A stretch of 64,000 bases of DNA from Candidatus Methanomethylophilaceae archaeon. Lineage in GTDB: Archaea > Thermoplasmatota > Thermoplasmata > Methanomassiliicoccales > Methanomethylophilaceae. The stretch covers positions 64,001 to 128,000 of the forward strand of contig CALUHR010000013.1 in NCBI GenBank assembly GCA_944320495.1, given 5' to 3'. Below, one piece after another: positions 1-64,000 of the stretch; the stretch's first letter is position 1, and every line of letters begins with the position of its first letter. The position numbers were made by a program, and so were the translations under genes. The notes under the pieces are model-generated. The model did no database searches, was not told where the DNA came from, and worked only from the letters and a program-made list of their open reading frames with translations.

Positions 1-2
1 GG

Positions 3-608
3 AGATGGGACGAGGAGGACACCATCGTCGCCATCTACTACGGCGAGGACGACGTGGCCGAGGGGTACATGGTGTACCAGATCAAGGCGGACGTCATGCA
101 CGTGAAGGAGATGGTCTACCTGAACATGGAGGCCCAGAGGGGGCTATGGGACTACATCAGCGCCCACTACTCCATGATCGAAGAGGTCAGGGGATACACC
201 TATAGGAGCGAGCTGATGGCGTTCATCCTCGAGGACGGGAACGTGACGGAGACCATCCGCCCGTACATGATGGCCCGCATCGTGGACGTGGAGCAGTTCT
301 TCGTCGACTACAGGACCGACGGGGCGGAGGCCGATGTTGTGTTCGCCTTCGAGGTGGAGGACTCCTTCCTCGAGTGGAACAACAGGACCTTCTGCGTGCT
401 GTTCCACGGCGGAAGGGCCGAGGTGACGGACATGGAACCGGACTACACGGTGAGCCTGTCCATCGGATCGCTGACCACCATGCTGATGGGGTACATGACC
501 GCCTCACAGCTCGCCAGGCTGGAGAGGCTGAAGGCCGAGCCGGAGGCCGTGGAGGCCCTGGACGAGATACTGATCCACGAGATCCCGTACATCTCGGACT
601 ATCTGTGA
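3..608 (+). CDS. Eis-like GNAT acetyltransferase with C-terminal SCP2-like domain (5' truncated by window edge)
   Basis: Frame is open from nt 3 (RWDEEDTIVAIYY..AEGYMVY). C-terminus has the Eis-type pattern 'D.FLEWNN..F.V.F..G.A...' and 'SLSIGSLTTMLMGY.TASQL....RL'. TGA stop. Confidence 0.7.
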   Translation, partial: RWDEEDTIVAIYYGEDDVAEGYMVYQIKADVMHVKEMVYLNMEAQRGLWDYISAHYSMIEEVRGYTYRSELMAFILEDGNVTETIRPYMMARIVDVEQFFVDYRTDGAEADVVFAFEVEDSFLEWNNRTFCVLFHGGRAEVTDMEPDYTVSLSIGSLTTMLMGYMTASQLARLERLKAEPEAVEALDEILIHEIPYISDYL

Positions 609-616
609 CGGTCATC

Positions 617-646
617 GCCGGGATGGGGCGGACGCCCCGCCCCGGC
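617..646. terminator. GC-rich hairpin between convergent genes
   Basis: GCCGGG(617-622)/CCCGGC(641-646) and GGGGCG(625-630)/CGCCCC(633-638) can pair. No clear U-tract. Confidence 0.3.
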
Positions 647-660
647 TATTCTCATCAGAC

Positions 661-1032
661 TCGGTCGTCCCACTCGGCGAAGAGTCTGGCTATGCCCTTC
701 TTGGCCACGGACCAGCAGGGGACTCCGCCGATGAGGACGGCCACCTTGATGGCCTCCAGGATCTCCTCCTTGGTGGCCCCGTAGTTCTTGGCCACCCTCG
801 CCTGGGCGTAGACGCAGTCCTCGCACATCCTTACCGCGACGCACGAGAGCGCCATCAGCCTCTTGGTCTTCCTGTCGATGGCCCCGTCCTCGACCATGAC
901 CCTGTCCATCGTGTGCAGGGTGTCGATGAAGGACGGATCCAGCTCCCTGATCGCCTTCAGCGTGTCTGGCGCGAACCCGCCCATGCCGCTGCACATCTGC
1001 CCGAACTTGTCTCCTCCGCATTCCTGGGACAT
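661..1032 (-). CDS. Carboxymuconolactone decarboxylase (CMD/AhpD-like) family protein
   Basis: 'GAIDRKTKRLMALSCVAVRMCEDCV..Q...AK..GATKEEILEAI' with a CxxC motif. ATG at 1032. Ends CGA(663-661)-GTC-TGA(657-655). Confidence 0.8.
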
Positions 1033-1191
1033 GCGTACGGAATCAGTGGGCGGGCAGATAACGGTTGCCCGTCGTGGGACTGGATTCAACCCCCGTTCAC
1101 ATCCGGCCCCTCGAAGTGATGGGCAGACCCTGTGAACATCGTGGGATCCCCGATCTACAATTGCATATTAACATTCGTAACTATCAAATTA

Positions 1192-1199
1192 TTTAAATA
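1192..1199 (+). promoter_or_regulatory. Archaeal TATA box upstream of the aIF-1A operon
   Basis: TTTAAATA about 28 nt upstream of ATG 1227, in an AT-rich intergenic tract. Confidence 0.5.
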
Positions 1200-1226
1200 G
1201 AGAATCCCTTCATGGGTCCCTTATAA

Positions 1227-1565
1227 GTGATGACCATGGTAGACAACCAACCGCTGGAGAGCCCCGATGCGGATGTCACCCGCGTTCGTCTTCCGAACAT
1301 CAAGGAGAACGAGATGTTCGGCATAGCCGACCAGCTGCTGGGCGCATCCAAGATCAAGGTCATGTGCGAGGACGGAGTGTCCCGCGTCGGCCGCATCCCC
1401 GGGAAGATCAAGAAGAGGATGTGGATAAGGGAGGGAGACCTCCTCATCGTGTCCGTCTGGGACTTCCAGCCGGACAAGTGCGACGTCCGCTTCAGGTACA
1501 CCCGCACGCAGGCCGTCAACCTCAGCAAGAGGGGCAAGGTCCCGAAGAACCTCGACATATTCTGA
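1227..1565 (+). CDS. eif1a: Translation initiation factor aIF-1A
   Basis: 'EMFGIADQLLGASKIKVMCEDGVSRVGRIPGKIKKRMWIREGDLLIV..WDFQ..KCDV..RY'. Confidence 0.97.
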   Translation: MMTMVDNQPLESPDADVTRVRLPNIKENEMFGIADQLLGASKIKVMCEDGVSRVGRIPGKIKKRMWIREGDLLIVSVWDFQPDKCDVRFRYTRTQAVNLSKRGKVPKNLDIF

Positions 1566-1573
1566 GAGGTTCC

Positions 1574-2371
1574 ATGACCTCCTACGAGGAGGCGTACGCG
1601 TACCTCGAGAGGCATGTGGACGCCCTAAAGACGGACCGCACCGGCGACGAGCGTCAGACCGACGCGGAGGTGTTCGACAGGAGGACCCTCCTGACGATCT
1701 ACGACATGATGACCGCCGGGTACATCGACATGGTGCACTACCCCGTGTCGACCGGCAAGGAGGGCAACGTCTTCTACGCCACCGACGAGGACGGCGACGG
1801 CATGGCCCTGAAGATCTTCAGGACCTCCACATCGACGTTCAAGCGCGTGGCTAAGTACATCGAGGGGGACCCCAGGTTCAGGGGCGCCACCGGCAACAGG
1901 TGGCGCATGATCTACACCTGGGTCAACAAGGAGTTCAAGAACCTCGCCAGGTACGCCGAGGCCGGGATACCCGTGCCGGAGCCCATAACGTTCAACCAGA
2001 ACTGCCTCCTGATGGAGTACATCGGCGACGAGACCGGACCCGCCCCCCAGCTCAGGGAGTGCGTCCTGGAGGACCCCACCGAGACCTACGACGATGTGAT
2101 ATCATTCATCATCGACGGATGGCAGGAGGCCCACCTCGTGCACGGGGACCTGAGCGAGTACAACATCCTCATGTGGGACGGCCAGCCCGTTATGATCGAC
2201 GTCGGGCAGGCCATGACCACTGACAACTACAACGCGAAGGAGCTCCTGGAGAGGGACATTCGCAACGTCAACGCCTTCTTCCGGAAGAGGGGCGCGGACG
2301 TCATAGAGGACGCCGTCGTCCTCGACGAGACACTGAACGGCGGCAGCGACGACGAGGAGGAAGAGGAATGA
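1574..2371 (+). CDS. rio1: RIO1 family Ser/Thr kinase
   Basis: 'STGKEGNVF', 'LVHGDLSEYNIL', 'IDVGQA'. True ATG at 1574; the ORF-track extension from 1364 overlaps aIF-1A. Confidence 0.95.
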   Translation: MTSYEEAYAYLERHVDALKTDRTGDERQTDAEVFDRRTLLTIYDMMTAGYIDMVHYPVSTGKEGNVFYATDEDGDGMALKIFRTSTSTFKRVAKYIEGDPRFRGATGNRWRMIYTWVNKEFKNLARYAEAGIPVPEPITFNQNCLLMEYIGDETGPAPQLRECVLEDPTETYDDVISFIIDGWQEAHLVHGDLSEYNILMWDGQPVMIDVGQAMTTDNYNAKELLERDIRNVNAFFRKRGADVIEDAVVLDETLNGGSDDEEEEE

Positions 2372-2916
2372 GGTCCATAAGGATACCCGCCGACAGGGTC
2401 GGCACCCTCATAGGGAAGAACGGAGAGGTCAAGAAGACCCTCCAGAACATCTCCGGGATCAAGATCGATGTGGACACCGAGGAGGGGGAGGTCATCCTCC
2501 ACGACGACGTGGAGCTCGAGGACCCCCTCAAGGCGCTCCAGCTCATGGACGTCGTCAAGGCCGTCGGCAGGGGGTTCAACCCCGAGAAGGCCATGAGGCT
2601 GTTCGAGGACGACGAGTACCTCGAGGTCGTTGATCTCAAGGAGTTCGTCGGCGAGCGCTCCAACCAGCTCGCCAGGATCCGCGGGAGGCTCATCGGCAAG
2701 GACGGCAAGACCCGCAGGATCATCGAGGACCTGACCGGCTGCGATATGGTGATCTACGGCAACACCGTCGGGCTGATCGGGAACTCCGTCACACTCCCCG
2801 TGGCCAAGCACGCCGTGGAGCTCATCCTCCAGGGCAGCGAGCACGCCACCGTGTACCACTATCTGGAGAGCCAGCGCCCCCGCCTCCGCATCGCGGAGAT
2901 GGGATTCGACCTGTGA
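2368..2916 (+). CDS. KH-domain rRNA processing protein (Dim2/Pno1-like)
   Basis: Two GxxG KH motifs ('GTLIGKNG', 'GRLIGKDG'), conserved position after rio1, ATGA overlap. Confidence 0.92.
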   Translation: MRSIRIPADRVGTLIGKNGEVKKTLQNISGIKIDVDTEEGEVILHDDVELEDPLKALQLMDVVKAVGRGFNPEKAMRLFEDDEYLEVVDLKEFVGERSNQLARIRGRLIGKDGKTRRIIEDLTGCDMVIYGNTVGLIGNSVTLPVAKHAVELILQGSEHATVYHYLESQRPRLRIAEMGFDL

Positions 2917-2925
2917 GGCGACCCC

Positions 2926-4152
2926 ATGGAGGACTGGATCTACGAGAACCTGGAGACCGCCCGCGCCCTCGCTTCCGAGGGACTGTGCGACAGGTGCCTG
3001 GGCCGCATGTTCGGCAAGGTCGGCACCGGCATGACCAACGACGAGCGCGGACGCATGGTCCGCGAGGCTCTCGCGGAGGAGGGAGACTGCCCTCCCGCAG
3101 TGTCGCCCTGTCCCCTGTGCGAGGACATCTTCGACCTGCTCCCCCGCTTCGCCGAGAACGTGGCGGAGGCGGTGAACCCCATAGAGTCCGACAACTTCCT
3201 CGTCGGCACCAAGGTCGAACCCGAGATCGCCGAGCGCGAGAGGGCCCTGTGGGAGAAGCACCAGCTCCAGAGCCCGGAGGCCATCAAGTCCGAGCTCAAC
3301 CGCGAGATCGGCAAGCTGGCACTCCCCATGATCCACCGCCCGGTGGAGTTCAAGAACCCCCAGGTGGTCGCCCTGGTGGACACCCGCTTCGGCGAGGTCA
3401 AGCTGGACATCGCCCCCCTCTTCATCGCCGGCCGCTACAACAAGTACAGCCGCGAGATCCCCCAGACCATATGGCCCTGCAGGGAGTGCCACGGCAAGGG
3501 ATGTCCCCACTGCCACGGCAAGGGCAAGATGTACGAGACCTCGGTGCAGGAGATCATCGGGGACATCGCCCTGGAGATGGCCGACGGGAAGGAGCACTTC
3601 TTCCACGGCATGGGCCGCGAGGACATCGACGCGCGCATGCTCGGTGACGGGAGGCCCTTCGTCCTGGAGATCTCCCAGCCCAGGAGGAGGTTCATAGACC
3701 TGGACGAGCTCGAGAGGAGGTCCAGCGCAGGCGACATGGCAGCGTTCAACTCCCTGCACTTCGTCCAGCGCGAGGCCGTCGAGAGATACAAGGGTGCCGC
3801 GTCCGACAAGGTCTATCGCGTGCGCGTTAAAGCAGACGGCAAAGTTAATAAAGAGGCAGTAGTTGACGTCGCCTTATCGTTCAAGGACGCCGATATAGAA
3901 CAGAGGACTCCACGCCGTGTCGAGCACAGAAGGGCCGACCTGGTCAGGAAGAGGAGGATCCACTGGGTGACGGCGGACTCCTTCGACGGGGACCGGTTCG
4001 ACCTCGAACTCGAGACCGACTCCGGCACGTACGTGAAGGAGTTCGTGTCCGGGGACGACGGCCGCACTCACCCCAACTTCTCTGAGAGGCTTGGGATCCA
4101 GTGCGTCGTCGAGGCCCTCGACGTATTGGCGATTGACTATCACGAACCACGA
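2926..4152 (+). CDS. pus10: tRNA pseudouridine(54/55) synthase Pus10 (408 aa if CGA at 4150-4152 is the stop)
   Basis: 'LCDRCLGRMF', 'GRYNKYSREIPQT.W', 'FHGMGREDIDARMLG.GRPFVLE', 'SGTYVKEFVSGD.GRT.P', terminal 'LDVLAID'. First in-frame CGA follows four codons after 'AID', 10 nt before the rpl21e ATG. Confidence 0.92.
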
Positions 4153-4162
4153 GGGATTCACA

Positions 4163-4456
4163 ATGCAGGCATCCAGAGGAACAAGGACCAAAACCCGCAA
4201 CCTCCTGAAGAAGAAGCCGAGGGCACGCGGCCTGTCCCCCATCACCAAGGGACTCCAGACCTTCGAGCCCGGCGACAAGGTCAACATCATCATCGACCCC
4301 AGCGTCCACAAGGGCATGCCCTTCTCCAGGTTCCACGGTCTCACCGGCGTCGTCATCGACTCCAGGGGAGAGGCCTACGAGGTCAGCGTCAAGGACGGCA
4401 ACAAGACGAAGATCGTCGTCGCCCGCCCCGAGCACCTCGTCAGGACCATGGAGTGA
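4163..4456 (+). CDS. rpl21e: 50S ribosomal protein L21e
   Basis: 'MQASRGTRTKTR..L.K..R.RG', 'F..GDKV.I.IDPSVHKGMP..RFHG.TG.V', 'K...ARPEHL'. Confidence 0.97.
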   Translation: MQASRGTRTKTRNLLKKKPRARGLSPITKGLQTFEPGDKVNIIIDPSVHKGMPFSRFHGLTGVVIDSRGEAYEVSVKDGNKTKIVVARPEHLVRTME

Positions 4457-4462
4457 GGTCCC

Positions 4463-4789
4463 ATGGAGCAGAGGTACCTCACGGTCGCCGAGGTGGGGGC
4501 GCTCCTCCAGGCCGAATCAGAGGCCAGGGGATACGACTTCATGCTCGCCTCCCAGAAGGCGGCGCTCGACCACGCGCAGAAGACCTGCGCGATTACGAAG
4601 GAGCAGGCGGACGCCATCGTGGCCGCCGCCCTCCAGCTCGACTTCGTGACCGAGCCCGTGGCCGTGAAGATCGCCGACCTGCTCCCCTCCACCCCCGAGG
4701 ACGTGCGCGCCATCTTCGCCAAGGAGAGGGTCGTCCTCGAGAAGGAGCAGATAGACGCCGTCATCGACATCGTCAGCGACAACTCGTGA
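4463..4789 (+). CDS. rpoF: RNA polymerase subunit Rpo4 (RpoF)
   Basis: 'AVKIADLLP.TPEDVRAIFAKER' with conserved synteny rpl21e-rpoF-DUF655-ksgA. Confidence 0.92.
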   Translation: MEQRYLTVAEVGALLQAESEARGYDFMLASQKAALDHAQKTCAITKEQADAIVAAALQLDFVTEPVAVKIADLLPSTPEDVRAIFAKERVVLEKEQIDAVIDIVSDNS

Positions 4790-4798
4790 CGTGATCAA

Positions 4799-5350
4799 GT
4801 GGAAGACTACGCCTACATCCTCGACTGGCTGCCGACCGGTGCCACCGGCGGCGGATTCTCCAAACGCGAACCCCTCGTCTACGCCATCGGCGCGGAGGAG
4901 TTCAAGCTCTTCGAGCTCGTCCCGAAGGCTACCGCGCAGGTGACCATAGGCACCAGGACCTACATCGGGAAGGACACCCCCCAGATCAAGAGGGACGTTA
5001 TCGACCACGTCAAGAGGCGCATCGGTTTCAACGAGCTCACCAGCAACGCCCAGAGCGAGCTGGAGTACGCTGTGACCGACATAGTCATGGCCGACCAGGC
5101 CAGGTTCGTGAAGTTCTTCAACGAGGCCGAGGGGATCAGCCTCCGCAAGCACATGCTTGAGGAGCTGCCCGGCCTCGGGAAGAAGTCCATGGCCACCATC
5201 CTCGAGGAGAGGAAGAAGGGTCCGTTCAAGGACTTCGCAGACCTCACCGAGCGCACCGGCATCAAGGCGCCCGAGAAGTTCATCGTTTCGCGCATCGTGC
5301 TCGAGATCTCCGATCCCGACAGGAAGCGCTACATCTTCGTCTCCAGATGA
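4799..5350 (+). CDS. DUF655 family putative RNA-binding protein
   Basis: 'EDYAYILDWLP.G', 'LRKHMLEELPGLGKK....ILEER...PF.DF.DL..R'. GTG start. Confidence 0.9.
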   Translation: MEDYAYILDWLPTGATGGGFSKREPLVYAIGAEEFKLFELVPKATAQVTIGTRTYIGKDTPQIKRDVIDHVKRRIGFNELTSNAQSELEYAVTDIVMADQARFVKFFNEAEGISLRKHMLEELPGLGKKSMATILEERKKGPFKDFADLTERTGIKAPEKFIVSRIVLEISDPDRKRYIFVSR

Positions 5351-6132
5351 GCACCGCCAGAGAGCTCATGGCCTCCGCGGGAGTCGTCCCGAAGAAGAGC
5401 AAGGGGCAGAATTTTCTGATTGACGACCGCGTGGCGGACCGCATCGTCGGCTACGCCGGCATCACGCCCTCCGACAGGGTGCTGGAGATCGGCCCCGGGT
5501 TCGGCGTCCTCACAGATAGGCTCGCCGGCATGGGATCGAGCCTCACGTGCATCGAACTTGATACCAAGCTCGCATCCTACATCAGATCGACCTACGGCGA
5601 CCGCCTCACGCTCATCGAGGGCGACGCGGTCAAGGTCCCCTTCCCGGAGTTCGACGTCCTCGTCAGCAACCTGCCGTACAGCGTCTCGACCCCCATCATC
5701 TTCAAGCTCCTGGACCGCCCGTTCAGACGCGCCGTCGTCATGGTCCAGAAGGAGTTCGCCGACCGCATGGTCGCGGACGTCGGCAGCCCCGAGTACTCGA
5801 GGCTCACCGTCAACCTGTTCTACCGCGCCGAGTGCGAGATACTCGAACCCGTCCCCGCGTCCAGGTTCGACCCCAGGCCCAAGGTTGACTCCGCCGTAGT
5901 CGGCATAACGCCGAGACCCGCGCCGTTCGAGGTCCTCGACGAGCGCACGTTCTTCAAGGTGACCGAGGCCTGCTTCAACCAGCGCAGGAAGAAGATCGGC
6001 ACCGCCCTCAGGAACTACCGTCTGGTGGAGTCGTCCGAGAACATACCCTACAGGGACGACCGCATAGAGGACCTCCGTCCGGTGGAGATCGCCGAGATCG
6101 CTGACGCGGTGTTCCTGACCAGCAGACAGCGA
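5347..6132 (+). CDS. ksgA: 16S rRNA m6,2A dimethyltransferase KsgA/RsmA (261 aa with CGA stop 6130-6132)
   Basis: 'KKSKGQNFL', 'VLEIGPGFGVLT', 'VSNLPYSVSTP', 'MVQKEFA.R', 'F.PRPKVDSAVV'. CGA lies shortly after the terminal helix; the standard-code stop is 6171. Confidence 0.93.
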
Positions 6133-6202
6133 TCGCTTCAACCAGACCGCCGGCGAAGAGGGGCAGGTTGATATACAACATATTGTCTGATTGCGGGACA
6201 TC

Positions 6203-6919
6203 ATGAGGCACGACCATATCGCCAGACGCATCCTCGTCTTCGCGATGGGTCTTCTGGTGATCTCGCTGAGCATCGGATTCATCACGAAGGCGTCCCTCGG
6301 GACCCCTCCGATCTCCTCCATCCCCTACAGCCTGTCACTGATCTTCCCATCGCTGACGCTCGGCAACTTCACCATCCTCTACAGCCTGCTGCTCGTGTTC
6401 CTGCAGCTCGTCATCCTCGGGAAGGAGGCGGACAAGCTCAGCCTCGGTCTCCAGGTCATCATATCATTCGTGTTCGGGTACTTCATCGACTTCGGGCTCA
6501 TGGTGCTGGGCGACTTCGCGCCAGACGCCTACTGGGAGCAGGTCGTCTGCGTCCTGATCGGATGCTTCGGACTCGCCCTTGGGGTCTATCTGCAGATCAT
6601 CGCCGACTTCACCATGGTCCCAGGGGACGGCTTCGCCTACGCGCTCTCGGTGAAGATCAAGAGGAAGCCCTACAGGGTCGTCCGCGTCTGCTCGGACGTG
6701 ACGATGATCGTCATCGCCGCCCTGCTCGGCTTCATCGCCATGGGCGGGACCGGAGGGGTGCGCGAGGGCACCGTCATCTGCGCGCTCCTGATCGGCACCA
6801 TAGCGGGAGTCTACTTCAGCAAGCTGAGGTGGCTCACCGTCAGGCTCTTCCCGGAGGATGCCCAGGAGACCGTAGTCACCGCCGAACCCGCGGGGGGATC
6901 CGGTGCCAGCGGACAGTGA
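6203..6919 (+). CDS. YczE/YyaS/YitT (DUF6198-like) membrane protein
   Basis: 'ASLGTPPISSIPYSLS', 'LTLGNFT', 'GVREGTVICALLIG'; multiple TM segments. Confidence 0.8.
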   Translation: MRHDHIARRILVFAMGLLVISLSIGFITKASLGTPPISSIPYSLSLIFPSLTLGNFTILYSLLLVFLQLVILGKEADKLSLGLQVIISFVFGYFIDFGLMVLGDFAPDAYWEQVVCVLIGCFGLALGVYLQIIADFTMVPGDGFAYALSVKIKRKPYRVVRVCSDVTMIVIAALLGFIAMGGTGGVREGTVICALLIGTIAGVYFSKLRWLTVRLFPEDAQETVVTAEPAGGSGASGQ

Positions 6920-7346
6920 CATCCTGGCCGTGGCCCGCATGCTCCGCATCGCGGGGCGCGAGGTCACGAGACGCCGCGACGCCCATGCCGCCAGCCTCGG
7001 GCTGACATCGTCCCAGGCGGATGCGCTCACGTTCATCCGCGAGCATCCGGGATGCATGATCGCCGACCTCGGGGCCTATTCAGGCTCCTCGCACCAGGCG
7101 GCCAGGACCCTCGTCGAGAGGCTGCGGGAGAGGGGACTGGTCGAGGTCTCCGTATCGGACAGGGACGCCCGCGCAAGGGTCCTCGAGATAACCCCCCGCG
7201 GAATACTCCTGCACGACAGGTTCCTCGCCATGGGCGCGGAGTCCTTCGGCAACATCAGGGAATCCTTCGACGAGGGCGAGGTCAGGGACCTCAGGGACAC
7301 CTTGGAGAGGTTGATGGCGCTCCTCGGTCTGGAGAGGACGGTCCGA
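6903..7346 (+). CDS. MarR family transcriptional regulator (CGA stop 7344-7346)
   Basis: 'LGLTSSQADAL.FI', 'LVERL.ERGLV....S.RDARAR.L.ITPRG'. GTG start; TGA 5 codons after the CGA. Confidence 0.85.
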
Positions 7347-7368
7347 TCCGTATTTCTATGGTGACACG

Positions 7369-7950
7369 ATGTCATCGAACATGGATCTCGAGAGGTTCAG
7401 AGAGCTGATGGCGAGGGACGGAAGGATCGTCTTCCCCTCCGAGGACGTAGGCGCGTTCTTGAACGAGGCGGCCGACAGGTCCCGCCGCATCACCATGGAC
7501 CTCAACACCGAATACCACACGATGGAGGAGATCCGCTCCATCATGTCGGAGCTCATATGCGAGCCCGTGGGCGAGGGGTTCAGATTGTTTCCTCCGTTCC
7601 ATGCGGACTTCGGCATGAACATCCACATCGGAAGGGACGTGTTCATCAACGAGGGGTGCTGCTTCCAGGACCAGGGAGGAATCTGGATAGGCGACGGATC
7701 GATGATAGGTCAGCAGGTCGTCATGGCCACCCTCGACCACGACCTGGACCCGGAGCACAGATATGACATGTTCCCGGGGCCGATTCACATCGGCAGGAAC
7801 GTCTGGGTCGGTGCCCATGCGACGATACTCAGGAACGTGACCATAGGCGACGGGGCCGTCGTGGCGGCCGGTGCGGTGGTCACGAGGGATGTCCCGCCGA
7901 ACACGGTCGTCGCCGGGGTGCCAGCGAAAGTCGTGAAGACCGTGGATCGA
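7369..7950 (+). CDS. Maltose/galactoside O-acetyltransferase (hexapeptide repeat; 193 aa with CGA stop 7948-7950)
   Basis: 'PPFHADFG.NI.IG..VFIN', 'PIHIG.NVWVGA.ATIL.NVTIGDGAVVAAGAVVTRDVP.NTVVAGVPAKVVKT'. The family ends at this last motif and CGA follows 2 codons later; the standard code gives 625 aa running across ychF. Confidence 0.9.
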
Positions 7951-8026
7951 TTCTGGCACTTCGGATGCGGATGGGAAATCGCCCGACACAATTTAACGCG
8001 AGTACCCCCATCGGCCCCGGGATCAC

Positions 8027-9214
8027 ATGCAGATAGGAATCGTAGGGAAGCCGAACGTCGGCAAGTCGACCTTCTTCGGAGCAGCCACCATGGCGCCGGT
8101 GGAGATCGCCAACTATCCCTTCACCACCATCGAGCCCAACAAGGGCGTCGCTTACGTGCGCACACCGTGCCCCTGCAGGGAGCTCGGCGTCAAGTGCACA
8201 CCGCACAACTCGATCTGCGTCGACGGGACCAGGATGGTCCCAGTGGAACTCCTGGACGTCGCCGGGCTGGTCCCCGACGCGTGGCAGGGCAAGGGCCTGG
8301 GAAACAAGTTCCTGGACGACCTGAGGCAGGCGGACGCCCTGATCAACGTCGTGGACGCCAGCGGCTCCACCGACATCGAGGGGAACCCCGTGGACACCGG
8401 CACCCACGACCCGACCGAGGACATCCTGTTCCTCAGGACCGAGATCGAGTGCTGGATGCGCGAGATCATCAAGAACGGCTTCGCCAAGATAGCCAGACAG
8501 GCCAAGATGCAGGGATCCAAGCCCGAGGCGATACTCGCGGAGAGGCTCCAGGGGCTGAAGGTCACCGAGACCCAGATCAAGGAGGCCCTGAGAGAGGTCC
8601 CTCTCCCGGACGACCCCACCAAGTGGGACGACGACCTTCTGCTGAAGCTGTGCGGAGCCATCCGCGAGCGCTCCAAGCCGATGATCGCCGCCATGAACAA
8701 GGCCGATCTCGCCTCGAAGGAGAACCTCGCGAAGATCGAGGCGGTCAACCCGATCTGCGTCCCCACCATGGCCGAGACCGAGCTCGCCCTCAAGAAGGCC
8801 GCCGCCGGCGGACTGGTGGACTACACCCCGGGCGACGCCACCTTCAGGATCAAGGACGGGGCGAAGGTCTCCGAGGGACAGAGGAAGGCCCTCGAGTACA
8901 TGGCGGAGAACATGGAGCGCAACGGCGGCACCGGCGTCCAGAGATGCATCGAGGAGGCCGCGTTCAAGATGCTGGACCTCATCTGCGTCTATCCCGTCGA
9001 GGACGAGACCAAGTTCACCGACCACTTCGGCAGGGTCCTGCCGGACGCGTTCCTGGTGCCCCGCGGCAGCACCGCCCGGGACCTGGCGTACCGCGTGCAC
9101 ACCGACCTCGGGGACAAGTTCATACGCGCCGTCAACGCGAAGACCAAGCGCACCGTCGGTGCGGACTACGTCCTCCAGGACGGCGACGTCATCAGGATAG
9201 TCGCCAACAAGTGA
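8027..9214 (+). CDS. ychF: Obg-family ATPase YchF/OLA1
   Basis: 'GIVGKPNVGKSTFF', 'ANYPFTTIEPN', 'DVAGLVP.A..G.GLGNKFL', C-terminal TGS domain. Confidence 0.95.
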   Translation: MQIGIVGKPNVGKSTFFGAATMAPVEIANYPFTTIEPNKGVAYVRTPCPCRELGVKCTPHNSICVDGTRMVPVELLDVAGLVPDAWQGKGLGNKFLDDLRQADALINVVDASGSTDIEGNPVDTGTHDPTEDILFLRTEIECWMREIIKNGFAKIARQAKMQGSKPEAILAERLQGLKVTETQIKEALREVPLPDDPTKWDDDLLLKLCGAIRERSKPMIAAMNKADLASKENLAKIEAVNPICVPTMAETELALKKAAAGGLVDYTPGDATFRIKDGAKVSEGQRKALEYMAENMERNGGTGVQRCIEEAAFKMLDLICVYPVEDETKFTDHFGRVLPDAFLVPRGSTARDLAYRVHTDLGDKFIRAVNAKTKRTVGADYVLQDGDVIRIVANK

Positions 9215-9221
9215 GGTTCCC

Positions 9222-11633
9222 ATGGAAACCGCGGAGATCAGGATAATCAGCACGTCGTCCGCCACCCTGGATGAGGAGCCCGTAGTAGAGATCTACGGCA
9301 AGGCCAGGGACGGCAGGTCCGTGACCGTCCTGGTCCGCGGGTTCCATCCGTACCTCTACGGGGTGGAGGTCCCGGAGAAGCTGGAGCGCCAGCTCTCCGA
9401 GGACCCCGAGGTCGTCTCGGTCGAGCACCATCCCCTCCTCTTCAGGGGGAGGAACGTCGATGCGCTGAGGATCACGATCAAGAGTCCCTGGAAGGTCTCA
9501 GACATGCGCAGCAGGCTCCGCGCCAACGGCGTCGAGTCCCTCGCATCCGACATCCCGTTCAACCACCGCTACATCTACGACCAGGACATGGGCGCCTGCA
9601 TCCGCGTGACGGGCGAGCCCGTGGACCGCGGGTACTTCACCGACCTGACGATCGAGCTGTCCTCGTTCGAGAACGTGGACCCCTTCGACCCCGGCCTGAA
9701 GACGCTGTCCTTCGACATCGAGAACAGCGTCGAGCACGATTTCCTGTACTGCATCTGCTCCGTGGTCCATGAGAACGGGACCATGCGGGCCTGCGACCCC
9801 ATCTACGGCACCGAGCCGCAGATCATCCAGGCCTTCTCCGACCTCATCAGGAGGGAGGACCCGGACGTCATCACCGGGTACAACATCGAGAACTACGACA
9901 TCCGCAAGATCGAGGAGCGCGCCAAGGCCAATCGCATGAAGGATGCGATGCCCTGGGGCCGCGACGGCAGCCAGCCGAGGCTGCGCAACGACCGCTTCTG
10001 GCGGGTGAGAGGGCGCATCGTGTGCGACGCCTGGTGGGCCGCCCGCAGAGAGCTCCATCCCAAGCAGGAGACCCTCAACGCGGTCTCCAAGGAGCTCCTC
10101 GGAGAGACCAAGCTGGACGTCGACCCCCGCCACATGGACCAGGAGTGGAGGGACAACCGCGCGAAGGTCCTCGAGTACTGCACCAAGGACGCGGAGCTGG
10201 CACTGCGCATCCTGAACGAGGTGGAGACGGTCCGCAAGGGTATGGACCTGGCGGCGGTGTCGAAGCTGTCGGTGGAAGACGTCCTCTCGTCCGGATCCTC
10301 GCAGCTCGCCGACTCGCTGCTCATCCGCGCGGCGGACCGCGCGAACGTCGCCGTCCCCCAGATGGGCAAGCGCACCAGGGACGACGAGCAGATCGAGGGG
10401 GGATACGTGCACGACATCAAACCGGGACTGTACCACTGGGTCTGCGTCCTGGACTTCAAGTCCATGTACCCGTCCACCATCATCGCCAAGAACATCTGCT
10501 TCACCACGCTCTCCCCCGACGGGGAGATCGTCGCCCCGTCAGGCACAAGGTTCCTCTCCAAGGAGAAGCGCCTCGGGCTCCTGCCGATGATCCTCCAGGG
10601 CCTCATGGACCAAAGGGATTCTATCAAGAGGCAGATGAAGCAGACGACGGACGAGCACGAGCGCAGATACCTGGACGGACTGCAGGCGGCCGTCAAGGTG
10701 CTGATGAACACATTCTACGGGGTGTTCGCCTCATCCTTCTACAGGTTCACGGACAAGAGCATCGGTGCCGCGATAACATCGTTCGCGCGTGCCAACGTCA
10801 AGGGCATCATCGGCGAGCTGCAGTCGGAGGGTCACCATGTGGTGTACTCGGACACCGACTCCGTCTTCGTCCAGTCGCCGAAGGACGACATGGACGGCGC
10901 CATAGGGTTCGGGACGGCGATGGCCGATCGCTACTCCCGGGACGGCGGCACGCTGGAGTTCGAGAAGATCCTCGAGCCCCTGTTCACCCACGGCAAGAAG
11001 AAGAGGTACGTCGGCCGCGTGGTATGGCCCGTGAGGCAGGAGGACCTGCTGGTGCGCGGATACGAGAGCAGGAGGACCGACTCCTTCGACCTCCAGGACC
11101 GCCTCCAGACAGAGATGTTCGCATGCATACTGGACGAGCGCAACGAAGACGCCCTGGCGCTTGCCAGGAAGGCGATCCAGGACACACTGGCCGGACGGGT
11201 GGACCCTTCGGACCTGGTGATATCCAAGACATGCAAGGGGCTAGATGCCTACGAGAACCCCGACCGCATGGCGAACGTCCAGGCGGCCAAGAAGATGATC
11301 GAGCTAGGGTACGACTTCATCCCGGGCATGAAGGTCTCGTGGATCGTCACCGACGCCAAGTCCGCCCCCATGAGGGTGGAGCCATACATCAGCGGTCCCC
11401 AGTTCACGGCGAAGCCCGACTACCGCTACTACGCGGAGCGTCTGGCGAAGATGGCCGGCATGGTCACAGATGTGCTTGGATGGGGCGAGAAGGACCTCAT
11501 GATGGGCAGCCAGCAGGCCACCCTCCTGGACGGCGGGATGTTCTCGTCCAAGGAGTCCGACGCCCCGCAGAGGGAGCCTCCGAAGGCCCCCAAGCCCAAG
11601 TCCAAGGTCCGGAGCCTTGACGAGTTCTTCCGA
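9222..11633 (+). CDS. polB: Family B DNA polymerase (803 aa with CGA stop 11631-11633)
   Basis: Exo I 'SFDIE', Pol A 'LDFKSMYPS', Pol B 'KVLMNTFYG', Pol C 'YSDTDS', 'KKRY'. Ends with the PIP-box-like 'KVRSLDEFF' immediately before CGA. Confidence 0.96.
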
Positions 11634-12167
11634 TCGCGACGCGAGCCTCGGACGGAGCGTCTCCCCCATCATCCTCAGCGTGATATCCGCCATCTCCTCC
11701 GGAGGGTCGGACATGCCCCTGTCGAACCACAGAACGAACCATGCCATCATCCCGCCGAGATGGTACTCCATCCGGTACATGGACGGGACGTCGCCTCCGT
11801 CTGTCGGGAAGTGCTCCCTCAGAACGGGGAGGAGCATGGGCGTGAGACCGCGGGAATGCAGGACGATCATCTCGTCGCGCTTCGCGTAGAACGAGGAGAA
11901 TATCGTCCCGACGTACGCCTTGACGGTCTCCCATCCGTCCATTTCGCTCGCCGCCCTGCTGATAGGCCGCATCGCACCTTCGTAGATGTACGACACGACC
12001 TCGTCAACCGACCCGAACCTGCGGTAGAACGACGTGCGGTTCATGCCCGCCTCCCGGGTCAGCATGCTCACGGTGACCTCGTCGTAAGTATGGTCCCTCA
12101 GCAGCCTTACCAGGGACGAGGCGAGAGCATCCGAGGTCCCATCACGAATATGAGACATATTAGGCAT
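11634..12167 (-). CDS. TetR/AcrR family transcriptional regulator (CGA stop 11636-11634)
   Basis: 'L..LL....YDEVTVSMLTREAGMNRTSFYRRFGSVDEV'; C-terminal 'GG......W...G...PPEEMA'. Start 12167 or 12158. Confidence 0.85.
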
Positions 12168-12232
12168 ATGTGTCTCATCACGGAATTCGTTATCGGAAAC
12201 CGTATAAATCATTATGATGGGGTCGAAGGATC

Positions 12233-12700
12233 ATGCGGTTCAGGACGATGAGACGCGTGGACAGGGACCTGGGCGCGGATGCTGCCCTCGGAATCATCAG
12301 GGACGGACATAGCGGCGTTCTCTGCGTGGATGGGGCGGAGGGCTACCCTTACGGCGTGCCCATGAACTACTGCTTCGATGGCGAACGCCTACTGTTCCAC
12401 TGTTCCAAACATCCGGGACTGCTCCTGGAGTCGATCGGGGACGGGTGCCGGGCTTTCTTCACCGTCGTCGATCACCTGGAGGGGACCAGGTCAAGGAGCG
12501 CCATAGCCTTCGGCACTGTCAGGGAGGACCCCAGCTCGATGCGGAGATGTCTGGAGGGAGTGATAGACAAGTACGTCCCGGAACCCGGTCGTGCGGGCGC
12601 GAAGGACGGAATCCCCAGTGCCGTGAATAGAGCCACAGCACTGGTGTTCACCATCGAACACGTCTCTGCGAAGGTCATCGACCGGCCCGAGGGGCGCTGA
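12233..12700 (+). CDS. Pyridoxamine 5'-phosphate oxidase / NimA-like flavin-binding protein
   Basis: 'MRR.DR', 'GVLC..G..GYPYGVPMNY......LLFHCS..G', 'RSAIAFG'. Confidence 0.8.
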   Translation: MRFRTMRRVDRDLGADAALGIIRDGHSGVLCVDGAEGYPYGVPMNYCFDGERLLFHCSKHPGLLLESIGDGCRAFFTVVDHLEGTRSRSAIAFGTVREDPSSMRRCLEGVIDKYVPEPGRAGAKDGIPSAVNRATALVFTIEHVSAKVIDRPEGR

Positions 12701-12702
12701 CC

Positions 12703-13065
12703 TCGGGCCTCTCCCAGACGTTCCATCATCTCGTTCACCCTATGACGCATGCGTGTGGCTGTGTTTATGGAGACCTCGCACTCCTCAGCGGTCTCCCTCA
12801 GAGTCGCACCCCGTGCGTGACACTCGACGAATATCGCCCACTTGTGCGCAGGAAGCTTGGTGCCTGCCATGACACCATTCCCGACGAACGTGCGTCCGCA
12901 CCCAGAGCATCTGAACCTCTGCGTTCCGCGAGACGTCCTGCCGAAGCGTACGTATTCTGTGCTCCCGCAGACCGGACATGATCCGTCAACCAGTGAAATC
13001 ATCATCTTCAGTCTGTCTCCACCGACGCTCCTCCTGGTGATTGCAGGCTCTTTACTGCCGCCCAT
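12703..13065 (-). mobile_element. Transposase-like fragment (IS1 InsA / IS1595-type zinc ribbon + HTH, no DDE domain); CGA stop 12705-12703
   Basis: 'CPVCGS..YVRFG....GTQRFRC..CGRTF' followed by the HTH 'TLRETAEECEVSINTATRMRHRV'. No catalytic domain or terminal inverted repeats seen. Confidence 0.6.
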
Positions 13066-13250
13066 GGATGGGAGATGTACTCGTATTATATCAACTGCTG
13101 TCTGTTATCTTTGTAATGTTTGTCATTGATTCGATCCAGGCTCGCCAACCACTTTCGGATGTTTCTGAGCGAGCGACAAGGCGGTGCGGGGACGCCGAGG
13201 CCGTCTGCAGGCGAACGGTTATCCAGAGGGCCTCAGATACGGATGACGAC

Positions 13251-13709
13251 ATGCTCGTACTGGACAGCTCCTACTTCTTCTCCTCCGACTCGCTCCCTGA
13301 CGAGGAGCACGTGTGCCCACCCGGCGTCATCCGCGAACTGGAGAACCACGGGGACCCCCGTCTGTCACTCTGGGGCGACATGGTCCGCGTGTCCGACTGC
13401 TCGAAGGGGTCCCTCAAGCGCGTCACAGAGGCCGCCCGCGGCAGCGGGGACCTGGGAAGGCTCTCCCCCGTCGACATGACCGTGCTGGCTCTCGCCCTGG
13501 ATGTGAACGGCACCATCCTCTCCGACGACTACTCCATCCAGAACGTGGCCAGGATACTCGGCATCCCGTTCAGGGCTGTCGGCACCGCCGGCATCAGGAA
13601 GGTCGCCAAGTGGAACTACCAGTGCATCGGCTGCCACAGGTGGTACAAGGAGAAGCTGCCGGAGTGCCCGGTGTGCGGATCGCCGATGCGGGCATGCAGG
13701 AAGAGGCGA
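13251..13709 (+). CDS. nob1: Nob1-like PIN endonuclease with zinc ribbon (152 aa with CGA stop 13707-13709)
   Basis: 'VLDSS.F', 'G.LGRLS.VD..VLALAL', 'SDDYSIQNVA..LGI', 'W...CIGC......CPVCGS'. True ATG at 13251. Confidence 0.9.
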
Positions 13710-14798
13710 TCACGGGAAGAGGCGCCTGCACCTGATCAGGTTGCCCATGCGCCTCTGCCCCAGGATCCTCATGCAGAGCTCGGTGCTCCTCTCGGACCTG
13801 AACGCGAAGGTGTCGGCGAGCCTCTTGTTGAACGCCGCCGTCCTCAGGGGCTTGTCCATGACCCTGCGCCACTGCGTCTCGTAATCGGAGAGCGGCGAGC
13901 CCGATTTTATGTTGGATGCGGCCACGGTCCCGCAGATCCTTCCGGCGATCATCGCCAGCGGGATGCCTCCTCCGTTGACGGATATGACCTGTCCGGCTGC
14001 GTCTCCGACGACCATGCCGTTGCCCTCCACAGTCTTGGGGATGGGGCCCTCGCTGGGGACGTACTTGCCCTGGAGCCTGGAGTGCTCGGCGAACCCGCGC
14101 TTCTCGGCGAAACGGTCGAAGTACTCGGACAGGGAGGTCCCGTCGGAGAACTTGGGCGAGAATCCCACGCCGACGTTGGCGCGGCCGTCCTTCGGTATGA
14201 TCCAGCTGTAGGCGCCGGGCGCGATGTCGCCGAAGTACATGTAGGTGTAGGGCTCGAAGTCGCCCTTGACCTGGGCGGTCACCGCGGGATAGAGGTTCTG
14301 GTTCCTCTGCAGGCCGAGGCTCTGGGCCACGCGGGACCCGGGGCCGTCGGCGCCGACCAGAACCTTGTAGCGTATGTCGCCCTGGGACGTCTTCGCGACC
14401 CCGCCCTCGATCCTGTCGAAGGCGCAGTTCATCTGCAGCTCGGCGCCGGCCTCGACGGCCTCGTGCGCCAGATACTGGTCGAAGCGGTCCCTGTCGGTGG
14501 TGTACCCGTCGAAGTCCAGGAGCGTGACCTTGTCCTTGGGGTCGACCAGCTTTATTCCCTTGATGTCCAGGCAGCGGAGGCCGTCCGGGACCGCGAAGAG
14601 CGACTCGTAGTCCTCCAGCTCCGGGAACATGAACTTGATCTCGGATGCGCCGGGCATGAACTCCCCGCATCTGACCGGCACGCCGACCTGGGAGCGCCTC
14701 TCGATCATGAGGACGGATGCGCCGGCCTCTGCGGCGAATCTCGCTGCGGTGCTTCCGGCGGGGCCGGAACCCACGACAAGGACGTCGACTGAATCCAT
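13710..14798 (-). CDS. Geranylgeranyl reductase family (digeranylgeranylglycerophospholipid reductase)
   Basis: 'DVLVVGSGPAGS.AA', 'VRCGE', 'DRDRFDQ.LA', 'GAYSWIIPK', 'VVGDAAGQV....GGGI'. Confidence 0.9.
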   Translation of the reverse strand: MDSVDVLVVGSGPAGSTAARFAAEAGASVLMIERRSQVGVPVRCGEFMPGASEIKFMFPELEDYESLFAVPDGLRCLDIKGIKLVDPKDKVTLLDFDGYTTDRDRFDQYLAHEAVEAGAELQMNCAFDRIEGGVAKTSQGDIRYKVLVGADGPGSRVAQSLGLQRNQNLYPAVTAQVKGDFEPYTYMYFGDIAPGAYSWIIPKDGRANVGVGFSPKFSDGTSLSEYFDRFAEKRGFAEHSRLQGKYVPSEGPIPKTVEGNGMVVGDAAGQVISVNGGGIPLAMIAGRICGTVAASNIKSGSPLSDYETQWRRVMDKPLRTAAFNKRLADTFAFRSERSTELCMRILGQRRMGNLIRCRRLFP

Positions 14799-14803
14799 TG
14801 GAA

Positions 14804-15769
14804 TCACCTGGTGCGCCTTATGACGTAGTCGGCGACATCGACGAAGGCGCTCTTGTAGACCGAGTCCGGGAGGATGTCGAGACATGCGACGGCGTCATGT
14901 GCCATGCCGTCGGCGAGGGACAGGCACCTCTGAATCGCATCGGTCCTCTGGATGAGTCCCAGGGCCTTCACGACATCGTCCTCCGTCGGTTGCTCCGTCT
15001 CGAATATGGCGCGGATCTCGTCCCCCAGCTTGGGGTCCTGCATCGCGTAGATGACCGGCAAGGTGGGCTTCCCCTCGATGAGGTCCGTCCCTATGGCCTT
15101 CCCGGTCTGATGCGGATCGCCGGTCACGTCGAGGGCGTCGTCCACGATCTGGAACGCGGAACCTATGGCCTGACCGAACTGACCGAGGCTCTCCAGGACC
15201 TCCACATCGGCACCCGCCACAGCGGCGCCCGATTTGATGGACGCCTCGAACAGCTTGGCCGTCTTGTGGTCGATGATGCGCAGGTAGTCCCCCTCGGTGA
15301 CGGAGGACCTGTGCTCGAAGTCCTTCTGGACGAACTCCCCGGCACCCATGGCGGCGGACGCGTCCACGATGTAGTTGACGATGTGGGGGGCGGCGTCGGC
15401 GAGGAGCTTGAAGCCCATGGCGAACATGAAGTCGCCGGCGATGATCGCCTTGCTGGTGGCGTACTGCCTGTGGAGGGCCTTCCTGCCGCGCCTGACCTCG
15501 CCCTGGTCGTTGATGTCGTCGTGGACGAGGGTGGCGCTGTGGATGATCTCGAATCCCGCGCCGATGCTTATCGGGATGCTGGCGTCCTTACCCCCGCACG
15601 CAAAGTAGGCGAGGAGGCACATAGACGGTCTGAGGCGCTTGCCTCCGGCACCGATCACATAGCGGCACATCTCGGAGAGCTCGGGATTCTCCGAATCCAA
15701 CGAGCGGTCCATCAGTGCCTCGAGCTGTTCCAGCTCCTGTGTGATGCATGAATGCCAGGGCTCTGCCAT
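14804..15769 (-). CDS. Polyprenyl (geranylgeranyl) diphosphate synthase
   Basis: 'GGKRLRP', FARM 'HDDIND....RRG', 'KTA.LF', SARM 'FQIVDDALD', 'DL.EGKPTLP'. Confidence 0.93.
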   Translation of the reverse strand: MAEPWHSCITQELEQLEALMDRSLDSENPELSEMCRYVIGAGGKRLRPSMCLLAYFACGGKDASIPISIGAGFEIIHSATLVHDDINDQGEVRRGRKALHRQYATSKAIIAGDFMFAMGFKLLADAAPHIVNYIVDASAAMGAGEFVQKDFEHRSSVTEGDYLRIIDHKTAKLFEASIKSGAAVAGADVEVLESLGQFGQAIGSAFQIVDDALDVTGDPHQTGKAIGTDLIEGKPTLPVIYAMQDPKLGDEIRAIFETEQPTEDDVVKALGLIQRTDAIQRCLSLADGMAHDAVACLDILPDSVYKSAFVDVADYVIRRTR

Positions 15770-15860
15770 CGCGCGTACATGCGCGTTCCCTATTTATGGT
15801 TGTACCTCGGAAGCACCAAGTGCCAGCAGCACAGGAACCGAAGGTCAAGCGTTGTCAGAA

Positions 15861-15884
15861 GGTAAGGGGTTTGGTAAGGGGTTT
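15861..15884. repeat. Tandem 12-bp duplication GGTAAGGGGTTT x2 just downstream of fpoN
   Basis: Exact copies at 15861-15872 and 15873-15884. C-rich on the transcribed (minus) strand; may be part of a terminator. Confidence 0.5.
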
Positions 15885-15895
15885 TGAGACTGCGT

Positions 15896-17377
15896 TCAGA
15901 GCAGCAGGGCTGCGGCGGCGGTCTCGCAGTAGTCGAAGATGAGCTGGGGGTAGACTCCCAGCACGATCACGAAGACCACGCAGATCACGATCGCGACGGT
16001 GAAGACCGCAGGGATCTTGATCTTCTCGGTGGACTCGCCCTTCTCGATGTACATCGCCTTGACGACCCTCGCGTAGTAGTACAGCGAGATCGCGGAGTTC
16101 AGGATGGCGATGAACGCCAGCCAGACCCACTGGGATGTCAGTCCGTCCACACCGCCCAGCGCGGAGCTGAACAGGAAGAACTTGGACGTGAATCCCGCGA
16201 GAGGCGGTATACCGGCCAGGGAGAACAGGAACAGCAGCATGGCGGCCGCCAGGAACGGAGACCTCTTTGCCAGTCCCTTGTAGTCCGAGATCTTCTCGCC
16301 GAGTCCGGCGCAGATCAGGGCTCCGACGATCAGGAACGCTCCGCCCTTCATGAACACGTGGGTGAACATGTGGAACATACCGGAGGCCAGGGCGTAGTCG
16401 GTCATGACCGCCATGACGATCAGGATGTAACCGGCCTGGGCGATAGAGGAGTACGCGAGCATCCTCTTGATGTTGTTCTGGGCGATCGCGACCACGTTTC
16501 CGACGGTCATGGTGAACGCCGCGATGATGGCGAAGAGGTACTGGACCTCCTCTCCGCAGATGGCGCTCAGGCTGGAGCCGGCGACGAACAGGACCAGGAA
16601 GATCTGGAAGAACACGCTCAGACCCATCTTCTTGGATCCCGTTGCCAGGAACAGGGAGACGGGCGAGGATGCTCCCTCGTACACGTCGGGCGCCCACATG
16701 TGGAAGGGCACGGCGGCGATCTTGAATCCATATCCGGCGACCATGCATACCAGGCCGATGGCCAGGATCCAGTTCATGCCGTCGATTGCCGTGGATGCGG
16801 CGATGGCGGCGATGTCCGTGGTCCCGGTGAGACCGTAGATCATGGAGATACCGTAGATGGTCAGGGCGGTGGACAGTCCTCCGACGATGACGTACTTGAC
16901 TCCGGCCTCGGCGGCCCTAGAGTCGTTCCTCTTCATCGTGACGAGGGCGTAGGACGAGATGCTGGTCAGCTCGACGCCGACGAAGATGGTCAGCAGGTCC
17001 GAGGACCCGGCGACGAACATCATACCGGTGGTGGCACCGGTCAGCAGGGCGTAGTACGCTCCGACGTGGAGCCTGGTGGTCTCGGTGCTCGCGTTGGAGA
17101 CCAGGATCGCCAGGAACAGCACGATCTGGAAGAGCAGCAGCATCACTCCGGTGTACGCGTCGTACTCGTACACGCCGAGGGTGGTTCCGGTGAACCCGTC
17201 CACGAGCATGTACGCGTTGACCGCCATCGAGACGACGGCGAAGACGAGCGCGACGGCCCAGGTGACGGTGTGCCTCTTTCCAGCGAAGTGCACTGCGGGC
17301 AGGATCAGCGCGGAGATCAGCATGATGATGATCGGCGCGAATGCGGCGTAATCGCCGAAGATTTCCTCAACGAACAT
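15896..17377 (-). CDS. fpoN: Fpo-like complex subunit N (NuoN)
   Basis: 'EAGVKY', 'FKIAAVPFHMWAPDVYEGA', 'NIKRMLAYSSIAQAGY', 'SLAGIPPLAGF.SKF'. Start at 17377, overlapping the fpoM stop. Confidence 0.95.
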   Translation of the reverse strand: MFVEEIFGDYAAFAPIIIMLISALILPAVHFAGKRHTVTWAVALVFAVVSMAVNAYMLVDGFTGTTLGVYEYDAYTGVMLLLFQIVLFLAILVSNASTETTRLHVGAYYALLTGATTGMMFVAGSSDLLTIFVGVELTSISSYALVTMKRNDSRAAEAGVKYVIVGGLSTALTIYGISMIYGLTGTTDIAAIAASTAIDGMNWILAIGLVCMVAGYGFKIAAVPFHMWAPDVYEGASSPVSLFLATGSKKMGLSVFFQIFLVLFVAGSSLSAICGEEVQYLFAIIAAFTMTVGNVVAIAQNNIKRMLAYSSIAQAGYILIVMAVMTDYALASGMFHMFTHVFMKGGAFLIVGALICAGLGEKISDYKGLAKRSPFLAAAMLLFLFSLAGIPPLAGFTSKFFLFSSALGGVDGLTSQWVWLAFIAILNSAISLYYYARVVKAMYIEKGESTEKIKIPAVFTVAIVICVVFVIVLGVYPQLIFDYCETAAAALLL

Positions 17378-18879
17378 CACAGCACCCCCACAAGGAAGTC
17401 GACGTAGGGATCGATGAAGCTCAGGGCTGCATCGGGCCATACTCCGAACAGGGCGACGAGGACGGCCAGGACGGCGAGCGCGACGAACTCGGGCTTGCTG
17501 ATGTCGTGGACGTGCTCCAGGTCGATCTTCTTGGTCTCGGGGCCGAACAGGGTCTTCTGCATGGCCCAGATGTAGTAGCCGGCGGTGAGCATGAGCGTCA
17601 GCAGGCAGAACACCAGCAGCCACATCACGCCCTCGGCCTTGATGAACTCGTAGAACCCGTAGACGAGCGGGAACTCTCCCCAGAACCCGACCAGACCGGG
17701 CAGTCCGAGGGAGGCCATGAAGGCGATCATCATGAAGGTCGCGTAGATGGGCATCCTGCCGGCGAGTCCGCCGAGCAGGGGCATCTCTCTGGTTCCGACG
17801 GCGTGTCCGGTGAATCCGCACACCATGAACAGCATGGCGCTGATCAGTCCGTGGGCGAACATCTGGAAGATCGCGAAGGTTATTCCGATGTCGGACAGGC
17901 ATCCGATTCCGACCATGACCATTCCCATGTGGCTGATGGACGAGAACGCCACCATCTTCTTGAGATCGGTCTGGGCGATGCAGGCGTAGGCTCCGTAGAC
18001 CATCGAGATGAGACCGATGGCGATGATCACCCACTGCCAGTACGCCGCCCCCTCGGGGAAGCACTCGAGGCAGATCCTGATGATACCGTAGGATCCCATC
18101 TTCAGCATGACACCGGCCAGGATGACGGATCCGGCGGTGGGCGCCTCGACGTGCGCGTCGGGCAGCCAGGTATGGAAGGGCACGGACGGCATCTTCACCA
18201 TGAATCCGAAGAAGAGCAGGGCGAAGACGGCGACCTGGAACGCCTGAGAGGTGGCGGGCATGATCTCGGCCATCGTGTCGAAGCCGAAGTCCATGGTTCC
18301 GGTGACGGCCATGCACTCCCAGCCCATCGCGAAGATTCCGATGAGCATGACCAGCGAGGCCACGTGGGTGTAGATGAAGAACTTGATGGCGGCGTAGTGC
18401 CTCCTCGGTCCTCCGTACCAGCTGATCAGGAAGTACATCGGGATGAGGGTGACCTCCCACATGACGTAGAACAGGAAGTAGTCCGCCGCCATGAAGACGC
18501 CCATCAGGCCGACCTCCATCGCCATCAGCAGGGTGTGGAAGTAGTTCGCCCTGTCGCTCTCCGCGGAGGAGAAGACGACGACGAGCAGGGTCAGCAGGGC
18601 CGTCAGGAAGATCATCAGGACGCTGAGTCCGTCGACCATGAGGTCGAATCCGATGTGGACGGAGCTGGTGTCGATCCAGTCGTACCCGACGGTGAAGACC
18701 GTCCAGTCCTCGAAGCCCGCGTACATCATGTACAGGGTGACGATCAGAGTGATCCCGGAGAAGACTCCGGCGACCCACTTGGCGTATTTCTGCTTCTCGC
18801 CGCCCATGAACAGGGTTGCGACCGCTCCGATGAGCGGGATGACGATCAGCAGAGGCAGTATGAGAGACTCGATGCTCAC
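17377..18879 (-). CDS. fpoM: Fpo-like complex subunit M (NuoM)
   Basis: 'DGLS', 'FYVMWEVTLIPMYFLI', 'VKMPSVPFHTWLPDAHVEAPT.GS', 'DLKKMVAFSSISHMG'. Confidence 0.95.
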   Translation of the reverse strand: MSIESLILPLLIVIPLIGAVATLFMGGEKQKYAKWVAGVFSGITLIVTLYMMYAGFEDWTVFTVGYDWIDTSSVHIGFDLMVDGLSVLMIFLTALLTLLVVVFSSAESDRANYFHTLLMAMEVGLMGVFMAADYFLFYVMWEVTLIPMYFLISWYGGPRRHYAAIKFFIYTHVASLVMLIGIFAMGWECMAVTGTMDFGFDTMAEIMPATSQAFQVAVFALLFFGFMVKMPSVPFHTWLPDAHVEAPTAGSVILAGVMLKMGSYGIIRICLECFPEGAAYWQWVIIAIGLISMVYGAYACIAQTDLKKMVAFSSISHMGMVMVGIGCLSDIGITFAIFQMFAHGLISAMLFMVCGFTGHAVGTREMPLLGGLAGRMPIYATFMMIAFMASLGLPGLVGFWGEFPLVYGFYEFIKAEGVMWLLVFCLLTLMLTAGYYIWAMQKTLFGPETKKIDLEHVHDISKPEFVALAVLAVLVALFGVWPDAALSFIDPYVDFLVGVL

Positions 18880-20916
18880 TCACATCCCCCCCAGGATCAT
18901 GGCGATGACGACGAACAGCGCGGCGAGCACGGAGACTCCGAGCAGGATGACCGCGGTGTAGTCGTGGACGTTACCGGTCTGCATCTTGCTGATGGTGTCT
19001 CCTCCGCCGACGACGGCCGCGGACAGCCCGTTGACGGTGCCGTCGATGACCTGCCTGTCGACATAGTTGACTCCCTTGGCAACTCCGTATCCGAACTTCC
19101 AGGAGACCCAGTTGTAGAACTCGGGGAAGTACCACCTGTTGGCGAGGACCTTGTAGAGTCCGGACTCGCCGTGCTTGTTGAACCTGCCGGGGTCCACGGT
19201 CTTCTTCGCGTACATGAGGTAGGCGATGCCGATACCCAGGAGGGCCAGCACGATGGTGAGGTAGGTGTACGGGTTGGTGAACAGGTGCTCGAAGTAGTGG
19301 ACCATTCCACCGGCATGACCGCCACCGACGATGAACGCGGTGTCGGTGACCTCGAACGAGACCATGCCGTCGAGGCCGAACATGATGAGGAATCCGCTCA
19401 GGACGGCGAAGACCGAGAGGATGACCAGCGGAGCGGTCATAGTCTTGGGGGACTCGCCGTGGCAGTGCTGGGTGTTGGCACCCTCCTCGCCCATGAAGGT
19501 CATGAACCACATGCGGAACATGTAGAACGCGGTCATGAACGCGGTGATGACTGCGAGCAGCCACAGGACGGTGAACCAGATGGTCTGGTCCCCGGCCTCG
19601 AGGGCGATGTCGAGGACGAGATCCTTGGACCAGAATCCGCTGAAGAGCGGGAATCCGGCGATGGACAGCGAACCGAGCAGCATGGTGATCGAGGTGATCT
19701 TCATGTGCTTGCCCAGGCCGCCCATCAGGCGCATGTCCTCGGTGCCCACGGAGTGGATCACGGATCCGGAGCACATGAACAGCAGGGCCTTGAAGAAGGC
19801 GTGGTTCATCATGTGGAAGCATCCGGCGGTGAATCCGGCGGTACCGGCGGCGATGAGGGCGGTTCCCTCGGCTCCTCCCATGTCCATTCCGAGAGCCACG
19901 AGGTAACCTCCGGCTCCCAGGGCCAGGATCATGTATCCGAGCTGGGACACGGTGGAGAAGGCCAGGACCTTCTTGATGTTGTAGTTATTGAGCGCCATGG
20001 TGGCCGCGAAGAACGCGGTGACTCCTCCGATGATACCGACGAACAGCATGACCTCGGGGTCCTGGATGAACAGGGGGTATCCCCTCGCGACGAGGTAGAC
20101 ACCGGCCTTGACCATTGTCGCGGCGTGGATCAGAGAGGAGACGGTGGTCGGACCGGCCATCGCATCCGGCAGCCAGTCGTGGAGCGGGAACTGGGCGCTC
20201 TTTCCGATGACTCCGCCGAACACGAGGAGCATTCCGAGCGTGATCATGGTGGAGTCGGCGTTGGCGATGTTGGCGGGGTCGAACAGCTCGGTGTAGTCCA
20301 GGCTGTGGAACTCGCCAAGCAGGATGAACAGGCCGGCCATGAGGCAGACGTCTCCCATCCTGGTGACGAGGAAGGCTTTCTTGGCGGCGGAGGCCGCGTT
20401 TGCGGAGGCCGCGTCGCCGTCGTTGTGCCTGAAGGACCAGAACCCGATGAGCAGGTACGAGCACAGTCCCATGACCTCCCAGAAGATGAACATCTCGAGG
20501 AAGTTGCTGGAGACGATGAGCCCGAGCATTCCGGTCAGGAACAGGGAGACCTCGGCGTAGTACCTGGTCTTCCTGGCGCCCTCGGCGTGCATGTATCCGA
20601 TGGAGTAGATGAAGATCAGGGTCGAGATGAACGACGAGAACAGCATCATCATGCAGGTGAGGCCGTCCACGTAGTATCCGAGGTTGATCTCGAAGTCTCC
20701 GATGGCGAACCATGCGATCTGAGAGGTCACAGGCTCCGGATAGGCGTCGCCGGTGAGGTACTCGTACGCGATGAGCGCGGAAATGATGAACGAGAGCAGG
20801 GCTCCCGCGATAGCGATGTAGCCGCCTTTCTCGGGCGTCTTCCTGCCGAGGAGACCCACGATCAGGAAGCACAGCATCGGGATGAGGGGCACGAGCCATG
20901 TGTATTCTATGAACAT
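18880..20916 (-). CDS. fpoL: Fpo-like complex subunit L (NuoL)
   Basis: 'FWEVMGLCSYLLIGFW', 'GKSAQFPLHDWLPDAMAGPTTVSSLIHAATMV', 'HAFFKALLF'. Confidence 0.95.
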   Translation of the reverse strand: MFIEYTWLVPLIPMLCFLIVGLLGRKTPEKGGYIAIAGALLSFIISALIAYEYLTGDAYPEPVTSQIAWFAIGDFEINLGYYVDGLTCMMMLFSSFISTLIFIYSIGYMHAEGARKTRYYAEVSLFLTGMLGLIVSSNFLEMFIFWEVMGLCSYLLIGFWSFRHNDGDAASANAASAAKKAFLVTRMGDVCLMAGLFILLGEFHSLDYTELFDPANIANADSTMITLGMLLVFGGVIGKSAQFPLHDWLPDAMAGPTTVSSLIHAATMVKAGVYLVARGYPLFIQDPEVMLFVGIIGGVTAFFAATMALNNYNIKKVLAFSTVSQLGYMILALGAGGYLVALGMDMGGAEGTALIAAGTAGFTAGCFHMMNHAFFKALLFMCSGSVIHSVGTEDMRLMGGLGKHMKITSITMLLGSLSIAGFPLFSGFWSKDLVLDIALEAGDQTIWFTVLWLLAVITAFMTAFYMFRMWFMTFMGEEGANTQHCHGESPKTMTAPLVILSVFAVLSGFLIMFGLDGMVSFEVTDTAFIVGGGHAGGMVHYFEHLFTNPYTYLTIVLALLGIGIAYLMYAKKTVDPGRFNKHGESGLYKVLANRWYFPEFYNWVSWKFGYGVAKGVNYVDRQVIDGTVNGLSAAVVGGGDTISKMQTGNVHDYTAVILLGVSVLAALFVVIAMILGGM

Positions 20917-20918
20917 GC

Positions 20919-21227
20919 TTACCACCTCATGGATGTGAGACCGTCCTCGTCGAGTTCGGTCGTCTTCCTCATCTTGTAGGCGTTCAGCAGGATGGCGATA
21001 CCGACTGCGACCTCGGCTGCGGCGACGGTGATCGTCATGATGACGAAGACCTGCCCCATGATGTCGGGGTGGTACGCTCCGAACGCGACGAAGTTGATGT
21101 TGGCGGCGTTGAGCATCAGCTCGATGCACATCAGGACGATGATGGCGTTGCTCTTGGTGGCGACGCCGTACGCTCCGATGGCGAACAGGATGGCTCCGAG
21201 GATGAGGAAGTACTCAAGCGGAATCAT
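20919..21227 (-). CDS. fpoK: Fpo-like complex subunit K (NuoK)
   Basis: 'LMCIELMLNAANINFV', 'AAAEVAVGIAI'. TAA stop. Confidence 0.95.
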   Translation of the reverse strand: MIPLEYFLILGAILFAIGAYGVATKSNAIIVLMCIELMLNAANINFVAFGAYHPDIMGQVFVIMTITVAAAEVAVGIAILLNAYKMRKTTELDEDGLTSMRW

Positions 21228-21540
21228 CGTTCTCTGCCTCCTCTCTCGAAATGACCACTCCGCCGACCATCGCGCCGAACATGAGCAGCGCGAGCGGGAT
21301 CAGGACCAGGCCGTACTTCTCGAAGATGTTGTACGGGAGACTGGTCTCCTTGAGGTCGCCGTTCTCGTCATAGATGCCGTCCTCGTCCCCGGTGTTGAAC
21401 GTGGGGCCGCCCGGCAGGGGGGTGTCGGTGGTCGTGTAGTCGTCCCAGTCGACCGAGGCGATGCCGATCACGAGGACTGCCAGCAGCAGGACCGCGGCGG
21501 TCGCTCCGATCGCGACCTTCTTGTTGACTCCCTTACTCAT
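21214..21540 (-). CDS. fpoJ: Fpo-like complex subunit J, C-terminal part (J2)
   Basis: 'IFEKYGLVL...ALLMFGAMVGGVVI', matching the NuoJ C-terminal helix. Confidence 0.8.
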   Translation of the reverse strand: MSKGVNKKVAIGATAAVLLLAVLVIGIASVDWDDYTTTDTPLPGGPTFNTGDEDGIYDENGDLKETSLPYNIFEKYGLVLIPLALLMFGAMVGGVVISREEAENDDSA

Positions 21541-21874
21541 TGGAGTCTCCCTCCTTCTTCATGATGTACCTCCTCGTCAGCATGATGCTGAAGGCGAAGA
21601 GGATGGTGATCGCACCGACGTACACCAGGATCTGGATGACGCCGATGAACTCCGCCTCGAGGAAGAAGTAGACGAACCCGACGCACAGGAACACCAGTGC
21701 CAGGTAGAACGCGCTGTGGACGACCTCCTTGTCAGTCACAACGTACAGCGCTGCGAGGACCGCGATGGCGGCCAGGATGAAGAACGCAACCAGGTCCAGA
21801 TTGCTCAGGAGGAAGTTGCTGAAGTCACCCGTTCCCTCGCAGAACGCGTTCCAAATGTCTCTTGCTATTGCCAT
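21533..21874 (-). CDS. fpoJ: Fpo-like complex subunit J, N-terminal part (J1)
   Basis: 'VVHSAFYLALVF..VG.VYF.LEAEFIGVIQILVYVGAI.ILF.F.IML'. TAA stop. Confidence 0.9.
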   Translation of the reverse strand: MAIARDIWNAFCEGTGDFSNFLLSNLDLVAFFILAAIAVLAALYVVTDKEVVHSAFYLALVFLCVGFVYFFLEAEFIGVIQILVYVGAITILFAFSIMLTRRYIMKKEGDSNE

Positions 21875-22617
21875 CACAGCACCTCCTTCATGACGAGCGC
21901 GTCCTTCGGACAGTCGTCGATGCAGTTGCTGCAGCTGATGCACTTGACCTCGTCGATGACGGGGCGGAGGATCGGTTTGCCGGTCTTCTCGTTGGTTCCC
22001 TTCTCCACCATCTGGATGGCGTCGACGGGGCAGACCTTGGCGCACTTCTTGCAGCCGATGCACTTGGCGTCGGTCAGCTCCGGCCTGTCGAGACTGAACA
22101 CGGACACGCGCCTCTCGGCGTTGCCGTTGTCGATGTCCGACTGCAGAGTGACCTCCAGCTTGACCTTCATGCCCTCGGTGGTCTTGTCGTACGCGAGCCT
22201 GCGGGGTCCGTACAGCAGGTCGAACCTGGTGAACTCGGCGAGCTCGTACTCGGGGGTGACGGTCATGGCGTCGACGGGGCAGTACTCGGCGCAGTATCCG
22301 CACATGGCGCACCTGCCGAGGTTGACCTGAGGCCTCTTGACGGTCTTGCCGTCGGCGGCCTCTGAGTCGACGATCTTGATGCACGCGGTGGGGCACATGC
22401 GGGCGCACATGCCGCATCCGACGCATTTGTCGAAATCGAGTCCCGGGCGTCCGCGATAGTTGTCCGGCACCCACTCCTTCTCGTAGGGGTACAGGACGGT
22501 GACCGGCCTGTGGAAGACGGTCTTCGCGAAGAGCTTCAGGACGTGCCACTGGGGTTTGATGACCCAGAGTCCCCTCGCTGTGCTGCGGGGGTACTTTTCG
22601 AGATACTTCATAGCCAT
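21874..22617 (-). CDS. fpoI: Fpo-like complex subunit I (NuoI) with four CxxCxxCxxxCP motifs
   Basis: 'T..YPYEK...PDNYRG', CVGCGMCARMCP, CAMCGYCAEYCP, CIGCKKCAKVCP, CISCSNCIDDCP. Confidence 0.93.
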   Translation of the reverse strand: MAMKYLEKYPRSTARGLWVIKPQWHVLKLFAKTVFHRPVTVLYPYEKEWVPDNYRGRPGLDFDKCVGCGMCARMCPTACIKIVDSEAADGKTVKRPQVNLGRCAMCGYCAEYCPVDAMTVTPEYELAEFTRFDLLYGPRRLAYDKTTEGMKVKLEVTLQSDIDNGNAERRVSVFSLDRPELTDAKCIGCKKCAKVCPVDAIQMVEKGTNEKTGKPILRPVIDEVKCISCSNCIDDCPKDALVMKEVL

Positions 22618-23795
22618 CGGAAGAACCCTCCTACCTTGAGCAGCAGAACGACTGCCAGGTTGATCACGGACAGGGGCATGAAGACCTTCCATCCGATGTT
22701 GACGATCTGGTCGGGCCTGACACGTCCGAGGGCGGCCCTCACGAGGATCATGAGGAAGAACACGAACCAGGTCTTCAGCAGGAACACGATCTCGGGTATG
22801 GGGCCGTTTCCGATGATGGGGAGCGCCCATCCGCCGAGGTACATGATTGTGACCATGGCGCACGCGACGTAGCCTCTGAAGTAGTCGGCCAGCATGATGA
22901 GACCCCACTTCATTCCGGCGTACTCGGTCTGCCATCCCTCGACCAGCTCGGCCTCTGCCTCGGCGATATCGAAGGGCACACGCTCGGACTCCGCTGTGGC
23001 GCAGAAGAAGAACGTGATGAAACCGATGATCTGCGGGATGAAGTACCAGACGGTCTCGTACTGGGCGTCCACAATGTCGCCGATGTTGAAGCTGCCGGCG
23101 AGCAGGGCGGTGGTCGCGATCATGATGAGCATCGGGACCTCATAGGAGATCATCAGCTCGGCCGCACGCATACCTCCGATCATGGCGTACTTGTTGTTCT
23201 GGGACCATCCGGACACAAGGATGAAGAACGGGGCCAGGGCGAAGAACGCCATGATGATCAGGAGACCGGAATCGTAGTTGACGACGAACCATCTCTGGGA
23301 CAGAGGGATCATACAGGCGAGCAGGACGGAGACACCGATGACCAGGGACACAGTCCACATGTAGGTCATGTTGTCGACCTTCTTCGGGATGGTGTTCTCC
23401 TTCATGAAGGTCTTGAGACCGTCGGCAACGCACTGGAGGAATCCCTTCATTCCCACCATGGTTCCCCTTCTGTCCATCATCCTACCGAGGCACTTACGCT
23501 CCATCCATAGGGAGATGAGCGTACATACGAACACCACGATGAAGACGATGAGCATGAAGATTATCAGCGACAGGAGGACGCACACGGGCTCGCTCATGAG
23601 CCAGTCCGACACGGGGTTCTCCGGGAAGATCAGGTTGATGAGCCAGGCGAGGGCTCCTCCGATGATCTTCCAGAGGCCGTACGAGATGGCGAACGGCAGG
23701 TTGTAGACGTCCTCGAACGGGTAGTACGCGTTGTCCATCACGTACTGGCCGTTGAAGTCGATGAAATCCAGGATGCTTGTGTATTCCACTACCAC
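22608..23795 (-). CDS. fpoH: Fpo-like complex subunit H (NuoH)
   Basis: 'WMERK..GRM.DRRG', 'QCVADGLK.F.KE', 'GGMRAA...ISYE', 'ERVPFDIAEAEAELV.G..TEY.G', 'RVRPDQ'. GTG start at 23795 or 23804. Confidence 0.93.
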   Translation of the reverse strand: MVVEYTSILDFIDFNGQYVMDNAYYPFEDVYNLPFAISYGLWKIIGGALAWLINLIFPENPVSDWLMSEPVCVLLSLIIFMLIVFIVVFVCTLISLWMERKCLGRMMDRRGTMVGMKGFLQCVADGLKTFMKENTIPKKVDNMTYMWTVSLVIGVSVLLACMIPLSQRWFVVNYDSGLLIIMAFFALAPFFILVSGWSQNNKYAMIGGMRAAELMISYEVPMLIMIATTALLAGSFNIGDIVDAQYETVWYFIPQIIGFITFFFCATAESERVPFDIAEAEAELVEGWQTEYAGMKWGLIMLADYFRGYVACAMVTIMYLGGWALPIIGNGPIPEIVFLLKTWFVFFLMILVRAALGRVRPDQIVNIGWKVFMPLSVINLAVVLLLKVGGFFRWL

Positions 23796-23800
23796 GCTGA

Positions 23801-24964
23801 TCACCTGTCGGTTTCTCCGAGGCACATGTCGATCTGGGCGAGGACGGCCGGAACATCGGCGATCCTGACGCCCTGGCACTGCAGCTTGGCGGAGGATACG
23901 TTCGTGAAGATCGGACTGCGGACCTTGAGCCTGTAGGGCTTGTCGGTTCCGTCGGACACGAGGTACATGAGGGACTCGCCGCGCGGGTCCTCCATCCTCA
24001 TGAAGTGGGTTCCGGCGGGGACCCTGGACGGGGCCTTGACCCTGTAGGGGGCGTTCTTCCCGAGAGCCTGGATCTTCTTCACGGCCTGCCTGATGATCTC
24101 GCAGGACTGGAACATCTCCTCGGTACGGATCATGTACCTGGCGTAGGAATCGCCCTCGGTCAGCACGGGGACCTCGAAGTCGACCTTGTCGTAGTTGTCG
24201 TAGGGGTCGTCCCTGCGGATATCGAAGTCGACGCCGCATCCCCTCATGGCGGGGCCGGTGAGTCCGACGTTGGCGGCCTGCTCCCTGGTGATGTAGCTGA
24301 TGCCTTTCATCCTCGATACGATGATCGAGCTGTCGTCCATCAGCGCGATGATCTCCCAGAGGGCCTTCTCGAACCTGTCGACGGTGCGGAGGATGTCCCT
24401 GTCGAAGAGCTCGGTGGTGTCGTTGCGGACACCTCCGATCCTCGGGTAGTTGGTGGTCATCCTGGCTCCGCAGAGCTTGACGTTCAGGTCGAGGAAGTAC
24501 TCCCTCTCCCTCATGGCCCACAGGAAGACGGTCAGGTTACCGAGGTCGGTACCTACCGCGGCGAGCCACATGAGGTGCGAGTTGATGCGGCAGACCTCGT
24601 CCGCCACGATCCTGATGTACTTGGCCTTCTCCGGGATGTCCATCCCGAGGGCCTTCTCGACCGTCATGCAGTACAGGTGGGTGTAGGTCATCGAGGCGGC
24701 GTAGCAGAGACGGTCCGCCATGGGGATGATCTTGGGATAGGTCCTGTTCTCGGTCTCCTTCTCCCACCCCCTGTGCAGGTAGCCGACGATGGGCTCCGCA
24801 TCAACGCAGATCTCTCCGTCGACCTTGATCTTCAGGGTCCACAGTCCGTGCGAGAACGGGTGCTGGGGTCCCATGATGATCCACATCTTGTCGGTTTCCA
24901 TCTTGTCGGCCTGCTGCTGGAGCTTCTCCTCGGCCGCAACGATGGGCGCTATTGAGTCAGCCAT
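23801..24964 (-). CDS. fpoD: Fpo-like complex subunit D (NuoD)
   Basis: 'GPQHP.SHG', 'GYLHRG.EK', 'DRLCY', 'LTGP.MRG.GV..DIR', 'E.PRGE', 'PYRLKVRSP'. Confidence 0.96.
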   Translation of the reverse strand: MADSIAPIVAAEEKLQQQADKMETDKMWIIMGPQHPFSHGLWTLKIKVDGEICVDAEPIVGYLHRGWEKETENRTYPKIIPMADRLCYAASMTYTHLYCMTVEKALGMDIPEKAKYIRIVADEVCRINSHLMWLAAVGTDLGNLTVFLWAMREREYFLDLNVKLCGARMTTNYPRIGGVRNDTTELFDRDILRTVDRFEKALWEIIALMDDSSIIVSRMKGISYITREQAANVGLTGPAMRGCGVDFDIRRDDPYDNYDKVDFEVPVLTEGDSYARYMIRTEEMFQSCEIIRQAVKKIQALGKNAPYRVKAPSRVPAGTHFMRMEDPRGESLMYLVSDGTDKPYRLKVRSPIFTNVSSAKLQCQGVRIADVPAVLAQIDMCLGETDR

Positions 24965-25434
24965 CACTCCTGCCCCCTGAGCTTGTATGATTTCCTGAAC
25001 GGGAAGAACTCGTAGGTCTGAGGCGTGAGGAGCCTCTCGAGCTTCGGGTGACCGTCGAAGACGATTCCGAACAGCTCCCAGGTCTCCCTCTCGTGCCAGT
25101 TGACCCCCTCCCAGATGCAGGTGACGGAGTCCACGTGGGGATCGTCGTTGGGGATGTCGGCGGAGAGCTCGATCATGAGTCCGTTCCAGTAGTTGGACAG
25201 GTGGTAGACCACGGTGAGGTGGTCGACGTAGTCGACGCCGATGACGGTGGAGCAGTGCTCGAACGAGAGGTTGTCGTGGATGTACTGGCACACCTCGCGG
25301 ACCTTCTCCCTGGGGAGCTTCGCGAAGACCCTGCGGGCCTCGGTGCCGGTGACCTCCACCTCGGGGAACCTCTCGGTCAGGAGGGTTTTGACCTCCTCCT
25401 CGGTGGGTTTCTGGTAGACTGCGGACGTGTCCAT
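24964..25434 (-). CDS. fpoC: Fpo-like complex subunit C (NuoC)
   Basis: 'W.GVNWHERETWELFGIVFDGHPKLERLL'. Confidence 0.95.
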   Translation of the reverse strand: MDTSAVYQKPTEEEVKTLLTERFPEVEVTGTEARRVFAKLPREKVREVCQYIHDNLSFEHCSTVIGVDYVDHLTVVYHLSNYWNGLMIELSADIPNDDPHVDSVTCIWEGVNWHERETWELFGIVFDGHPKLERLLTPQTYEFFPFRKSYKLRGQE

Positions 25435-25436
25435 TC

Positions 25437-26000
25437 TCAGTCCTCCAGGAACGCGCCTCTCCTGAAGTAGTCCTCGATCTTCTTCTGGAGCAGCATGAAT
25501 CCGTCGATCATGGCGTCGGGACGTGCGGGGCATCCGGGGATGTAGACATCCACGGGCACGATCTGGTCGAGGCCCTGCACGGTGTTGTAGGAGTCGTACC
25601 AGGGTCCGCCGGAGATGGCGCACTCGCCCATGGCCACGACCCACTTGGGGTTGGGGATCTGCTCGTACAGACGCCTGAGGTCCGGACGGATCTTCTTGGA
25701 GATCCAGCCGTTGACGAGCAGGATATCGGTCTGCCTGGGGGACGAACGGTAGATCATACCGTAACGCTCGGCATCATACCTGGGGGCCGACGCGGCCGCC
25801 ATCTCCAGGGCGCAGCAAGCGAGACCCCAGTGCAGAGGGTGCATGGAGTTCTTCATCGCCCAGGACCAGATGGGTCCGGTCAGCTCGTCGATGGTCTTCT
25901 TGGTACCGGAGCTCAGAAGGTCGTTGATCATCGCATCGGACCACGACATGAACTCGTCGGCACTCATTGCCACCGCATGGGGGTAGAGGCTCATATCCAT
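25437..26000 (-). CDS. fpoB: Fpo-like complex subunit B (NuoB)
   Basis: 'W.MKNSMHP..WGLACCALEM', 'RSSPRQ.D.L.V.G', 'AMGECAISGG', 'DVYIPGCP.RP'. Confidence 0.96.
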   Translation of the reverse strand: MDMSLYPHAVAMSADEFMSWSDAMINDLLSSGTKKTIDELTGPIWSWAMKNSMHPLHWGLACCALEMAAASAPRYDAERYGMIYRSSPRQTDILLVNGWISKKIRPDLRRLYEQIPNPKWVVAMGECAISGGPWYDSYNTVQGLDQIVPVDVYIPGCPARPDAMIDGFMLLQKKIEDYFRRGAFLED

Positions 26001-26353
26001 ACGTTCTCCTCCTTTTTGAGTGAGTAGCATACCCCAAGAATCAGAATCGCGAAGAAGGCGATCATCATGACCTGAGCCGTTATCGACAGTCCGGAGAATG
26101 CGACTGCCCAGATCATGAGGAAGGTCGCGACCAGGTCGAATACCACGAAGATCAGTGCGAACGTGTAGTACTGGAACCTGAACTGGACCTGAGCCTCTCC
26201 GATCGGTTCGGAACCGCACTCGTAGGTGGATTCCATCCACTGAGTGGGTTTCTTGGGCCGGATGAACCTGGATGCCCACCATGCCAGCGGTGCGAAGCCC
26301 AGCGCGATGACTGCGACTATCGCCAATGGCATGTAAAATGCTACTAGAGACAT
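25991..26353 (-). CDS. fpoA: Fpo-like complex subunit A (NuoA)
   Basis: 'YECGSEP.G.A...F..QYY.FALIFVVFDL'. Confidence 0.95.
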   Translation of the reverse strand: MSLVAFYMPLAIVAVIALGFAPLAWWASRFIRPKKPTQWMESTYECGSEPIGEAQVQFRFQYYTFALIFVVFDLVATFLMIWAVAFSGLSITAQVMMIAFFAILILGVCYSLKKEENVWI

Positions 26354-26376
26354 TGGACGCGCGCACGGAGTTGCAG

Positions 26377-26383
26377 TATAAAA
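26377..26383 (-). promoter_or_regulatory. TATA box of the fpo operon
   Basis: TTTTATA on the minus strand, 24-30 nt upstream of the fpoA ATG, consistent with a leaderless transcript. Confidence 0.5.
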
Positions 26384-26494
26384 TAACTAAGGAAGGCCAG
26401 CTTAAATTATATTTAAAAGAAAGAGGGGAGCGAGATAAGCCAGGACCCGGCGAATCGCCACACCTATTTAGTGGCACTGGGATGCCCATCCATC

Positions 26495-27304
26495 ATGACC
26501 GCACGCATCGGATTCATCGGCGCCGGGAAGATGGCCGAGGCCCTGATGGCCGGACTCCTGGCGAAGGGCGTATGCTCGAAGGACGACATCATCGCCTGCG
26601 CCCCCAGCGAGGGGACCAGGAGGCACATCTCGGAGACCTACGGGATCGCGATGTTCCAGACCGCCACCGAGGTGGTCTCCATGGTGGACGAGGTCGTCCT
26701 CGCCGTCAAGCCCGCGCAGGTCCGCACCGTGATGGTCGACGAGGGCGCCGCATCGGCCTTCAGGCCCGGGACCCTCCTCCTCAGCGTCGTCGCGGGGCTC
26801 ACCGTGAACGGCCTGAAATCATATGTGCCAGACGCAAAGATCGTGCGTGTCATGCCGAACCACTGCGTGGCCGTTCTGGAGGGCGCCATGGGCTACACCA
26901 CGGACGGCACGCTGACCCCCGAGGAGCTGAATGGAGTATCATCCATCCTGGGTTCCGTGGGCCTCGCCGTGCAGGTGCCCGAGGAGAAGATGGACGCCAT
27001 CACCGGCCTCGCCGGGAGCTCCCCCGCGTTCATATATCAGGTGATAGACGCGATGGCCGACGCTGGCGTGCTCAACGGCATCCCGAGGAGGGACGCCATA
27101 ACACTGGCCGCGCAGTCGGTGCTGGGGGCCGCCAAGATGGTTCTCGAGACCGGGAAGCACCCGGACCAGCTGAAGGACGAGGTCTGCTCCCCCGGCGGCA
27201 CCACCATCGAGGGCGTCCGCGCCGCGGAGGACATGGGACTCCGCTCCGCGATGATCGCCGCGGTGGATGCGGCGGTATCCAAGTCGAGGGAGATGAGCAG
27301 GCGA
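26495..27304 (+). CDS. proC: Pyrroline-5-carboxylate reductase (269 aa with CGA stop 27302-27304)
   Basis: 'IGFIGAGKMAEAL', 'LAVKP', 'RVMPN', 'GLAGSSPAF', 'L...VCSPGGTTIEG', terminal 'AA..KSREM' directly before the CGA. Confidence 0.95.
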
Positions 27305-29029
27305 TCGGCGCCTCAGGAACGACTTCGCGAGGCCCATGACCACCCTGGGACCGTTGGACCATATCGATCCGGCGTCCCAGTCCAGGTCCTTCTTGTTGGC
27401 GATGGTGGAGTTCATCATCCTGATGCCCTCCTCCTTCGTCTCCCACAGCTTCGCATCCCTCTCCCCCTGATCGGGGATGAGCATGATCTCGTCGATGCGG
27501 TGCATCAGCGAGCGGGCCTTCTCCGTGCGGTCGACCCTGTCGTCATAGACCTCCTTCGATGTGCGTCCCGCCTCGTGCTCGCATCTCGCGAGCTCGTTGG
27601 CCGCGTCGTAGGAGATCTCGGCGACGTCGTCCCTGGTCATCCACTTCGTCTCGTAGGACAGGACGTGCTTCCACGATGGGTTGTCCAGGAGCCTCCTGTG
27701 GTCCTCCAGCGTGTGGGCGCGGAGGGTGTATCCCCACTCGTCGGGATGCTCGAATATCCTGCTCCCGGGGTCGACGAAGGGCGCGAACGGGGCGTTGTAG
27801 ATGAACAGGTTGTCCTCCGGCCTGACCGAATCCCATAGCTTCTTGGAGGCTCTGGCACTGTTCATGGCGGACTCGCGGTCCTGGAACGGGAGACCGTTCA
27901 TGTAGAACAGGTCGAACCTGCTGCAACCGCATTCGAAGGCCGTCGGCACGGTGCGCTCGATGGCCTCGTTCGTATAGCCCTTCCCGAGCGCCGAGCGCAC
28001 GGCCTCGTCGTGGGAGTCGGGCGAGAACTCGATGGACCATCCGGCCTCCAGGGAGCGGTCGATCTCCGTGAAGTAGTCCGGTCCGGCGCCGTTGAAGAGC
28101 TCGATGACCACATGGTTCCTTATGCCGATCTCGCGGCACTCCCTGAGGAACCTGGTGGCGTAGTCGCGGCCGGCCTGCCTCAAGTCGCCCACGATGAACA
28201 CGGGAGTGTCAAGATAGGACTGAATGGACTCTATGTCCTGTGCGAGCCTCTCCGGGCTGCGGAACGCCGGCTTCCTCCTGCAGACGACGGTTCCGTTCGC
28301 GTAGTGGGAACCGCCGCACTCGGCGCAGTTGATGGAGCATCCGCGCACTGTGAACACGGAGGTCAGCGGGAGCCTGTCCCACCCGTACCACGGGAGGGCC
28401 CCTTTGATGTCCATGTTCCTGAGGACACCGCGGATCATCGTCCCGTAGTCGAACCTTATGGAATCCAGCGATTCCAGAGAATGGGACACGCCGTTGTCGT
28501 GCACCTTCCCCTCGGAGTCCTTCCAGACGAGGTTCGGCACCTCCGACAGGTCACCTCCCCTCTGCAGGACCTCCATCATCTTCACGGTCGGGACCTCGGT
28601 GGTGTCCCCGCACATGACCAGGTCCACCTCGGGACGGCGGATCAGCTCGTCCTTGAAGTAGGACGACGTGAGCCCCCCGAACTCGACCTTCGATTCGGGA
28701 TGGAGCCTCTTGACGATCTTCGCCAGCTCCAGCGCGCCGTGCGCGTGGGGCATCCAGTGGAGGTCTATGGCGAAGACGTCAGCATGGAGCTTGCGGATGC
28801 ATTCCTCGGCGTCGAAGCTGTCGCTCTGCAGCATCCGGACCGCGATGTTGACGATGCGGGTGCGGAAGCCTGCGGCCTCCAGCTCCGAGGAGATGGTCAT
28901 GAAGCCCACGGGGTACATCTCGAACACCGGGGACGACGGGATGACGTCGGACACCGGCCCGTAGAATATGGGCTTCTTGCGGAAATCGTAGACGCTGGGC
29001 GCATGCAGGAACACTATCTCCGTCTTCAA
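27305..29029 (-). CDS. B12-binding radical SAM protein (574 aa with CGA stop 27307-27305)
   Basis: N-terminal 'FLHAPSVYDFR', B12-binding domain 'AIDLHWMPH', 'RGCSINCAECGGS' (CxxxCxxC). TTG start. Confidence 0.88.
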
Positions 29030-29033
29030 CCGA

Positions 29034-29819
29034 TCATCTCCCGAAGCGCCTGACGCGCTGCTGATAGGTGCGTATGGCCCTCAGCAGGTCTATGTGCCTG
29101 AATCCCGGCCAGTACACGTCCGTGAAGTATAGTTCGGAATAGGCGAGCTGCCAGAGCAGGAAGTTGGACACCCTGACCTCCCCGGACGTGCGGAGCACCA
29201 GGTCCGGGTCGGGCATCCCCGTGGTGGAGATGTACCCAGACACCGTGTCCTCGTCTATCTCGTCGACGGATATCTTCCCATCGACGGCGTCCTGGGCTAT
29301 CGCGCGGACGGCGTTGGCGATGTCCTGCCTCCCGCCGTAGGCGATGGCCATGTTGAGGAACCTCTCGTTGTATCCAGAGGTGCGCTCGTAGGCGTAGTCC
29401 ATCGCCTTGCGGACCTTCTCCGGAAGGAGATCCGTCTGGCCTATGACGCGGATGCCCACCATGTTGGCGTGCACGTCCTCGTCGTCGGCGAACTCGTACA
29501 GCGACTGCTCCAGCAGGTCCATGAGGTACTCGACCTCGTCCGAGTCCCGCTTGAAGTTCTCCATGGAGAACGCGTAGACGGTGAGGACCTTGATGTCCAG
29601 GTCCATGCACCAGTGGAGGACCTCCTCCAGCTTCTTACGGCCCAGCCTGTGGCCCTCGAGCGGCGGGCTGCCCAGCACCTCCTCGGCGTAGCGCCGGTTG
29701 CCGTCCATTATGATGGCTATGTGCTGGGGCATCTCCCCCGCACGCACCTCCTTCTCGAGCTGCGCGTCGTAGGTGGCATACGCCCTGTCTGTTAATATCC
29801 CCTTGAGGTCCATGCTCAT
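29034..29819 (-). CDS. uppS: Undecaprenyl/polyprenyl diphosphate synthase (cis-prenyltransferase)
   Basis: 'HIAIIMDGNRRYA', 'TVYAFS.ENFKR', 'AIAYGGRQDI', 'PDLVLRTSGEVRVSNFLLWQ.AYSE', 'RRFG'. Confidence 0.95.
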   Translation of the reverse strand: MSMDLKGILTDRAYATYDAQLEKEVRAGEMPQHIAIIMDGNRRYAEEVLGSPPLEGHRLGRKKLEEVLHWCMDLDIKVLTVYAFSMENFKRDSDEVEYLMDLLEQSLYEFADDEDVHANMVGIRVIGQTDLLPEKVRKAMDYAYERTSGYNERFLNMAIAYGGRQDIANAVRAIAQDAVDGKISVDEIDEDTVSGYISTTGMPDPDLVLRTSGEVRVSNFLLWQLAYSELYFTDVYWPGFRHIDLLRAIRTYQQRVRRFGR

Positions 29820-30763
29820 TCGAAGTCCTCGGGGATCCCCGCGGCCCTCTCGCCGATGTCGAAGCATCCTATGGCAGCGACGGCGCCGATGACGCCCTTG
29901 GTCCCGGTGACGCTGATGATCTGGACCCCGCACTCCTCGGCGACGCGGACGGCATCGTCCGTCGTGTACAGGACGGATTTGCAGGACCAGCCGTACTCCC
30001 TGAGGCGCTCCGGGATCTCCAGACCCTGGAACACTGTCAGGACCGCGTCCTCGGAGTAGCTCTCCTTGCGGACGAAGTCCACGGCGTACTCGATGAGCGC
30101 CGGGATCTCCTCCTCGCGCACGGCGAAGGAGACGGCGGTGGAGCAGCAGTTGGTGGTCTTGTTGGGGACCTTCGGGTTGAGCTGGATGATCTTGTGCTCC
30201 AGGAACCTCCCCACGGGGCAGGTGGTCCCGAGCTTGAGGGACACCACCCACGAGGCGCCGGCCTCCTTGGTGTCGGTGTCGTCGATGCCGATGATCACCC
30301 TGACCATCTTGGGCGTGATGATGTCCACGTGGGCGCGGTGCGCCCCTCCGATGGTGAAGTCGTCCGGATACTCGGTGCGGATCACATCGGGGCACTGCGG
30401 TATGCACGCGCCGATGCCGACGGAGGCGCCGGCTATGCCGTACCAGGTGGTGCGGACCTCGTCCCCCTCCACCTTCAGGGCGCTGAGCCCCTGGCCGCCC
30501 ACGTCGGAGGACACTGGGCCGAAGCTCAGCTCGCTCTCCCCGATGCGGGCGTTCATCACGAGCATGTCCGACTCCTGGCGGATATCCTCTATGACGCCCT
30601 TGGTGCGGCGCCTATTGACCAGGTCCCACTCGCCGGGGCCCTTGGAGGCGCATTTCTCGACGATCATGGCCTTGCCGGCCTTCTCGTCCACCAGGGTGTA
30701 GAACCCCCTGCAGAACAGAGGCCCGTACTTCGCGCGGACCTCGTCCGGTCTCAGCACGTACAT
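29816..30763 (-). CDS. Methanogenesis marker protein 11 (contains a TiaS-like GxDDTD domain)
   Basis: 'GIAGASVG...C', 'IIGIDDTDT.E.GASW', 'KTTNCCSTAV.F', 'G..G.IGAVAAIG'. Confidence 0.75.
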   Translation of the reverse strand: MYVLRPDEVRAKYGPLFCRGFYTLVDEKAGKAMIVEKCASKGPGEWDLVNRRRTKGVIEDIRQESDMLVMNARIGESELSFGPVSSDVGGQGLSALKVEGDEVRTTWYGIAGASVGIGACIPQCPDVIRTEYPDDFTIGGAHRAHVDIITPKMVRVIIGIDDTDTKEAGASWVVSLKLGTTCPVGRFLEHKIIQLNPKVPNKTTNCCSTAVSFAVREEEIPALIEYAVDFVRKESYSEDAVLTVFQGLEIPERLREYGWSCKSVLYTTDDAVRVAEECGVQIISVTGTKGVIGAVAAIGCFDIGERAAGIPEDFE

Positions 30764-31440
30764 CGCTCGACCTCCTCGTCGTCATCGTCGACCGGACCGG
30801 TGTCCCAGTCCTCCGGGTCGGCGATGTCGATGGCGTCCGACGGGACGTGCTTGCAGAGGAACACAGTCCTGGCGGCCCTGCCGATGTCGGCGCCCATCTC
30901 GATGCAGACGCCGGTGTCTATGACCAGGATCTCGGGTTCGTCCATCCTGACGGACCCTGCGCGGACGGCGTCGCGGAACGACAGGGACAGATGGACCATG
31001 TTGCGGTCCGTCGGCGATATGCCGTCGCGGAGGATGTCCTCGGTCTCCTCGGGGGAGACGGGGTAGAACAGCTCCGGGGGTATGTCCTCGTTGTCCAGCT
31101 TGAGGTCCAGCGGGATGGTGTGGCCGTACGTGGCGCGGACCTTGCCGCCGGCGATGGAGTAGCGGCCCTTCGGGTCGGTCTCCACCAGGGCCTCGATGTG
31201 CCTCGGCCTCAGCCAGTTCATGTAGGTGTGGCGCCCCCTGATCAGGGCGACCACCTGCTGCATGGGCACCCAGCCCTGATCGTCCATGTCCGGCTCGAAC
31301 TTGCCGTGCCTAAGGATGGCGGCAAGCGTGCGTCCGATCCTCTCGACCTCCTTGTCAGAAAGGATGAACTTGCCCTCCTCCCCGCAGTGGGGACATCTCT
31401 CGTCACGGAAGTAGCCGTGTTCCTCGCATTCCCTTATCAT
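30763..31440 (-). CDS. kptA: RNA 2'-phosphotransferase KptA/Tpt1 with N-terminal zinc finger (CGA stop 30765-30763)
   Basis: 'C.EHGYFR...CP.CG', 'LAAILRH', 'D..GW', 'KGRY', 'RATYGH', 'R.MVHLS'. The CGA overlaps the next ATG (CGATG). Confidence 0.88.
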
Positions 31441-32327
31441 CTTGATACCCCCGCTGCCTTCTCGGCCGCGCGGACGGCGTTGGCCATCAGCATGCAGATC
31501 GTCATCGGTCCGACCCCTCCCGGGACCGGCGTGATAGCCGATGCGACCTCCTTCACGGCATCGAAGTCCACGTCCCCGACGAGCCTGCTGCCCTTGGGGT
31601 GCGTCGGATCATCGACCCTGTTGGTGCCGACGTCGATCACGACCGCTCCCGGTCTGACCATGTCGGCCGTTATGAAGCGCGGCTTCCCGATCGCCACGAC
31701 CAGGATGTCCGCGGTGCGCGTGATCTCGGCGAGGTTGGCCGTCCTGGAGTGGACGACGGTGACCGTGGAATCCGCCCCAGGGCCCTTCTGGACCATCAGC
31801 GCGGCCATGGGCTTGCCCACGATGTTGCTCCTCCCGACGACCACCACGTGTTTGCCGGCGATCTCGACCCCGGAACGGACCAGCATCTGCTGGACGCCGG
31901 CGGGGGTGGCCGGCATGAAGTCCGGGTCCCCGATGAGGAGCTTCCCCACGTTGGACGGATGGAAGCAGTCCACGTCCTTCTCGGGGGATATCGAGGCGAT
32001 CACGACCTCCTCGTCGATGTGCGGAGGCAGCGGCAGCTGGACCAGGAACCCGTGGATGTCCTCGTCAGCGTTCAGCTCGGCGATCTTCCCGAGAAGCTCC
32101 TCCTGGGTGGTCTCGGCCGGCATGCGGATTATCCTCGAGCGCATCCCCAGCTCCTCGCACATCTCGCCCTTCTTCCTCACGTAGACCTGCGATGCGGGAT
32201 CGTCGCCCACGAGGATCACCGCGAGCCCGGGGACCGTCCCATGCTCCTTCAGGGATGCGATCCTCTGCCTGAGCTCCGCGTAGATCTCCTCCGAGACCTC
32301 CTTTCCCAGTATGAGCTTGGCTGTCAT
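31437..32327 (-). CDS. folD: Bifunctional methylene-THF dehydrogenase/cyclohydrolase
   Basis: 'PGLAVILVGDDPAS..YV..K', 'LVQLPLP', 'EKDVD.FHP.N.G', 'VGRSNIVGKP', 'ITPVPGGVGPMT'. Confidence 0.97.
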   Translation of the reverse strand: MTAKLILGKEVSEEIYAELRQRIASLKEHGTVPGLAVILVGDDPASQVYVRKKGEMCEELGMRSRIIRMPAETTQEELLGKIAELNADEDIHGFLVQLPLPPHIDEEVVIASISPEKDVDCFHPSNVGKLLIGDPDFMPATPAGVQQMLVRSGVEIAGKHVVVVGRSNIVGKPMAALMVQKGPGADSTVTVVHSRTANLAEITRTADILVVAIGKPRFITADMVRPGAVVIDVGTNRVDDPTHPKGSRLVGDVDFDAVKEVASAITPVPGGVGPMTICMLMANAVRAAEKAAGVSR

Positions 32328-32527
32328 CTGCCTCCTCCTTCTGGCCGCCCATCGCCAATCCCATATAAAGAGAAACGCGCGCGTGGAAGGGTGGGTCTGA
32401 CGGCCGACATAGCCTACGGATGGGCCCGTAGGACTCCCTATGATACCTCGACAACGAACTTAACGGTCCCGAGACTGGACAGCCACTGCTGTGATCCCAT
32501 GACCGATTCACGCATGGAGGCGCCGCG

Positions 32528-33799
32528 ATGAGCGGCTTCGGACTGACCAGGACCGAGAGGTCCTGGGTCATGTACGACGTGGGGAACTCCGCGTTCACCC
32601 TGATGCTCTCGACCATCATCCCGATCTACTTCAACTCGGTCGCGGGCGAGGAGCTCTCGTCCGTAGACTATCTGGCATACTGGGGATACGCCGCCTCTAT
32701 CGCCACCCTCCTGTGCGCCGTCCTCGGGCCCGTGCTCGGAGCCTACTCAGACCGCAGCGGCCTGAGGATGAGGATGTTCGTGGCCGCCCTCGGGGTCGGC
32801 GTGATCGGATGCGCCCTTCTGGGATTCATCAGCGCATGGCTGGCCTTCCTGGTGGTGCTAGTGGTGACGAGGCTCGGATACTCCCTGAGCCTGGTGTTCT
32901 ACGACTCGATGCTCGTGGACGTCACCACACCGTCCCATTCCGACAGGGTCTCCGCGGCCGGATACGCGTGGGGGTACATCGGCAGCTGCGTGCCGTTCGT
33001 CGCCTGCCTGGTCCTCATCCTCGGATGTGATTCGTTCGGCATGACCATGGGCCAGGCGATGACCGTGTCCCTCATCGTAATCGCCGCGTGGTGGGTCGCC
33101 GCCAGCATCCCGCTCGTGAAGAACTACAAGCAGATCCACAGCGTCGACGCGAGGTCCGAGGGGGCGCTCCGCACCCTCGCGAGGACGATCCGCAACGCCA
33201 GGGGAGAGAGGAAGGCGTTCGTCTTCCTCGTCGCGTTCTTCTTCTACATCGACGGGGTCTACACGATCATCGAGATGGCCACCGCCTACGGGCAGTCCAT
33301 GGGCCTCGACACAACGATGCTGCTCGTCGCACTTCTGGTGACACAGGTGGTGGCGTTCCCGTTCACCATCGCCTTCGGCAGGATGTCGACCAGGTTCGAC
33401 ACGTCCAGACTCATCATGGTCTGCATCGTGGCGTACATGCTCATCACGGTCGTCGCGTTCTTCATGACGTCCATCACCCAGTTCTTCGCGCTGGCCGTCA
33501 TGGTCGGGATGTTCCAGGGAGGGATCCAGGCGCTCTCCAGGTCCCACTTCTCCAGGATCATCCCGCCGGAGAGGGCGGGCGAGTTCTTCGGGCTCATGGA
33601 CATCTTCGGCAAGGGGGCGTCCTTCACTGGGACACTGGTGGTCTCCGCGGTCAGCCAGCTGACCGGACAGACCTCCTTCGGGATCCTGTCCCTCGTGGCG
33701 CTCTTCGCGATAGGTCTGGCACTGTTGGTCGTGTCATCCCGTACGCCTTCGAACAGGGATCATTCGGACACGGCGTGCACGGAGGCGCAATCGGCTTGA
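32528..33799 (+). CDS. MFS transporter, UMF1/Atg22-like family
   Basis: 'SWVMYDVGNSAF', 'P.LGAYSD', 'SLVFYDSML', 'GYIGS', 'FFYIDG', 'GGIQALSRS', 'EFFG...IFGK'. Confidence 0.88.
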   Translation: MSGFGLTRTERSWVMYDVGNSAFTLMLSTIIPIYFNSVAGEELSSVDYLAYWGYAASIATLLCAVLGPVLGAYSDRSGLRMRMFVAALGVGVIGCALLGFISAWLAFLVVLVVTRLGYSLSLVFYDSMLVDVTTPSHSDRVSAAGYAWGYIGSCVPFVACLVLILGCDSFGMTMGQAMTVSLIVIAAWWVAASIPLVKNYKQIHSVDARSEGALRTLARTIRNARGERKAFVFLVAFFFYIDGVYTIIEMATAYGQSMGLDTTMLLVALLVTQVVAFPFTIAFGRMSTRFDTSRLIMVCIVAYMLITVVAFFMTSITQFFALAVMVGMFQGGIQALSRSHFSRIIPPERAGEFFGLMDIFGKGASFTGTLVVSAVSQLTGQTSFGILSLVALFAIGLALLVVSSRTPSNRDHSDTACTEAQSA

Positions 33800-33824
33800 A
33801 CCAGCCGGCGATGGAAGTGACGAT

Positions 33825-34616
33825 ATGCCGTCGACTTACGCCCACCTGAGACTCGGACGCGAAGTGCTCGAGAGGCTCGATGGAGAGCCCCGCAGGGTCT
33901 GCGAGGAGCATGGGGGCCTGTACCTGATAGGCCTGCACGGCCCGGACATCCTGTTCTACTACGATGCGCTTCACAGGAACCCCGTCAGCTCGGTGGGCTT
34001 CGGGATGCACGACAGACCGGGGAGGGAGCTGTTCGAGCGCGCGAAGGCCTCGCTCCCGGAAACAGGGGACGCGGGCAGGGCGTACGCTTACGGGTTCGCC
34101 TGCCACTTCGCGCTGGACAGTGAGGCACACCCGTACATCGAGGAGTACATCCATGCCCACGGGGTGGCCCACACGGCCATCGAGGGGGAGTTCGACAGGA
34201 TGCTGCTCGAGAGGGACGGCATCGAACCCAAGAGGGCGTACCTCGCCGGCCACATATCCGCCGATGAGAGTGACTGCAAGGTGATCTCCAGGTTCTTCCC
34301 CGGCGTGACCCCGGAGCAGGTCTCCAGGGCCCTGGAGGACATGAGGAGGTACAACAGGCTCCTGGTCGCCCCGGGGAGATTCAAAAGATGGGTCATCGAG
34401 CGCACCCTGAGGAGGAGCGGGAACTACGATGACATGATTGGCCTGGTCCTGAGGAACGAGCCGGACCCCCGGTGCGGGGAGAGCGACAGGGAGCTGGACC
34501 GCATCTACGACGGGGCGGTCGCCCTGTCGGTGGGGCTCATCGGCGACCTCGAGAGGTACTTCGACGGCTCCGCCGAGCTTCCCCCGAGGTTCGACAGGAC
34601 CTTCTCCTACATGTGA
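33825..34616 (+). CDS. Zinc-dependent phospholipase C family protein
   Basis: N-terminal 'MPSTYAH', 'G..GPDILFY', 'H', 'AY.YGFACHFALDS..HPY', 'H..IE..FD'. Confidence 0.75.
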   Translation: MPSTYAHLRLGREVLERLDGEPRRVCEEHGGLYLIGLHGPDILFYYDALHRNPVSSVGFGMHDRPGRELFERAKASLPETGDAGRAYAYGFACHFALDSEAHPYIEEYIHAHGVAHTAIEGEFDRMLLERDGIEPKRAYLAGHISADESDCKVISRFFPGVTPEQVSRALEDMRRYNRLLVAPGRFKRWVIERTLRRSGNYDDMIGLVLRNEPDPRCGESDRELDRIYDGAVALSVGLIGDLERYFDGSAELPPRFDRTFSYM

Positions 34617-34620
34617 CGGA

Positions 34621-36522
34621 TCGGACCCGCCCGACCCTCATGGTGGCCACCGGGCGGTCCCTCATGAAGCCGCTCACAACGATGTCGTACATCAGGTCGC
34701 GGTTGTCCCTGTAGGCGTCCATGACCGCCTCCGCCCTGCGGACGCACTCCGCCTCGTACGGGTCCAGGCCGGACACGTCCATCTCGGCCATCTCCACCTC
34801 GGAGTCCAGGTCCTCAGACATGGCCTCCCTGACCTTCGCCCTGCAGGCCTCCGACATCCCCGGGACGGACCTGTAGAGGGAGGAGCACTGCATGGACAGG
34901 GAGTCCTGCCTCATCATGAACCTCCTCAGCATCGGATCCGAGTCGCGGTCGGCGTTGATGAGCATCTTCTGGGAGACGCTGGCGGAGATTATCGCCAGCC
35001 CGGCCTCCTCCTCGGAGTCGTCCCTCCCGTCCAGCATGTCGCGGATGTTGCGGATCCTCTCGAGGCCTATGGCCAGCGAGCGGGCGGCCAGCTCCCTGTT
35101 CTCGTCGGATATCCTGTACGGGAGGACCACGCGGTTCGCGACCACGGCCACGAACACGCCGGCCAGCGTGAACAGGACGCGGTCGGCCGCCAGCGTCTCC
35201 GACGGCGAGACCATGGAGGATGCCACCAGCACCAGGATCGTGTAGAACAGCAGCCTGGTCTCGTAGCGGTCCGTCCCGACGACGACGTACGCGTAGCCGG
35301 CGAACAGTCCGACGGCCAGCATGAGTAGCGCATCGTAGCCGGCGACCGCCCACAGCACCAGGAATGCGGCGGCTCCTGCGAGCGTATGTGCCAGACGCAG
35401 CATGGATCCCCTCCACGAGTCCTCCAGGTACGGTACCACGGCGGCAACGACGGTGAACAGCATCCACTGGGCATTCTCCCATCCCCAGTACGACCATGCG
35501 AAGGCCACCAGGGCGAACATCAGGCCCATGCGGACACCGAAGGTGAACCTCGCCGAGTCCCTGCGGGCCTCCTCGCGGAGGGTCCGGATGACGGCGCGGA
35601 CGGTCGGGAGCCTGCCCTCACCGTACTCGCCCTCGGCCCCGGACTCCAGGGACTCCAGGCATCTGGCCATCTCCCTCAGCGCGATGACCGTGGATCTGCC
35701 GGCATCCGGATTGGAGGCCAGGAGCGCGTCGACCGCGGAGCGCACCGCGGAGGCCCCCACCTCGCCCGTCTCATGGGACGACACGATGGACATCAGCGGC
35801 CTCATGCCCCTCAGGACCCCTTCCGACCTCTCCGTCCTGCAGACAGAGCGGCCCACGTCCATGAGGGCCACGACCAGGTCGAGAACCCTCCTATCGCGCG
35901 GCGTGGTAAAGAAGTTGCCCTTCAGACGGTCGTACATCATACGATTCATGTCCGTGCACAGACGACCGAGGTCGGCCACGCTTGGCTCCCCTCCGTCCAG
36001 CACCTCGTCCGCGCACCTGGAGACCTCGTCGCATATGGCGATGACCCCGCGGTGACTGGAGCTGACCCTGCTGCCGCGATTCACCATCACGTTGAGCGCG
36101 ACGATGAAGACGGCGCTGACTGCCAGCACGAGCAGGCGGTCGGGCATCTCCTCCAGGGTCACGGGGAGCGTGACCATCGAGGCGTAGAACAGCAGCATGG
36201 GGAAGTGCATCGGGGAGCGGAGGTCCTGCATGGAGACGAAGACCACCACGAACACTACCACGAAGTTGACCGCGAGACCGAGGAACGGGTCCAGGGACGC
36301 CACGAAGGCCCCCAGACCCATGAAGACCATGAAGACCATCAGGCTCGCGAGATTCGAGAACGGGCGCGACGACAGGTCCTTCGAGAGCATCAGCATCGCG
36401 GCCGAGGAGACGGTGATCCCCAGCAGGGCGTAACGGGTCCCGAAGAGGAACAGGAACACCGCCATGAAGGCGCATATGACGGCGAACGTGAGCGTCTTGC
36501 CTCCCAAGGTCCTGCCGTCCAT
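34621..36522 (-). CDS. FUSC-family (YeeA/YccS-like) membrane protein (633 aa with CGA stop 34623-34621)
   Basis: Two TM bundles; 'F.VRMGL', 'W...T...V.PY', 'R...TLAG', 'DRVLFTLAGV..AVVANRVVLP'. Confidence 0.78.
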
Positions 36523-36601
36523 GGCATCGTCAGCGCGTGTACCTATTTAGAGACCCCGCGGACGGCAACAGATATGAACGGCGCAGGGGCATCATCGGCG
36601 C

Positions 36602-37504
36602 ATGAGGTCCGCGCTCCTGATACTGCCCATCCTTTCGGGTGTGATGTGGGGCGCAGCGGGGATATTCGTCCGCACACTCTCGGAGTACGGCTTCGACGGT
36701 CAGACCATCGCGTTCTCGCGCGTGCTCATCGCCATGGCCATGATGCTCCTGCTGATCCTGGCAACCGACAGGAGGATGCTCTCGTTCAGGAGGCGCGACA
36801 TCTGGCTGTTCGTCCTGTGCGCGGTGTCGATGACGGGGCTGAACGTGTTCTACACCATAGCCGCCGACGAGCTCTCGCTCTCCCTGGCGGCTGTCCTGCT
36901 CAGCCTGTCCCCGGTGTTCATGGTCCTCATCGCCCGCGTCATATTCGGCGAGGCCATCACCAGGCGCAAGGTGTTCTGCATAGCCGTATCCATCGTGGGA
37001 TGCGTCCTGGTGAGCGGATACCTCGAGAACGAATCTACGCTCTCGATGTTCGGCATCGCGTCAGGAATAGTCGCGGCGGTGTTCTACGCCGTCTACGGAA
37101 TAGCGTCGAAGAAGGCCTCCGCCAGCGGCTACAGCGTCTACACCACGCTGTTCTACTGCATGCTGATCTCCATGGTCATCCTGATCCCGTTCTCAGACCT
37201 CGGCATCGTGGCCGACTACGCGGGCGAGGGGGCCTGGGAGATCGGATTCCTGGTACTGCAGGCGGCGGTGGCATCGTTCCTGCCGTACATCCTGTACTCG
37301 GTGGCGATGGCGCGCATCGAGGCGGGCACGGGGTCGCTCCTGGCGGCCTGCGGGGAGCCGGTGGCGGCCGCCGTGTTCGGACTCCTGGTGTTCGCGGAGG
37401 TGCCGAGCCCGATCATGGTTGTCGGCATGGCCCTCGCCATCGGGGCGATGGCCACGATATGCATGAACCCCAAGAGGGAGGGGAACCTCGCGGAGGATCA
37501 TCGA
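36602..37504 (+). CDS. EamA/DMT family transporter (300 aa with CGA stop 37502-37504)
   Basis: 'MWGAAG.F', 'SLAAVLL.LSPVF', 'LPY.LY..AM.RIEAG..SLL...EPV.AAV.G...F.E'. Confidence 0.9.
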
Positions 37505-37953
37505 AGAAGCGGGCGTTCCATCACGATGCGCATGAGGCCGGCCCTTCCGGACTCCCGGAACCCCTTCCTGGAGTACAGCGAGATCGCCCCGGCGTTCCTC
37601 TCGTTGACCTCCAGGACGATCGAACGCGCCCCGGAGGAGCGGGCGATCCCCTCAACGCGGTCGATGGCCCTCGAACCGAGGCCGAGGCCACGGAACCCCT
37701 CGAAGAGGTAGAGCTTGCCCAGGTGCATCGCGTCCCCCTCCATGCCATAGGCGAGATATCCGGCGCGGACCCCGCACACTGTGATCCACTCGTAGACCAT
37801 GCCCTCGGCCATCTGCCTCCTTATGCCCTCGGACGACTGCTCCTGCTCCAGGAACTCGTCGAGGAGATCGTCCGGCACGTATGAGTAGACCTCTCTGAGT
37901 AGGGAGTATGCCAGACCGGAGAGCTCGTCGGCGTCCTCGGGACCCAGGCGCAT
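37501..37953 (-). CDS. GNAT family N-acetyltransferase
   Basis: 'LGKLYL...FRGLGLG', 'LEVNERN..AISLY.RKGF'. Ends CGA(37503-37501) immediately followed by TGA(37500-37498). Confidence 0.88.
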
Positions 37954-37963
37954 GAAACCCGCT

Positions 37964-38515
37964 TCGCTCAAGCAGCCTGCCCCCATCGTTCCAGTTGCCG
38001 CGGATCAGACCGCGGCGGGTGTCCGAGATGAACGAGTCCAGCCTGCTCCTGTAGGCCTCGGGCCTGTCGCGGTACAGCTGCACGTTCCCGAGCCTCACGC
38101 GGACGTACAGGTCCGGCAGGACCTGGAAGTTCTCCCAGACGACCGGGTCCGCCCTCAGCTCGTCGAGGACCGCCTCGTCCACGGAGAACGACATGTCCGG
38201 TAGGACCGCCCTGCCGGCGTCCGTCATGAGGCCCAGGCGCTCCAGCCTGCGGCAGCGCGCCTTGTTGAGCTCCGTCCATCTCGACCCCTTGCGGGGAGAG
38301 AACCTCTGGACAGTGCCCAGCTCCGGGTCCTTCCTGACCGTGGAATCGATCCAGCCGAAGCACAGGGCCTCCTCGACCGCATCGACGTACGGCAGGATGC
38401 CCGTCTGGGCCTTCGTCCTGTCCACCGCGACCCAACAGCCCCGGGAGGACCGATGGTTGTCCTCCAGCCAGGACCTGAAACCGGCACGGTCCAGGACGAG
38501 GACGTCCTGCTCCAT
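37964..38515 (-). CDS. YdeI/OmpD-associated family protein (183 aa with CGA stop 37966-37964)
   Basis: 'FR.WL..NH......W', 'DAVEEALCFGWIDS', 'RFSPRK.S.W...NK.R...L...GLMT.AG'. Confidence 0.85.
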
Positions 38516-39273
38516 CGGATGACCCCCGGTCTGTAGCCGATGTCGAGGATCCCCTCAATGACCCTGCGGACGTCGTCCGACGCCCTGTCGGCATCTTCGC
38601 GGGACATGACCCCTCCGTCCCTAGTCTCGACCATGTGCCAGGAGTGGTCTGCGATGACGATGTCTCCCTCCGCGGAGGCGGCCATGGCGATGTAGTCCCC
38701 GGGCCCCCTCCTGCCCTCGTGCATCGGCCAGAGGTAGGCGGCGATGACCTTGCCCCCTGGATCCCTGGCCTTGTTCACGGGAAACTCGACCATGTCCTCC
38801 AGAAGGAACGGCTCCGACGGGGAGCCCACATCCGTGTAGGACGATGAGTCGTGCCTGATACCCAGGCGGCGCACGGCGCTCAGGACCCTCGCGTCGGCGG
38901 TCATGTACGGCGCACGCGAGCAGACGGGCCTGCCCACCCTGTCGGAGACAGCCGAGAAGGAACGTGCCAGCGTGCCGCGGAGATGGTCATCCCCCAGGGA
39001 AGTCAGGTCCTCGTGGTCGTAGCCGTGGACGCCTATCGAATGCCCGGCGGCGCGTGCGCAGTCTATGACCTCGGAGGTGCGGCCCTCGAAGAACAGCGTG
39101 CCGCGGATGCCGATGCCGTCGAGCAGATCCAGTATCGCGCCCAGACCCCTCTCCGAGGACGAGAAGCGGGGGGCGTCGCCGAAGCCCCTGTCCAGGGACC
39201 CGGCGGCGACCCTCCCCGGGACGCGCACGTTGACGTCCCGGTCTATGTCGGCGGTGTAGTACAGCCGTCTCAT
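38515..39273 (-). CDS. Polysaccharide deacetylase (NodB-like) family protein (252 aa with CGA stop 38517-38515)
   Basis: 'T.DID.D', 'ILDLLD..GIRGTLF', 'IGVHGYDH', 'RAPY', 'HDSS', 'HSWH'. The CGA overlaps the next ATG. Confidence 0.82.
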
Positions 39274-40784
39274 TTCCTGACGTTCATGTTGGAGACCCTC
39301 TTGATGAGCATCCCCTCGATGTCTATCGGCGGATACTTGATCGCGGTCTCCCTGGCGCGCCTCAGCTTGGCCTCGTTGTCGGCGTAGATCGTCATGAGGA
39401 CGTCCCCGGCCTCGACCCTCTGACCCTTCTTCTTGTAGATCATCAGGCCGGCACCCTTGTCGTTCGGCGCGCCGGCGGCCTTCGCGATCGCGACGACGTC
39501 CTTGTTGTGGATCGCATGGATGTATCCGGACTTGGACGCCACGATGTCCTCGCTGAACTGCCCGGGCTTCAGGTCCTCGGACTTCAGCTCGGGGCTTCCG
39601 CCCTGGGCGACGACGATCTCCATGAACTTCCTGTGGGCGGCGCCGGACTCCAGGATCTCCCTGGCCTTGGCGGCCCCTCCCGGGATCCCGGCCATGTCCA
39701 GGATGATGCCGGCGCAGTCGCAGGCCTTCTCGATGACGCTTGCCGGGTGCTTCGCTCCCTCCAGGATCGAGATGCACTCCCTCGCCTCGAGGTTGGGTCC
39801 GACGGCGTTGCCGACGGGCTGGTCGGCGTAGGTGATGGCGCACTCGGTGTGGATGCCCAACTTCTCGCCCAGGTCCATCATGTCCCTGGCATAGACACGG
39901 GCGTCCTCGATCGTCGGCACCTTCGTGCCCGTCCCGGTGGGTATGTCCACCAGAAGGTAGTTGGCGCCGATGGCGAGCTTCTTGCTCATGATGGACGCGA
40001 GCATCTGCGCCCTGGGGTTGATGCCGAGCGGGTGCTCTATCTTGATGACGATGTCGTCCACGGGGGCGATGTTCATCCCGCCTCCCCAGGCGAACACGCC
40101 TCCGACCTCCTCGGAGATCCTCTTGAGGCTGGGTCCGTCGAGCTCGACGTCGCAGAACGTCTCCACGAAGTCGGACGTCCCGCAGGCGCTGCTGATGGCC
40201 CTGGACGAGGTCTTCGGGATCATGACGCCGGCGGCCGCCACGATGGAGACCACGATGGGCGTGATCTTGTTCCCGGGGACGCCTCCGAAGCTGTGGAAGT
40301 CGAAGACAGGCTGCCTGTCGAAGGCGATGATGTCACCGGTGTGGGCCATCGATTTGGTGAAGTCGGCGATCTCGTCGATGTCCATGCCGTTGATGTACAG
40401 CGACGTCAGCCAGGCGGACACCTCGATCTTGGAGAGCTTGTTGTCCAGGATGTCGTTGACGATGGACTCGATCTCCTCGCGGGACAGCTTCTCGCCGTCC
40501 ATCTTCCTGCGGATGGAGCGGACGGAGTCCGGCTTGCTGGAGTAGATGACCTCCACCTCGTCCCCCTCGCGGACGGCGCAGCGCTCCATCACCGGGCCGG
40601 GCATCATGACGACGCCCCTCTCGACGAGGGTGTCCGAGCACGTGACCAGGGCGACGGCGCTCCTCGGACCGGAGATGGAGACGCGGTCGTTCTCCTTCAC
40701 ACCGATGGCGGCCGCGTCGTCCTCGTGGATCAGCACAAGGGGCTCTGCGGCATCGAGGTCGTAGTAGCGTGCGATGAGCTTCAT
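39270..40784 (-). CDS. AMP phosphorylase (thymidine phosphorylase family)
   Basis: N-terminal double-psi barrel, 'HSFGGVPGNK', 'IPKTSSRAISSACGT.D', 'SIMSKK', 'QPVG.AVGP.LEA', 'AGAP.DKGAG'. Confidence 0.95.
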   Translation of the reverse strand: MKLIARYYDLDAAEPLVLIHEDDAAAIGVKENDRVSISGPRSAVALVTCSDTLVERGVVMMPGPVMERCAVREGDEVEVIYSSKPDSVRSIRRKMDGEKLSREEIESIVNDILDNKLSKIEVSAWLTSLYINGMDIDEIADFTKSMAHTGDIIAFDRQPVFDFHSFGGVPGNKITPIVVSIVAAAGVMIPKTSSRAISSACGTSDFVETFCDVELDGPSLKRISEEVGGVFAWGGGMNIAPVDDIVIKIEHPLGINPRAQMLASIMSKKLAIGANYLLVDIPTGTGTKVPTIEDARVYARDMMDLGEKLGIHTECAITYADQPVGNAVGPNLEARECISILEGAKHPASVIEKACDCAGIILDMAGIPGGAAKAREILESGAAHRKFMEIVVAQGGSPELKSEDLKPGQFSEDIVASKSGYIHAIHNKDVVAIAKAAGAPNDKGAGLMIYKKKGQRVEAGDVLMTIYADNEAKLRRARETAIKYPPIDIEGMLIKRVSNMNVRK

Positions 40785-42016
40785 GCGGATCCCCACTTGT
40801 CGAGAGCGGCCCTGAGCTCGGGGTGCGTCTCCGCGTACTCCGCCGCGGGGATGCCCTCGAACGCGGCATCCACCGCCTGGCTCATCCCCATCGCACCGGC
40901 GCGGACGCCGCCGGGATGGCCGGCCACGCCGCCTCCCGCCTGGATCTGCACGTTCATGCCGGAGCGCCTGATGATCTCCCCGACCAGTCCGGGATGGACA
41001 CCACCGGAGCACACGGGCATGACCGCCTTGTAGGGCACGTCGTCCCCTAGGCACGCGCGGAGGTTGCTGTCATCGTGGGCCCCCGCGGACATCTTGCCGA
41101 CGCCGAGCGTGCCGATGTGGAGGGCGTCCCCGCCCACCATGCGGACCAGCTTGGTCAGGGCGAGCATGTTCACGCCGTGGAGCGGGTCCTTGGTGAACGC
41201 CCCGTGCATCGTCCTGTGGACGTGTATGGGCACCTTTATGGACGGGTCCTCGGCCAGGGCCTGGAGGCATCCGTATCCGCAGGTGATCACGTCGATCATG
41301 ATCTCCCTGGCGCCCCACCCCTGCACCTTCTCGGCGAGCTCCAGGATGCGGTCGCTCCTGGTGCTGACGTTTACGGCGTGCATCATGTAGTGGCCCTCCT
41401 CCTCCAGGCGGTCGAGGGCCTCGGCCACCTTGACAGTCCTGTCCTCGATGGGGCAGAACGCCTGGTCCACCAGGGTCTCGTCGTCCTTGGAGTTGGTGAG
41501 CCCTCCGGACCCGGCCTCGTAGACGTACTCGGCCGTCTTCTCCGGAGAGAGCCCGATCTTCGGCTTCACGATGGTCCCGACCAGGGGCTTCTCGGGCCTG
41601 TGCAGGGCCTGCCTGATCCCCTCGGCCCCGAACTTGGGACCCTTGAACTGCTCCAGGATGCTCTTCGGGAAGGTCACGTCCTCCAGCCTGACGGCCTTGA
41701 GCGCGCCGAGGCCGAACAGGTTCCCGGCTATGACGCTGAGGATCTGGGGGACGGCGCCGTTCTCGATGCTGAAGTCCTCGGCGGGGAACTCGCAGGTGAC
41801 GATGTCCCCGTCGATCGAGGTTATCCTCGCGCCGAGGGTGTCGAAGATGCCGTGGTCCAGGGTGGAGATCCCGGTCCACGTGCCGGTGGACTGCTCCGCC
41901 GCGATGGCCTCCGCCGCCTTCTCCATCGGAAGGTCGGTGGTGACCCTGTATCTGCAAACGACGTTCCTGTCCGGGTCCTCGGGCTCCCCGAGGTGAAGGT
42001 AAGAATAGCTCTCCAT
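40781..42016 (-). CDS. rbcL: Form III ribulose-1,5-bisphosphate carboxylase
   Basis: 'EQSTGTW', 'GNLFG', 'GTIVKPKIGL', 'KDDE', 'HRTMHG', 'HIGT.GVGKM', 'SGG.HPG', 'QAGGG..GHP'. Confidence 0.93.
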   Translation of the reverse strand: MESYSYLHLGEPEDPDRNVVCRYRVTTDLPMEKAAEAIAAEQSTGTWTGISTLDHGIFDTLGARITSIDGDIVTCEFPAEDFSIENGAVPQILSVIAGNLFGLGALKAVRLEDVTFPKSILEQFKGPKFGAEGIRQALHRPEKPLVGTIVKPKIGLSPEKTAEYVYEAGSGGLTNSKDDETLVDQAFCPIEDRTVKVAEALDRLEEEGHYMMHAVNVSTRSDRILELAEKVQGWGAREIMIDVITCGYGCLQALAEDPSIKVPIHVHRTMHGAFTKDPLHGVNMLALTKLVRMVGGDALHIGTLGVGKMSAGAHDDSNLRACLGDDVPYKAVMPVCSGGVHPGLVGEIIRRSGMNVQIQAGGGVAGHPGGVRAGAMGMSQAVDAAFEGIPAAEYAETHPELRAALDKWGSA

Positions 42017-42021
42017 CGAAA

Positions 42022-42948
42022 TCGCTCCCTTGAGAATATCCCGTCGCCCAGCTGCCTCACCATGACGTCATACACCGAGCCGGGACTCATCATGCCCAGC
42101 TCCGTGACGATCGCGTCTATGTACGCGGCGGGGGTGCTGTCGAACACTGGATTGAATATCTTTACCGAGTCGCGGACCTCCCCGGGCCTCACGACCTCGG
42201 AGATTTCGCGCTCCTCTATGGTCACCGAATCGCCGAACATTGTCATCGGCGAGAACTTGTAGGTCTCGGCGCAGGCGTAGAGGTGCACCCTGGCCTCGTG
42301 GGCGGCCAGCGCAAGCTGGGACGTCCCGACCTTGTTGATGAGGGCCCCCTGGGACGTGACGGTGTCGGCACCCACGAACACCTTGTCGACCTTGCGCATC
42401 ACCGAGCGCACCGCGCTGTCGATGATCAGCGTGACGTCCACGCCGGCGTCGGCCAGGTCGTTGACCGTCAGGATGCCCTGCCTCCAGGGACGGGACTCGG
42501 TTGCGTACACCCTGATGTCCTTCCCCTGCCTGTGGGCCTCCTTGATGACGCCTAGGGCGGCGCTGCTGTTGCAGTGCGTCATGATGACATCGCCGTCCTG
42601 GATCCTGCGTGCTCCGATGCGGGCGATCTCCTCCACCGCCCTCTCGGACCTTTCGCAGAATGCCTTCGCGTTGGCCAAGACCAGCGACCTTGCCTCCTCG
42701 AGGGAGGATGCCTCGGACGCGCCCCTGACCGTGGCGTGCAGCCCGTTCCACAGCGAGACCGCGGTGGGCCTCGATGCGAGGATCGTGTCGCTCGCCCCCT
42801 TCAGATCGGCGAGGAACCCCTCCAGGGTCCCCCCGGTGTACGTGTCGGCGAAGTCGCCCAGCGCGGACGCTCCCGCCCTGGCGATCCTCCCGGCCCCGCG
42901 AATCCTCATGCTGCGGATCAGCTCCGCAGTCTCCTCCGCCGTGGTCAC
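42022..42948 (-). CDS. Ribose-1,5-bisphosphate isomerase (eIF2B-alpha-like; 308 aa with CGA stop 42024-42022)
   Basis: 'IRSMRIRGAGRIA', 'RPTAVSL.N', 'MTHCNS', 'ESRP..QG', 'VGADTV', 'NKVGT', 'NPVFD.TP'. GTG start at 42948 is inferred. Confidence 0.92.
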
Positions 42949-43192
42949 GATGGGGGTATCTCCGACTACCCCTATAAGGACGCGCAATGAGGCCTCGTGA
43001 ATGGACTGGAAATAAAATGCATACGATTGTCTGTGACCAATATGCTTATCCCATCGGCTGTCCATCAGAGATTGCATATATCGGAATCCACGGCCCTTCC
43101 GTTTGCGGATGTCGGGACCCGTGGATGATACACAACTAACACCGTGCATGAAACGTTGCAGTGACGTACGCCGTTGAAATACGATATCGGAG

Positions 43193-43666
43193 GTGGCTCG
43201 GATGACGGAGGATGAGACGATGTCTGAAGACGTGAACAGGCTGATTTCCGCGGTCTCCAAGGCGGCGGGACGCAGATTGGACCCCGACGTGTGGGAGGAC
43301 AGGCAAATCATGAATCATGGATGCCAGATCCTCAACAGGATGGGCCACTTCCCGAGGTTCGATTATGACAAGAATGTCTATGGTCCGTTCTCCTACGAAC
43401 TCAATGACCAGTTTAAAAGGGCGGGGATCGTAGATGACAGCCTCTGTGACATCCCTGTAGAGGACCTCGAGGTTCTCACCATGCTGCTTTCCAAGGGATT
43501 GGACTTCCTGATGGCTTACAACACATTGATTGCAGCATTCGGTTACAATCCGAACAAGAGCCATGAATCCATCAAGGAATGGATCGTGGGAAATGAGCCC
43601 GAATACAAGCGCTATTACGATGAGGCCTTCGAATGGCTGTCAGCTACATCGACACCTGCTATCTGA
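43193..43666 (+). CDS. Putative antitoxin / hypothetical protein (possible DUF4065/Panacea-like 'YGPFS.EL' motif)
   Basis: Directly upstream of, and overlapping, a PIN gene; '...YGPFSYELND'. Start may be ATG 43220. More A/T-ending codons than the core genes. Confidence 0.55.
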   Translation: MARMTEDETMSEDVNRLISAVSKAAGRRLDPDVWEDRQIMNHGCQILNRMGHFPRFDYDKNVYGPFSYELNDQFKRAGIVDDSLCDIPVEDLEVLTMLLSKGLDFLMAYNTLIAAFGYNPNKSHESIKEWIVGNEPEYKRYYDEAFEWLSATSTPAI

Positions 43667-44157
43667 TTGCGTTGATAGACCCGACGGACAAGATGCGTTC
43701 GGAGGCCAAGATAGGCCGTGGAAGGGCTGAGAGCATCGTAGGGAACCTCAGATCGTTGAAAGTCCCTCTGCCTGCTTACAGCGAAGCAATCTGCAAAACC
43801 GGGGACTACTATCAGAAAGACAGAGATGCACGCCTGAGACTCTACGAGGAACTGGATCGCCTGAGGAGCAGGGGATTCGTCGAAGTGGAGTACATCAAAG
43901 ACCCAGAGACGCTGAGGCTCGCTTCGGAGATGGCAAGATCACGTACGGATGAACGTGACAAGATGTCGATCATGGATTCCCTGATCATCGCGACGGCGAC
44001 GTCCGATCCGGAATGCAGGACGTTCTACACCACCGATGACAAGTGCCTCCATAACAGCGAAGTCTGGGAGTTGAGCAGAGAGTTCAGGGAGAGACACGAG
44101 TTCGACAACGCGTCGATCTCCGTCCAGATGCTGTGGAAGACCAGAGCCTCTGCGTGA
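43633..44157 (+). CDS. PIN-domain (VapC-like) toxin
   Basis: 'YIDTCYLIAL....D', 'E', 'MSIMDSLIIATA', 'FYTTD': the PIN acidic residue set. Confidence 0.8.
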   Translation: MAVSYIDTCYLIALIDPTDKMRSEAKIGRGRAESIVGNLRSLKVPLPAYSEAICKTGDYYQKDRDARLRLYEELDRLRSRGFVEVEYIKDPETLRLASEMARSRTDERDKMSIMDSLIIATATSDPECRTFYTTDDKCLHNSEVWELSREFRERHEFDNASISVQMLWKTRASA

Positions 44158-44658
44158 TTCAAACATAGTACCCAACATCGAGATCTTCCACGGCTCGATG
44201 TGACAGTACCCCCCTGGGTTCCTGTCCAGGTACCTCTGGTGGTACTCCTCGGCCCTCGCCCACTGGGTGAGCGGTCCGCACTCGACATGGAACTCCGGAT
44301 ACCTCGGGGCCTCCCTCGAGAGGACATCTATCACCGTCCCCTCGGACTGGAGATCGGACCAGTAGACCCCGGTCTGGTACTGTATGCCGACGTCGTTCCC
44401 CTGGCGCCTCTCCTGAGTCGGGTCTATCAGGAACAGGAACACCTCCAGGAGGTCCTCCAGGCTCAGGGCCGAGGGATCGTACTCGACGCGCACCGCCTCC
44501 CGGTACCCGAACCTCCCCGAGCACACGAGCATGTAGTCCGGGATGTAGTGGGGGTCGCCATTGGCGTAGCCGCATTCGGTGGAGAGGATCCCGGGGATGT
44601 CCTCCAGCGCCCTCTCCAGGCCCCAGAAGCATCCGCCCGCGAGATGTATGACGCTCAA
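44113..44658 (-). CDS. msrA: Peptide methionine sulfoxide reductase A
   Basis: 'LAGGCFWG.E', 'GYANG', 'EAV.V.YDP', 'RQGND.G.QY.TG.Y', 'AEEYHQ.YL..NP.GYCH'. TTG start overlaps the thyX stop. The first CGA is 44115-44113; the 3' end is less certain. Confidence 0.88.
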
Positions 44659-45311
44659 GGGCGCCTCGGATGTCCGCAGGACTTCTTGCCCTCGGGGCAG
44701 GGACCCCTGACGCACGCCGGACCGGCGTTCGCGAATATCACGGGGGACACCTCCTTGCAGAGCTCCAGCATCCTGTCCGCCATCTCGCGGATCTCCCACT
44801 GGGCCCTGTTGCAGCACCTCAGCGAGAAGAAGTGCAGCAGCTCGCGGGCGTTCATCGTGATCGTGATGTTCGTGGTGCATCCGTTCGGAAGGAGGTACCT
44901 GGCATCCTCCGCCGGGATCCCCATCTCCTCCAGCTTCGAGTAGGCATCCCAGATGGCGTCCATGGTCTGGTCGAAGACCCTCAGCGCCTCGGGGTCCGCC
45001 TCCACCGTGTGGGGCGTCACGAAGGACGGCTCCTTCAGGGACACGTACCTCTGGCTCTGCTGGGAGAACGAGGCTATCCTATGCCTCACCAGCTGGTGGG
45101 TGAGCGCGCGGGAGACGCCGCTGACCGAGAACGTGAACGTGGCGTGCTCCACCACGGACAGGTGGCCCATCCCGACGATGCGGGAGAGCGTCCTCTCCGG
45201 GTCGATGTCCTCCATGATCTCGTACGACGGATGCTCCGAATAGCACGAGTTGCCCGCCGATGCGCATATCCTGTCTGCGTCCCTTGTGTATGCCAGAAGC
45301 TCGACCCTCAT
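44655..45311 (-). CDS. thyX: FAD-dependent thymidylate synthase
   Basis: 'GHLSVVEH', 'SRALTHQLVRHR.ASFSQQSQRY', 'EDARYLLP', 'N.RELLHF..LR....AQWEIR'. Confidence 0.96.
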   Translation of the reverse strand: MRVELLAYTRDADRICASAGNSCYSEHPSYEIMEDIDPERTLSRIVGMGHLSVVEHATFTFSVSGVSRALTHQLVRHRIASFSQQSQRYVSLKEPSFVTPHTVEADPEALRVFDQTMDAIWDAYSKLEEMGIPAEDARYLLPNGCTTNITITMNARELLHFFSLRCCNRAQWEIREMADRMLELCKEVSPVIFANAGPACVRGPCPEGKKSCGHPRRP

Positions 45312-46042
45312 TCCTGTCCCCCCTTCCAGATCATGTCGCGGACCCTGTCCATCCTCTCGCGGTCCATGAGGTCCGCCAGGCGCACCTTGCGCACCTGGGC
45401 GTCGCCCAACAGCCTGCAGATGCCCTCCACGTGCGCGTCCCCGACGATCACGACCATGTTGGAGTGCGTCTTGGCGGCCTCCAGGATCTGCTCGGCCATG
45501 TGCTGGTTGCGCTCGTCGATGAGCTTCCTCACCAGCGTTGGGTACTTCCGGCGCATGCCCTCGATGTAGGCCTCCTCGTTGTCGGCGAAGCTCCTCTGCA
45601 CGCTGGCGACCTTGCGCTTGCCACCGATGTTGTCCGAGATGCCGGAGAGGCGGTAACGTATGCGCTCCTTTGTGGACATCTCCCTCCACATCTCGTCCAT
45701 CACGCGCATGGCGTCCGTGTCAATCGGGATAATCTCGGCGCCCGCGAGCCTGCCGGCGTTCACCGCGGCGAGGAACTCCCCTCCGAGCTGCGCACCGTGC
45801 TCCTCGGACATGCGCTGCTGGTACCTCGCGGTCTGCATGTAGATGGGTGACGGCTCCGGGCCGTCGCCCGACGGTTCCTTCCCCTCGGCCTCGCGGGTCA
45901 TGGCGTTGAGCCTGCCCACATCCAGCTCCAGGAGGACCGCGTCCGGCCAAGTGTTCTTGACGATGAAGGCCACGGGCTCCGCCAGGTTGAACACGTGCCC
46001 GGTGCCCACGATCGTGATCATGGTCCGGGGATGCTCAGACAT
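45308..46042 (-). CDS. TraB/GumN family protein
   Basis: 'IVGTGHV', 'PDAVLLELD..R', 'GGEF.AA', 'IPID', 'L..ERN..MA', 'V.IVGDAH..G'. Start 46042 or 46021. Confidence 0.85.
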   Translation of the reverse strand: MSEHPRTMITIVGTGHVFNLAEPVAFIVKNTWPDAVLLELDVGRLNAMTREAEGKEPSGDGPEPSPIYMQTARYQQRMSEEHGAQLGGEFLAAVNAGRLAGAEIIPIDTDAMRVMDEMWREMSTKERIRYRLSGISDNIGGKRKVASVQRSFADNEEAYIEGMRRKYPTLVRKLIDERNQHMAEQILEAAKTHSNMVVIVGDAHVEGICRLLGDAQVRKVRLADLMDRERMDRVRDMIWKGGQE

Positions 46043-46070
46043 ATTAAAGAAAGAATGGATAGGGCGCAGC

Positions 46071-46730
46071 ATGCGCAAGTACGACCTCGTCTGCTTCGAC
46101 ATGGACGGAACCCTCACCACCGTACGCAGCTCCTGGAGATGGATCCACGACTACCTGGGCGTGGACAACGAGCCGTCCTATCAGGCGTTCATCAACGGGG
46201 AGATAGACGAGAACGAGTTCATGCGCAGGGACATCCACCTCTGGATGGAGAACAGGCCCGGGATCACCATCGGCGACATCGCCCACATCTTCCAGACCCT
46301 GCCACTGATCGGCGGAATACAGGAGACCGTCGCCTGCCTCAAGGACAACGGAATCGCCTGCGTCATCGTCAGCGGTGGGATCGACATCGCCGCGAAGATG
46401 CTCGCGGACGAGTTCGGCTTCGACGAGTACATCGCGGACAGCCTCGAGACCGATTCCGAGGGCAGGCTCACCGGCGAGGGTATCAGGAACCTGAACCTCC
46501 GCGACAAGGGGATCAACGTCAGAGGGTACATCGAGAAGTACTTCACGACCCCCGAGCGCACCGTGTCCATCGGCAACTCGTACACGGACATACCGATGTT
46601 CCAGAACTCCGGACTCTCCATCGCGTTCAACCCGACGGACGAGTACACATCGGAAGCGGCCACGCACACCGTGAACTCGGACAACATCGCGGACGTCCTC
46701 GACTTCATCATCGGGGACGGCGAGGAGCGA
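46071..46730 (+). CDS. HAD-family phosphoserine phosphatase-like hydrolase
   Basis: 'FDMDGTL', 'IVSGG', 'DKG', 'IGNSYTD'. Ends CGA(46728-46730)-TCG-TGA. Confidence 0.88.
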
Positions 46731-46872
46731 TCGTGAACTGATAGCACATCAGGATTGTGTAATGGCATTCGATTAATTTCGTATTGCCATTATGCAAGGA
46801 CGATGCAATCGGATACAGAACAATAATCTCAGAAGGTAATCGGTTTTGAGGAGGGGGAGGTCCCCCTCTCGT

Positions 46873-47553
46873 TCACTCGTCGTAGTCCTCGTCGTCATCG
46901 TCGAGGATGTAGTCCGACTCGTCGAACTCCTCATCCAGGTCGAGGACGTCGTAGGTCTTCTTGCGGATCTTTCCGTAGATCCTGGTGATGTCCCTTGCCT
47001 CGGCGGAACCGTGCCTGACCAGGCTGTGCTTGGTCTTGATGGCGTGGATCATGCAGTCGAAGTCCTCGAACTTCAGCATGGATCCGACGACGAACTCGTC
47101 GTCAGGCTCGGCCTGGACCCTGAGCGGGTAGGTCTTCCGGTTGTCGTTGACGGAGACCTTGACACTCAGGACGTCGAACCTCTTGACCCACAGCTTCTTG
47201 ATGTCCGTGGCCACGCACTTCTTCACCCTGCGGCCGTCCGCGACCTCGATGTAGGTGACGCAGACTCTCCTGCCGTCGTCCATCTCGAACTCGTCGTCGA
47301 TCTGGACCAGGTCGTTGCTCTCGAGGGTCGTGGATGTGGGCTCCGATACGTCCCCGTCGCTGTAGATAACGGGGACGGTGATGATCTCTGGGATCCGGAT
47401 GGTCTCCGAGGTCACCTTGCCGCACTCGTTGCATCTGAACGTGCCCTCCAGGGTGGCCTTACCCATCCTTCCCTTCAGTATCTGGTGCTCCGTCTCCTCC
47501 CCGCAATCGGAGCAGACGTAGACGATGGTGTCCGGCATCTCTCTCTGGATCAT
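46873..47553 (-). CDS. Archaeal zinc-finger protein (HVO_0476-like)
   Basis: 'CSDCG.ET.H.ILK', 'C.ECG', 'VSVN', 'F.VG', 'A.DI.RIYG'; acidic C-terminal tail. Confidence 0.72.
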   Translation of the reverse strand: MIQREMPDTIVYVCSDCGEETEHQILKGRMGKATLEGTFRCNECGKVTSETIRIPEIITVPVIYSDGDVSEPTSTTLESNDLVQIDDEFEMDDGRRVCVTYIEVADGRRVKKCVATDIKKLWVKRFDVLSVKVSVNDNRKTYPLRVQAEPDDEFVVGSMLKFEDFDCMIHAIKTKHSLVRHGSAEARDITRIYGKIRKKTYDVLDLDEEFDESDYILDDDDEDYDE

Positions 47554-47614
47554 GTTTGGACCGTCCTCTGGTTCTTCGTGCGTAGTTGCCTACCGCCTTT
47601 AACCTTTCTATCGG

Positions 47615-48190
47615 TCACCCGACAATGAACGGCGCCCCGTGGCCCGGGACCACGACGTCGGCGAACCTCTCGACCCTACGCATGCTCTCCATCGCGAGGT
47701 CGCGGTCGGTGTTGATCGCCGGGGGTTTGCCCTCCTTGAGGTTGTCCTGCAGGGGGACGGTGTCGCCGGCGATGGCGTAATGTCTGTCGGCCTCGACGAA
47801 CACGCTGCACTCCTCCGGGCAGTGGCCCGGCGTGTGCACCATCCTTACGCCGGGGCATATCTCGTACTCATCGGCGTCGATGACCTCGGCACCCTCAATC
47901 TCGACGTCCGAGCCGGAGTGGATCAGCACCCTCGCCTTCTTGTAGCGTTTGAGGTTGCCTGCGTGGTCCCCGTGGGCGTGCGTGAGGACGATGGTGTCGA
48001 CGTCCTCCGGGAAGATGCCTATCTGCCTGAACGAGGTCTTCACGGCGGGCCACATGTAGGGCGTGCTGGTGTCCACGACTATGTTGCGGCCGTCCGCGCG
48101 GATGAGTGTGGAGGTCGAATGGGCCTCCAGGATGGAGCCGTCCTCACCGCGCTCGAGGGACCCGATGCACAGGACGTCGAGTTGGATCAT
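47615..48190 (-). CDS. MBL-fold metallo-hydrolase
   Basis: 'VVDT', 'THAHGDHAGN', 'HTPGH', 'IAGD', 'VPGHG'. Confidence 0.9.
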   Translation of the reverse strand: MIQLDVLCIGSLERGEDGSILEAHSTSTLIRADGRNIVVDTSTPYMWPAVKTSFRQIGIFPEDVDTIVLTHAHGDHAGNLKRYKKARVLIHSGSDVEIEGAEVIDADEYEICPGVRMVHTPGHCPEECSVFVEADRHYAIAGDTVPLQDNLKEGKPPAINTDRDLAMESMRRVERFADVVVPGHGAPFIVG

Positions 48191-48228
48191 GCCCCGCTAT
48201 CATGATTCGTGGTTTAACAATTTTCGAG

Positions 48229-49668
48229 TCACAGCAGGGCGGCCATGTAGAGGGGCAACAGGACGATACCGTCCTTGACCCTGATGTCCTTGGTGCAGAG
48301 GATGTACGGCTGACCGAGACGACCTTTGAATTTGCCGATGAAGCGCTCCAGGGATTCATAGCGGATCCGATCCGACGACTTGACCTCCAGCGGACAGATC
48401 TTGTGGCCTCTGCGTATCAGGAAATCGATCTCCACGGCCGTATCCCATACAACTGGAGCCTGATCAGAGACTCCAGCATCGTTCCCGGAATCGGCCTCCG
48501 CCCCGTTGTGTGGTTCCTCCCTGCCCTCCTTCCCATCCTTCGGCCTGGGATACCTGGAATAGAAGTACAGCTGATTGCCGTTGGCACGGAGACATTGTGC
48601 CACCACGTTCTCTGCGAACATGCCCTCGTTTATGCCGATCTTCCCGAGCAGCAGAGACTTGTAGATGTCCTCATCGGTGCCGTTCCTGTCTGCCAGACTC
48701 TCGGTGACCAGAAGCCCGGTGTCGCCCATGTACAGCTTCTGACTGGTATGGTCCGCGCTCATCATCAGTCCGACCGTCGGGTCAGTCGCATTGACGCACG
48801 GGTTGACGATCATACCATCTGCCAGCCACATGAACGCATCGTCGAAATCACGATACCGGGCATTCTTGTCGAGGCTCGACAGGAGATACTTCTTCTCGCC
48901 TTTGGCGAGCTGTGACGGTATCGTATCGAATATGAAATTGACCCTCTGACTGTATCCGCCAGCGTATTTCGCGATATCTTTGCGATAAACAGACAGGATC
49001 CTCTTTTTGACGGCCTCCGTCTTCTCGAAACTCCCCGCGGTCACGTAATTGATGACGGCCTGGGGCATGCCCCCGACGAGCATGTACTTCCTGAAGAGGT
49101 CCATGATCTTCTTATGGGCGGCATTGCCCAACGGCTTCAAGTCCCTGAAGCACTCCTCCATGTACGGGATTGCAGTCTCGTTCCCCATAGCCCAGAGGAA
49201 CTCCTCGAAATCCAACGGGAACATCTCGAGGTCATCCTCCTCGGAAGGAACCACTATGTCCTGCACATTCGTCCTTATGGATATCAGTGAACCGGTCTCG
49301 ATATAATCATATCTGCCGTCCTCCACCAGATACTTTATCATCTGTCTGGCAGGAGGATACAGCTGGACCTCGTCGAACACCACCACTGATTCACGGGGGT
49401 ACAGTTTGCGTCCCTTGGCAACCATCAGCTTCTGGAAGAAATCATCCAGGTCGCTGCTGTGGTTCTTGAAAACCTCCAGGGTCGTCTCATCTATCTTGGC
49501 GAAATCAATTATGATGTGGCTGCGATACTCATTCTCTGCGAATTTACGCACCAGATGACTTTTCCCCACCCTGCGAGCCCCGTTCACAAGCAACGCTGTA
49601 GAACCAGCACTCTCCTCTTTCCACCTCAACAACTTGGAATAGGCCTTTCTGCGGAGCTCGATATTCAT
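48229..49668 (-). CDS. AAA_14 ATPase with DUF4143 C-terminal domain
   Basis: 'GARRVGKS', 'FDEVQ', 'TGSLI', 'PLDFEEFL', 'VGGMPQAV', 'KLYMGDTGL', 'G...EN.VAQ.L', 'EIDF', 'EVKS'. Confidence 0.88.
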   Translation of the reverse strand: MNIELRRKAYSKLLRWKEESAGSTALLVNGARRVGKSHLVRKFAENEYRSHIIIDFAKIDETTLEVFKNHSSDLDDFFQKLMVAKGRKLYPRESVVVFDEVQLYPPARQMIKYLVEDGRYDYIETGSLISIRTNVQDIVVPSEEDDLEMFPLDFEEFLWAMGNETAIPYMEECFRDLKPLGNAAHKKIMDLFRKYMLVGGMPQAVINYVTAGSFEKTEAVKKRILSVYRKDIAKYAGGYSQRVNFIFDTIPSQLAKGEKKYLLSSLDKNARYRDFDDAFMWLADGMIVNPCVNATDPTVGLMMSADHTSQKLYMGDTGLLVTESLADRNGTDEDIYKSLLLGKIGINEGMFAENVVAQCLRANGNQLYFYSRYPRPKDGKEGREEPHNGAEADSGNDAGVSDQAPVVWDTAVEIDFLIRRGHKICPLEVKSSDRIRYESLERFIGKFKGRLGQPYILCTKDIRVKDGIVLLPLYMAALL

Positions 49669-49702
49669 ATTGCATTAATGTATTTGATACTATATAATTA
49701 CA

Positions 49703-49822
49703 CACATATTTAGACTTAAGAAAAGTTGATTTTCACACGGATTTAGACTTAAGAAACAGCCAATTTTCACATATTTAGACTTAAGAAACAGGGGTTTTCT
49801 CACATATTCAGACTTAAGGAAC
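49703..49822. repeat. Four ~22-bp direct repeats (CACATATTTAGACTTAAGAAAC consensus) with 32-33 bp period
   Basis: Copies start at 49703, 49736, 49768 and 49801, each with a CTTAAG palindromic core. Located in the divergent promoter region of the AAA_14 gene. Confidence 0.85.
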
Positions 49823-49875
49823 CGCCTCTTCCGCCCAGGCATCCCCCTTTATACGACCGGACCCGTCCGGAGAAC

Positions 49876-49980
49876 ATGGACAACAATATCGTCATGAAGA
49901 TCGCCGTGAGCGTCTCCGCGGTGACCCTCGTGATATCATCATCCTCGCTGGCGGTCCGCAGGCTGCCGATCCCGGAGTGA
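49876..49980 (+). CDS. Possible 34-aa hydrophobic small protein
   Basis: MDNNIVMKIAVSVSAVTLVISSSSLAVRRLPIPE. TTTATAC lies 22-28 nt upstream; its stop sits in GGAGTGA 4 nt before the hemK2 ATG. Confidence 0.35.
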   Translation: MDNNIVMKIAVSVSAVTLVISSSSLAVRRLPIPE

Positions 49981-49984
49981 GACC

Positions 49985-50554
49985 ATGGAGTACGACCCCG
50001 ATGTCAGGATCTACGAGGATCCGGAGGTGTATCCGCCCTCGGACGACAGCATCCTGCTTATCGAATCGCTGGACGTTCATCCTGGGGAGAGGGTCCTGGA
50101 GATCGGGTGCGGATCGGGGGTGGTGTCCATCCACTGCGCCCTGAACGGATGCGACGTCACCTCTGGGGACATCAACCCCCGCGCCGTCGAGCTTACCCGC
50201 AGGAACGCGGAGGCGAACGGCGCCTACATAGACGTGGTGGAGACCGACGTCTACTCCGCCGTGGAGGGGAGGTTCGACACGATAGTGTTCAACCTGCCGT
50301 ACCTCCCGGTCGAGGAGGAGGGACTGCTGGAGAAGGCCTGGTCCGGAGGCCCTGATGGCCTCGGACCTCTGCCGAGGCTCCTGGAGGGAGCGGACGACCG
50401 CCTTCTCCCCGGAGGGAGAGTGGTGGTCGTCGTCTCGTCCCTGATGGACCGCGATGCTCTGGACGGGACCCTCGTGGGCTGGAGCCGGAGGGTCCTGGGG
50501 GAGCTCCCCCTGTTCTTCGAGAGGCTCTATGTCCTGGAGCTCAGGCGTCCGCGA
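49985..50554 (+). CDS. HemK2/Mtq2-family methyltransferase (189 aa with CGA stop 50552-50554)
   Basis: 'EVYPPSDDS.LL', 'VLEIGCGSGVVS', 'DINP.A', 'FNLPYLP', 'W.GG.DG', terminal 'FFERLYVLEL'. Confidence 0.88.
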
Positions 50555-51752
50555 TCAGCTCCTCCGACTGGACCTCGGGGTACGGCTTCGCCGAGAGCAC
50601 GAGCATCGCCGCGTACATCACGGCTATCAGGATGACGTACCAGGACAGGATGTCCAGCACCGCGTGGGTCCCGGGCAGGAGTCCCACGACGAAGTTCGGG
50701 ATGGCCGCCCCGCCGTACGAGGTCAGGTAGATCGTCGAGAACGTCCCCGCCCTCAGCCCCTTGCCAGCACGGGACAGCAGGGCGGTGACCCCTGCGGTGA
50801 AGCCGATGCCCTGGCCTATGCCCGCCACCACGCTGAACACGCAGAACAGCAGGAGGCTGTCGAGGTACGCCAGGGACACATACATCATCACCATCATGAC
50901 GAGGAATATCCCCATGCCCCATCTCTGGGCCTGCCTGGTCTCGAACCTGTTGGAGAAGAAGCTCCCCACCACGTTCGGGAGCAGGAGCGATGTGAACACG
51001 GCGGCTGCGATGAACTGGTTGTGGACGCCGAACTGCTCCGTGACGATGGACGCACTGAACGATTGGGAGAATCCGCCGACCGCCCACGTCCCGATGAAGA
51101 GCATGGCGCAGGCGGCGTAGAGGCGTCCGCATCCCTTCGGGAGCGTGATGCGCGGGACCATGGACCTCAGCAGACCTGGCCTCCTCGGCATGGTCTCCCT
51201 GGCGAACACCACGATCACCGCTATGATGACGATCAGCACCGCTACGGCCTCAAAGTACGAGGTGGGCGAGACGGAGGTGTACGTCATGAGCCCTCCGGAG
51301 ACGAACGCCCCCGTCGACAGCCCCAGCGTCGGGGCGCTGCTGGTGATGGTGGGGCCCACCCATCTGGGCAGGTCCGAGGACAGGTCGACGACGTAGGCCG
51401 CAACGGTGCTCGAGCCGAGACCGCTGGCTATGCCCTGGATGAGCCTCCCGGCCATGATCATCTCCGGGTTGGAAATCATCGCGAAGGTCACCGCGCCGCA
51501 CACCGCGACCATGAGGATGATGATCGTGGCCGGCCTCCTCCCCAGATGGTCGGAGATCCTCGGGAGGAACAACAGCGGGATGACCGTGCCCAGCAGGTAC
51601 CACATGGACACCATGGACAGCTGCGCATGAGTCATGCCCAGCTCCTCCTGCCACATCGAGTACAGCGATATCGGCGATCCCGATGCGAAGTATAGGATGA
51701 CCAGCGCGCCGACAGCACCGACGAAGCTCAACCGGGCCCTCGCGTCCATCAT
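50541..51752 (-). CDS. MFS transporter
   Basis: 'SPI.LY', 'SDHLGRRP', 'GRLIQG.ASG'; about 12 TM segments. Confidence 0.88.
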   Translation of the reverse strand: MMDARARLSFVGAVGALVILYFASGSPISLYSMWQEELGMTHAQLSMVSMWYLLGTVIPLLFLPRISDHLGRRPATIIILMVAVCGAVTFAMISNPEMIMAGRLIQGIASGLGSSTVAAYVVDLSSDLPRWVGPTITSSAPTLGLSTGAFVSGGLMTYTSVSPTSYFEAVAVLIVIIAVIVVFARETMPRRPGLLRSMVPRITLPKGCGRLYAACAMLFIGTWAVGGFSQSFSASIVTEQFGVHNQFIAAAVFTSLLLPNVVGSFFSNRFETRQAQRWGMGIFLVMMVMMYVSLAYLDSLLLFCVFSVVAGIGQGIGFTAGVTALLSRAGKGLRAGTFSTIYLTSYGGAAIPNFVVGLLPGTHAVLDILSWYVILIAVMYAAMLVLSAKPYPEVQSEELIADA

Positions 51753-52375
51753 GACCGCCTGATGAAGTCCGTGCGCATCGGGGCCTCGTACTCCGGACGG
51801 GGGACGCCCGCCTGGTCGGCGGCCTCGATGCATCTCATGAGCCAGGCTATGTTCGCCGCCAGCGTCCTCATGGTCTGAAGCCCCTCCTCGTCCTGAGCCA
51901 CGTCCTCGGCCCTCGAACCGTGGACCTGGTTCCAGTACTGGGAGGATGCCACGGGCATGTTGCAGATCGTGAAGTACTTGTTCAGACGGTCGAAGGCCGC
52001 TGAAGCCCCTCCCCTCCTACACGAAACGATCGCCGCGCCGACCTTCCCGCGCATCTTGCCCGAATAGGTGTAGAACAGACGGTCGGCGAATGAGCAGATC
52101 TGCCCAGAGGCGCTGGCGTAGTAGACGGGAGAGCCGAGGACTATGGCGCCGAACTCGTCGAGACGGGAGCCGATCTCGTTGACAATGTCGTCTGTCACGC
52201 ACCTGCCGTTCCTCTTGCAGGCGCCGCACGCCCTGCATCCAGGGGTGTCGTACGGGACCTGCACGATCTCCGATTCGATGCCGCCCTTCGCGAGCTCGTC
52301 GGCGATTTCTTTCAGTGCGGTGTATGTGCATCCGGCGGCGTGGGGGCTGCCGTTGACCAGGAGGACCTTCTTCAT
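51749..52375 (-). CDS. Flavodoxin-like NADPH-dependent FMN reductase / iron-sulfur flavoprotein
   Basis: 'VNGSPH..GCT', 'CRACGAC...G.C...D', 'GSPVYYA', 'RRGG'. Confidence 0.9.
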   Translation of the reverse strand: MKKVLLVNGSPHAAGCTYTALKEIADELAKGGIESEIVQVPYDTPGCRACGACKRNGRCVTDDIVNEIGSRLDEFGAIVLGSPVYYASASGQICSFADRLFYTYSGKMRGKVGAAIVSCRRGGASAAFDRLNKYFTICNMPVASSQYWNQVHGSRAEDVAQDEEGLQTMRTLAANIAWLMRCIEAADQAGVPRPEYEAPMRTDFIRRS

Positions 52376-52514
52376 AGCCGCTCGATTTTTGGTCGCGATT
52401 ATAAAATCTTCTTTGTTACGCGATGTCAGCAAGGATCGGGGACCCGTATGTGCCAGACATGTCGGGATGACGGATTTCGAGGTGCCCCGGCACGACGGCC
52501 GGGGCGATGGTTTC

Positions 52515-54383
52515 TCACTGCTCCAGCAGCTTCTTGATGGACTTGGTGAGCAGGTCGCTCGCCTGCTTCCCATCGACCTTTCCGCGCAGGGCGCCCATGA
52601 CCGGACCCATCAGCGGACCTACGGATGCCATGCCCCTCTCGCGGACGAAGGCCTCGCGCTCCCTCACAATGGAGTCGATGATGCCCTCTGCCTCCGAGGA
52701 GTCCATGGCGCCGAGGCCGAGCTTGGAGATGGCGGCCTCCGGCTTGGTGCCGGAGCACATCTCCCTCAGGAGGACCGGCAGGGCCTCCTTGGCGAAGCGC
52801 CCGTCCTTCAGGAGGGAGAACGCCTCGATCATGTCCCCCTCGGGGATGGACAGCGGGTCGAGCCCGTCGTGCTCCAGCTCGCCGAAGGTATTCAGCACCG
52901 TCGTGGCGGCGATGGCGGACATCCCGTCGGCGGCGAGCATCTCGAAGAGCTCGTCCAGACCCTTCCTGACGATCTGCCTGGACTGCTGCTCGTTGACGCC
53001 GTAGTCCTTCACGAGACGGGCCTCGATCTGCTCCGGGAACTCGGGCATGGACGCGCGGACGGCGGCCATGCGCTCCTCCGTGATGAGGGTGGGCGGCACG
53101 TCCGTCTCGGGATACATCCTGGCGGCCCCGGGCAGAGGCCTGGAGTACTTGGTGGTCCCGTCCGGGAGCGGGTCGCGGGTCTCCTCCGGCACTCCGACCA
53201 AGGCCTCGTTCGCCCTGGCGACGGCGACCTCGAGGGCCTCGGTGGCCTTCTTCTCCTTGGCGGCGCAGATGACGAACGCGTCGAACTCGGCGGTCATGCC
53301 GAGACGCTCCCTCAGGGCGTCGACGTAGGACTGCTCGATCCCGTAGTTGGGCAGCTCGTCCGAATGGAAGATGCCCTTGACGCCGCGGGTGCGGGCGCGC
53401 TGGGCCATCTCGGACCCGAGCCTGAGGGTCTTGTTGTCCCCGTTCATGACGCCGGCGAATCCTGGCAGGCGCACTGCAATCACCTTGCCCTTGTCCGAGA
53501 GCGCGCCCTTGATGACCTTGGACTCGCAGTCGGCGAATATGTCCGTCACATCCTCGGTGACGAAGTCGACGGGCCTGGTGCCCCTCCCGTTGAGTATGTC
53601 CTTGACACGGATCAGCATCCTCTGCCTGGCGACCTCGTTCCTCACGTAGTCTGGGATGAGCTTCAGGTCCCCGACCCCTTTGAGCTCTATGCGGGCCCCT
53701 CCGGGGATGGAGATGTTCAGGTCCTGGCGGATGGTGCCGATGCCGCGCTTCACACGCCTGGTGGCCCTCAGGAGGGTGCCGATGCGGTACGCGACCTCCT
53801 GGACCTCCTCCGGGGTGCGCATGTCCGGGCCGGTGGCGACCTCGATCAGGGGGATCCCCAGACGGTCCAGCCTGTAGAGGATCTCGTCGCCCTTGGTCTC
53901 GACCTTCCTGGCGGCGTCCTCCTCCAGGCAGACCGACAGGATCGAGATGTCCCTGTCCCCCGCCTTCACGTGTCCGTCGGTGGATATGAGGGCAGTCCTC
54001 TGGAACCCAGAGGTGTTGGACCCGTCGACGACGATCTTCCTCATGAAGTGGATCTCGTCGATGACGTTCGCGCCGAGCATCTCCGAGAAGGTGAGCGCAA
54101 TCTGCATCGCGTCGGGGTTCACGCCGTGGGGCGGCTCCTCGTCCAGCTCCACGAGGCACGAGGTGCCCTCGCAGCACTGGTAGCGGTATCCCATGTGCCT
54201 CTGGAACTGTGCCAGCGCGGCGCGGTCGATCTCGCCCATCTCGCTGGTGGTGGGCCTGAGCTTCCTGAAGTAGGCGCCCTGGCCGTCGTCGCAGAGATGG
54301 CTGTCGCAGTCGCAGAACAGCTTCTTGGTATCGAGCTGCTGGTGGATCTCGATGCCGCACATCATCTCGTAGTCTTCACTCAT
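52515..54383 (-). CDS. gatE: Glu-tRNA(Gln) amidotransferase subunit E
   Basis: 'CGIEIHQQL.T.KLFC', 'LRPT.SEMGE.D.AA', 'MRKIVVDGSNTSGFQRT', 'LDRLGIPLIEVAT', 'RPLPGAARMYPETD'. Confidence 0.97.
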   Translation of the reverse strand: MSEDYEMMCGIEIHQQLDTKKLFCDCDSHLCDDGQGAYFRKLRPTTSEMGEIDRAALAQFQRHMGYRYQCCEGTSCLVELDEEPPHGVNPDAMQIALTFSEMLGANVIDEIHFMRKIVVDGSNTSGFQRTALISTDGHVKAGDRDISILSVCLEEDAARKVETKGDEILYRLDRLGIPLIEVATGPDMRTPEEVQEVAYRIGTLLRATRRVKRGIGTIRQDLNISIPGGARIELKGVGDLKLIPDYVRNEVARQRMLIRVKDILNGRGTRPVDFVTEDVTDIFADCESKVIKGALSDKGKVIAVRLPGFAGVMNGDNKTLRLGSEMAQRARTRGVKGIFHSDELPNYGIEQSYVDALRERLGMTAEFDAFVICAAKEKKATEALEVAVARANEALVGVPEETRDPLPDGTTKYSRPLPGAARMYPETDVPPTLITEERMAAVRASMPEFPEQIEARLVKDYGVNEQQSRQIVRKGLDELFEMLAADGMSAIAATTVLNTFGELEHDGLDPLSIPEGDMIEAFSLLKDGRFAKEALPVLLREMCSGTKPEAAISKLGLGAMDSSEAEGIIDSIVREREAFVRERGMASVGPLMGPVMGALRGKVDGKQASDLLTKSIKKLLEQ

Positions 54384-55674
54384 CGATGGTCCTCCTGTCT
54401 GACATCTCGTCGGCGAGCGGGGTCGCCATCATCTCCCTGGCCTCCTCCGGCGAGGAAGTGTTGGCGAGGACCCACATCAGCTTGACGTAGGCGGTCTCGG
54501 GGAGCATGTCCAGGACGGTGACGACGCCCGCCTTGAGCATGTCCCTGCCAGTGTTGTACACGTTGAGGTTCGTCCTGCCGTTGAGGCACTGGCTCGTCAC
54601 CACGACGACAGTGCCGTTCTCGGTGGCCCTCCTGATGAGGGGGATCATGCCCTCGTTCACGTGACCCAGGCCGGAGCCGGCGATGACGACACCCTTGGAT
54701 TTCATGAAGATGGGCTCGAAGAGCTCCGGGTCCATGCCGGGGTAGTACTGCAGGAGGACGCACGACCTCTCCATGGCGGTCCTGGCGACGGCCTTGCCGT
54801 CCCTGACGGCTGGCCCGTCGGTGCGGACCTCCATCCTTCCGGATGCGTCCAGATGGGCGACGGGGAGCGCGTTGATCGAATGGAACGCGTCCCTGCGGGA
54901 GGTGTGCATCTTCCTCACGCGGGTGCCGAGGTGCACCGCGAAGGAGTCGTCACCGGGGGTGTCGTGCATGACGACGTAGACGCCGGCACGGTCCGCCTTC
55001 GTGGCGAAGCGGGCGCAGGCCATCAGGTTGCTGGACGCGTCCGAGGAGGGGCGGTCCGACGAGCGCTGCGCGCCCACCAGGATGACAGGCTTGGGGACGT
55101 CTCCGAGCATGAAGGAGAGCGCGGCGGCGGTGTAGCCCATGGTGTCCGTCCCGTGGGGGATGATCACCGCGTCGGCGCCGCCGTTGATCTCGTCGGCGAC
55201 GGCCTGGGCGAGCTCCTGCCAGTGGGCGGGGTCCATGTTCTCGGAGAATATCGAGAAAAGGACACGGGCGTCGATGTTGGCGATCTCCCTGATCTCCGGG
55301 ACGGCGTTGACCATGTCGGAGGTGGAGAGCGCGGGGTGGACGGCCCCGGTCCTGTAGTCGACGTAGGACGCGATGGTCCCTCCGGTACCGATGAGGACGA
55401 TCTTGGGCAGACCCTCACGGAACTCCACGGGCTGCTCGGACCTGGTCCTCTGGACGGGCTGCTCGATAACCTCGATGACGGTGGAGTCGGTGATCGCGAT
55501 GCCGACGTTGTATCCGCTCTTGACCTTGAGGATCAGCACGTCCGGCGAGCTGAACTCGTGGTGGGGCATCAGCGTCCCCTCGAAGACCCTCCCCTCCTTG
55601 GAGACCCTCAGCCTGGTGCCCTCGGTGGCACCTATGGCGCTCAGGGTGCCGGAGAGCGATTCGGAATAGCTCAT
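54376..55674 (-). CDS. gatD: Glu-tRNA(Gln) amidotransferase subunit D
   Basis: 'K.KSGYN.G', 'GTGGTIAS.VDY.TGAV', 'HGTDTM.Y', 'GAQRSSDRPSSD', 'RKMHTSRRDAF'. Confidence 0.97.
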   Translation of the reverse strand: MSYSESLSGTLSAIGATEGTRLRVSKEGRVFEGTLMPHHEFSSPDVLILKVKSGYNVGIAITDSTVIEVIEQPVQRTRSEQPVEFREGLPKIVLIGTGGTIASYVDYRTGAVHPALSTSDMVNAVPEIREIANIDARVLFSIFSENMDPAHWQELAQAVADEINGGADAVIIPHGTDTMGYTAAALSFMLGDVPKPVILVGAQRSSDRPSSDASSNLMACARFATKADRAGVYVVMHDTPGDDSFAVHLGTRVRKMHTSRRDAFHSINALPVAHLDASGRMEVRTDGPAVRDGKAVARTAMERSCVLLQYYPGMDPELFEPIFMKSKGVVIAGSGLGHVNEGMIPLIRRATENGTVVVVTSQCLNGRTNLNVYNTGRDMLKAGVVTVLDMLPETAYVKLMWVLANTSSPEEAREMMATPLADEMSDRRTIDE

Positions 55675-55792
55675 GGTTGAGAGTATCTGCACATCTGATA
55701 AGAGGTTTGGGCAGTGCGGTCGGGTTGGACGTCGTGGGATCCGCCTGCGGAGGTCGGGTGCATTTATCATCCCGTAATCGATACATATATTC

Positions 55793-57439
55793 ATGAAGAA
55801 GGTGAACACCAGCGGGCTGTCGTTCCGGGACATCCGCGAGGGAGGGAAGTACTACGTCGACAAATCTCTCCTCATCAAGGACATGCTTGATACGGACGAC
55901 CGTGGGGTCTTCCTCTACACCCGCCCCCGCAGGTTCGGCAAGACCACCAACCTCACCATGCTCGACGCCTTCTTCAACATCGAATACAAAGGGAACACAT
56001 GGTTCGACGGGCTCGCCATCTCCGAACACCCGGACTGCATGTGCCAGATGAGCAGATATCCTGTGATACTCCTCGACCTGAAAGACCTCGCGGCCGAGGG
56101 CAACAACGATTACGGAATCTTCGTATCGAGGGTGAAGAAGGTCCTGAGCGACCTGTACAACCGCTTCACCTACCTTCTCGACTCACCGAGGATCGGTGAC
56201 AGGGACAGGAGGCTCTTCGAATCCGTCCTGTACATGGATGCCGACGAGAACGTGCTCGCGGATGCCGTCAGGGACCTATCCAGGATGCTGCACCTCTTCC
56301 ATGGGGAGCGGACGGTCATCCTGGTGGACGAGTACGACCAGTCGATAACCCAGACGTTCGGCGATGCTTTGCAGGAGCGTGTCATCGGATTCCTGAGACT
56401 CCTGCTGTCCAGCGCACTGAAGTCCAACGGCGACCTCCAGATGGCCTACGTCACGGGCGTGATGCAGGTCGCTAAGGCAGGGTTCTTCTCCGGGATGAAC
56501 AACATCAGCATCAACAACACGTTCTCCGTAGAGTCGGACGAGCGCTTCGGTTTCACCGAACCGGAGGTCAGGGACATCCTGTCGTACTACGGCCATCCGG
56601 AGAAGTTCGACGAGGCGAGGGATTGGTACGACGGGTACCGCTTCGGGGACGCCGAGGTGTACAACCCGTTCAGCATAATGACCTACGTCCAGAGGGGATT
56701 CCAACCGGACAGCTACTGGCGCGACTCGAGCAGGAACACCCCAATGTTGTGGATGCTGGAGAGGGCCGGCGCCATAGGGTTGCAGGCCGTTGCGGACCTG
56801 GTCAACGGCGGGACCATGGTGTCCGAGCTCCATCGGACGGTGAGCTACGACGAGATGAGACTCAACGACCCCGTCGACCTGCTCTCTCTGATGGTCATGA
56901 CCGGATACCTGAACGCCATCCCTAAGGGGGACGGACTCTACGAGCTGTCCGTCCCCAACAGGGAGGCCATGGGCATCGTGGATTCGCTCCTGAGCAGGAA
57001 CAGGCGCATCGGGAACGATGCGTTCGAGAGGTTCAACGCCGCGGTGCTGGACGGGGATGCGGCGGCCATGACGGAAGTCCTCCAGAGCGTCCTCGCCGAT
57101 GGCAGCTACTTCTCGCTGAGGGACGAGTCGTCGTATGAGAACATAGTCCTCACGATGATGCACGGGATGCTTCGCGGGTACAGGATAACCTCCCAAAAGG
57201 AGTCCGGGAACGGGAGAGCGGACCTCGTGCTGGAACTGAGGGACGAGGGGTCCGTTCCCATAATCCTCGAGCTGAAGGTGTCGGACTCGGAGGGCTCCCT
57301 CGATTCCGACGCTGAGAGCGCGATAGCACAGATCCACGACAAGAACTACTATCTCGGCATGAGGGGCGACGTCATACTGATCGGCCTCGCGTTCCGCGGC
57401 AAGCTCGTCCGCGGGAAGGTCGAGAGGCTCCGCCTGCGA
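55793..57439 (+). CDS. AAA-ATPase-like protein with C-terminal PD-(D/E)XK (PDDEXK_9-type) nuclease domain (548 aa with CGA stop 57437-57439)
   Basis: 'YYVDKS..I', 'TRPRRFGKT', 'ILVDEYD', 'TGV', 'FGFT..EV', 'WYDGY.FG...VYNP.S', 'PN.E', 'G.GRADL', 'ILELK', 'QI..K.Y'. Confidence 0.88.
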
Positions 57440-57492
57440 GGACGGACGCGCAGACCGCCGGCCATTCGGGAAGGGGATGACATGGAGGACCC

Positions 57493-58038
57493 ATGACCGC
57501 GCGCGACGATCCCGACGTCAGGGACAGCAGGCTGATGAGCAGGATACTGCGCCACTGCCCCGAGAGATACGGGGTCGCCCTGGACCGCGACGGGTGGGCA
57601 TCGGTGGAGGGGCTCAGCAGGGGCTCCGGACTCCAGGCGGAGCGCATAATCCGCATAGCGGAGACCAACACCAGGTACGAGCTGTCCCCCGACGGAGGGA
57701 GGATAAGGGCGCTCCACGGCCACAGCGTCGACGTCGGATACGGGGCGCCCGTGTCCCCTCCGGACGTGCTCTACCACGGCACCAGCAGGGAGAACCTGAA
57801 GGGGATCATGGCCTCGGGTGCGATACTCCCGATGAGGCGCACCATGGTCCACCTGTCGGTCTCCGTGGAGAGGGCGGAGGAGGTCGGCAGGAGGCACGGT
57901 GAGCCCGTCGTCATATCCGTGGATGCCAGGAGGATGGCCGGGAGCGGGTTCGAGTTCTTTCTCTCGGGGGACGGGGTGTACCTCACGGAGAGGGTGCCGA
58001 CGGGATACTTCCTGGTCGTGACCGATATGGGGGATCGA
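57493..58038 (+). CDS. kptA: Second RNA 2'-phosphotransferase KptA/Tpt1, bacterial-type (181 aa with CGA stop 58036-58038)
   Basis: 'MSRILRH.P', 'LD.DGW', 'TRY', 'IRALHGHS', 'LYHGT', 'R..VHLS', 'RHG.PV', 'GVYL...VP..Y'. Confidence 0.88.
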
Positions 58039-58380
58039 TCGCAGGGTCCTGTCGATCCTGTGTATCTCCTCGTACTGCTCTAGGACCTCGCCGTCCTCGC
58101 GCATCTCGCCGCAGATGATGAAATCGGCGGCCTGCAGATGGTTGGCCACCCTCGTCCCGCCGGGGGTGATCGTGTAGAACCTCGTGACGTGCTTCCCCGT
58201 CTCGAGGTATGTGTCGGCCATTCCCAGCTCGACGAGCCTGCGGCCGATCCTGGAGGCCGTGGTGTAGTTCGAACCGAACCTGTAGAGGTCGCCCTCCTTG
58301 ATGCGGCCCTTGTAGCTCAGAAACATGATGGCATCCGCTATGTACCTTTCCGACAACGGGGATACATCGTTGCGTGCCAC
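58039..58380 (-). CDS. Small winged-helix DNA-binding protein (113 aa with CGA stop 58041-58039)
   Basis: 'NYTTASRIGRRLVELGM', 'FYTITPGG.RVA..L'. GTG start. Confidence 0.6.
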
Positions 58381-58481
58381 ACGATGTTAGTGCAAGACGG
58401 GTTTTATCCAGATTTTCATTTATAAACTAAGTCTATATTCAATTCTAAAGAAGATATTCAATTCTTATAGTATGTAATCAG

Positions 58482-59927
58482 ATGTGGATTTTGATTCGAA
58501 TGAATGCGCGCCTCAAAGCCATCATGACCATAACGGCGATTCTGATAATGTGCGGAGCATTCGTAATGATGAGCGAGAAGGCGTGCGCCGAAGAGGGCGC
58601 ATCCCCGACCTTGGATTCCGATGCGACCGCTTATGCCTCTGGACCACAGGTCAACGGAAAGGTCACCAACGGAACATATACGGAAACATACGATGAAAGC
58701 AGTGGCACACTCACCTTCGTCATAAAACCCAACAGCGGCTACTATCTGCCAGACACGGTTTCCGAGACCCATGGTGGGACCACCAATTGGTCGGTAAACA
58801 ACAGCAGAAACGAAGGCACACTAACCTTCACAAACGTAGGCTCCAGCGTCAGTTTCACAGTAATATGTGACAGACCCGAATTCACGGTGAACGTCGACCG
58901 CGGTTCTTACTCCACATCGTACTCGCCTAGCACCGACACGTACACGATCACGATCCGCGCCAACTCCGGATACGTGGTCCCCGAGGACGTCTCCGTGTCC
59001 TCCTACAATTACAGCTGGAACCCCAACAGCTCCAGGAGCTCAGGAACCCTGTACATCTACGACGTCGGATACAACGACAGCGGCAGGGTCAGCGTCGACT
59101 GCATCAAGGTCGTGCCGGTGACCGTGAGCATCACCACGGGAAAGACGATGTCCTCCGTCAGCCTCGGTAACGCCATCCCCGGCGAGACCTTCTACGGGAA
59201 CCTCCCCTCCAGGACCGGGTACGACTACCCGTCGAGCATCTCGATCAAAGCAGGGAACTCCACGGTCAGCTCCAGCAGGTACAGCTACAACAGCAACAGC
59301 GGATCTTTCAGCATCCAGTCGTCGGCGTTCTCCAGCAGCACGTCGTCGATAACGGTCACGGCCAACTACCAGGCCGAGCGGTACAGCGTCTCTGCCGATA
59401 TCGAGCGCGGCGACGTAACGTACTCCGGTTCGCCCGCGTACGAGCAGACGTTCTCCATCCAGATCGTCCCCGACGACGGGTATGCCTACCCGGACAGCGT
59501 CAGGGTCACCAACGGGACCGCATCCACCGGTTGGACATACGATCCCGACACCGGGGTCGTGACCATCTCCAGCGTCAGGGGGGCCATCAAGGTCACCGGG
59601 ACCTGCGACGCAGGCACCTACTCGATCATCTACCACGACGGGAACGAGACGCTCAACCTGAGCCCGAGCCAGTACACGTACAACATCAGGTGCATCCTCC
59701 CCGAGGATGTGGAGAAGCCCAGCTTCATCTTCGTGAAATGGGTGGATTCCGAGGGGAACGAGGTGACGGAGGTGCCCCTCGGCACATTCGGAGAATTCCA
59801 CGTCTACGCCGAGTTCGTCGACGACCTCAGCGACGTGAACGTCGGACTGTACAAGACGCTGTGCTACATCGGAGCGGCCCTCTCGGCCGTGTTCATCGTG
59901 GTACTCGCCTACGTCTCCAGGAAGTGA
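58482..59927 (+). CDS. Cell-surface protein with InlB B-repeat-like domains, signal peptide and C-terminal TM anchor
   Basis: N-terminal hydrophobic leader; repeated 'P(N/D).GY..P..V.V' units; Ser/Thr/Tyr-rich; 'LP...KP.F.F..W' repeat; C-terminal TM followed by 'RK'. Start may be 58500. Confidence 0.8.
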   Translation: MWILIRMNARLKAIMTITAILIMCGAFVMMSEKACAEEGASPTLDSDATAYASGPQVNGKVTNGTYTETYDESSGTLTFVIKPNSGYYLPDTVSETHGGTTNWSVNNSRNEGTLTFTNVGSSVSFTVICDRPEFTVNVDRGSYSTSYSPSTDTYTITIRANSGYVVPEDVSVSSYNYSWNPNSSRSSGTLYIYDVGYNDSGRVSVDCIKVVPVTVSITTGKTMSSVSLGNAIPGETFYGNLPSRTGYDYPSSISIKAGNSTVSSSRYSYNSNSGSFSIQSSAFSSSTSSITVTANYQAERYSVSADIERGDVTYSGSPAYEQTFSIQIVPDDGYAYPDSVRVTNGTASTGWTYDPDTGVVTISSVRGAIKVTGTCDAGTYSIIYHDGNETLNLSPSQYTYNIRCILPEDVEKPSFIFVKWVDSEGNEVTEVPLGTFGEFHVYAEFVDDLSDVNVGLYKTLCYIGAALSAVFIVVLAYVSRK

Positions 59928-59932
59928 TTTGT

Positions 59933-60613
59933 ATGGATCCAAAGAGATGTGATACGTTCGGATCAATCGCCTGGGTACTCGTGATCGGAGGGCTCCTGAT
60001 ACTGGCCATGGTATTCCTTGATATCATGCATACCGCCAGATTGGATACGAATGTTGCGATCTGTGCTCTGCTTGCACTAGGAGGCCCCCTTTTCGCATCC
60101 ATAATCAGCAGAATAGTCCTCCGCAATGACCAATCCAGCGAGAACGACAGATACTACAAGATCTGGCGCATCGACACCCTGGTCTACCTCTACATGATGC
60201 TGATGGCCTGCATCAGCTTCGCGATGTTCATCGAGGCGGGATATGAGACTTCGTCGAGAGAGACACTCGGGCGGACAATGGCGGTCATCTACATACTGCT
60301 GATGATCTGGCTGCCATTCCTCGTAATCAACTGCATCTGCTTCCTCTTCGCGGTCCGCGACCATAACAGAACATCCGCGGCCAGATCGAATGATTTCTAC
60401 AAGGGCCTCCAGGTCATCCTTCTGCAGATCGACGAGATGAACGGCGTCGTCGCTCCGAAGGAGAAGGGCACTAAGACAAAGTTCGGCAAGAAGGGCGGCA
60501 AGAAGGGAGCCGACGGGGTTCTGCCGATCAAAGAGACGAACGCCGTTGACACACAGCAGGACGAGAAGCCCAAGATGAAGCTCAGAAAGAGGGAAAAGAA
60601 GGGAGGTGAGTGA
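59933..60613 (+). CDS. Hypothetical 4-TM membrane protein with Lys-rich C-terminal tail
   Basis: Four hydrophobic segments followed by a 'KEKGTKTKFGKKGGKKG..' tail. ATG at 59933, 5 nt after the upstream stop. Confidence 0.7.
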   Translation: MDPKRCDTFGSIAWVLVIGGLLILAMVFLDIMHTARLDTNVAICALLALGGPLFASIISRIVLRNDQSSENDRYYKIWRIDTLVYLYMMLMACISFAMFIEAGYETSSRETLGRTMAVIYILLMIWLPFLVINCICFLFAVRDHNRTSAARSNDFYKGLQVILLQIDEMNGVVAPKEKGTKTKFGKKGGKKGADGVLPIKETNAVDTQQDEKPKMKLRKREKKGGE

Positions 60614-60614
60614 G

Positions 60615-63600
60615 ATGGTCAGAATCAAGAAGGACGCTTCGGGAGAATCGGCCGAAGAGAAGCCCAAGAAGGGATTCAGTATAAAGAGGGTCGAGAAGAA
60701 CGACCATGCAGCCTCCAACAGGACGAAGAACCACGGGGAAGCGACCCGGGTAACGGACCCTGATGATGCGGCAGATAGGGAAGGATTCGTCGGATCTGCA
60801 GGATACGGCCATGACGACCGGACTGAGAGTCCGACCGATGAGACGGCTGCGAAAACCCCCAACGGCGGATTGCTCAGCGGGAAGAAGAACAGCGATGGCA
60901 CGCCCCGCGACACCAAGAACCCGCGGATGCCTGTGAAAAATCCTGGGAAGAAGGAGACGAGCCAGGAGGACCTGACCAAGCGCAAGGTGGATGACATCTG
61001 CAGCAACATCAATAAGGTCTTCAACAACGTCGAAGCGGGAATCATCTCCAACGAGGACTACATCAAGGTAGTCGACTTCCTGCTGAAGTACAACCGTTTC
61101 GACACCGTGGTCATGGCTACGGAGCATGTCGGCTCCGGCAAATACTCTCTAAGAGCCAGGCTGATCGCCCAGAAGACTGGGGAACTGCTCGCCGCCAACG
61201 ACCTGAGGACGCTGTACAACCTCTACGGTCACGAGGTCCTCTCCGATTCCATCATAGATAACAGATGCGACCTCGGAGAATACCTGGACAGTTACATACA
61301 ACGCAACGCCAAGGCCATCGAGGCCGTCCCGAAGGCCGTCGAGGACCTGAAGCGCGCGTTCCCGTCCGCATCATACTACCCGAGGATGATCGATGAGAGT
61401 TCCGTAAGGGTGTCCTCGAACTACGCGAACGAGGACATCATCAGATGCGACGACTTCAACGGCCTGGATGCCCAGTACAACAGATACAAACAGAGACTGG
61501 AGATCATTCTGGGTTCGGATGTGTTCAAGCAGGCCTACACCAACAGGTTCAAGGCGATCGTGTCGGACATCGACAGGATCGAGGAACTGAAGCCGATACT
61601 CCTGACCCTCGACACGAACATGAACCCGTTCCTGGAACCGTCTGGTCAGATCCTGGCGGACAGGATGGATGAGCTGGTCTGCCATTACATGCACTCCCCC
61701 GGACGCATGGATGAGCTCAACAACCAGTTCAACCGCGCCAACACCGATGTCAAGGACCGCGTCTCGGAATCATACTTCCAGAACGTCGTCCGCATCCTCT
61801 CCAACAGTTCTCACAGCGTGGAGGAACTGTCAGAGGACTACAGGGCGGTCAACTGGGGATATATGCACACCGACGGCAGAGATAGCATCGTCGTCGACGT
61901 CTACTGCAAGAACATCGTCGCCCATATACTGCCGCTGGTCACAAGCAGCATACCCGCCCTCAAATCCTCGGTGCCCAGGGACGATGGCCGCGTGTCCAAG
62001 CGTCTGGCCGAGCTCGTCATCGGACCTGTCTCCAACGGCGACGTGCCCTTCGACAGCCTCTACGCCTGGCTGGAGTACTTCCAGAACGTCACCGATAAGA
62101 GCAACGAGGTGAGCCTCGTCGATTCCAAGATCTGCCTCCAGATTGGGAAGGGATTGATCCAGAACAATCCCGAGGAGGCGTTGGCATACTTCCAGATGGC
62201 GGTCCACGAGGATCTGGGCGGGCTGGAGGTCTACGCCATACTCATCAAAGCACAGAAGAGCCTCGACGACGGCAACACCGGCATGGCGCTGAAGTACGCC
62301 CATGATGCGATCCTGAACAACCCGCGGATGACCTGTGCCGGAAAGGCGTTCTCAGCCTATGTGTCCAACATAAGCACCCCGGGAGAGCTATCGTTCTGCG
62401 AATCCGTGGATTCGTTCATCGACGAGATGAACAACCTGGACCAGATCATCAGCTCCACTACGCTGGACTACATCGCGATGGCCTACTGCGCGGGCAACCT
62501 GTCCCGCGTCGACCTCGTGGGAAAACTCGCTGGTCTGAAGACCGAGAAGAGCAAGTTCTTCGAGGCGTTCTGCGAGACTATCCGCGGAATAGAGCTCCTG
62601 CGTGGGGAATCCTTCGGCGAGGCCCTGGACGCCTTCTCGGAATCCATGGACCTGGCCAGCGACGACGAGCGCCTGACCTATCTCAACAGGATGGGCTACT
62701 CGGCATGCCTATGGGCGACCAACTCCGAGATGACGGCTGGCAATCTGAAGTCCATATGCGAGGAGGCCCAGCGCATGTCCAGCGTCAGGATCGACATCTG
62801 GATGTCCCTGTACATCTCCGGACTGGTGGATGACCACCAGCTCTCGTGGAACTATGCGGCGGACAAGTACATCAGGGCAATGGACTACGTCTTCGACAAG
62901 ACGGAACTCAGGATCCTGGCATCCCGCATGTACATCAAGATGAACGAGCCGGCCGAGGCGAAGAGGATCCTCGAGGGCAACAACGACAACGTGTCGGAGA
63001 TCATGCGCCTCGAGATCGACTTCCTCGTGGGAGCCACCGGAACGGCCACCCGCCCCAGGGGCAGCATCGAGAAGCTCTCCCTGGAGACCCCGTATCAGCG
63101 CGCCCTGGCGGACCGCCTGCTCGGTATGGCCGAGGACTACCACAACGTGTGGGGCAAAGCCGCCGACAAGTACGGCGAGGGGCTGAAGGAGCTGGCCAAC
63201 TCCAAGAGGCGTCGCGACGTCCTGATGAGGGCCGACCTGTACCGCAAGCGCGCCAAGGCCCAGTACAAGGTCTCCAGACAGAACCTCGCCAAGGTCAACG
63301 AGGACTACGAGGCCGCCATCGAACTCCTTCTCAACATGGACGACGGGACCAGCGAGTTCAAGCAGATGATGGAGGACATCGAGAAGGAGAAGGCATCCGT
63401 CAACTCCTCGACAGAGGTCGTAGAGGAGTCCCCGAGGGACATGTCCGTCAAGGCGCTGGATTTCGGAGGCATCGACCTCGTCATGAGGGGAGGCCCCATC
63501 GGGAAGGGAGGGACGTACAACGTGTACGCCGCCAGCTCGACCGACGGCAGGAGATACGCCGTGAGGCTCCTGAAGAGGATCGACCCCTACGTCACCGCGA

Positions 63601-64000
63601 CCAACGCCCTCACCAAATCCGAGGAGTCGAAGCTCCAGAACGAGGAGGACATCTGGAAGGAACTGTCGGACTACTGCCCGGACAAGGTCGTCCAGCTGAT
63701 AGGCTCCATCAAGATCCGCGATGTACCGGCCCAGATCATGGAGTTCGCAGACAAGCAGTACAGCAGGATCGAGAGCTCCCTGTCCATCAGGGAGCGCCAG
63801 GAGGTCGTCATCCGCGTGCTTGACTGTCTGGCGTCCATCCACGAGGCGGGCTTCGTCCACAACGACATCAAACCCGACAACATCATACAGGTCGGAGGGG
63901 TCTGGAAGATCGCCGACTTCGACACCGCCTTCGAGGAGGGCGAGTCCACTCCCAACCCCGGCGGCACGTTCCAGTACGAGTCCCCCGAGCAGTTCAGCGG
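60615..64000 (+). CDS. Large (>1120 aa) protein: disordered N-terminus, helical TPR-like region and C-terminal Hanks-type Ser/Thr kinase (3' truncated; absent from the ORF track)
   Basis: Manually translated from ATG 60615 (SD GGAGGTGA) with no stop before the window end. Kinase motifs 'IGKGGTYNVY', 'HNDIKPDNI', 'KIADFD', 'GT..Y.SPEQ'. Confidence 0.88.
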   Translation, partial: MVRIKKDASGESAEEKPKKGFSIKRVEKNDHAASNRTKNHGEATRVTDPDDAADREGFVGSAGYGHDDRTESPTDETAAKTPNGGLLSGKKNSDGTPRDTKNPRMPVKNPGKKETSQEDLTKRKVDDICSNINKVFNNVEAGIISNEDYIKVVDFLLKYNRFDTVVMATEHVGSGKYSLRARLIAQKTGELLAANDLRTLYNLYGHEVLSDSIIDNRCDLGEYLDSYIQRNAKAIEAVPKAVEDLKRAFPSASYYPRMIDESSVRVSSNYANEDIIRCDDFNGLDAQYNRYKQRLEIILGSDVFKQAYTNRFKAIVSDIDRIEELKPILLTLDTNMNPFLEPSGQILADRMDELVCHYMHSPGRMDELNNQFNRANTDVKDRVSESYFQNVVRILSNSSHSVEELSEDYRAVNWGYMHTDGRDSIVVDVYCKNIVAHILPLVTSSIPALKSSVPRDDGRVSKRLAELVIGPVSNGDVPFDSLYAWLEYFQNVTDKSNEVSLVDSKICLQIGKGLIQNNPEEALAYFQMAVHEDLGGLEVYAILIKAQKSLDDGNTGMALKYAHDAILNNPRMTCAGKAFSAYVSNISTPGELSFCESVDSFIDEMNNLDQIISSTTLDYIAMAYCAGNLSRVDLVGKLAGLKTEKSKFFEAFCETIRGIELLRGESFGEALDAFSESMDLASDDERLTYLNRMGYSACLWATNSEMTAGNLKSICEEAQRMSSVRIDIWMSLYISGLVDDHQLSWNYAADKYIRAMDYVFDKTELRILASRMYIKMNEPAEAKRILEGNNDNVSEIMRLEIDFLVGATGTATRPRGSIEKLSLETPYQRALADRLLGMAEDYHNVWGKAADKYGEGLKELANSKRRRDVLMRADLYRKRAKAQYKVSRQNLAKVNEDYEAAIELLLNMDDGTSEFKQMMEDIEKEKASVNSSTEVVEESPRDMSVKALDFGGIDLVMRGGPIGKGGTYNVYAASSTDGRRYAVRLLKRIDPYVTATNALTKSEESKLQNEEDIWKELSDYCPDKVVQLIGSIKIRDVPAQIMEFADKQYSRIESSLSIRERQEVVIRVLDCLASIHEAGFVHNDIKPDNIIQVGGVWKIADFDTAFEEGESTPNPGGTFQYESPEQFS

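Follow-up and report, generated by a model that had tools for sequence, protein, structure and literature searches.

CGA as a probable fourth termination codon, with CGATG stop/start junctions, in a Methanomethylophilaceae archaeon and its genus

In the 64,000-nucleotide stretch of Candidatus Methanomethylophilaceae archaeon DNA analyzed here (contig CALUHR010000013.1; hereafter the window), the gene for the RNA 2'-phosphotransferase Tpt1/KptA runs into that for methanogenesis marker protein 11, and an in-frame CGA of kptA overlaps the ATG of the downstream gene by one base. Does kptA end at this CGA, or is the codon read as Arg? An earlier note on this DNA had favored termination, with CGATG standing in for the TGATG of classic translational coupling.

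The kptA/marker 11 junction

Across the junction the minus strand reads ...GAG GAG GTC GAG CGA TGT ACG TGC TGA. The CGATG described in the earlier note is real and lies exactly at 30765..30761 (-). The A at 30763 is common to the CGA (30765..30763), codon 226 of kptA, and to the marker 11 ATG (30763..30761), and relatives begin marker 11 here or one codon upstream. If CGA terminates, kptA spans 30763..31440 (-) and encodes 225 amino acids. Under translation table 11 its ORF is 30751..31440 (-), encoding 229 amino acids, and the first standard stop in the frame, a TGA at 30751..30753 (-), follows after three further codons. This TGA falls in the conserved V-L-R codons of marker 11 (CTGAGR) and is a possible backup stop. 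The marker 11 gene (29816..30763, minus strand) encodes 315 amino acids with TiaS-like domains and ends in TGA; in its frame, CGA codons are found 2 and 5 codons upstream of the ATG. Inside the 3' end of kptA, 7-14 nt upstream of the marker 11 start, is a Shine-Dalgarno-like ribosome-binding motif, GAGGAGGT (30770..30777, minus strand). The junction has the geometry of a one-base stop/start overlap, conditional on CGA being a stop.

Profile searches matched KptA to PF01885 (78 bits, cut-off 26) and to NF002015 (E 1.5e-55, 188 bits, below the equivalog cut-off of 279). The NF002015 match runs from residue 1 to 207 of KptA and from position 3 to 207 of the 210 in the profile; the conserved part of the protein therefore stops before its acidic tail. 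Marker 11 matched TIGR03280 (E 1.8e-66, 224.3 bits, below the cut-off of 255.8; profile positions 5-289 of 292) and also PF22641 and PF08489. A search of 31 genomes of the order, this genome (G000) among them, gave a marker 11 homolog in every one. The kptA site taken alone argues little for a stop, as table 11 adds just RCTC to the protein and creates an unremarkable 13-nt overlap.

Distribution of CGA in the genome

We therefore turn to CGA genome-wide. Among 1424 crude table-11 ORFs, in-frame CGA is concentrated at the ends, with 424, 179, 73, 39, 9, 9, 26, 39, 90 and 300 codons in successive deciles; from the two middle deciles, with 9 each, to the last the pile-up is 33-fold. The control codon CGC is flat across the deciles of the same ORFs (884-967). 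Coding-like sequence flanks just 12 of the 531 in-frame CGAs on both sides, and these mostly resemble in-frame neighboring genes. Out of frame, CGA is not depleted inside genes, with 8764 NCG|A (observed/expected 0.92) and 33,968 NNC|GA (0.96).

The coding signal also breaks at CGA. For 252 ORFs with a 3' CGA, codon scores average +0.43 to +0.48 until six codons before the CGA and -0.52 across the five codons after it. In the 133 ORFs with tails of at least 15 codons, the score is +0.44 before CGA and -0.35 after. Around the control codons CGG, AGA and CGT it stays at +0.26 to +0.48 with no drop.

Adding CGA as a fourth stop raised the number of genes called from 1616 to 1717, the coding fraction from 0.845 to 0.875 and the total score from 258k to 278k; these counts come from a home-made caller and are approximate. 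When six control codons were tried as stops in the same way, the coding fraction fell for five and was unchanged for TTA. With four stops, 1214 genes end in TGA, 425 in CGA, 57 in TAA and 21 in TAG. Contigs of two DNA and two RNA runs were also compared with window positions 26401-46400; among 40 of the 354 differences, those listed, none is at 30763-30765 or at another CGA stop.

Putative CGA ends elsewhere in the window

Sixteen ORFs of the window read through a CGA under table 11. Thirteen of them have Pfam matches, all ending before the CGA, and the approximately 2,300 codons in the tails of the 16 gave no Pfam match. Such tails are as long as 432 codons and run across other genes. In the Pus10 gene (2926..4152), which has its CGA at 4150..4152 (+), the Pus10_C profile is matched in full (232 of 232) by residue 404, before the CGA, while the table-11 reading continues for 214 more codons over two other genes. 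The family-B DNA polymerase gene (9222..11633) has its CGA end at 11631..11633 (+), where table 11 adds 206 codons. At 27302..27307 two convergent genes both end in CGA within a single CGATCG: pyrroline-5-carboxylate reductase at 27302-27304 (+) and a B12/radical-SAM protein at 27305-27307 (-). Table 11 extends the former by 178 and the latter by 122 codons that are not coding-like.

The three TGATG junctions that the earlier note had named in the fpo operon are all present, at 17379, 21876 and 24966. The operon mixes these with one CGATG junction, at 22619. This second CGATG overlap (22615..22619, minus strand) joins a NuoH/FpoH-type gene (22617..23804, PF00146 NADHdh) to a 4Fe-4S (FpoI-type) gene.

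CGATG junctions and Shine-Dalgarno-like motifs

The pentamer CGATG by itself is common, with 11,209 copies on both strands, and is uninformative alone. What exceeds chance is the configuration in which an in-frame upstream CGA shares its A with a called ATG start. The earlier note had proposed counting such junctions against TGATG across the genome, and the outcome, 49 CGATG versus 20 TGATG junctions, favors the note's reading. The dinucleotide TG directly follows the gene end at 94 of 425 CGA ends versus 91 of 1214 TGA ends. The genome also has 257 ATGA-type junctions. A four-base overlap of that kind is impossible with CGA, which may be why CGATG dominates among the overlaps of CGA-ending genes. 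In 13 of the 49 cases the CGATG is part of CGATGA, a sequence compatible with either code.

A Shine-Dalgarno-like motif accompanies 29 of the 49 CGATG junctions and 142 of the 257 ATGA-type junctions, versus 482 of 5151 (9%) random intragenic 15-mers. CGATG junctions are as rich in the motif as classic overlaps. We also considered a frameshift at CGA fusing KptA to marker 11 and rejected it as a general explanation, because most CGA ends lack a downstream gene in the required frame.

Relatives and outgroups

The nearest relative (L002, 98% KptA identity) has GAC TGA TG at the same junction. TGATG is also found there in L004 and L009 and CGATG in L003 and L011, and L012 has CGA where L015 has TGA. 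Across the genome, the positions homologous to 84 CGA ends hold TGA in 29 cases, TAA in 2, CGA in 14 and a sense codon in 39 among in-genus relatives. The control positions, homologous to 279 TGA ends, hold TGA in 183 cases, TAA in 6, CGA in 7 and a sense codon in 83. The sequence results as a whole support the view that CGA marks the ends of coding regions genome-wide and that the kptA/marker 11 junction corresponds to its relatives' TGATG junctions.

All in-genus genomes sampled avoid CGA as a sense codon, and in six of them it is nearly absent from ORF deciles 1-8. Its use as a gene end varies: about 25% of genes end in CGA in this genome and 39% in the sample of G010, while three in-genus genomes hardly end genes with it either, at 1-3 genes per 100 kb. 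The outgroups G024 and G025 use CGA evenly (41 and 108 per 100 kb), and their gene calls get worse when CGA is made a fourth stop. Judged from these patterns the trait is common to the genus, and neither of the two outgroup families sampled shows it; in these other families of the order CGA is an ordinary Arg codon. A further measure, mid-ORF CGA per 13-kb locus by a longest-ORF heuristic, fails at high GC (72 spurious CGAs in a locus like that of G000); high-GC loci were left unused and low-GC loci are a hint only.

Interior CGAs

Two interior CGAs are conserved. Sixteen of 17 in-genus aRF1 genes carry exactly one in-frame CGA, at Arg81, and so does every one of the 22 further records that span this codon at 82% identity or more; in the 12 outgroup genes the position never holds CGA. 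Its codon context is NCT CGA CTN. The other conserved interior CGA is in the linker of a SIS-HAD fusion and has no downstream start codon. The idea that relatives have standard stops at this position was dropped, as a codon-level alignment shows mostly CGA, with one TAG and two AGA. Full-length aRF1 and SIS-HAD products need CGA to be read through, so CGA would not be an absolute stop and is probably a leaky one. The conserved CGA in the aRF1 gene suggests feedback control of the factor by readthrough.

Codon 119, in the interior of a flavodoxin gene (G000 C8:55331-55840), is also CGA but was rejected as a recoding site. CGA is found in none of 14 homologous loci, the closest of which has AGG, and this CGA is possibly a nonsense mutation or a rare Arg codon.

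tRNA-Arg(UCG) and aRF1

Of the 19 in-genus genomes examined, 18 retain a tRNA-Arg(UCG) gene. In every one of these 18 copies the anticodon arm is abnormal, whereas all eight outgroup copies have the canonical form. The RNA model used (R2) has an explicit cloverleaf; one with an RNAalifold structure that is not a cloverleaf (R1) was dropped. Fourteen in-genus copies have a 31-39 mismatch and the other four a 27-43 mismatch plus C33.

In an alignment of aRF1, 38 columns set the 17 in-genus sequences apart from the 12 of the outgroup. The genus-specific residues include 27, 56, 59, 66, 68 and 122, adjoining the equivalents of the GTS, NIKS and YxCxxxF motifs. All 29 sequences aligned have R at x of YxCxxxF (Y-R-C). 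Wada and Ito (2018, PMC7379694) describe termination at CGA by yeast eRF1, in competition with tRNA-Arg, and stronger CGA decoding when F, R or Y stands at x of YxCxxxF.

Termination at CGA and the alternatives

Termination at CGA, the premise of the earlier note, is supported by several independent genome-wide tests: the bias in codon position, the step in coding score, the points at which Pfam domains end, the stops of relatives at homologous positions, and the outgroup controls. We consider it quite probable that CGA is a fourth termination codon in this archaeon and its genus rather than an ordinary Arg codon, most likely read by aRF1, and that CGATG is a coupling-type junction. Since CGA ends about a quarter of genes, the kptA/marker 11 CGATG would be a true stop/start overlap. 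KptA would then end ...DDDDEEVE at the CGA at 30765..30763, with aRF1 reading CGA as a near-copy of UGA. The terminating ribosome would sit one base into the marker 11 ATG with GAGGAGGT just upstream, the geometry of TGATG coupling, and from this geometry and motif termination and re-initiation may be physically coupled. The retained, abnormal tRNA-Arg(UCG) may permit low-level readthrough at a few selected CGAs. Against termination, that same tRNA could still decode CGA, and the conserved CGAs at aRF1 codon 81 and in the SIS-HAD linker require translation.

Both of these points would suit the standard code, under which CGA is a very rare Arg codon, found in aRF1 and SIS-HAD at Arg or linker positions, and KptA ends ...EVERCTC at the TGA at 30753..30751 with a 13-nt overlap with marker 11. 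The kptA ORF is open as far as that TGA, and ATGA-type and longer overlaps in the same phase are common. We nevertheless regard this reading as very improbable, because it leaves unexplained the 3' pile-up of CGA and the score step, the long tails over other genes with no Pfam matches, the standard stops of relatives at homologous positions and the better gene calls with four stops. The abnormal anticodon arm in every in-genus tRNA-Arg(UCG) copy could instead mean that CGA is effectively unassigned, with the crippled tRNA leading to ribosome stalling and release by a rescue route or by slow, non-specific action of aRF1. CGA termination in yeast is framed as rescue of stalled ribosomes in the available part of PMC7379694, and the three in-genus genomes that hardly use CGA even as a stop would be consistent with this. 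Such a reading is unlikely given the share of CGA-ending genes in G000 and G010, among them those for DNA polymerase B, FpoH and Pus10. So large a share would need efficient release, and the motif-rich CGATG junctions resemble ordinary coupled ones in their behavior.

A single C/U separates CGA from UGA, and C-to-U editing of the mRNA could in principle turn one into the other before translation. An editor would be blind to reading frame, yet the NCG|A and NNC|GA sites inside genes are undepleted, and it would destroy the conserved Arg codon of aRF1; we find editing scarcely credible. The chance that an assembly or sequencing artifact has written some TGA as CGA is negligible. The window does come from a 14-contig draft assembly, but the CGA pattern is frame-specific and recurs in independent assemblies (the in-genus genomes, the 16 of 17 aRF1 genes and the 22 further aRF1 records), and the stretch is present in runs from eight studies.

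Comparison with known systems

Like TGATG and ATGA coupling overlaps, the kptA/marker 11 junction has both genes on the same strand, a one-base overlap of terminator and ATG, and a Shine-Dalgarno-like motif in the 3' end of the upstream gene. It differs in that its putative terminator is CGA. Sense codons have become stops in organelles: AGA and AGG in vertebrate mitochondria, UCA in Scenedesmus mitochondria and UUA in Thraustochytrium mitochondria (NCBI tables 2, 22 and 23). As in those cases, a sense codon appears to have turned into a gene end. Unlike those tiny genomes, this one belongs to a free-living archaeon with about 1700 genes that has kept the gene for the cognate tRNA and apparently reads CGA through at selected sites. 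To our knowledge sense-to-stop reassignment has been described only in organelles, and our literature search found no published report of it in archaea. Our comparisons point to an undescribed archaeal genetic code.

A parallel is offered by RF2, whose gene prfB holds an in-frame UGA that serves autoregulation, with escape by +1 frameshifting. The aRF1 gene likewise carries, at a conserved place, an in-frame codon at which its own factor would putatively terminate. Unlike in prfB, the aRF1 frame continues, so escape would be by readthrough with tRNA-Arg(UCG).

The Codetta method reportedly infers amino acids and hence cannot call a sense-to-stop change. In the Codetta screen (PMC8629427), the Arg codons AGG, CGA and CGG are reassigned to other amino acids in bacteria, and Table 2 has no archaeal sense codon with an unexpected amino acid. 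Here too the codon that seems to have changed meaning is a rare one for Arg from the CGN/AGR set, though the cases described there are sense-to-sense and bacterial. The yeast work concerns a class-I release factor of the same aRF1/eRF1 family, and the aRF1 here has Y-R-C. Yeast terminates at CGA, a rare sense codon there, in a minor side reaction, whereas here termination appears to be the codon's main meaning. Stop reassignment of the Blastocrithidia type combines a tRNA with a short anticodon stem and an altered eRF1, according to PMC13092985. Similarly, the changed meaning of CGA would go with a 4-bp anticodon-stem tRNA and release-factor N-domain substitutions, but in the opposite direction, from sense to stop rather than from stop to sense.

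This archaeal group already tolerates a codon with two meanings, as methanogens, Methanomethylophilaceae among them, read UAG ambiguously as stop or pyrrolysine (PMC12626013), and one member of the genus has TAG at the SIS-HAD CGA position. PMC12626013 counts only TAA, TAG and TGA as stops and makes no mention of CGA.

Implications

If CGA is a stop, standard annotation would err on as many as a quarter of the genes in these genomes, or more, with false C-terminal extensions, swallowed neighboring genes and wrong start sites. The genus would form a natural series from a codon that is near-absent to one heavily used with a new meaning, making the codon-capture model directly testable. The conserved aRF1 CGA and the retained abnormal tRNA would suggest that a release factor is autoregulated by a new circuit. 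More tentatively, and with rather more doubt than confidence, we propose that in this whole genus of gut methanogens, and perhaps in much of the family, CGA is a fourth stop read by aRF1 and balanced by a deliberately weakened tRNA-Arg(UCG), that the aRF1 gene may sense this balance through its Arg81 CGA in a readthrough feedback that would be the archaeal counterpart of the RF2 frameshift, and that the range from about 1% to 25-39% of CGA-ending genes may be codon capture in progress. Going by published titles, relatives of this group are a source of PylRS/tRNA pairs for genetic code expansion, and the decoding rules of the group would thus be of practical interest.

The kptA/marker 11 junction

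The earlier note had placed a CGATG at 30765..30761 on the minus strand, with one A common to the CGA of kptA (30765..30763) and the ATG of the next gene (30763..30761), and it is exact in the sequence, which reads ...GAC GAG GAG GTC GAG CGA TGT ACG TGC TGA. Under the standard stops (table 11), the kptA ORF (30751..31440, 229 aa) ends at the TGA three codons beyond the CGA, and the marker 11 ORF (29816..30763, 315 aa) begins with the shared-A ATG. An SD-like motif, GAGGAGGT, lies at 30777..30770 (minus strand). Profile searches identify the upstream protein as the Tpt1/KptA RNA 2'-phosphotransferase (PF01885, 78 bits; NF002015, E 1.5e-55, the profile finishing at residue 207). The downstream protein matches TIGR03280, methanogenesis marker 11, with E 1.8e-66; its 224 bits are below the profile's cut-off, 255.8.

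Taken alone, the site could be an ordinary 13-nt overlap, with kptA running on to the TGA. That TGA is there for another reason, as it is part of the conserved V-L-R codons of marker 11 (CTGAGR). The gene order is kept in relatives, kptA lying upstream of marker 11 at 19 of 20 loci. The locus with 98% KptA identity (L002) has GAC TGA TG at the place of GAG CGA TG. The junction is TGATG in L004 and L009 and CGATG in L003 and L011, while kptA ends in ...GAG CGA GGATG in L012 versus ...GAA TGA GGATG in L015. Across the 18 relatives with kptA, its first terminator is TGA in 14, TAA in one, and CGA in three. The related loci come from records of uncultured Methanomassiliicoccales, Ca. Methanomethylophilaceae, and Ca. 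Methanoprimaticola sp. The stretch itself is present in sequencing runs of 8 studies, whose labels are chicken gut, bird gut, or simply metagenome.

CGA as a gene end in the genome

We surveyed CGA across the source assembly (G000; 1.77 Mb, 14 contigs, 62% GC), in which the window is C13:64001-128000. The ORF caller was home-made and self-trained, and all gene and codon counts for this genome are therefore approximate. Over successive deciles of 1424 table-11 ORFs, in-frame CGA numbers 424, 179, 73, 39, 9, 9, 26, 39, 90, and 300, while CGC is flat; a surplus at the 5' end is to be expected when each ORF begins at its first possible start. For the 252 ORFs whose 3' 60% contains a CGA, codon scores average +0.43 to +0.48 until six codons before the CGA, -0.52 over the five codons after it, and remain negative thereafter. 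Control profiles around CGG, AGA, or CGT remain positive. Of the 531 in-frame CGAs in the table-11 calls, just 12 lie between two flanks that both resemble coding sequence.

When CGA was added to TAA, TAG, and TGA (four-stop calling), 1717 genes were called instead of 1616, the coding fraction rose from 0.845 to 0.875, and the summed score increased from 258k to 278k. With six other rare codons as control fourth stops, the gene count rose every time; the coding fraction went down for five and was unchanged for TTA (0.847). The 1717 four-stop genes end in TGA (1214), CGA (425), TAA (57), and TAG (21), TGA and CGA together making up 95%. Genes do not avoid CGA in the other two frames, either as NCG|A (8764, observed/expected 0.92) or as NNC|GA (33,968, observed/expected 0.96). 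The constraint is therefore frame-specific, which fits decoding; RNA editing blind to frame, or biased sequencing, does not fit it.

In the window, 24 of 68 called genes end in CGA. Sixteen of these were translated past the CGA until a standard stop was reached, and 13 of the translations had Pfam matches, every one stopping before the CGA. The Pus10_C match is complete (232/232) at residue 404 with the CGA at 409, the P5CR_dimer match (105/105) at residue 267 with the CGA at 270, and PMSR (153/153) and IF-2B (280/280) reach their last profile position just before it. The approximately 2,300 tail codons beyond CGA in these translations gave no Pfam match. Table-11 tails would also cross neighboring genes, as with 7381..9246 over the gene at 8027..9214.

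The genome's genes were also compared, over their C-terminal 150 residues, with about 100 kb from each of six genomes of the same genus. At the CGA position of 84 CGA-ending genes, the relative has TGA in 29 cases, TAA in 2, CGA in 14, and a sense codon in 39. The values for 279 TGA-ending control genes were TGA 183, TAA 6, CGA 7, and sense 83.

At three places in the window where convergent genes abut exactly, the palindrome CGATCG ends both strands in CGA (27302-27307, 11631-11636, and 58036-58041). Genome-wide, 54 of 373 CGA ends read CGATCG and 20 read CGATCA; TGATC is likewise the commonest context of TGA ends.

Distribution of CGA ends in the order

To a varying degree, CGA also ends genes in other members of the genus, sampled at about 100 kb per genome. 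Under four-stop calling, CGA ends account for 43 of 110 genes in G010, 11 of 83 in G013, 9 of 117 in G004, 3 of 104 in G008, 3 of 109 in G007, and 1 of 102 in G015; such ends are thus rare in some genomes and very common in others. ORF deciles 1-8 hold 16 CGAs in G010, explained by long tails, three in G013, and none in the other four. In two outgroup genomes, from other families of the order, G024 (43% GC) and G025 (60% GC), CGA is evenly used, at 41 and 108 per 100 kb, and treating it as a stop lowers both coding fraction and score. Given this even use and the near absence of interior CGA from the in-genus samples, we infer that the whole genus has given up sense CGA.

Termination at CGA, which the earlier note had deduced from one junction, is thus supported by the decile bias, the score step, four-stop calling, the Pfam ends, and the homologous stops. 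These sequence comparisons support reading the kptA CGATG as a single case of a wider pattern, in which CGA serves as a terminator throughout the genome and the genus.

CGG is nearly as rare as CGA in G007, G008, and G015 (9-13 per 100 kb of ORFs; L053-L062, L088-L092) and is an ordinary rare sense codon in the source genome. Its rarity in those three suggests near-loss of both CGR codons ahead of the return of CGA as a stop.

A search of article texts turned up no description of an archaeal CGA stop codon, though supplementary tables may hide per-genome '?' calls for CGA. The text of the Codetta screen gives zero archaeal sense-codon changes (PMC8629427), and that of a study from 2025 on the stops used by Methanomethylophilaceae counts TAA, TAG, and TGA only, 'CGA' being absent from it (PMC12626013).

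CGATG and TGATG junctions

Junctions were counted between same-strand neighbors at most 60 nt apart in the four-stop calls. The upstream gene ends in CGA in 165 pairs, and in 49 of these the final A is also the first base of a called ATG; there are zero four-base overlaps because none is possible for CGA. It ends in TGA in 597 pairs, with 20 TGATG junctions and 257 ATGA-type overlaps. The genome-wide comparison proposed earlier thus gives 49 CGATG versus 20 TGATG, though 13 of the 49 are CGATGA and would suit both codes. At a distance of 4-18 nt upstream, an SD-like motif is present in 29/49 CGATG, 9/20 TGATG, and 142/257 ATGA-type junctions, against a background of 482/5151 random intragenic 15-mers. 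The three fpo TGATG junctions named previously are all present, and sequence and domain matches place a CGATG in the same operon between a NuoH-type gene and a 4Fe-4S gene (22615-22619, minus strand).

tRNA-Arg(UCG) and the release factor

The genome encodes all five Arg isoacceptors including tRNA-Arg(UCG) (C13:413317-413390, plus strand, outside the window), which alone among its 45 tRNAs has a mismatched 31-39 pair. The anticodon arm is non-canonical in 18/18 in-genus copies and canonical, with a 5-bp stem and U33, in 8/8 outgroup copies (L093-L110, L127, L130, L133, L135). Fourteen in-genus copies have a 31-39 mismatch (A.A, C.A, or U.C) that leaves a 4-bp stem, other positions of which show compensatory changes. 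The other four (G005, G007, G008, G015) have a 27-43 mismatch and the loop CCUCGAC, with C for the expected U33. In G006, this tRNA was not among the best three matches examined.

A single aRF1 is encoded (TIGR03676, 544 bits; C2:85933-87174, minus strand, outside the window). Thirty-eight alignment columns split 17 in-genus from 12 outgroup aRF1 sequences. The in-genus residues include Y27; Q56 and A59 (in ...E-Q-S-Q-A-S-N-I-K-S); T66 and M68; and A122 directly before Y-R-C-D-S. We take the regions around these residues to be stop-codon contacts, following structural work on eRF1. Measurable decoding of CGA as a stop is reported for yeast eRF1, and it improves with F, R, or Y at x of YxCxxxF (PMC7379694). 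R occupies x in 29/29 aligned aRF1 sequences.

Conserved interior CGAs

Exactly one CGA is found in 16 of 17 in-genus aRF1 genes, always at the Arg (residue 81) of DSIA(A/S)-R-LKT(Y/F)K; in the 17th, this residue is Lys and a lone CGA lies at Arg28. All 12 outgroup genes encode the same Arg with other codons. A single CGA, at residue 81, recurs in 22/22 further records with at least 82% identity that cover the site (aRF1 loci L023-L039, L147-L163). Its flanks are fixed, NCT CGA CTN, while nearby synonymous sites vary. Only 2/373 CGA gene ends have the T-CGA-CT context; C or G is favored before them, and TC or TG after.

At 64-79% identity, aRF1 genes from other Methanomethylophilaceae records (L164-L205) contain exactly one CGA in 26/40 cases and at least one in every case. 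The single CGA is mostly at Arg28, Arg126 (x of YxCxxxF), Arg53, or position 14. Low-GC loci in this set have 0-2 CGAs per approximately 1800 mid-ORF codons. From these loci, the CGA trait may reach beyond the genus.

The genome also encodes a SIS domain and a HAD phosphatase domain in one frame with a CGA between them (C13:193618-194700, minus strand, outside the window); no start codon was found within 25 codons after it. Within the genus, the linker has CGA in 11 genomes (in one a codon earlier), TAG in one, AGA in two, and separate genes in two. Three outgroup genomes encode a plain fusion with a sense codon, AAA in two and CCA in one (L229-L247). By sequence, the linker looks like a programmed readthrough site yielding two products.

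The interior CGAs of aRF1 and SIS-HAD need translation at some rate, which would explain the retention of tRNA-Arg(UCG). Our reading is that CGA would be a leaky, context-dependent stop. The CGA in aRF1 may be a release-factor feedback site: more aRF1 would give more termination in its own mRNA, a negative feedback.

A Flavodoxin_4 gene (C8:55331-55840, plus strand) has an interior CGA at codon 119 in the source genome only. CGA is found there in 0/14 homologous loci, the closest homologue having AGG. Either a nonsense mutation has arisen recently in the source genome, or this is a rare CGA read as Arg.
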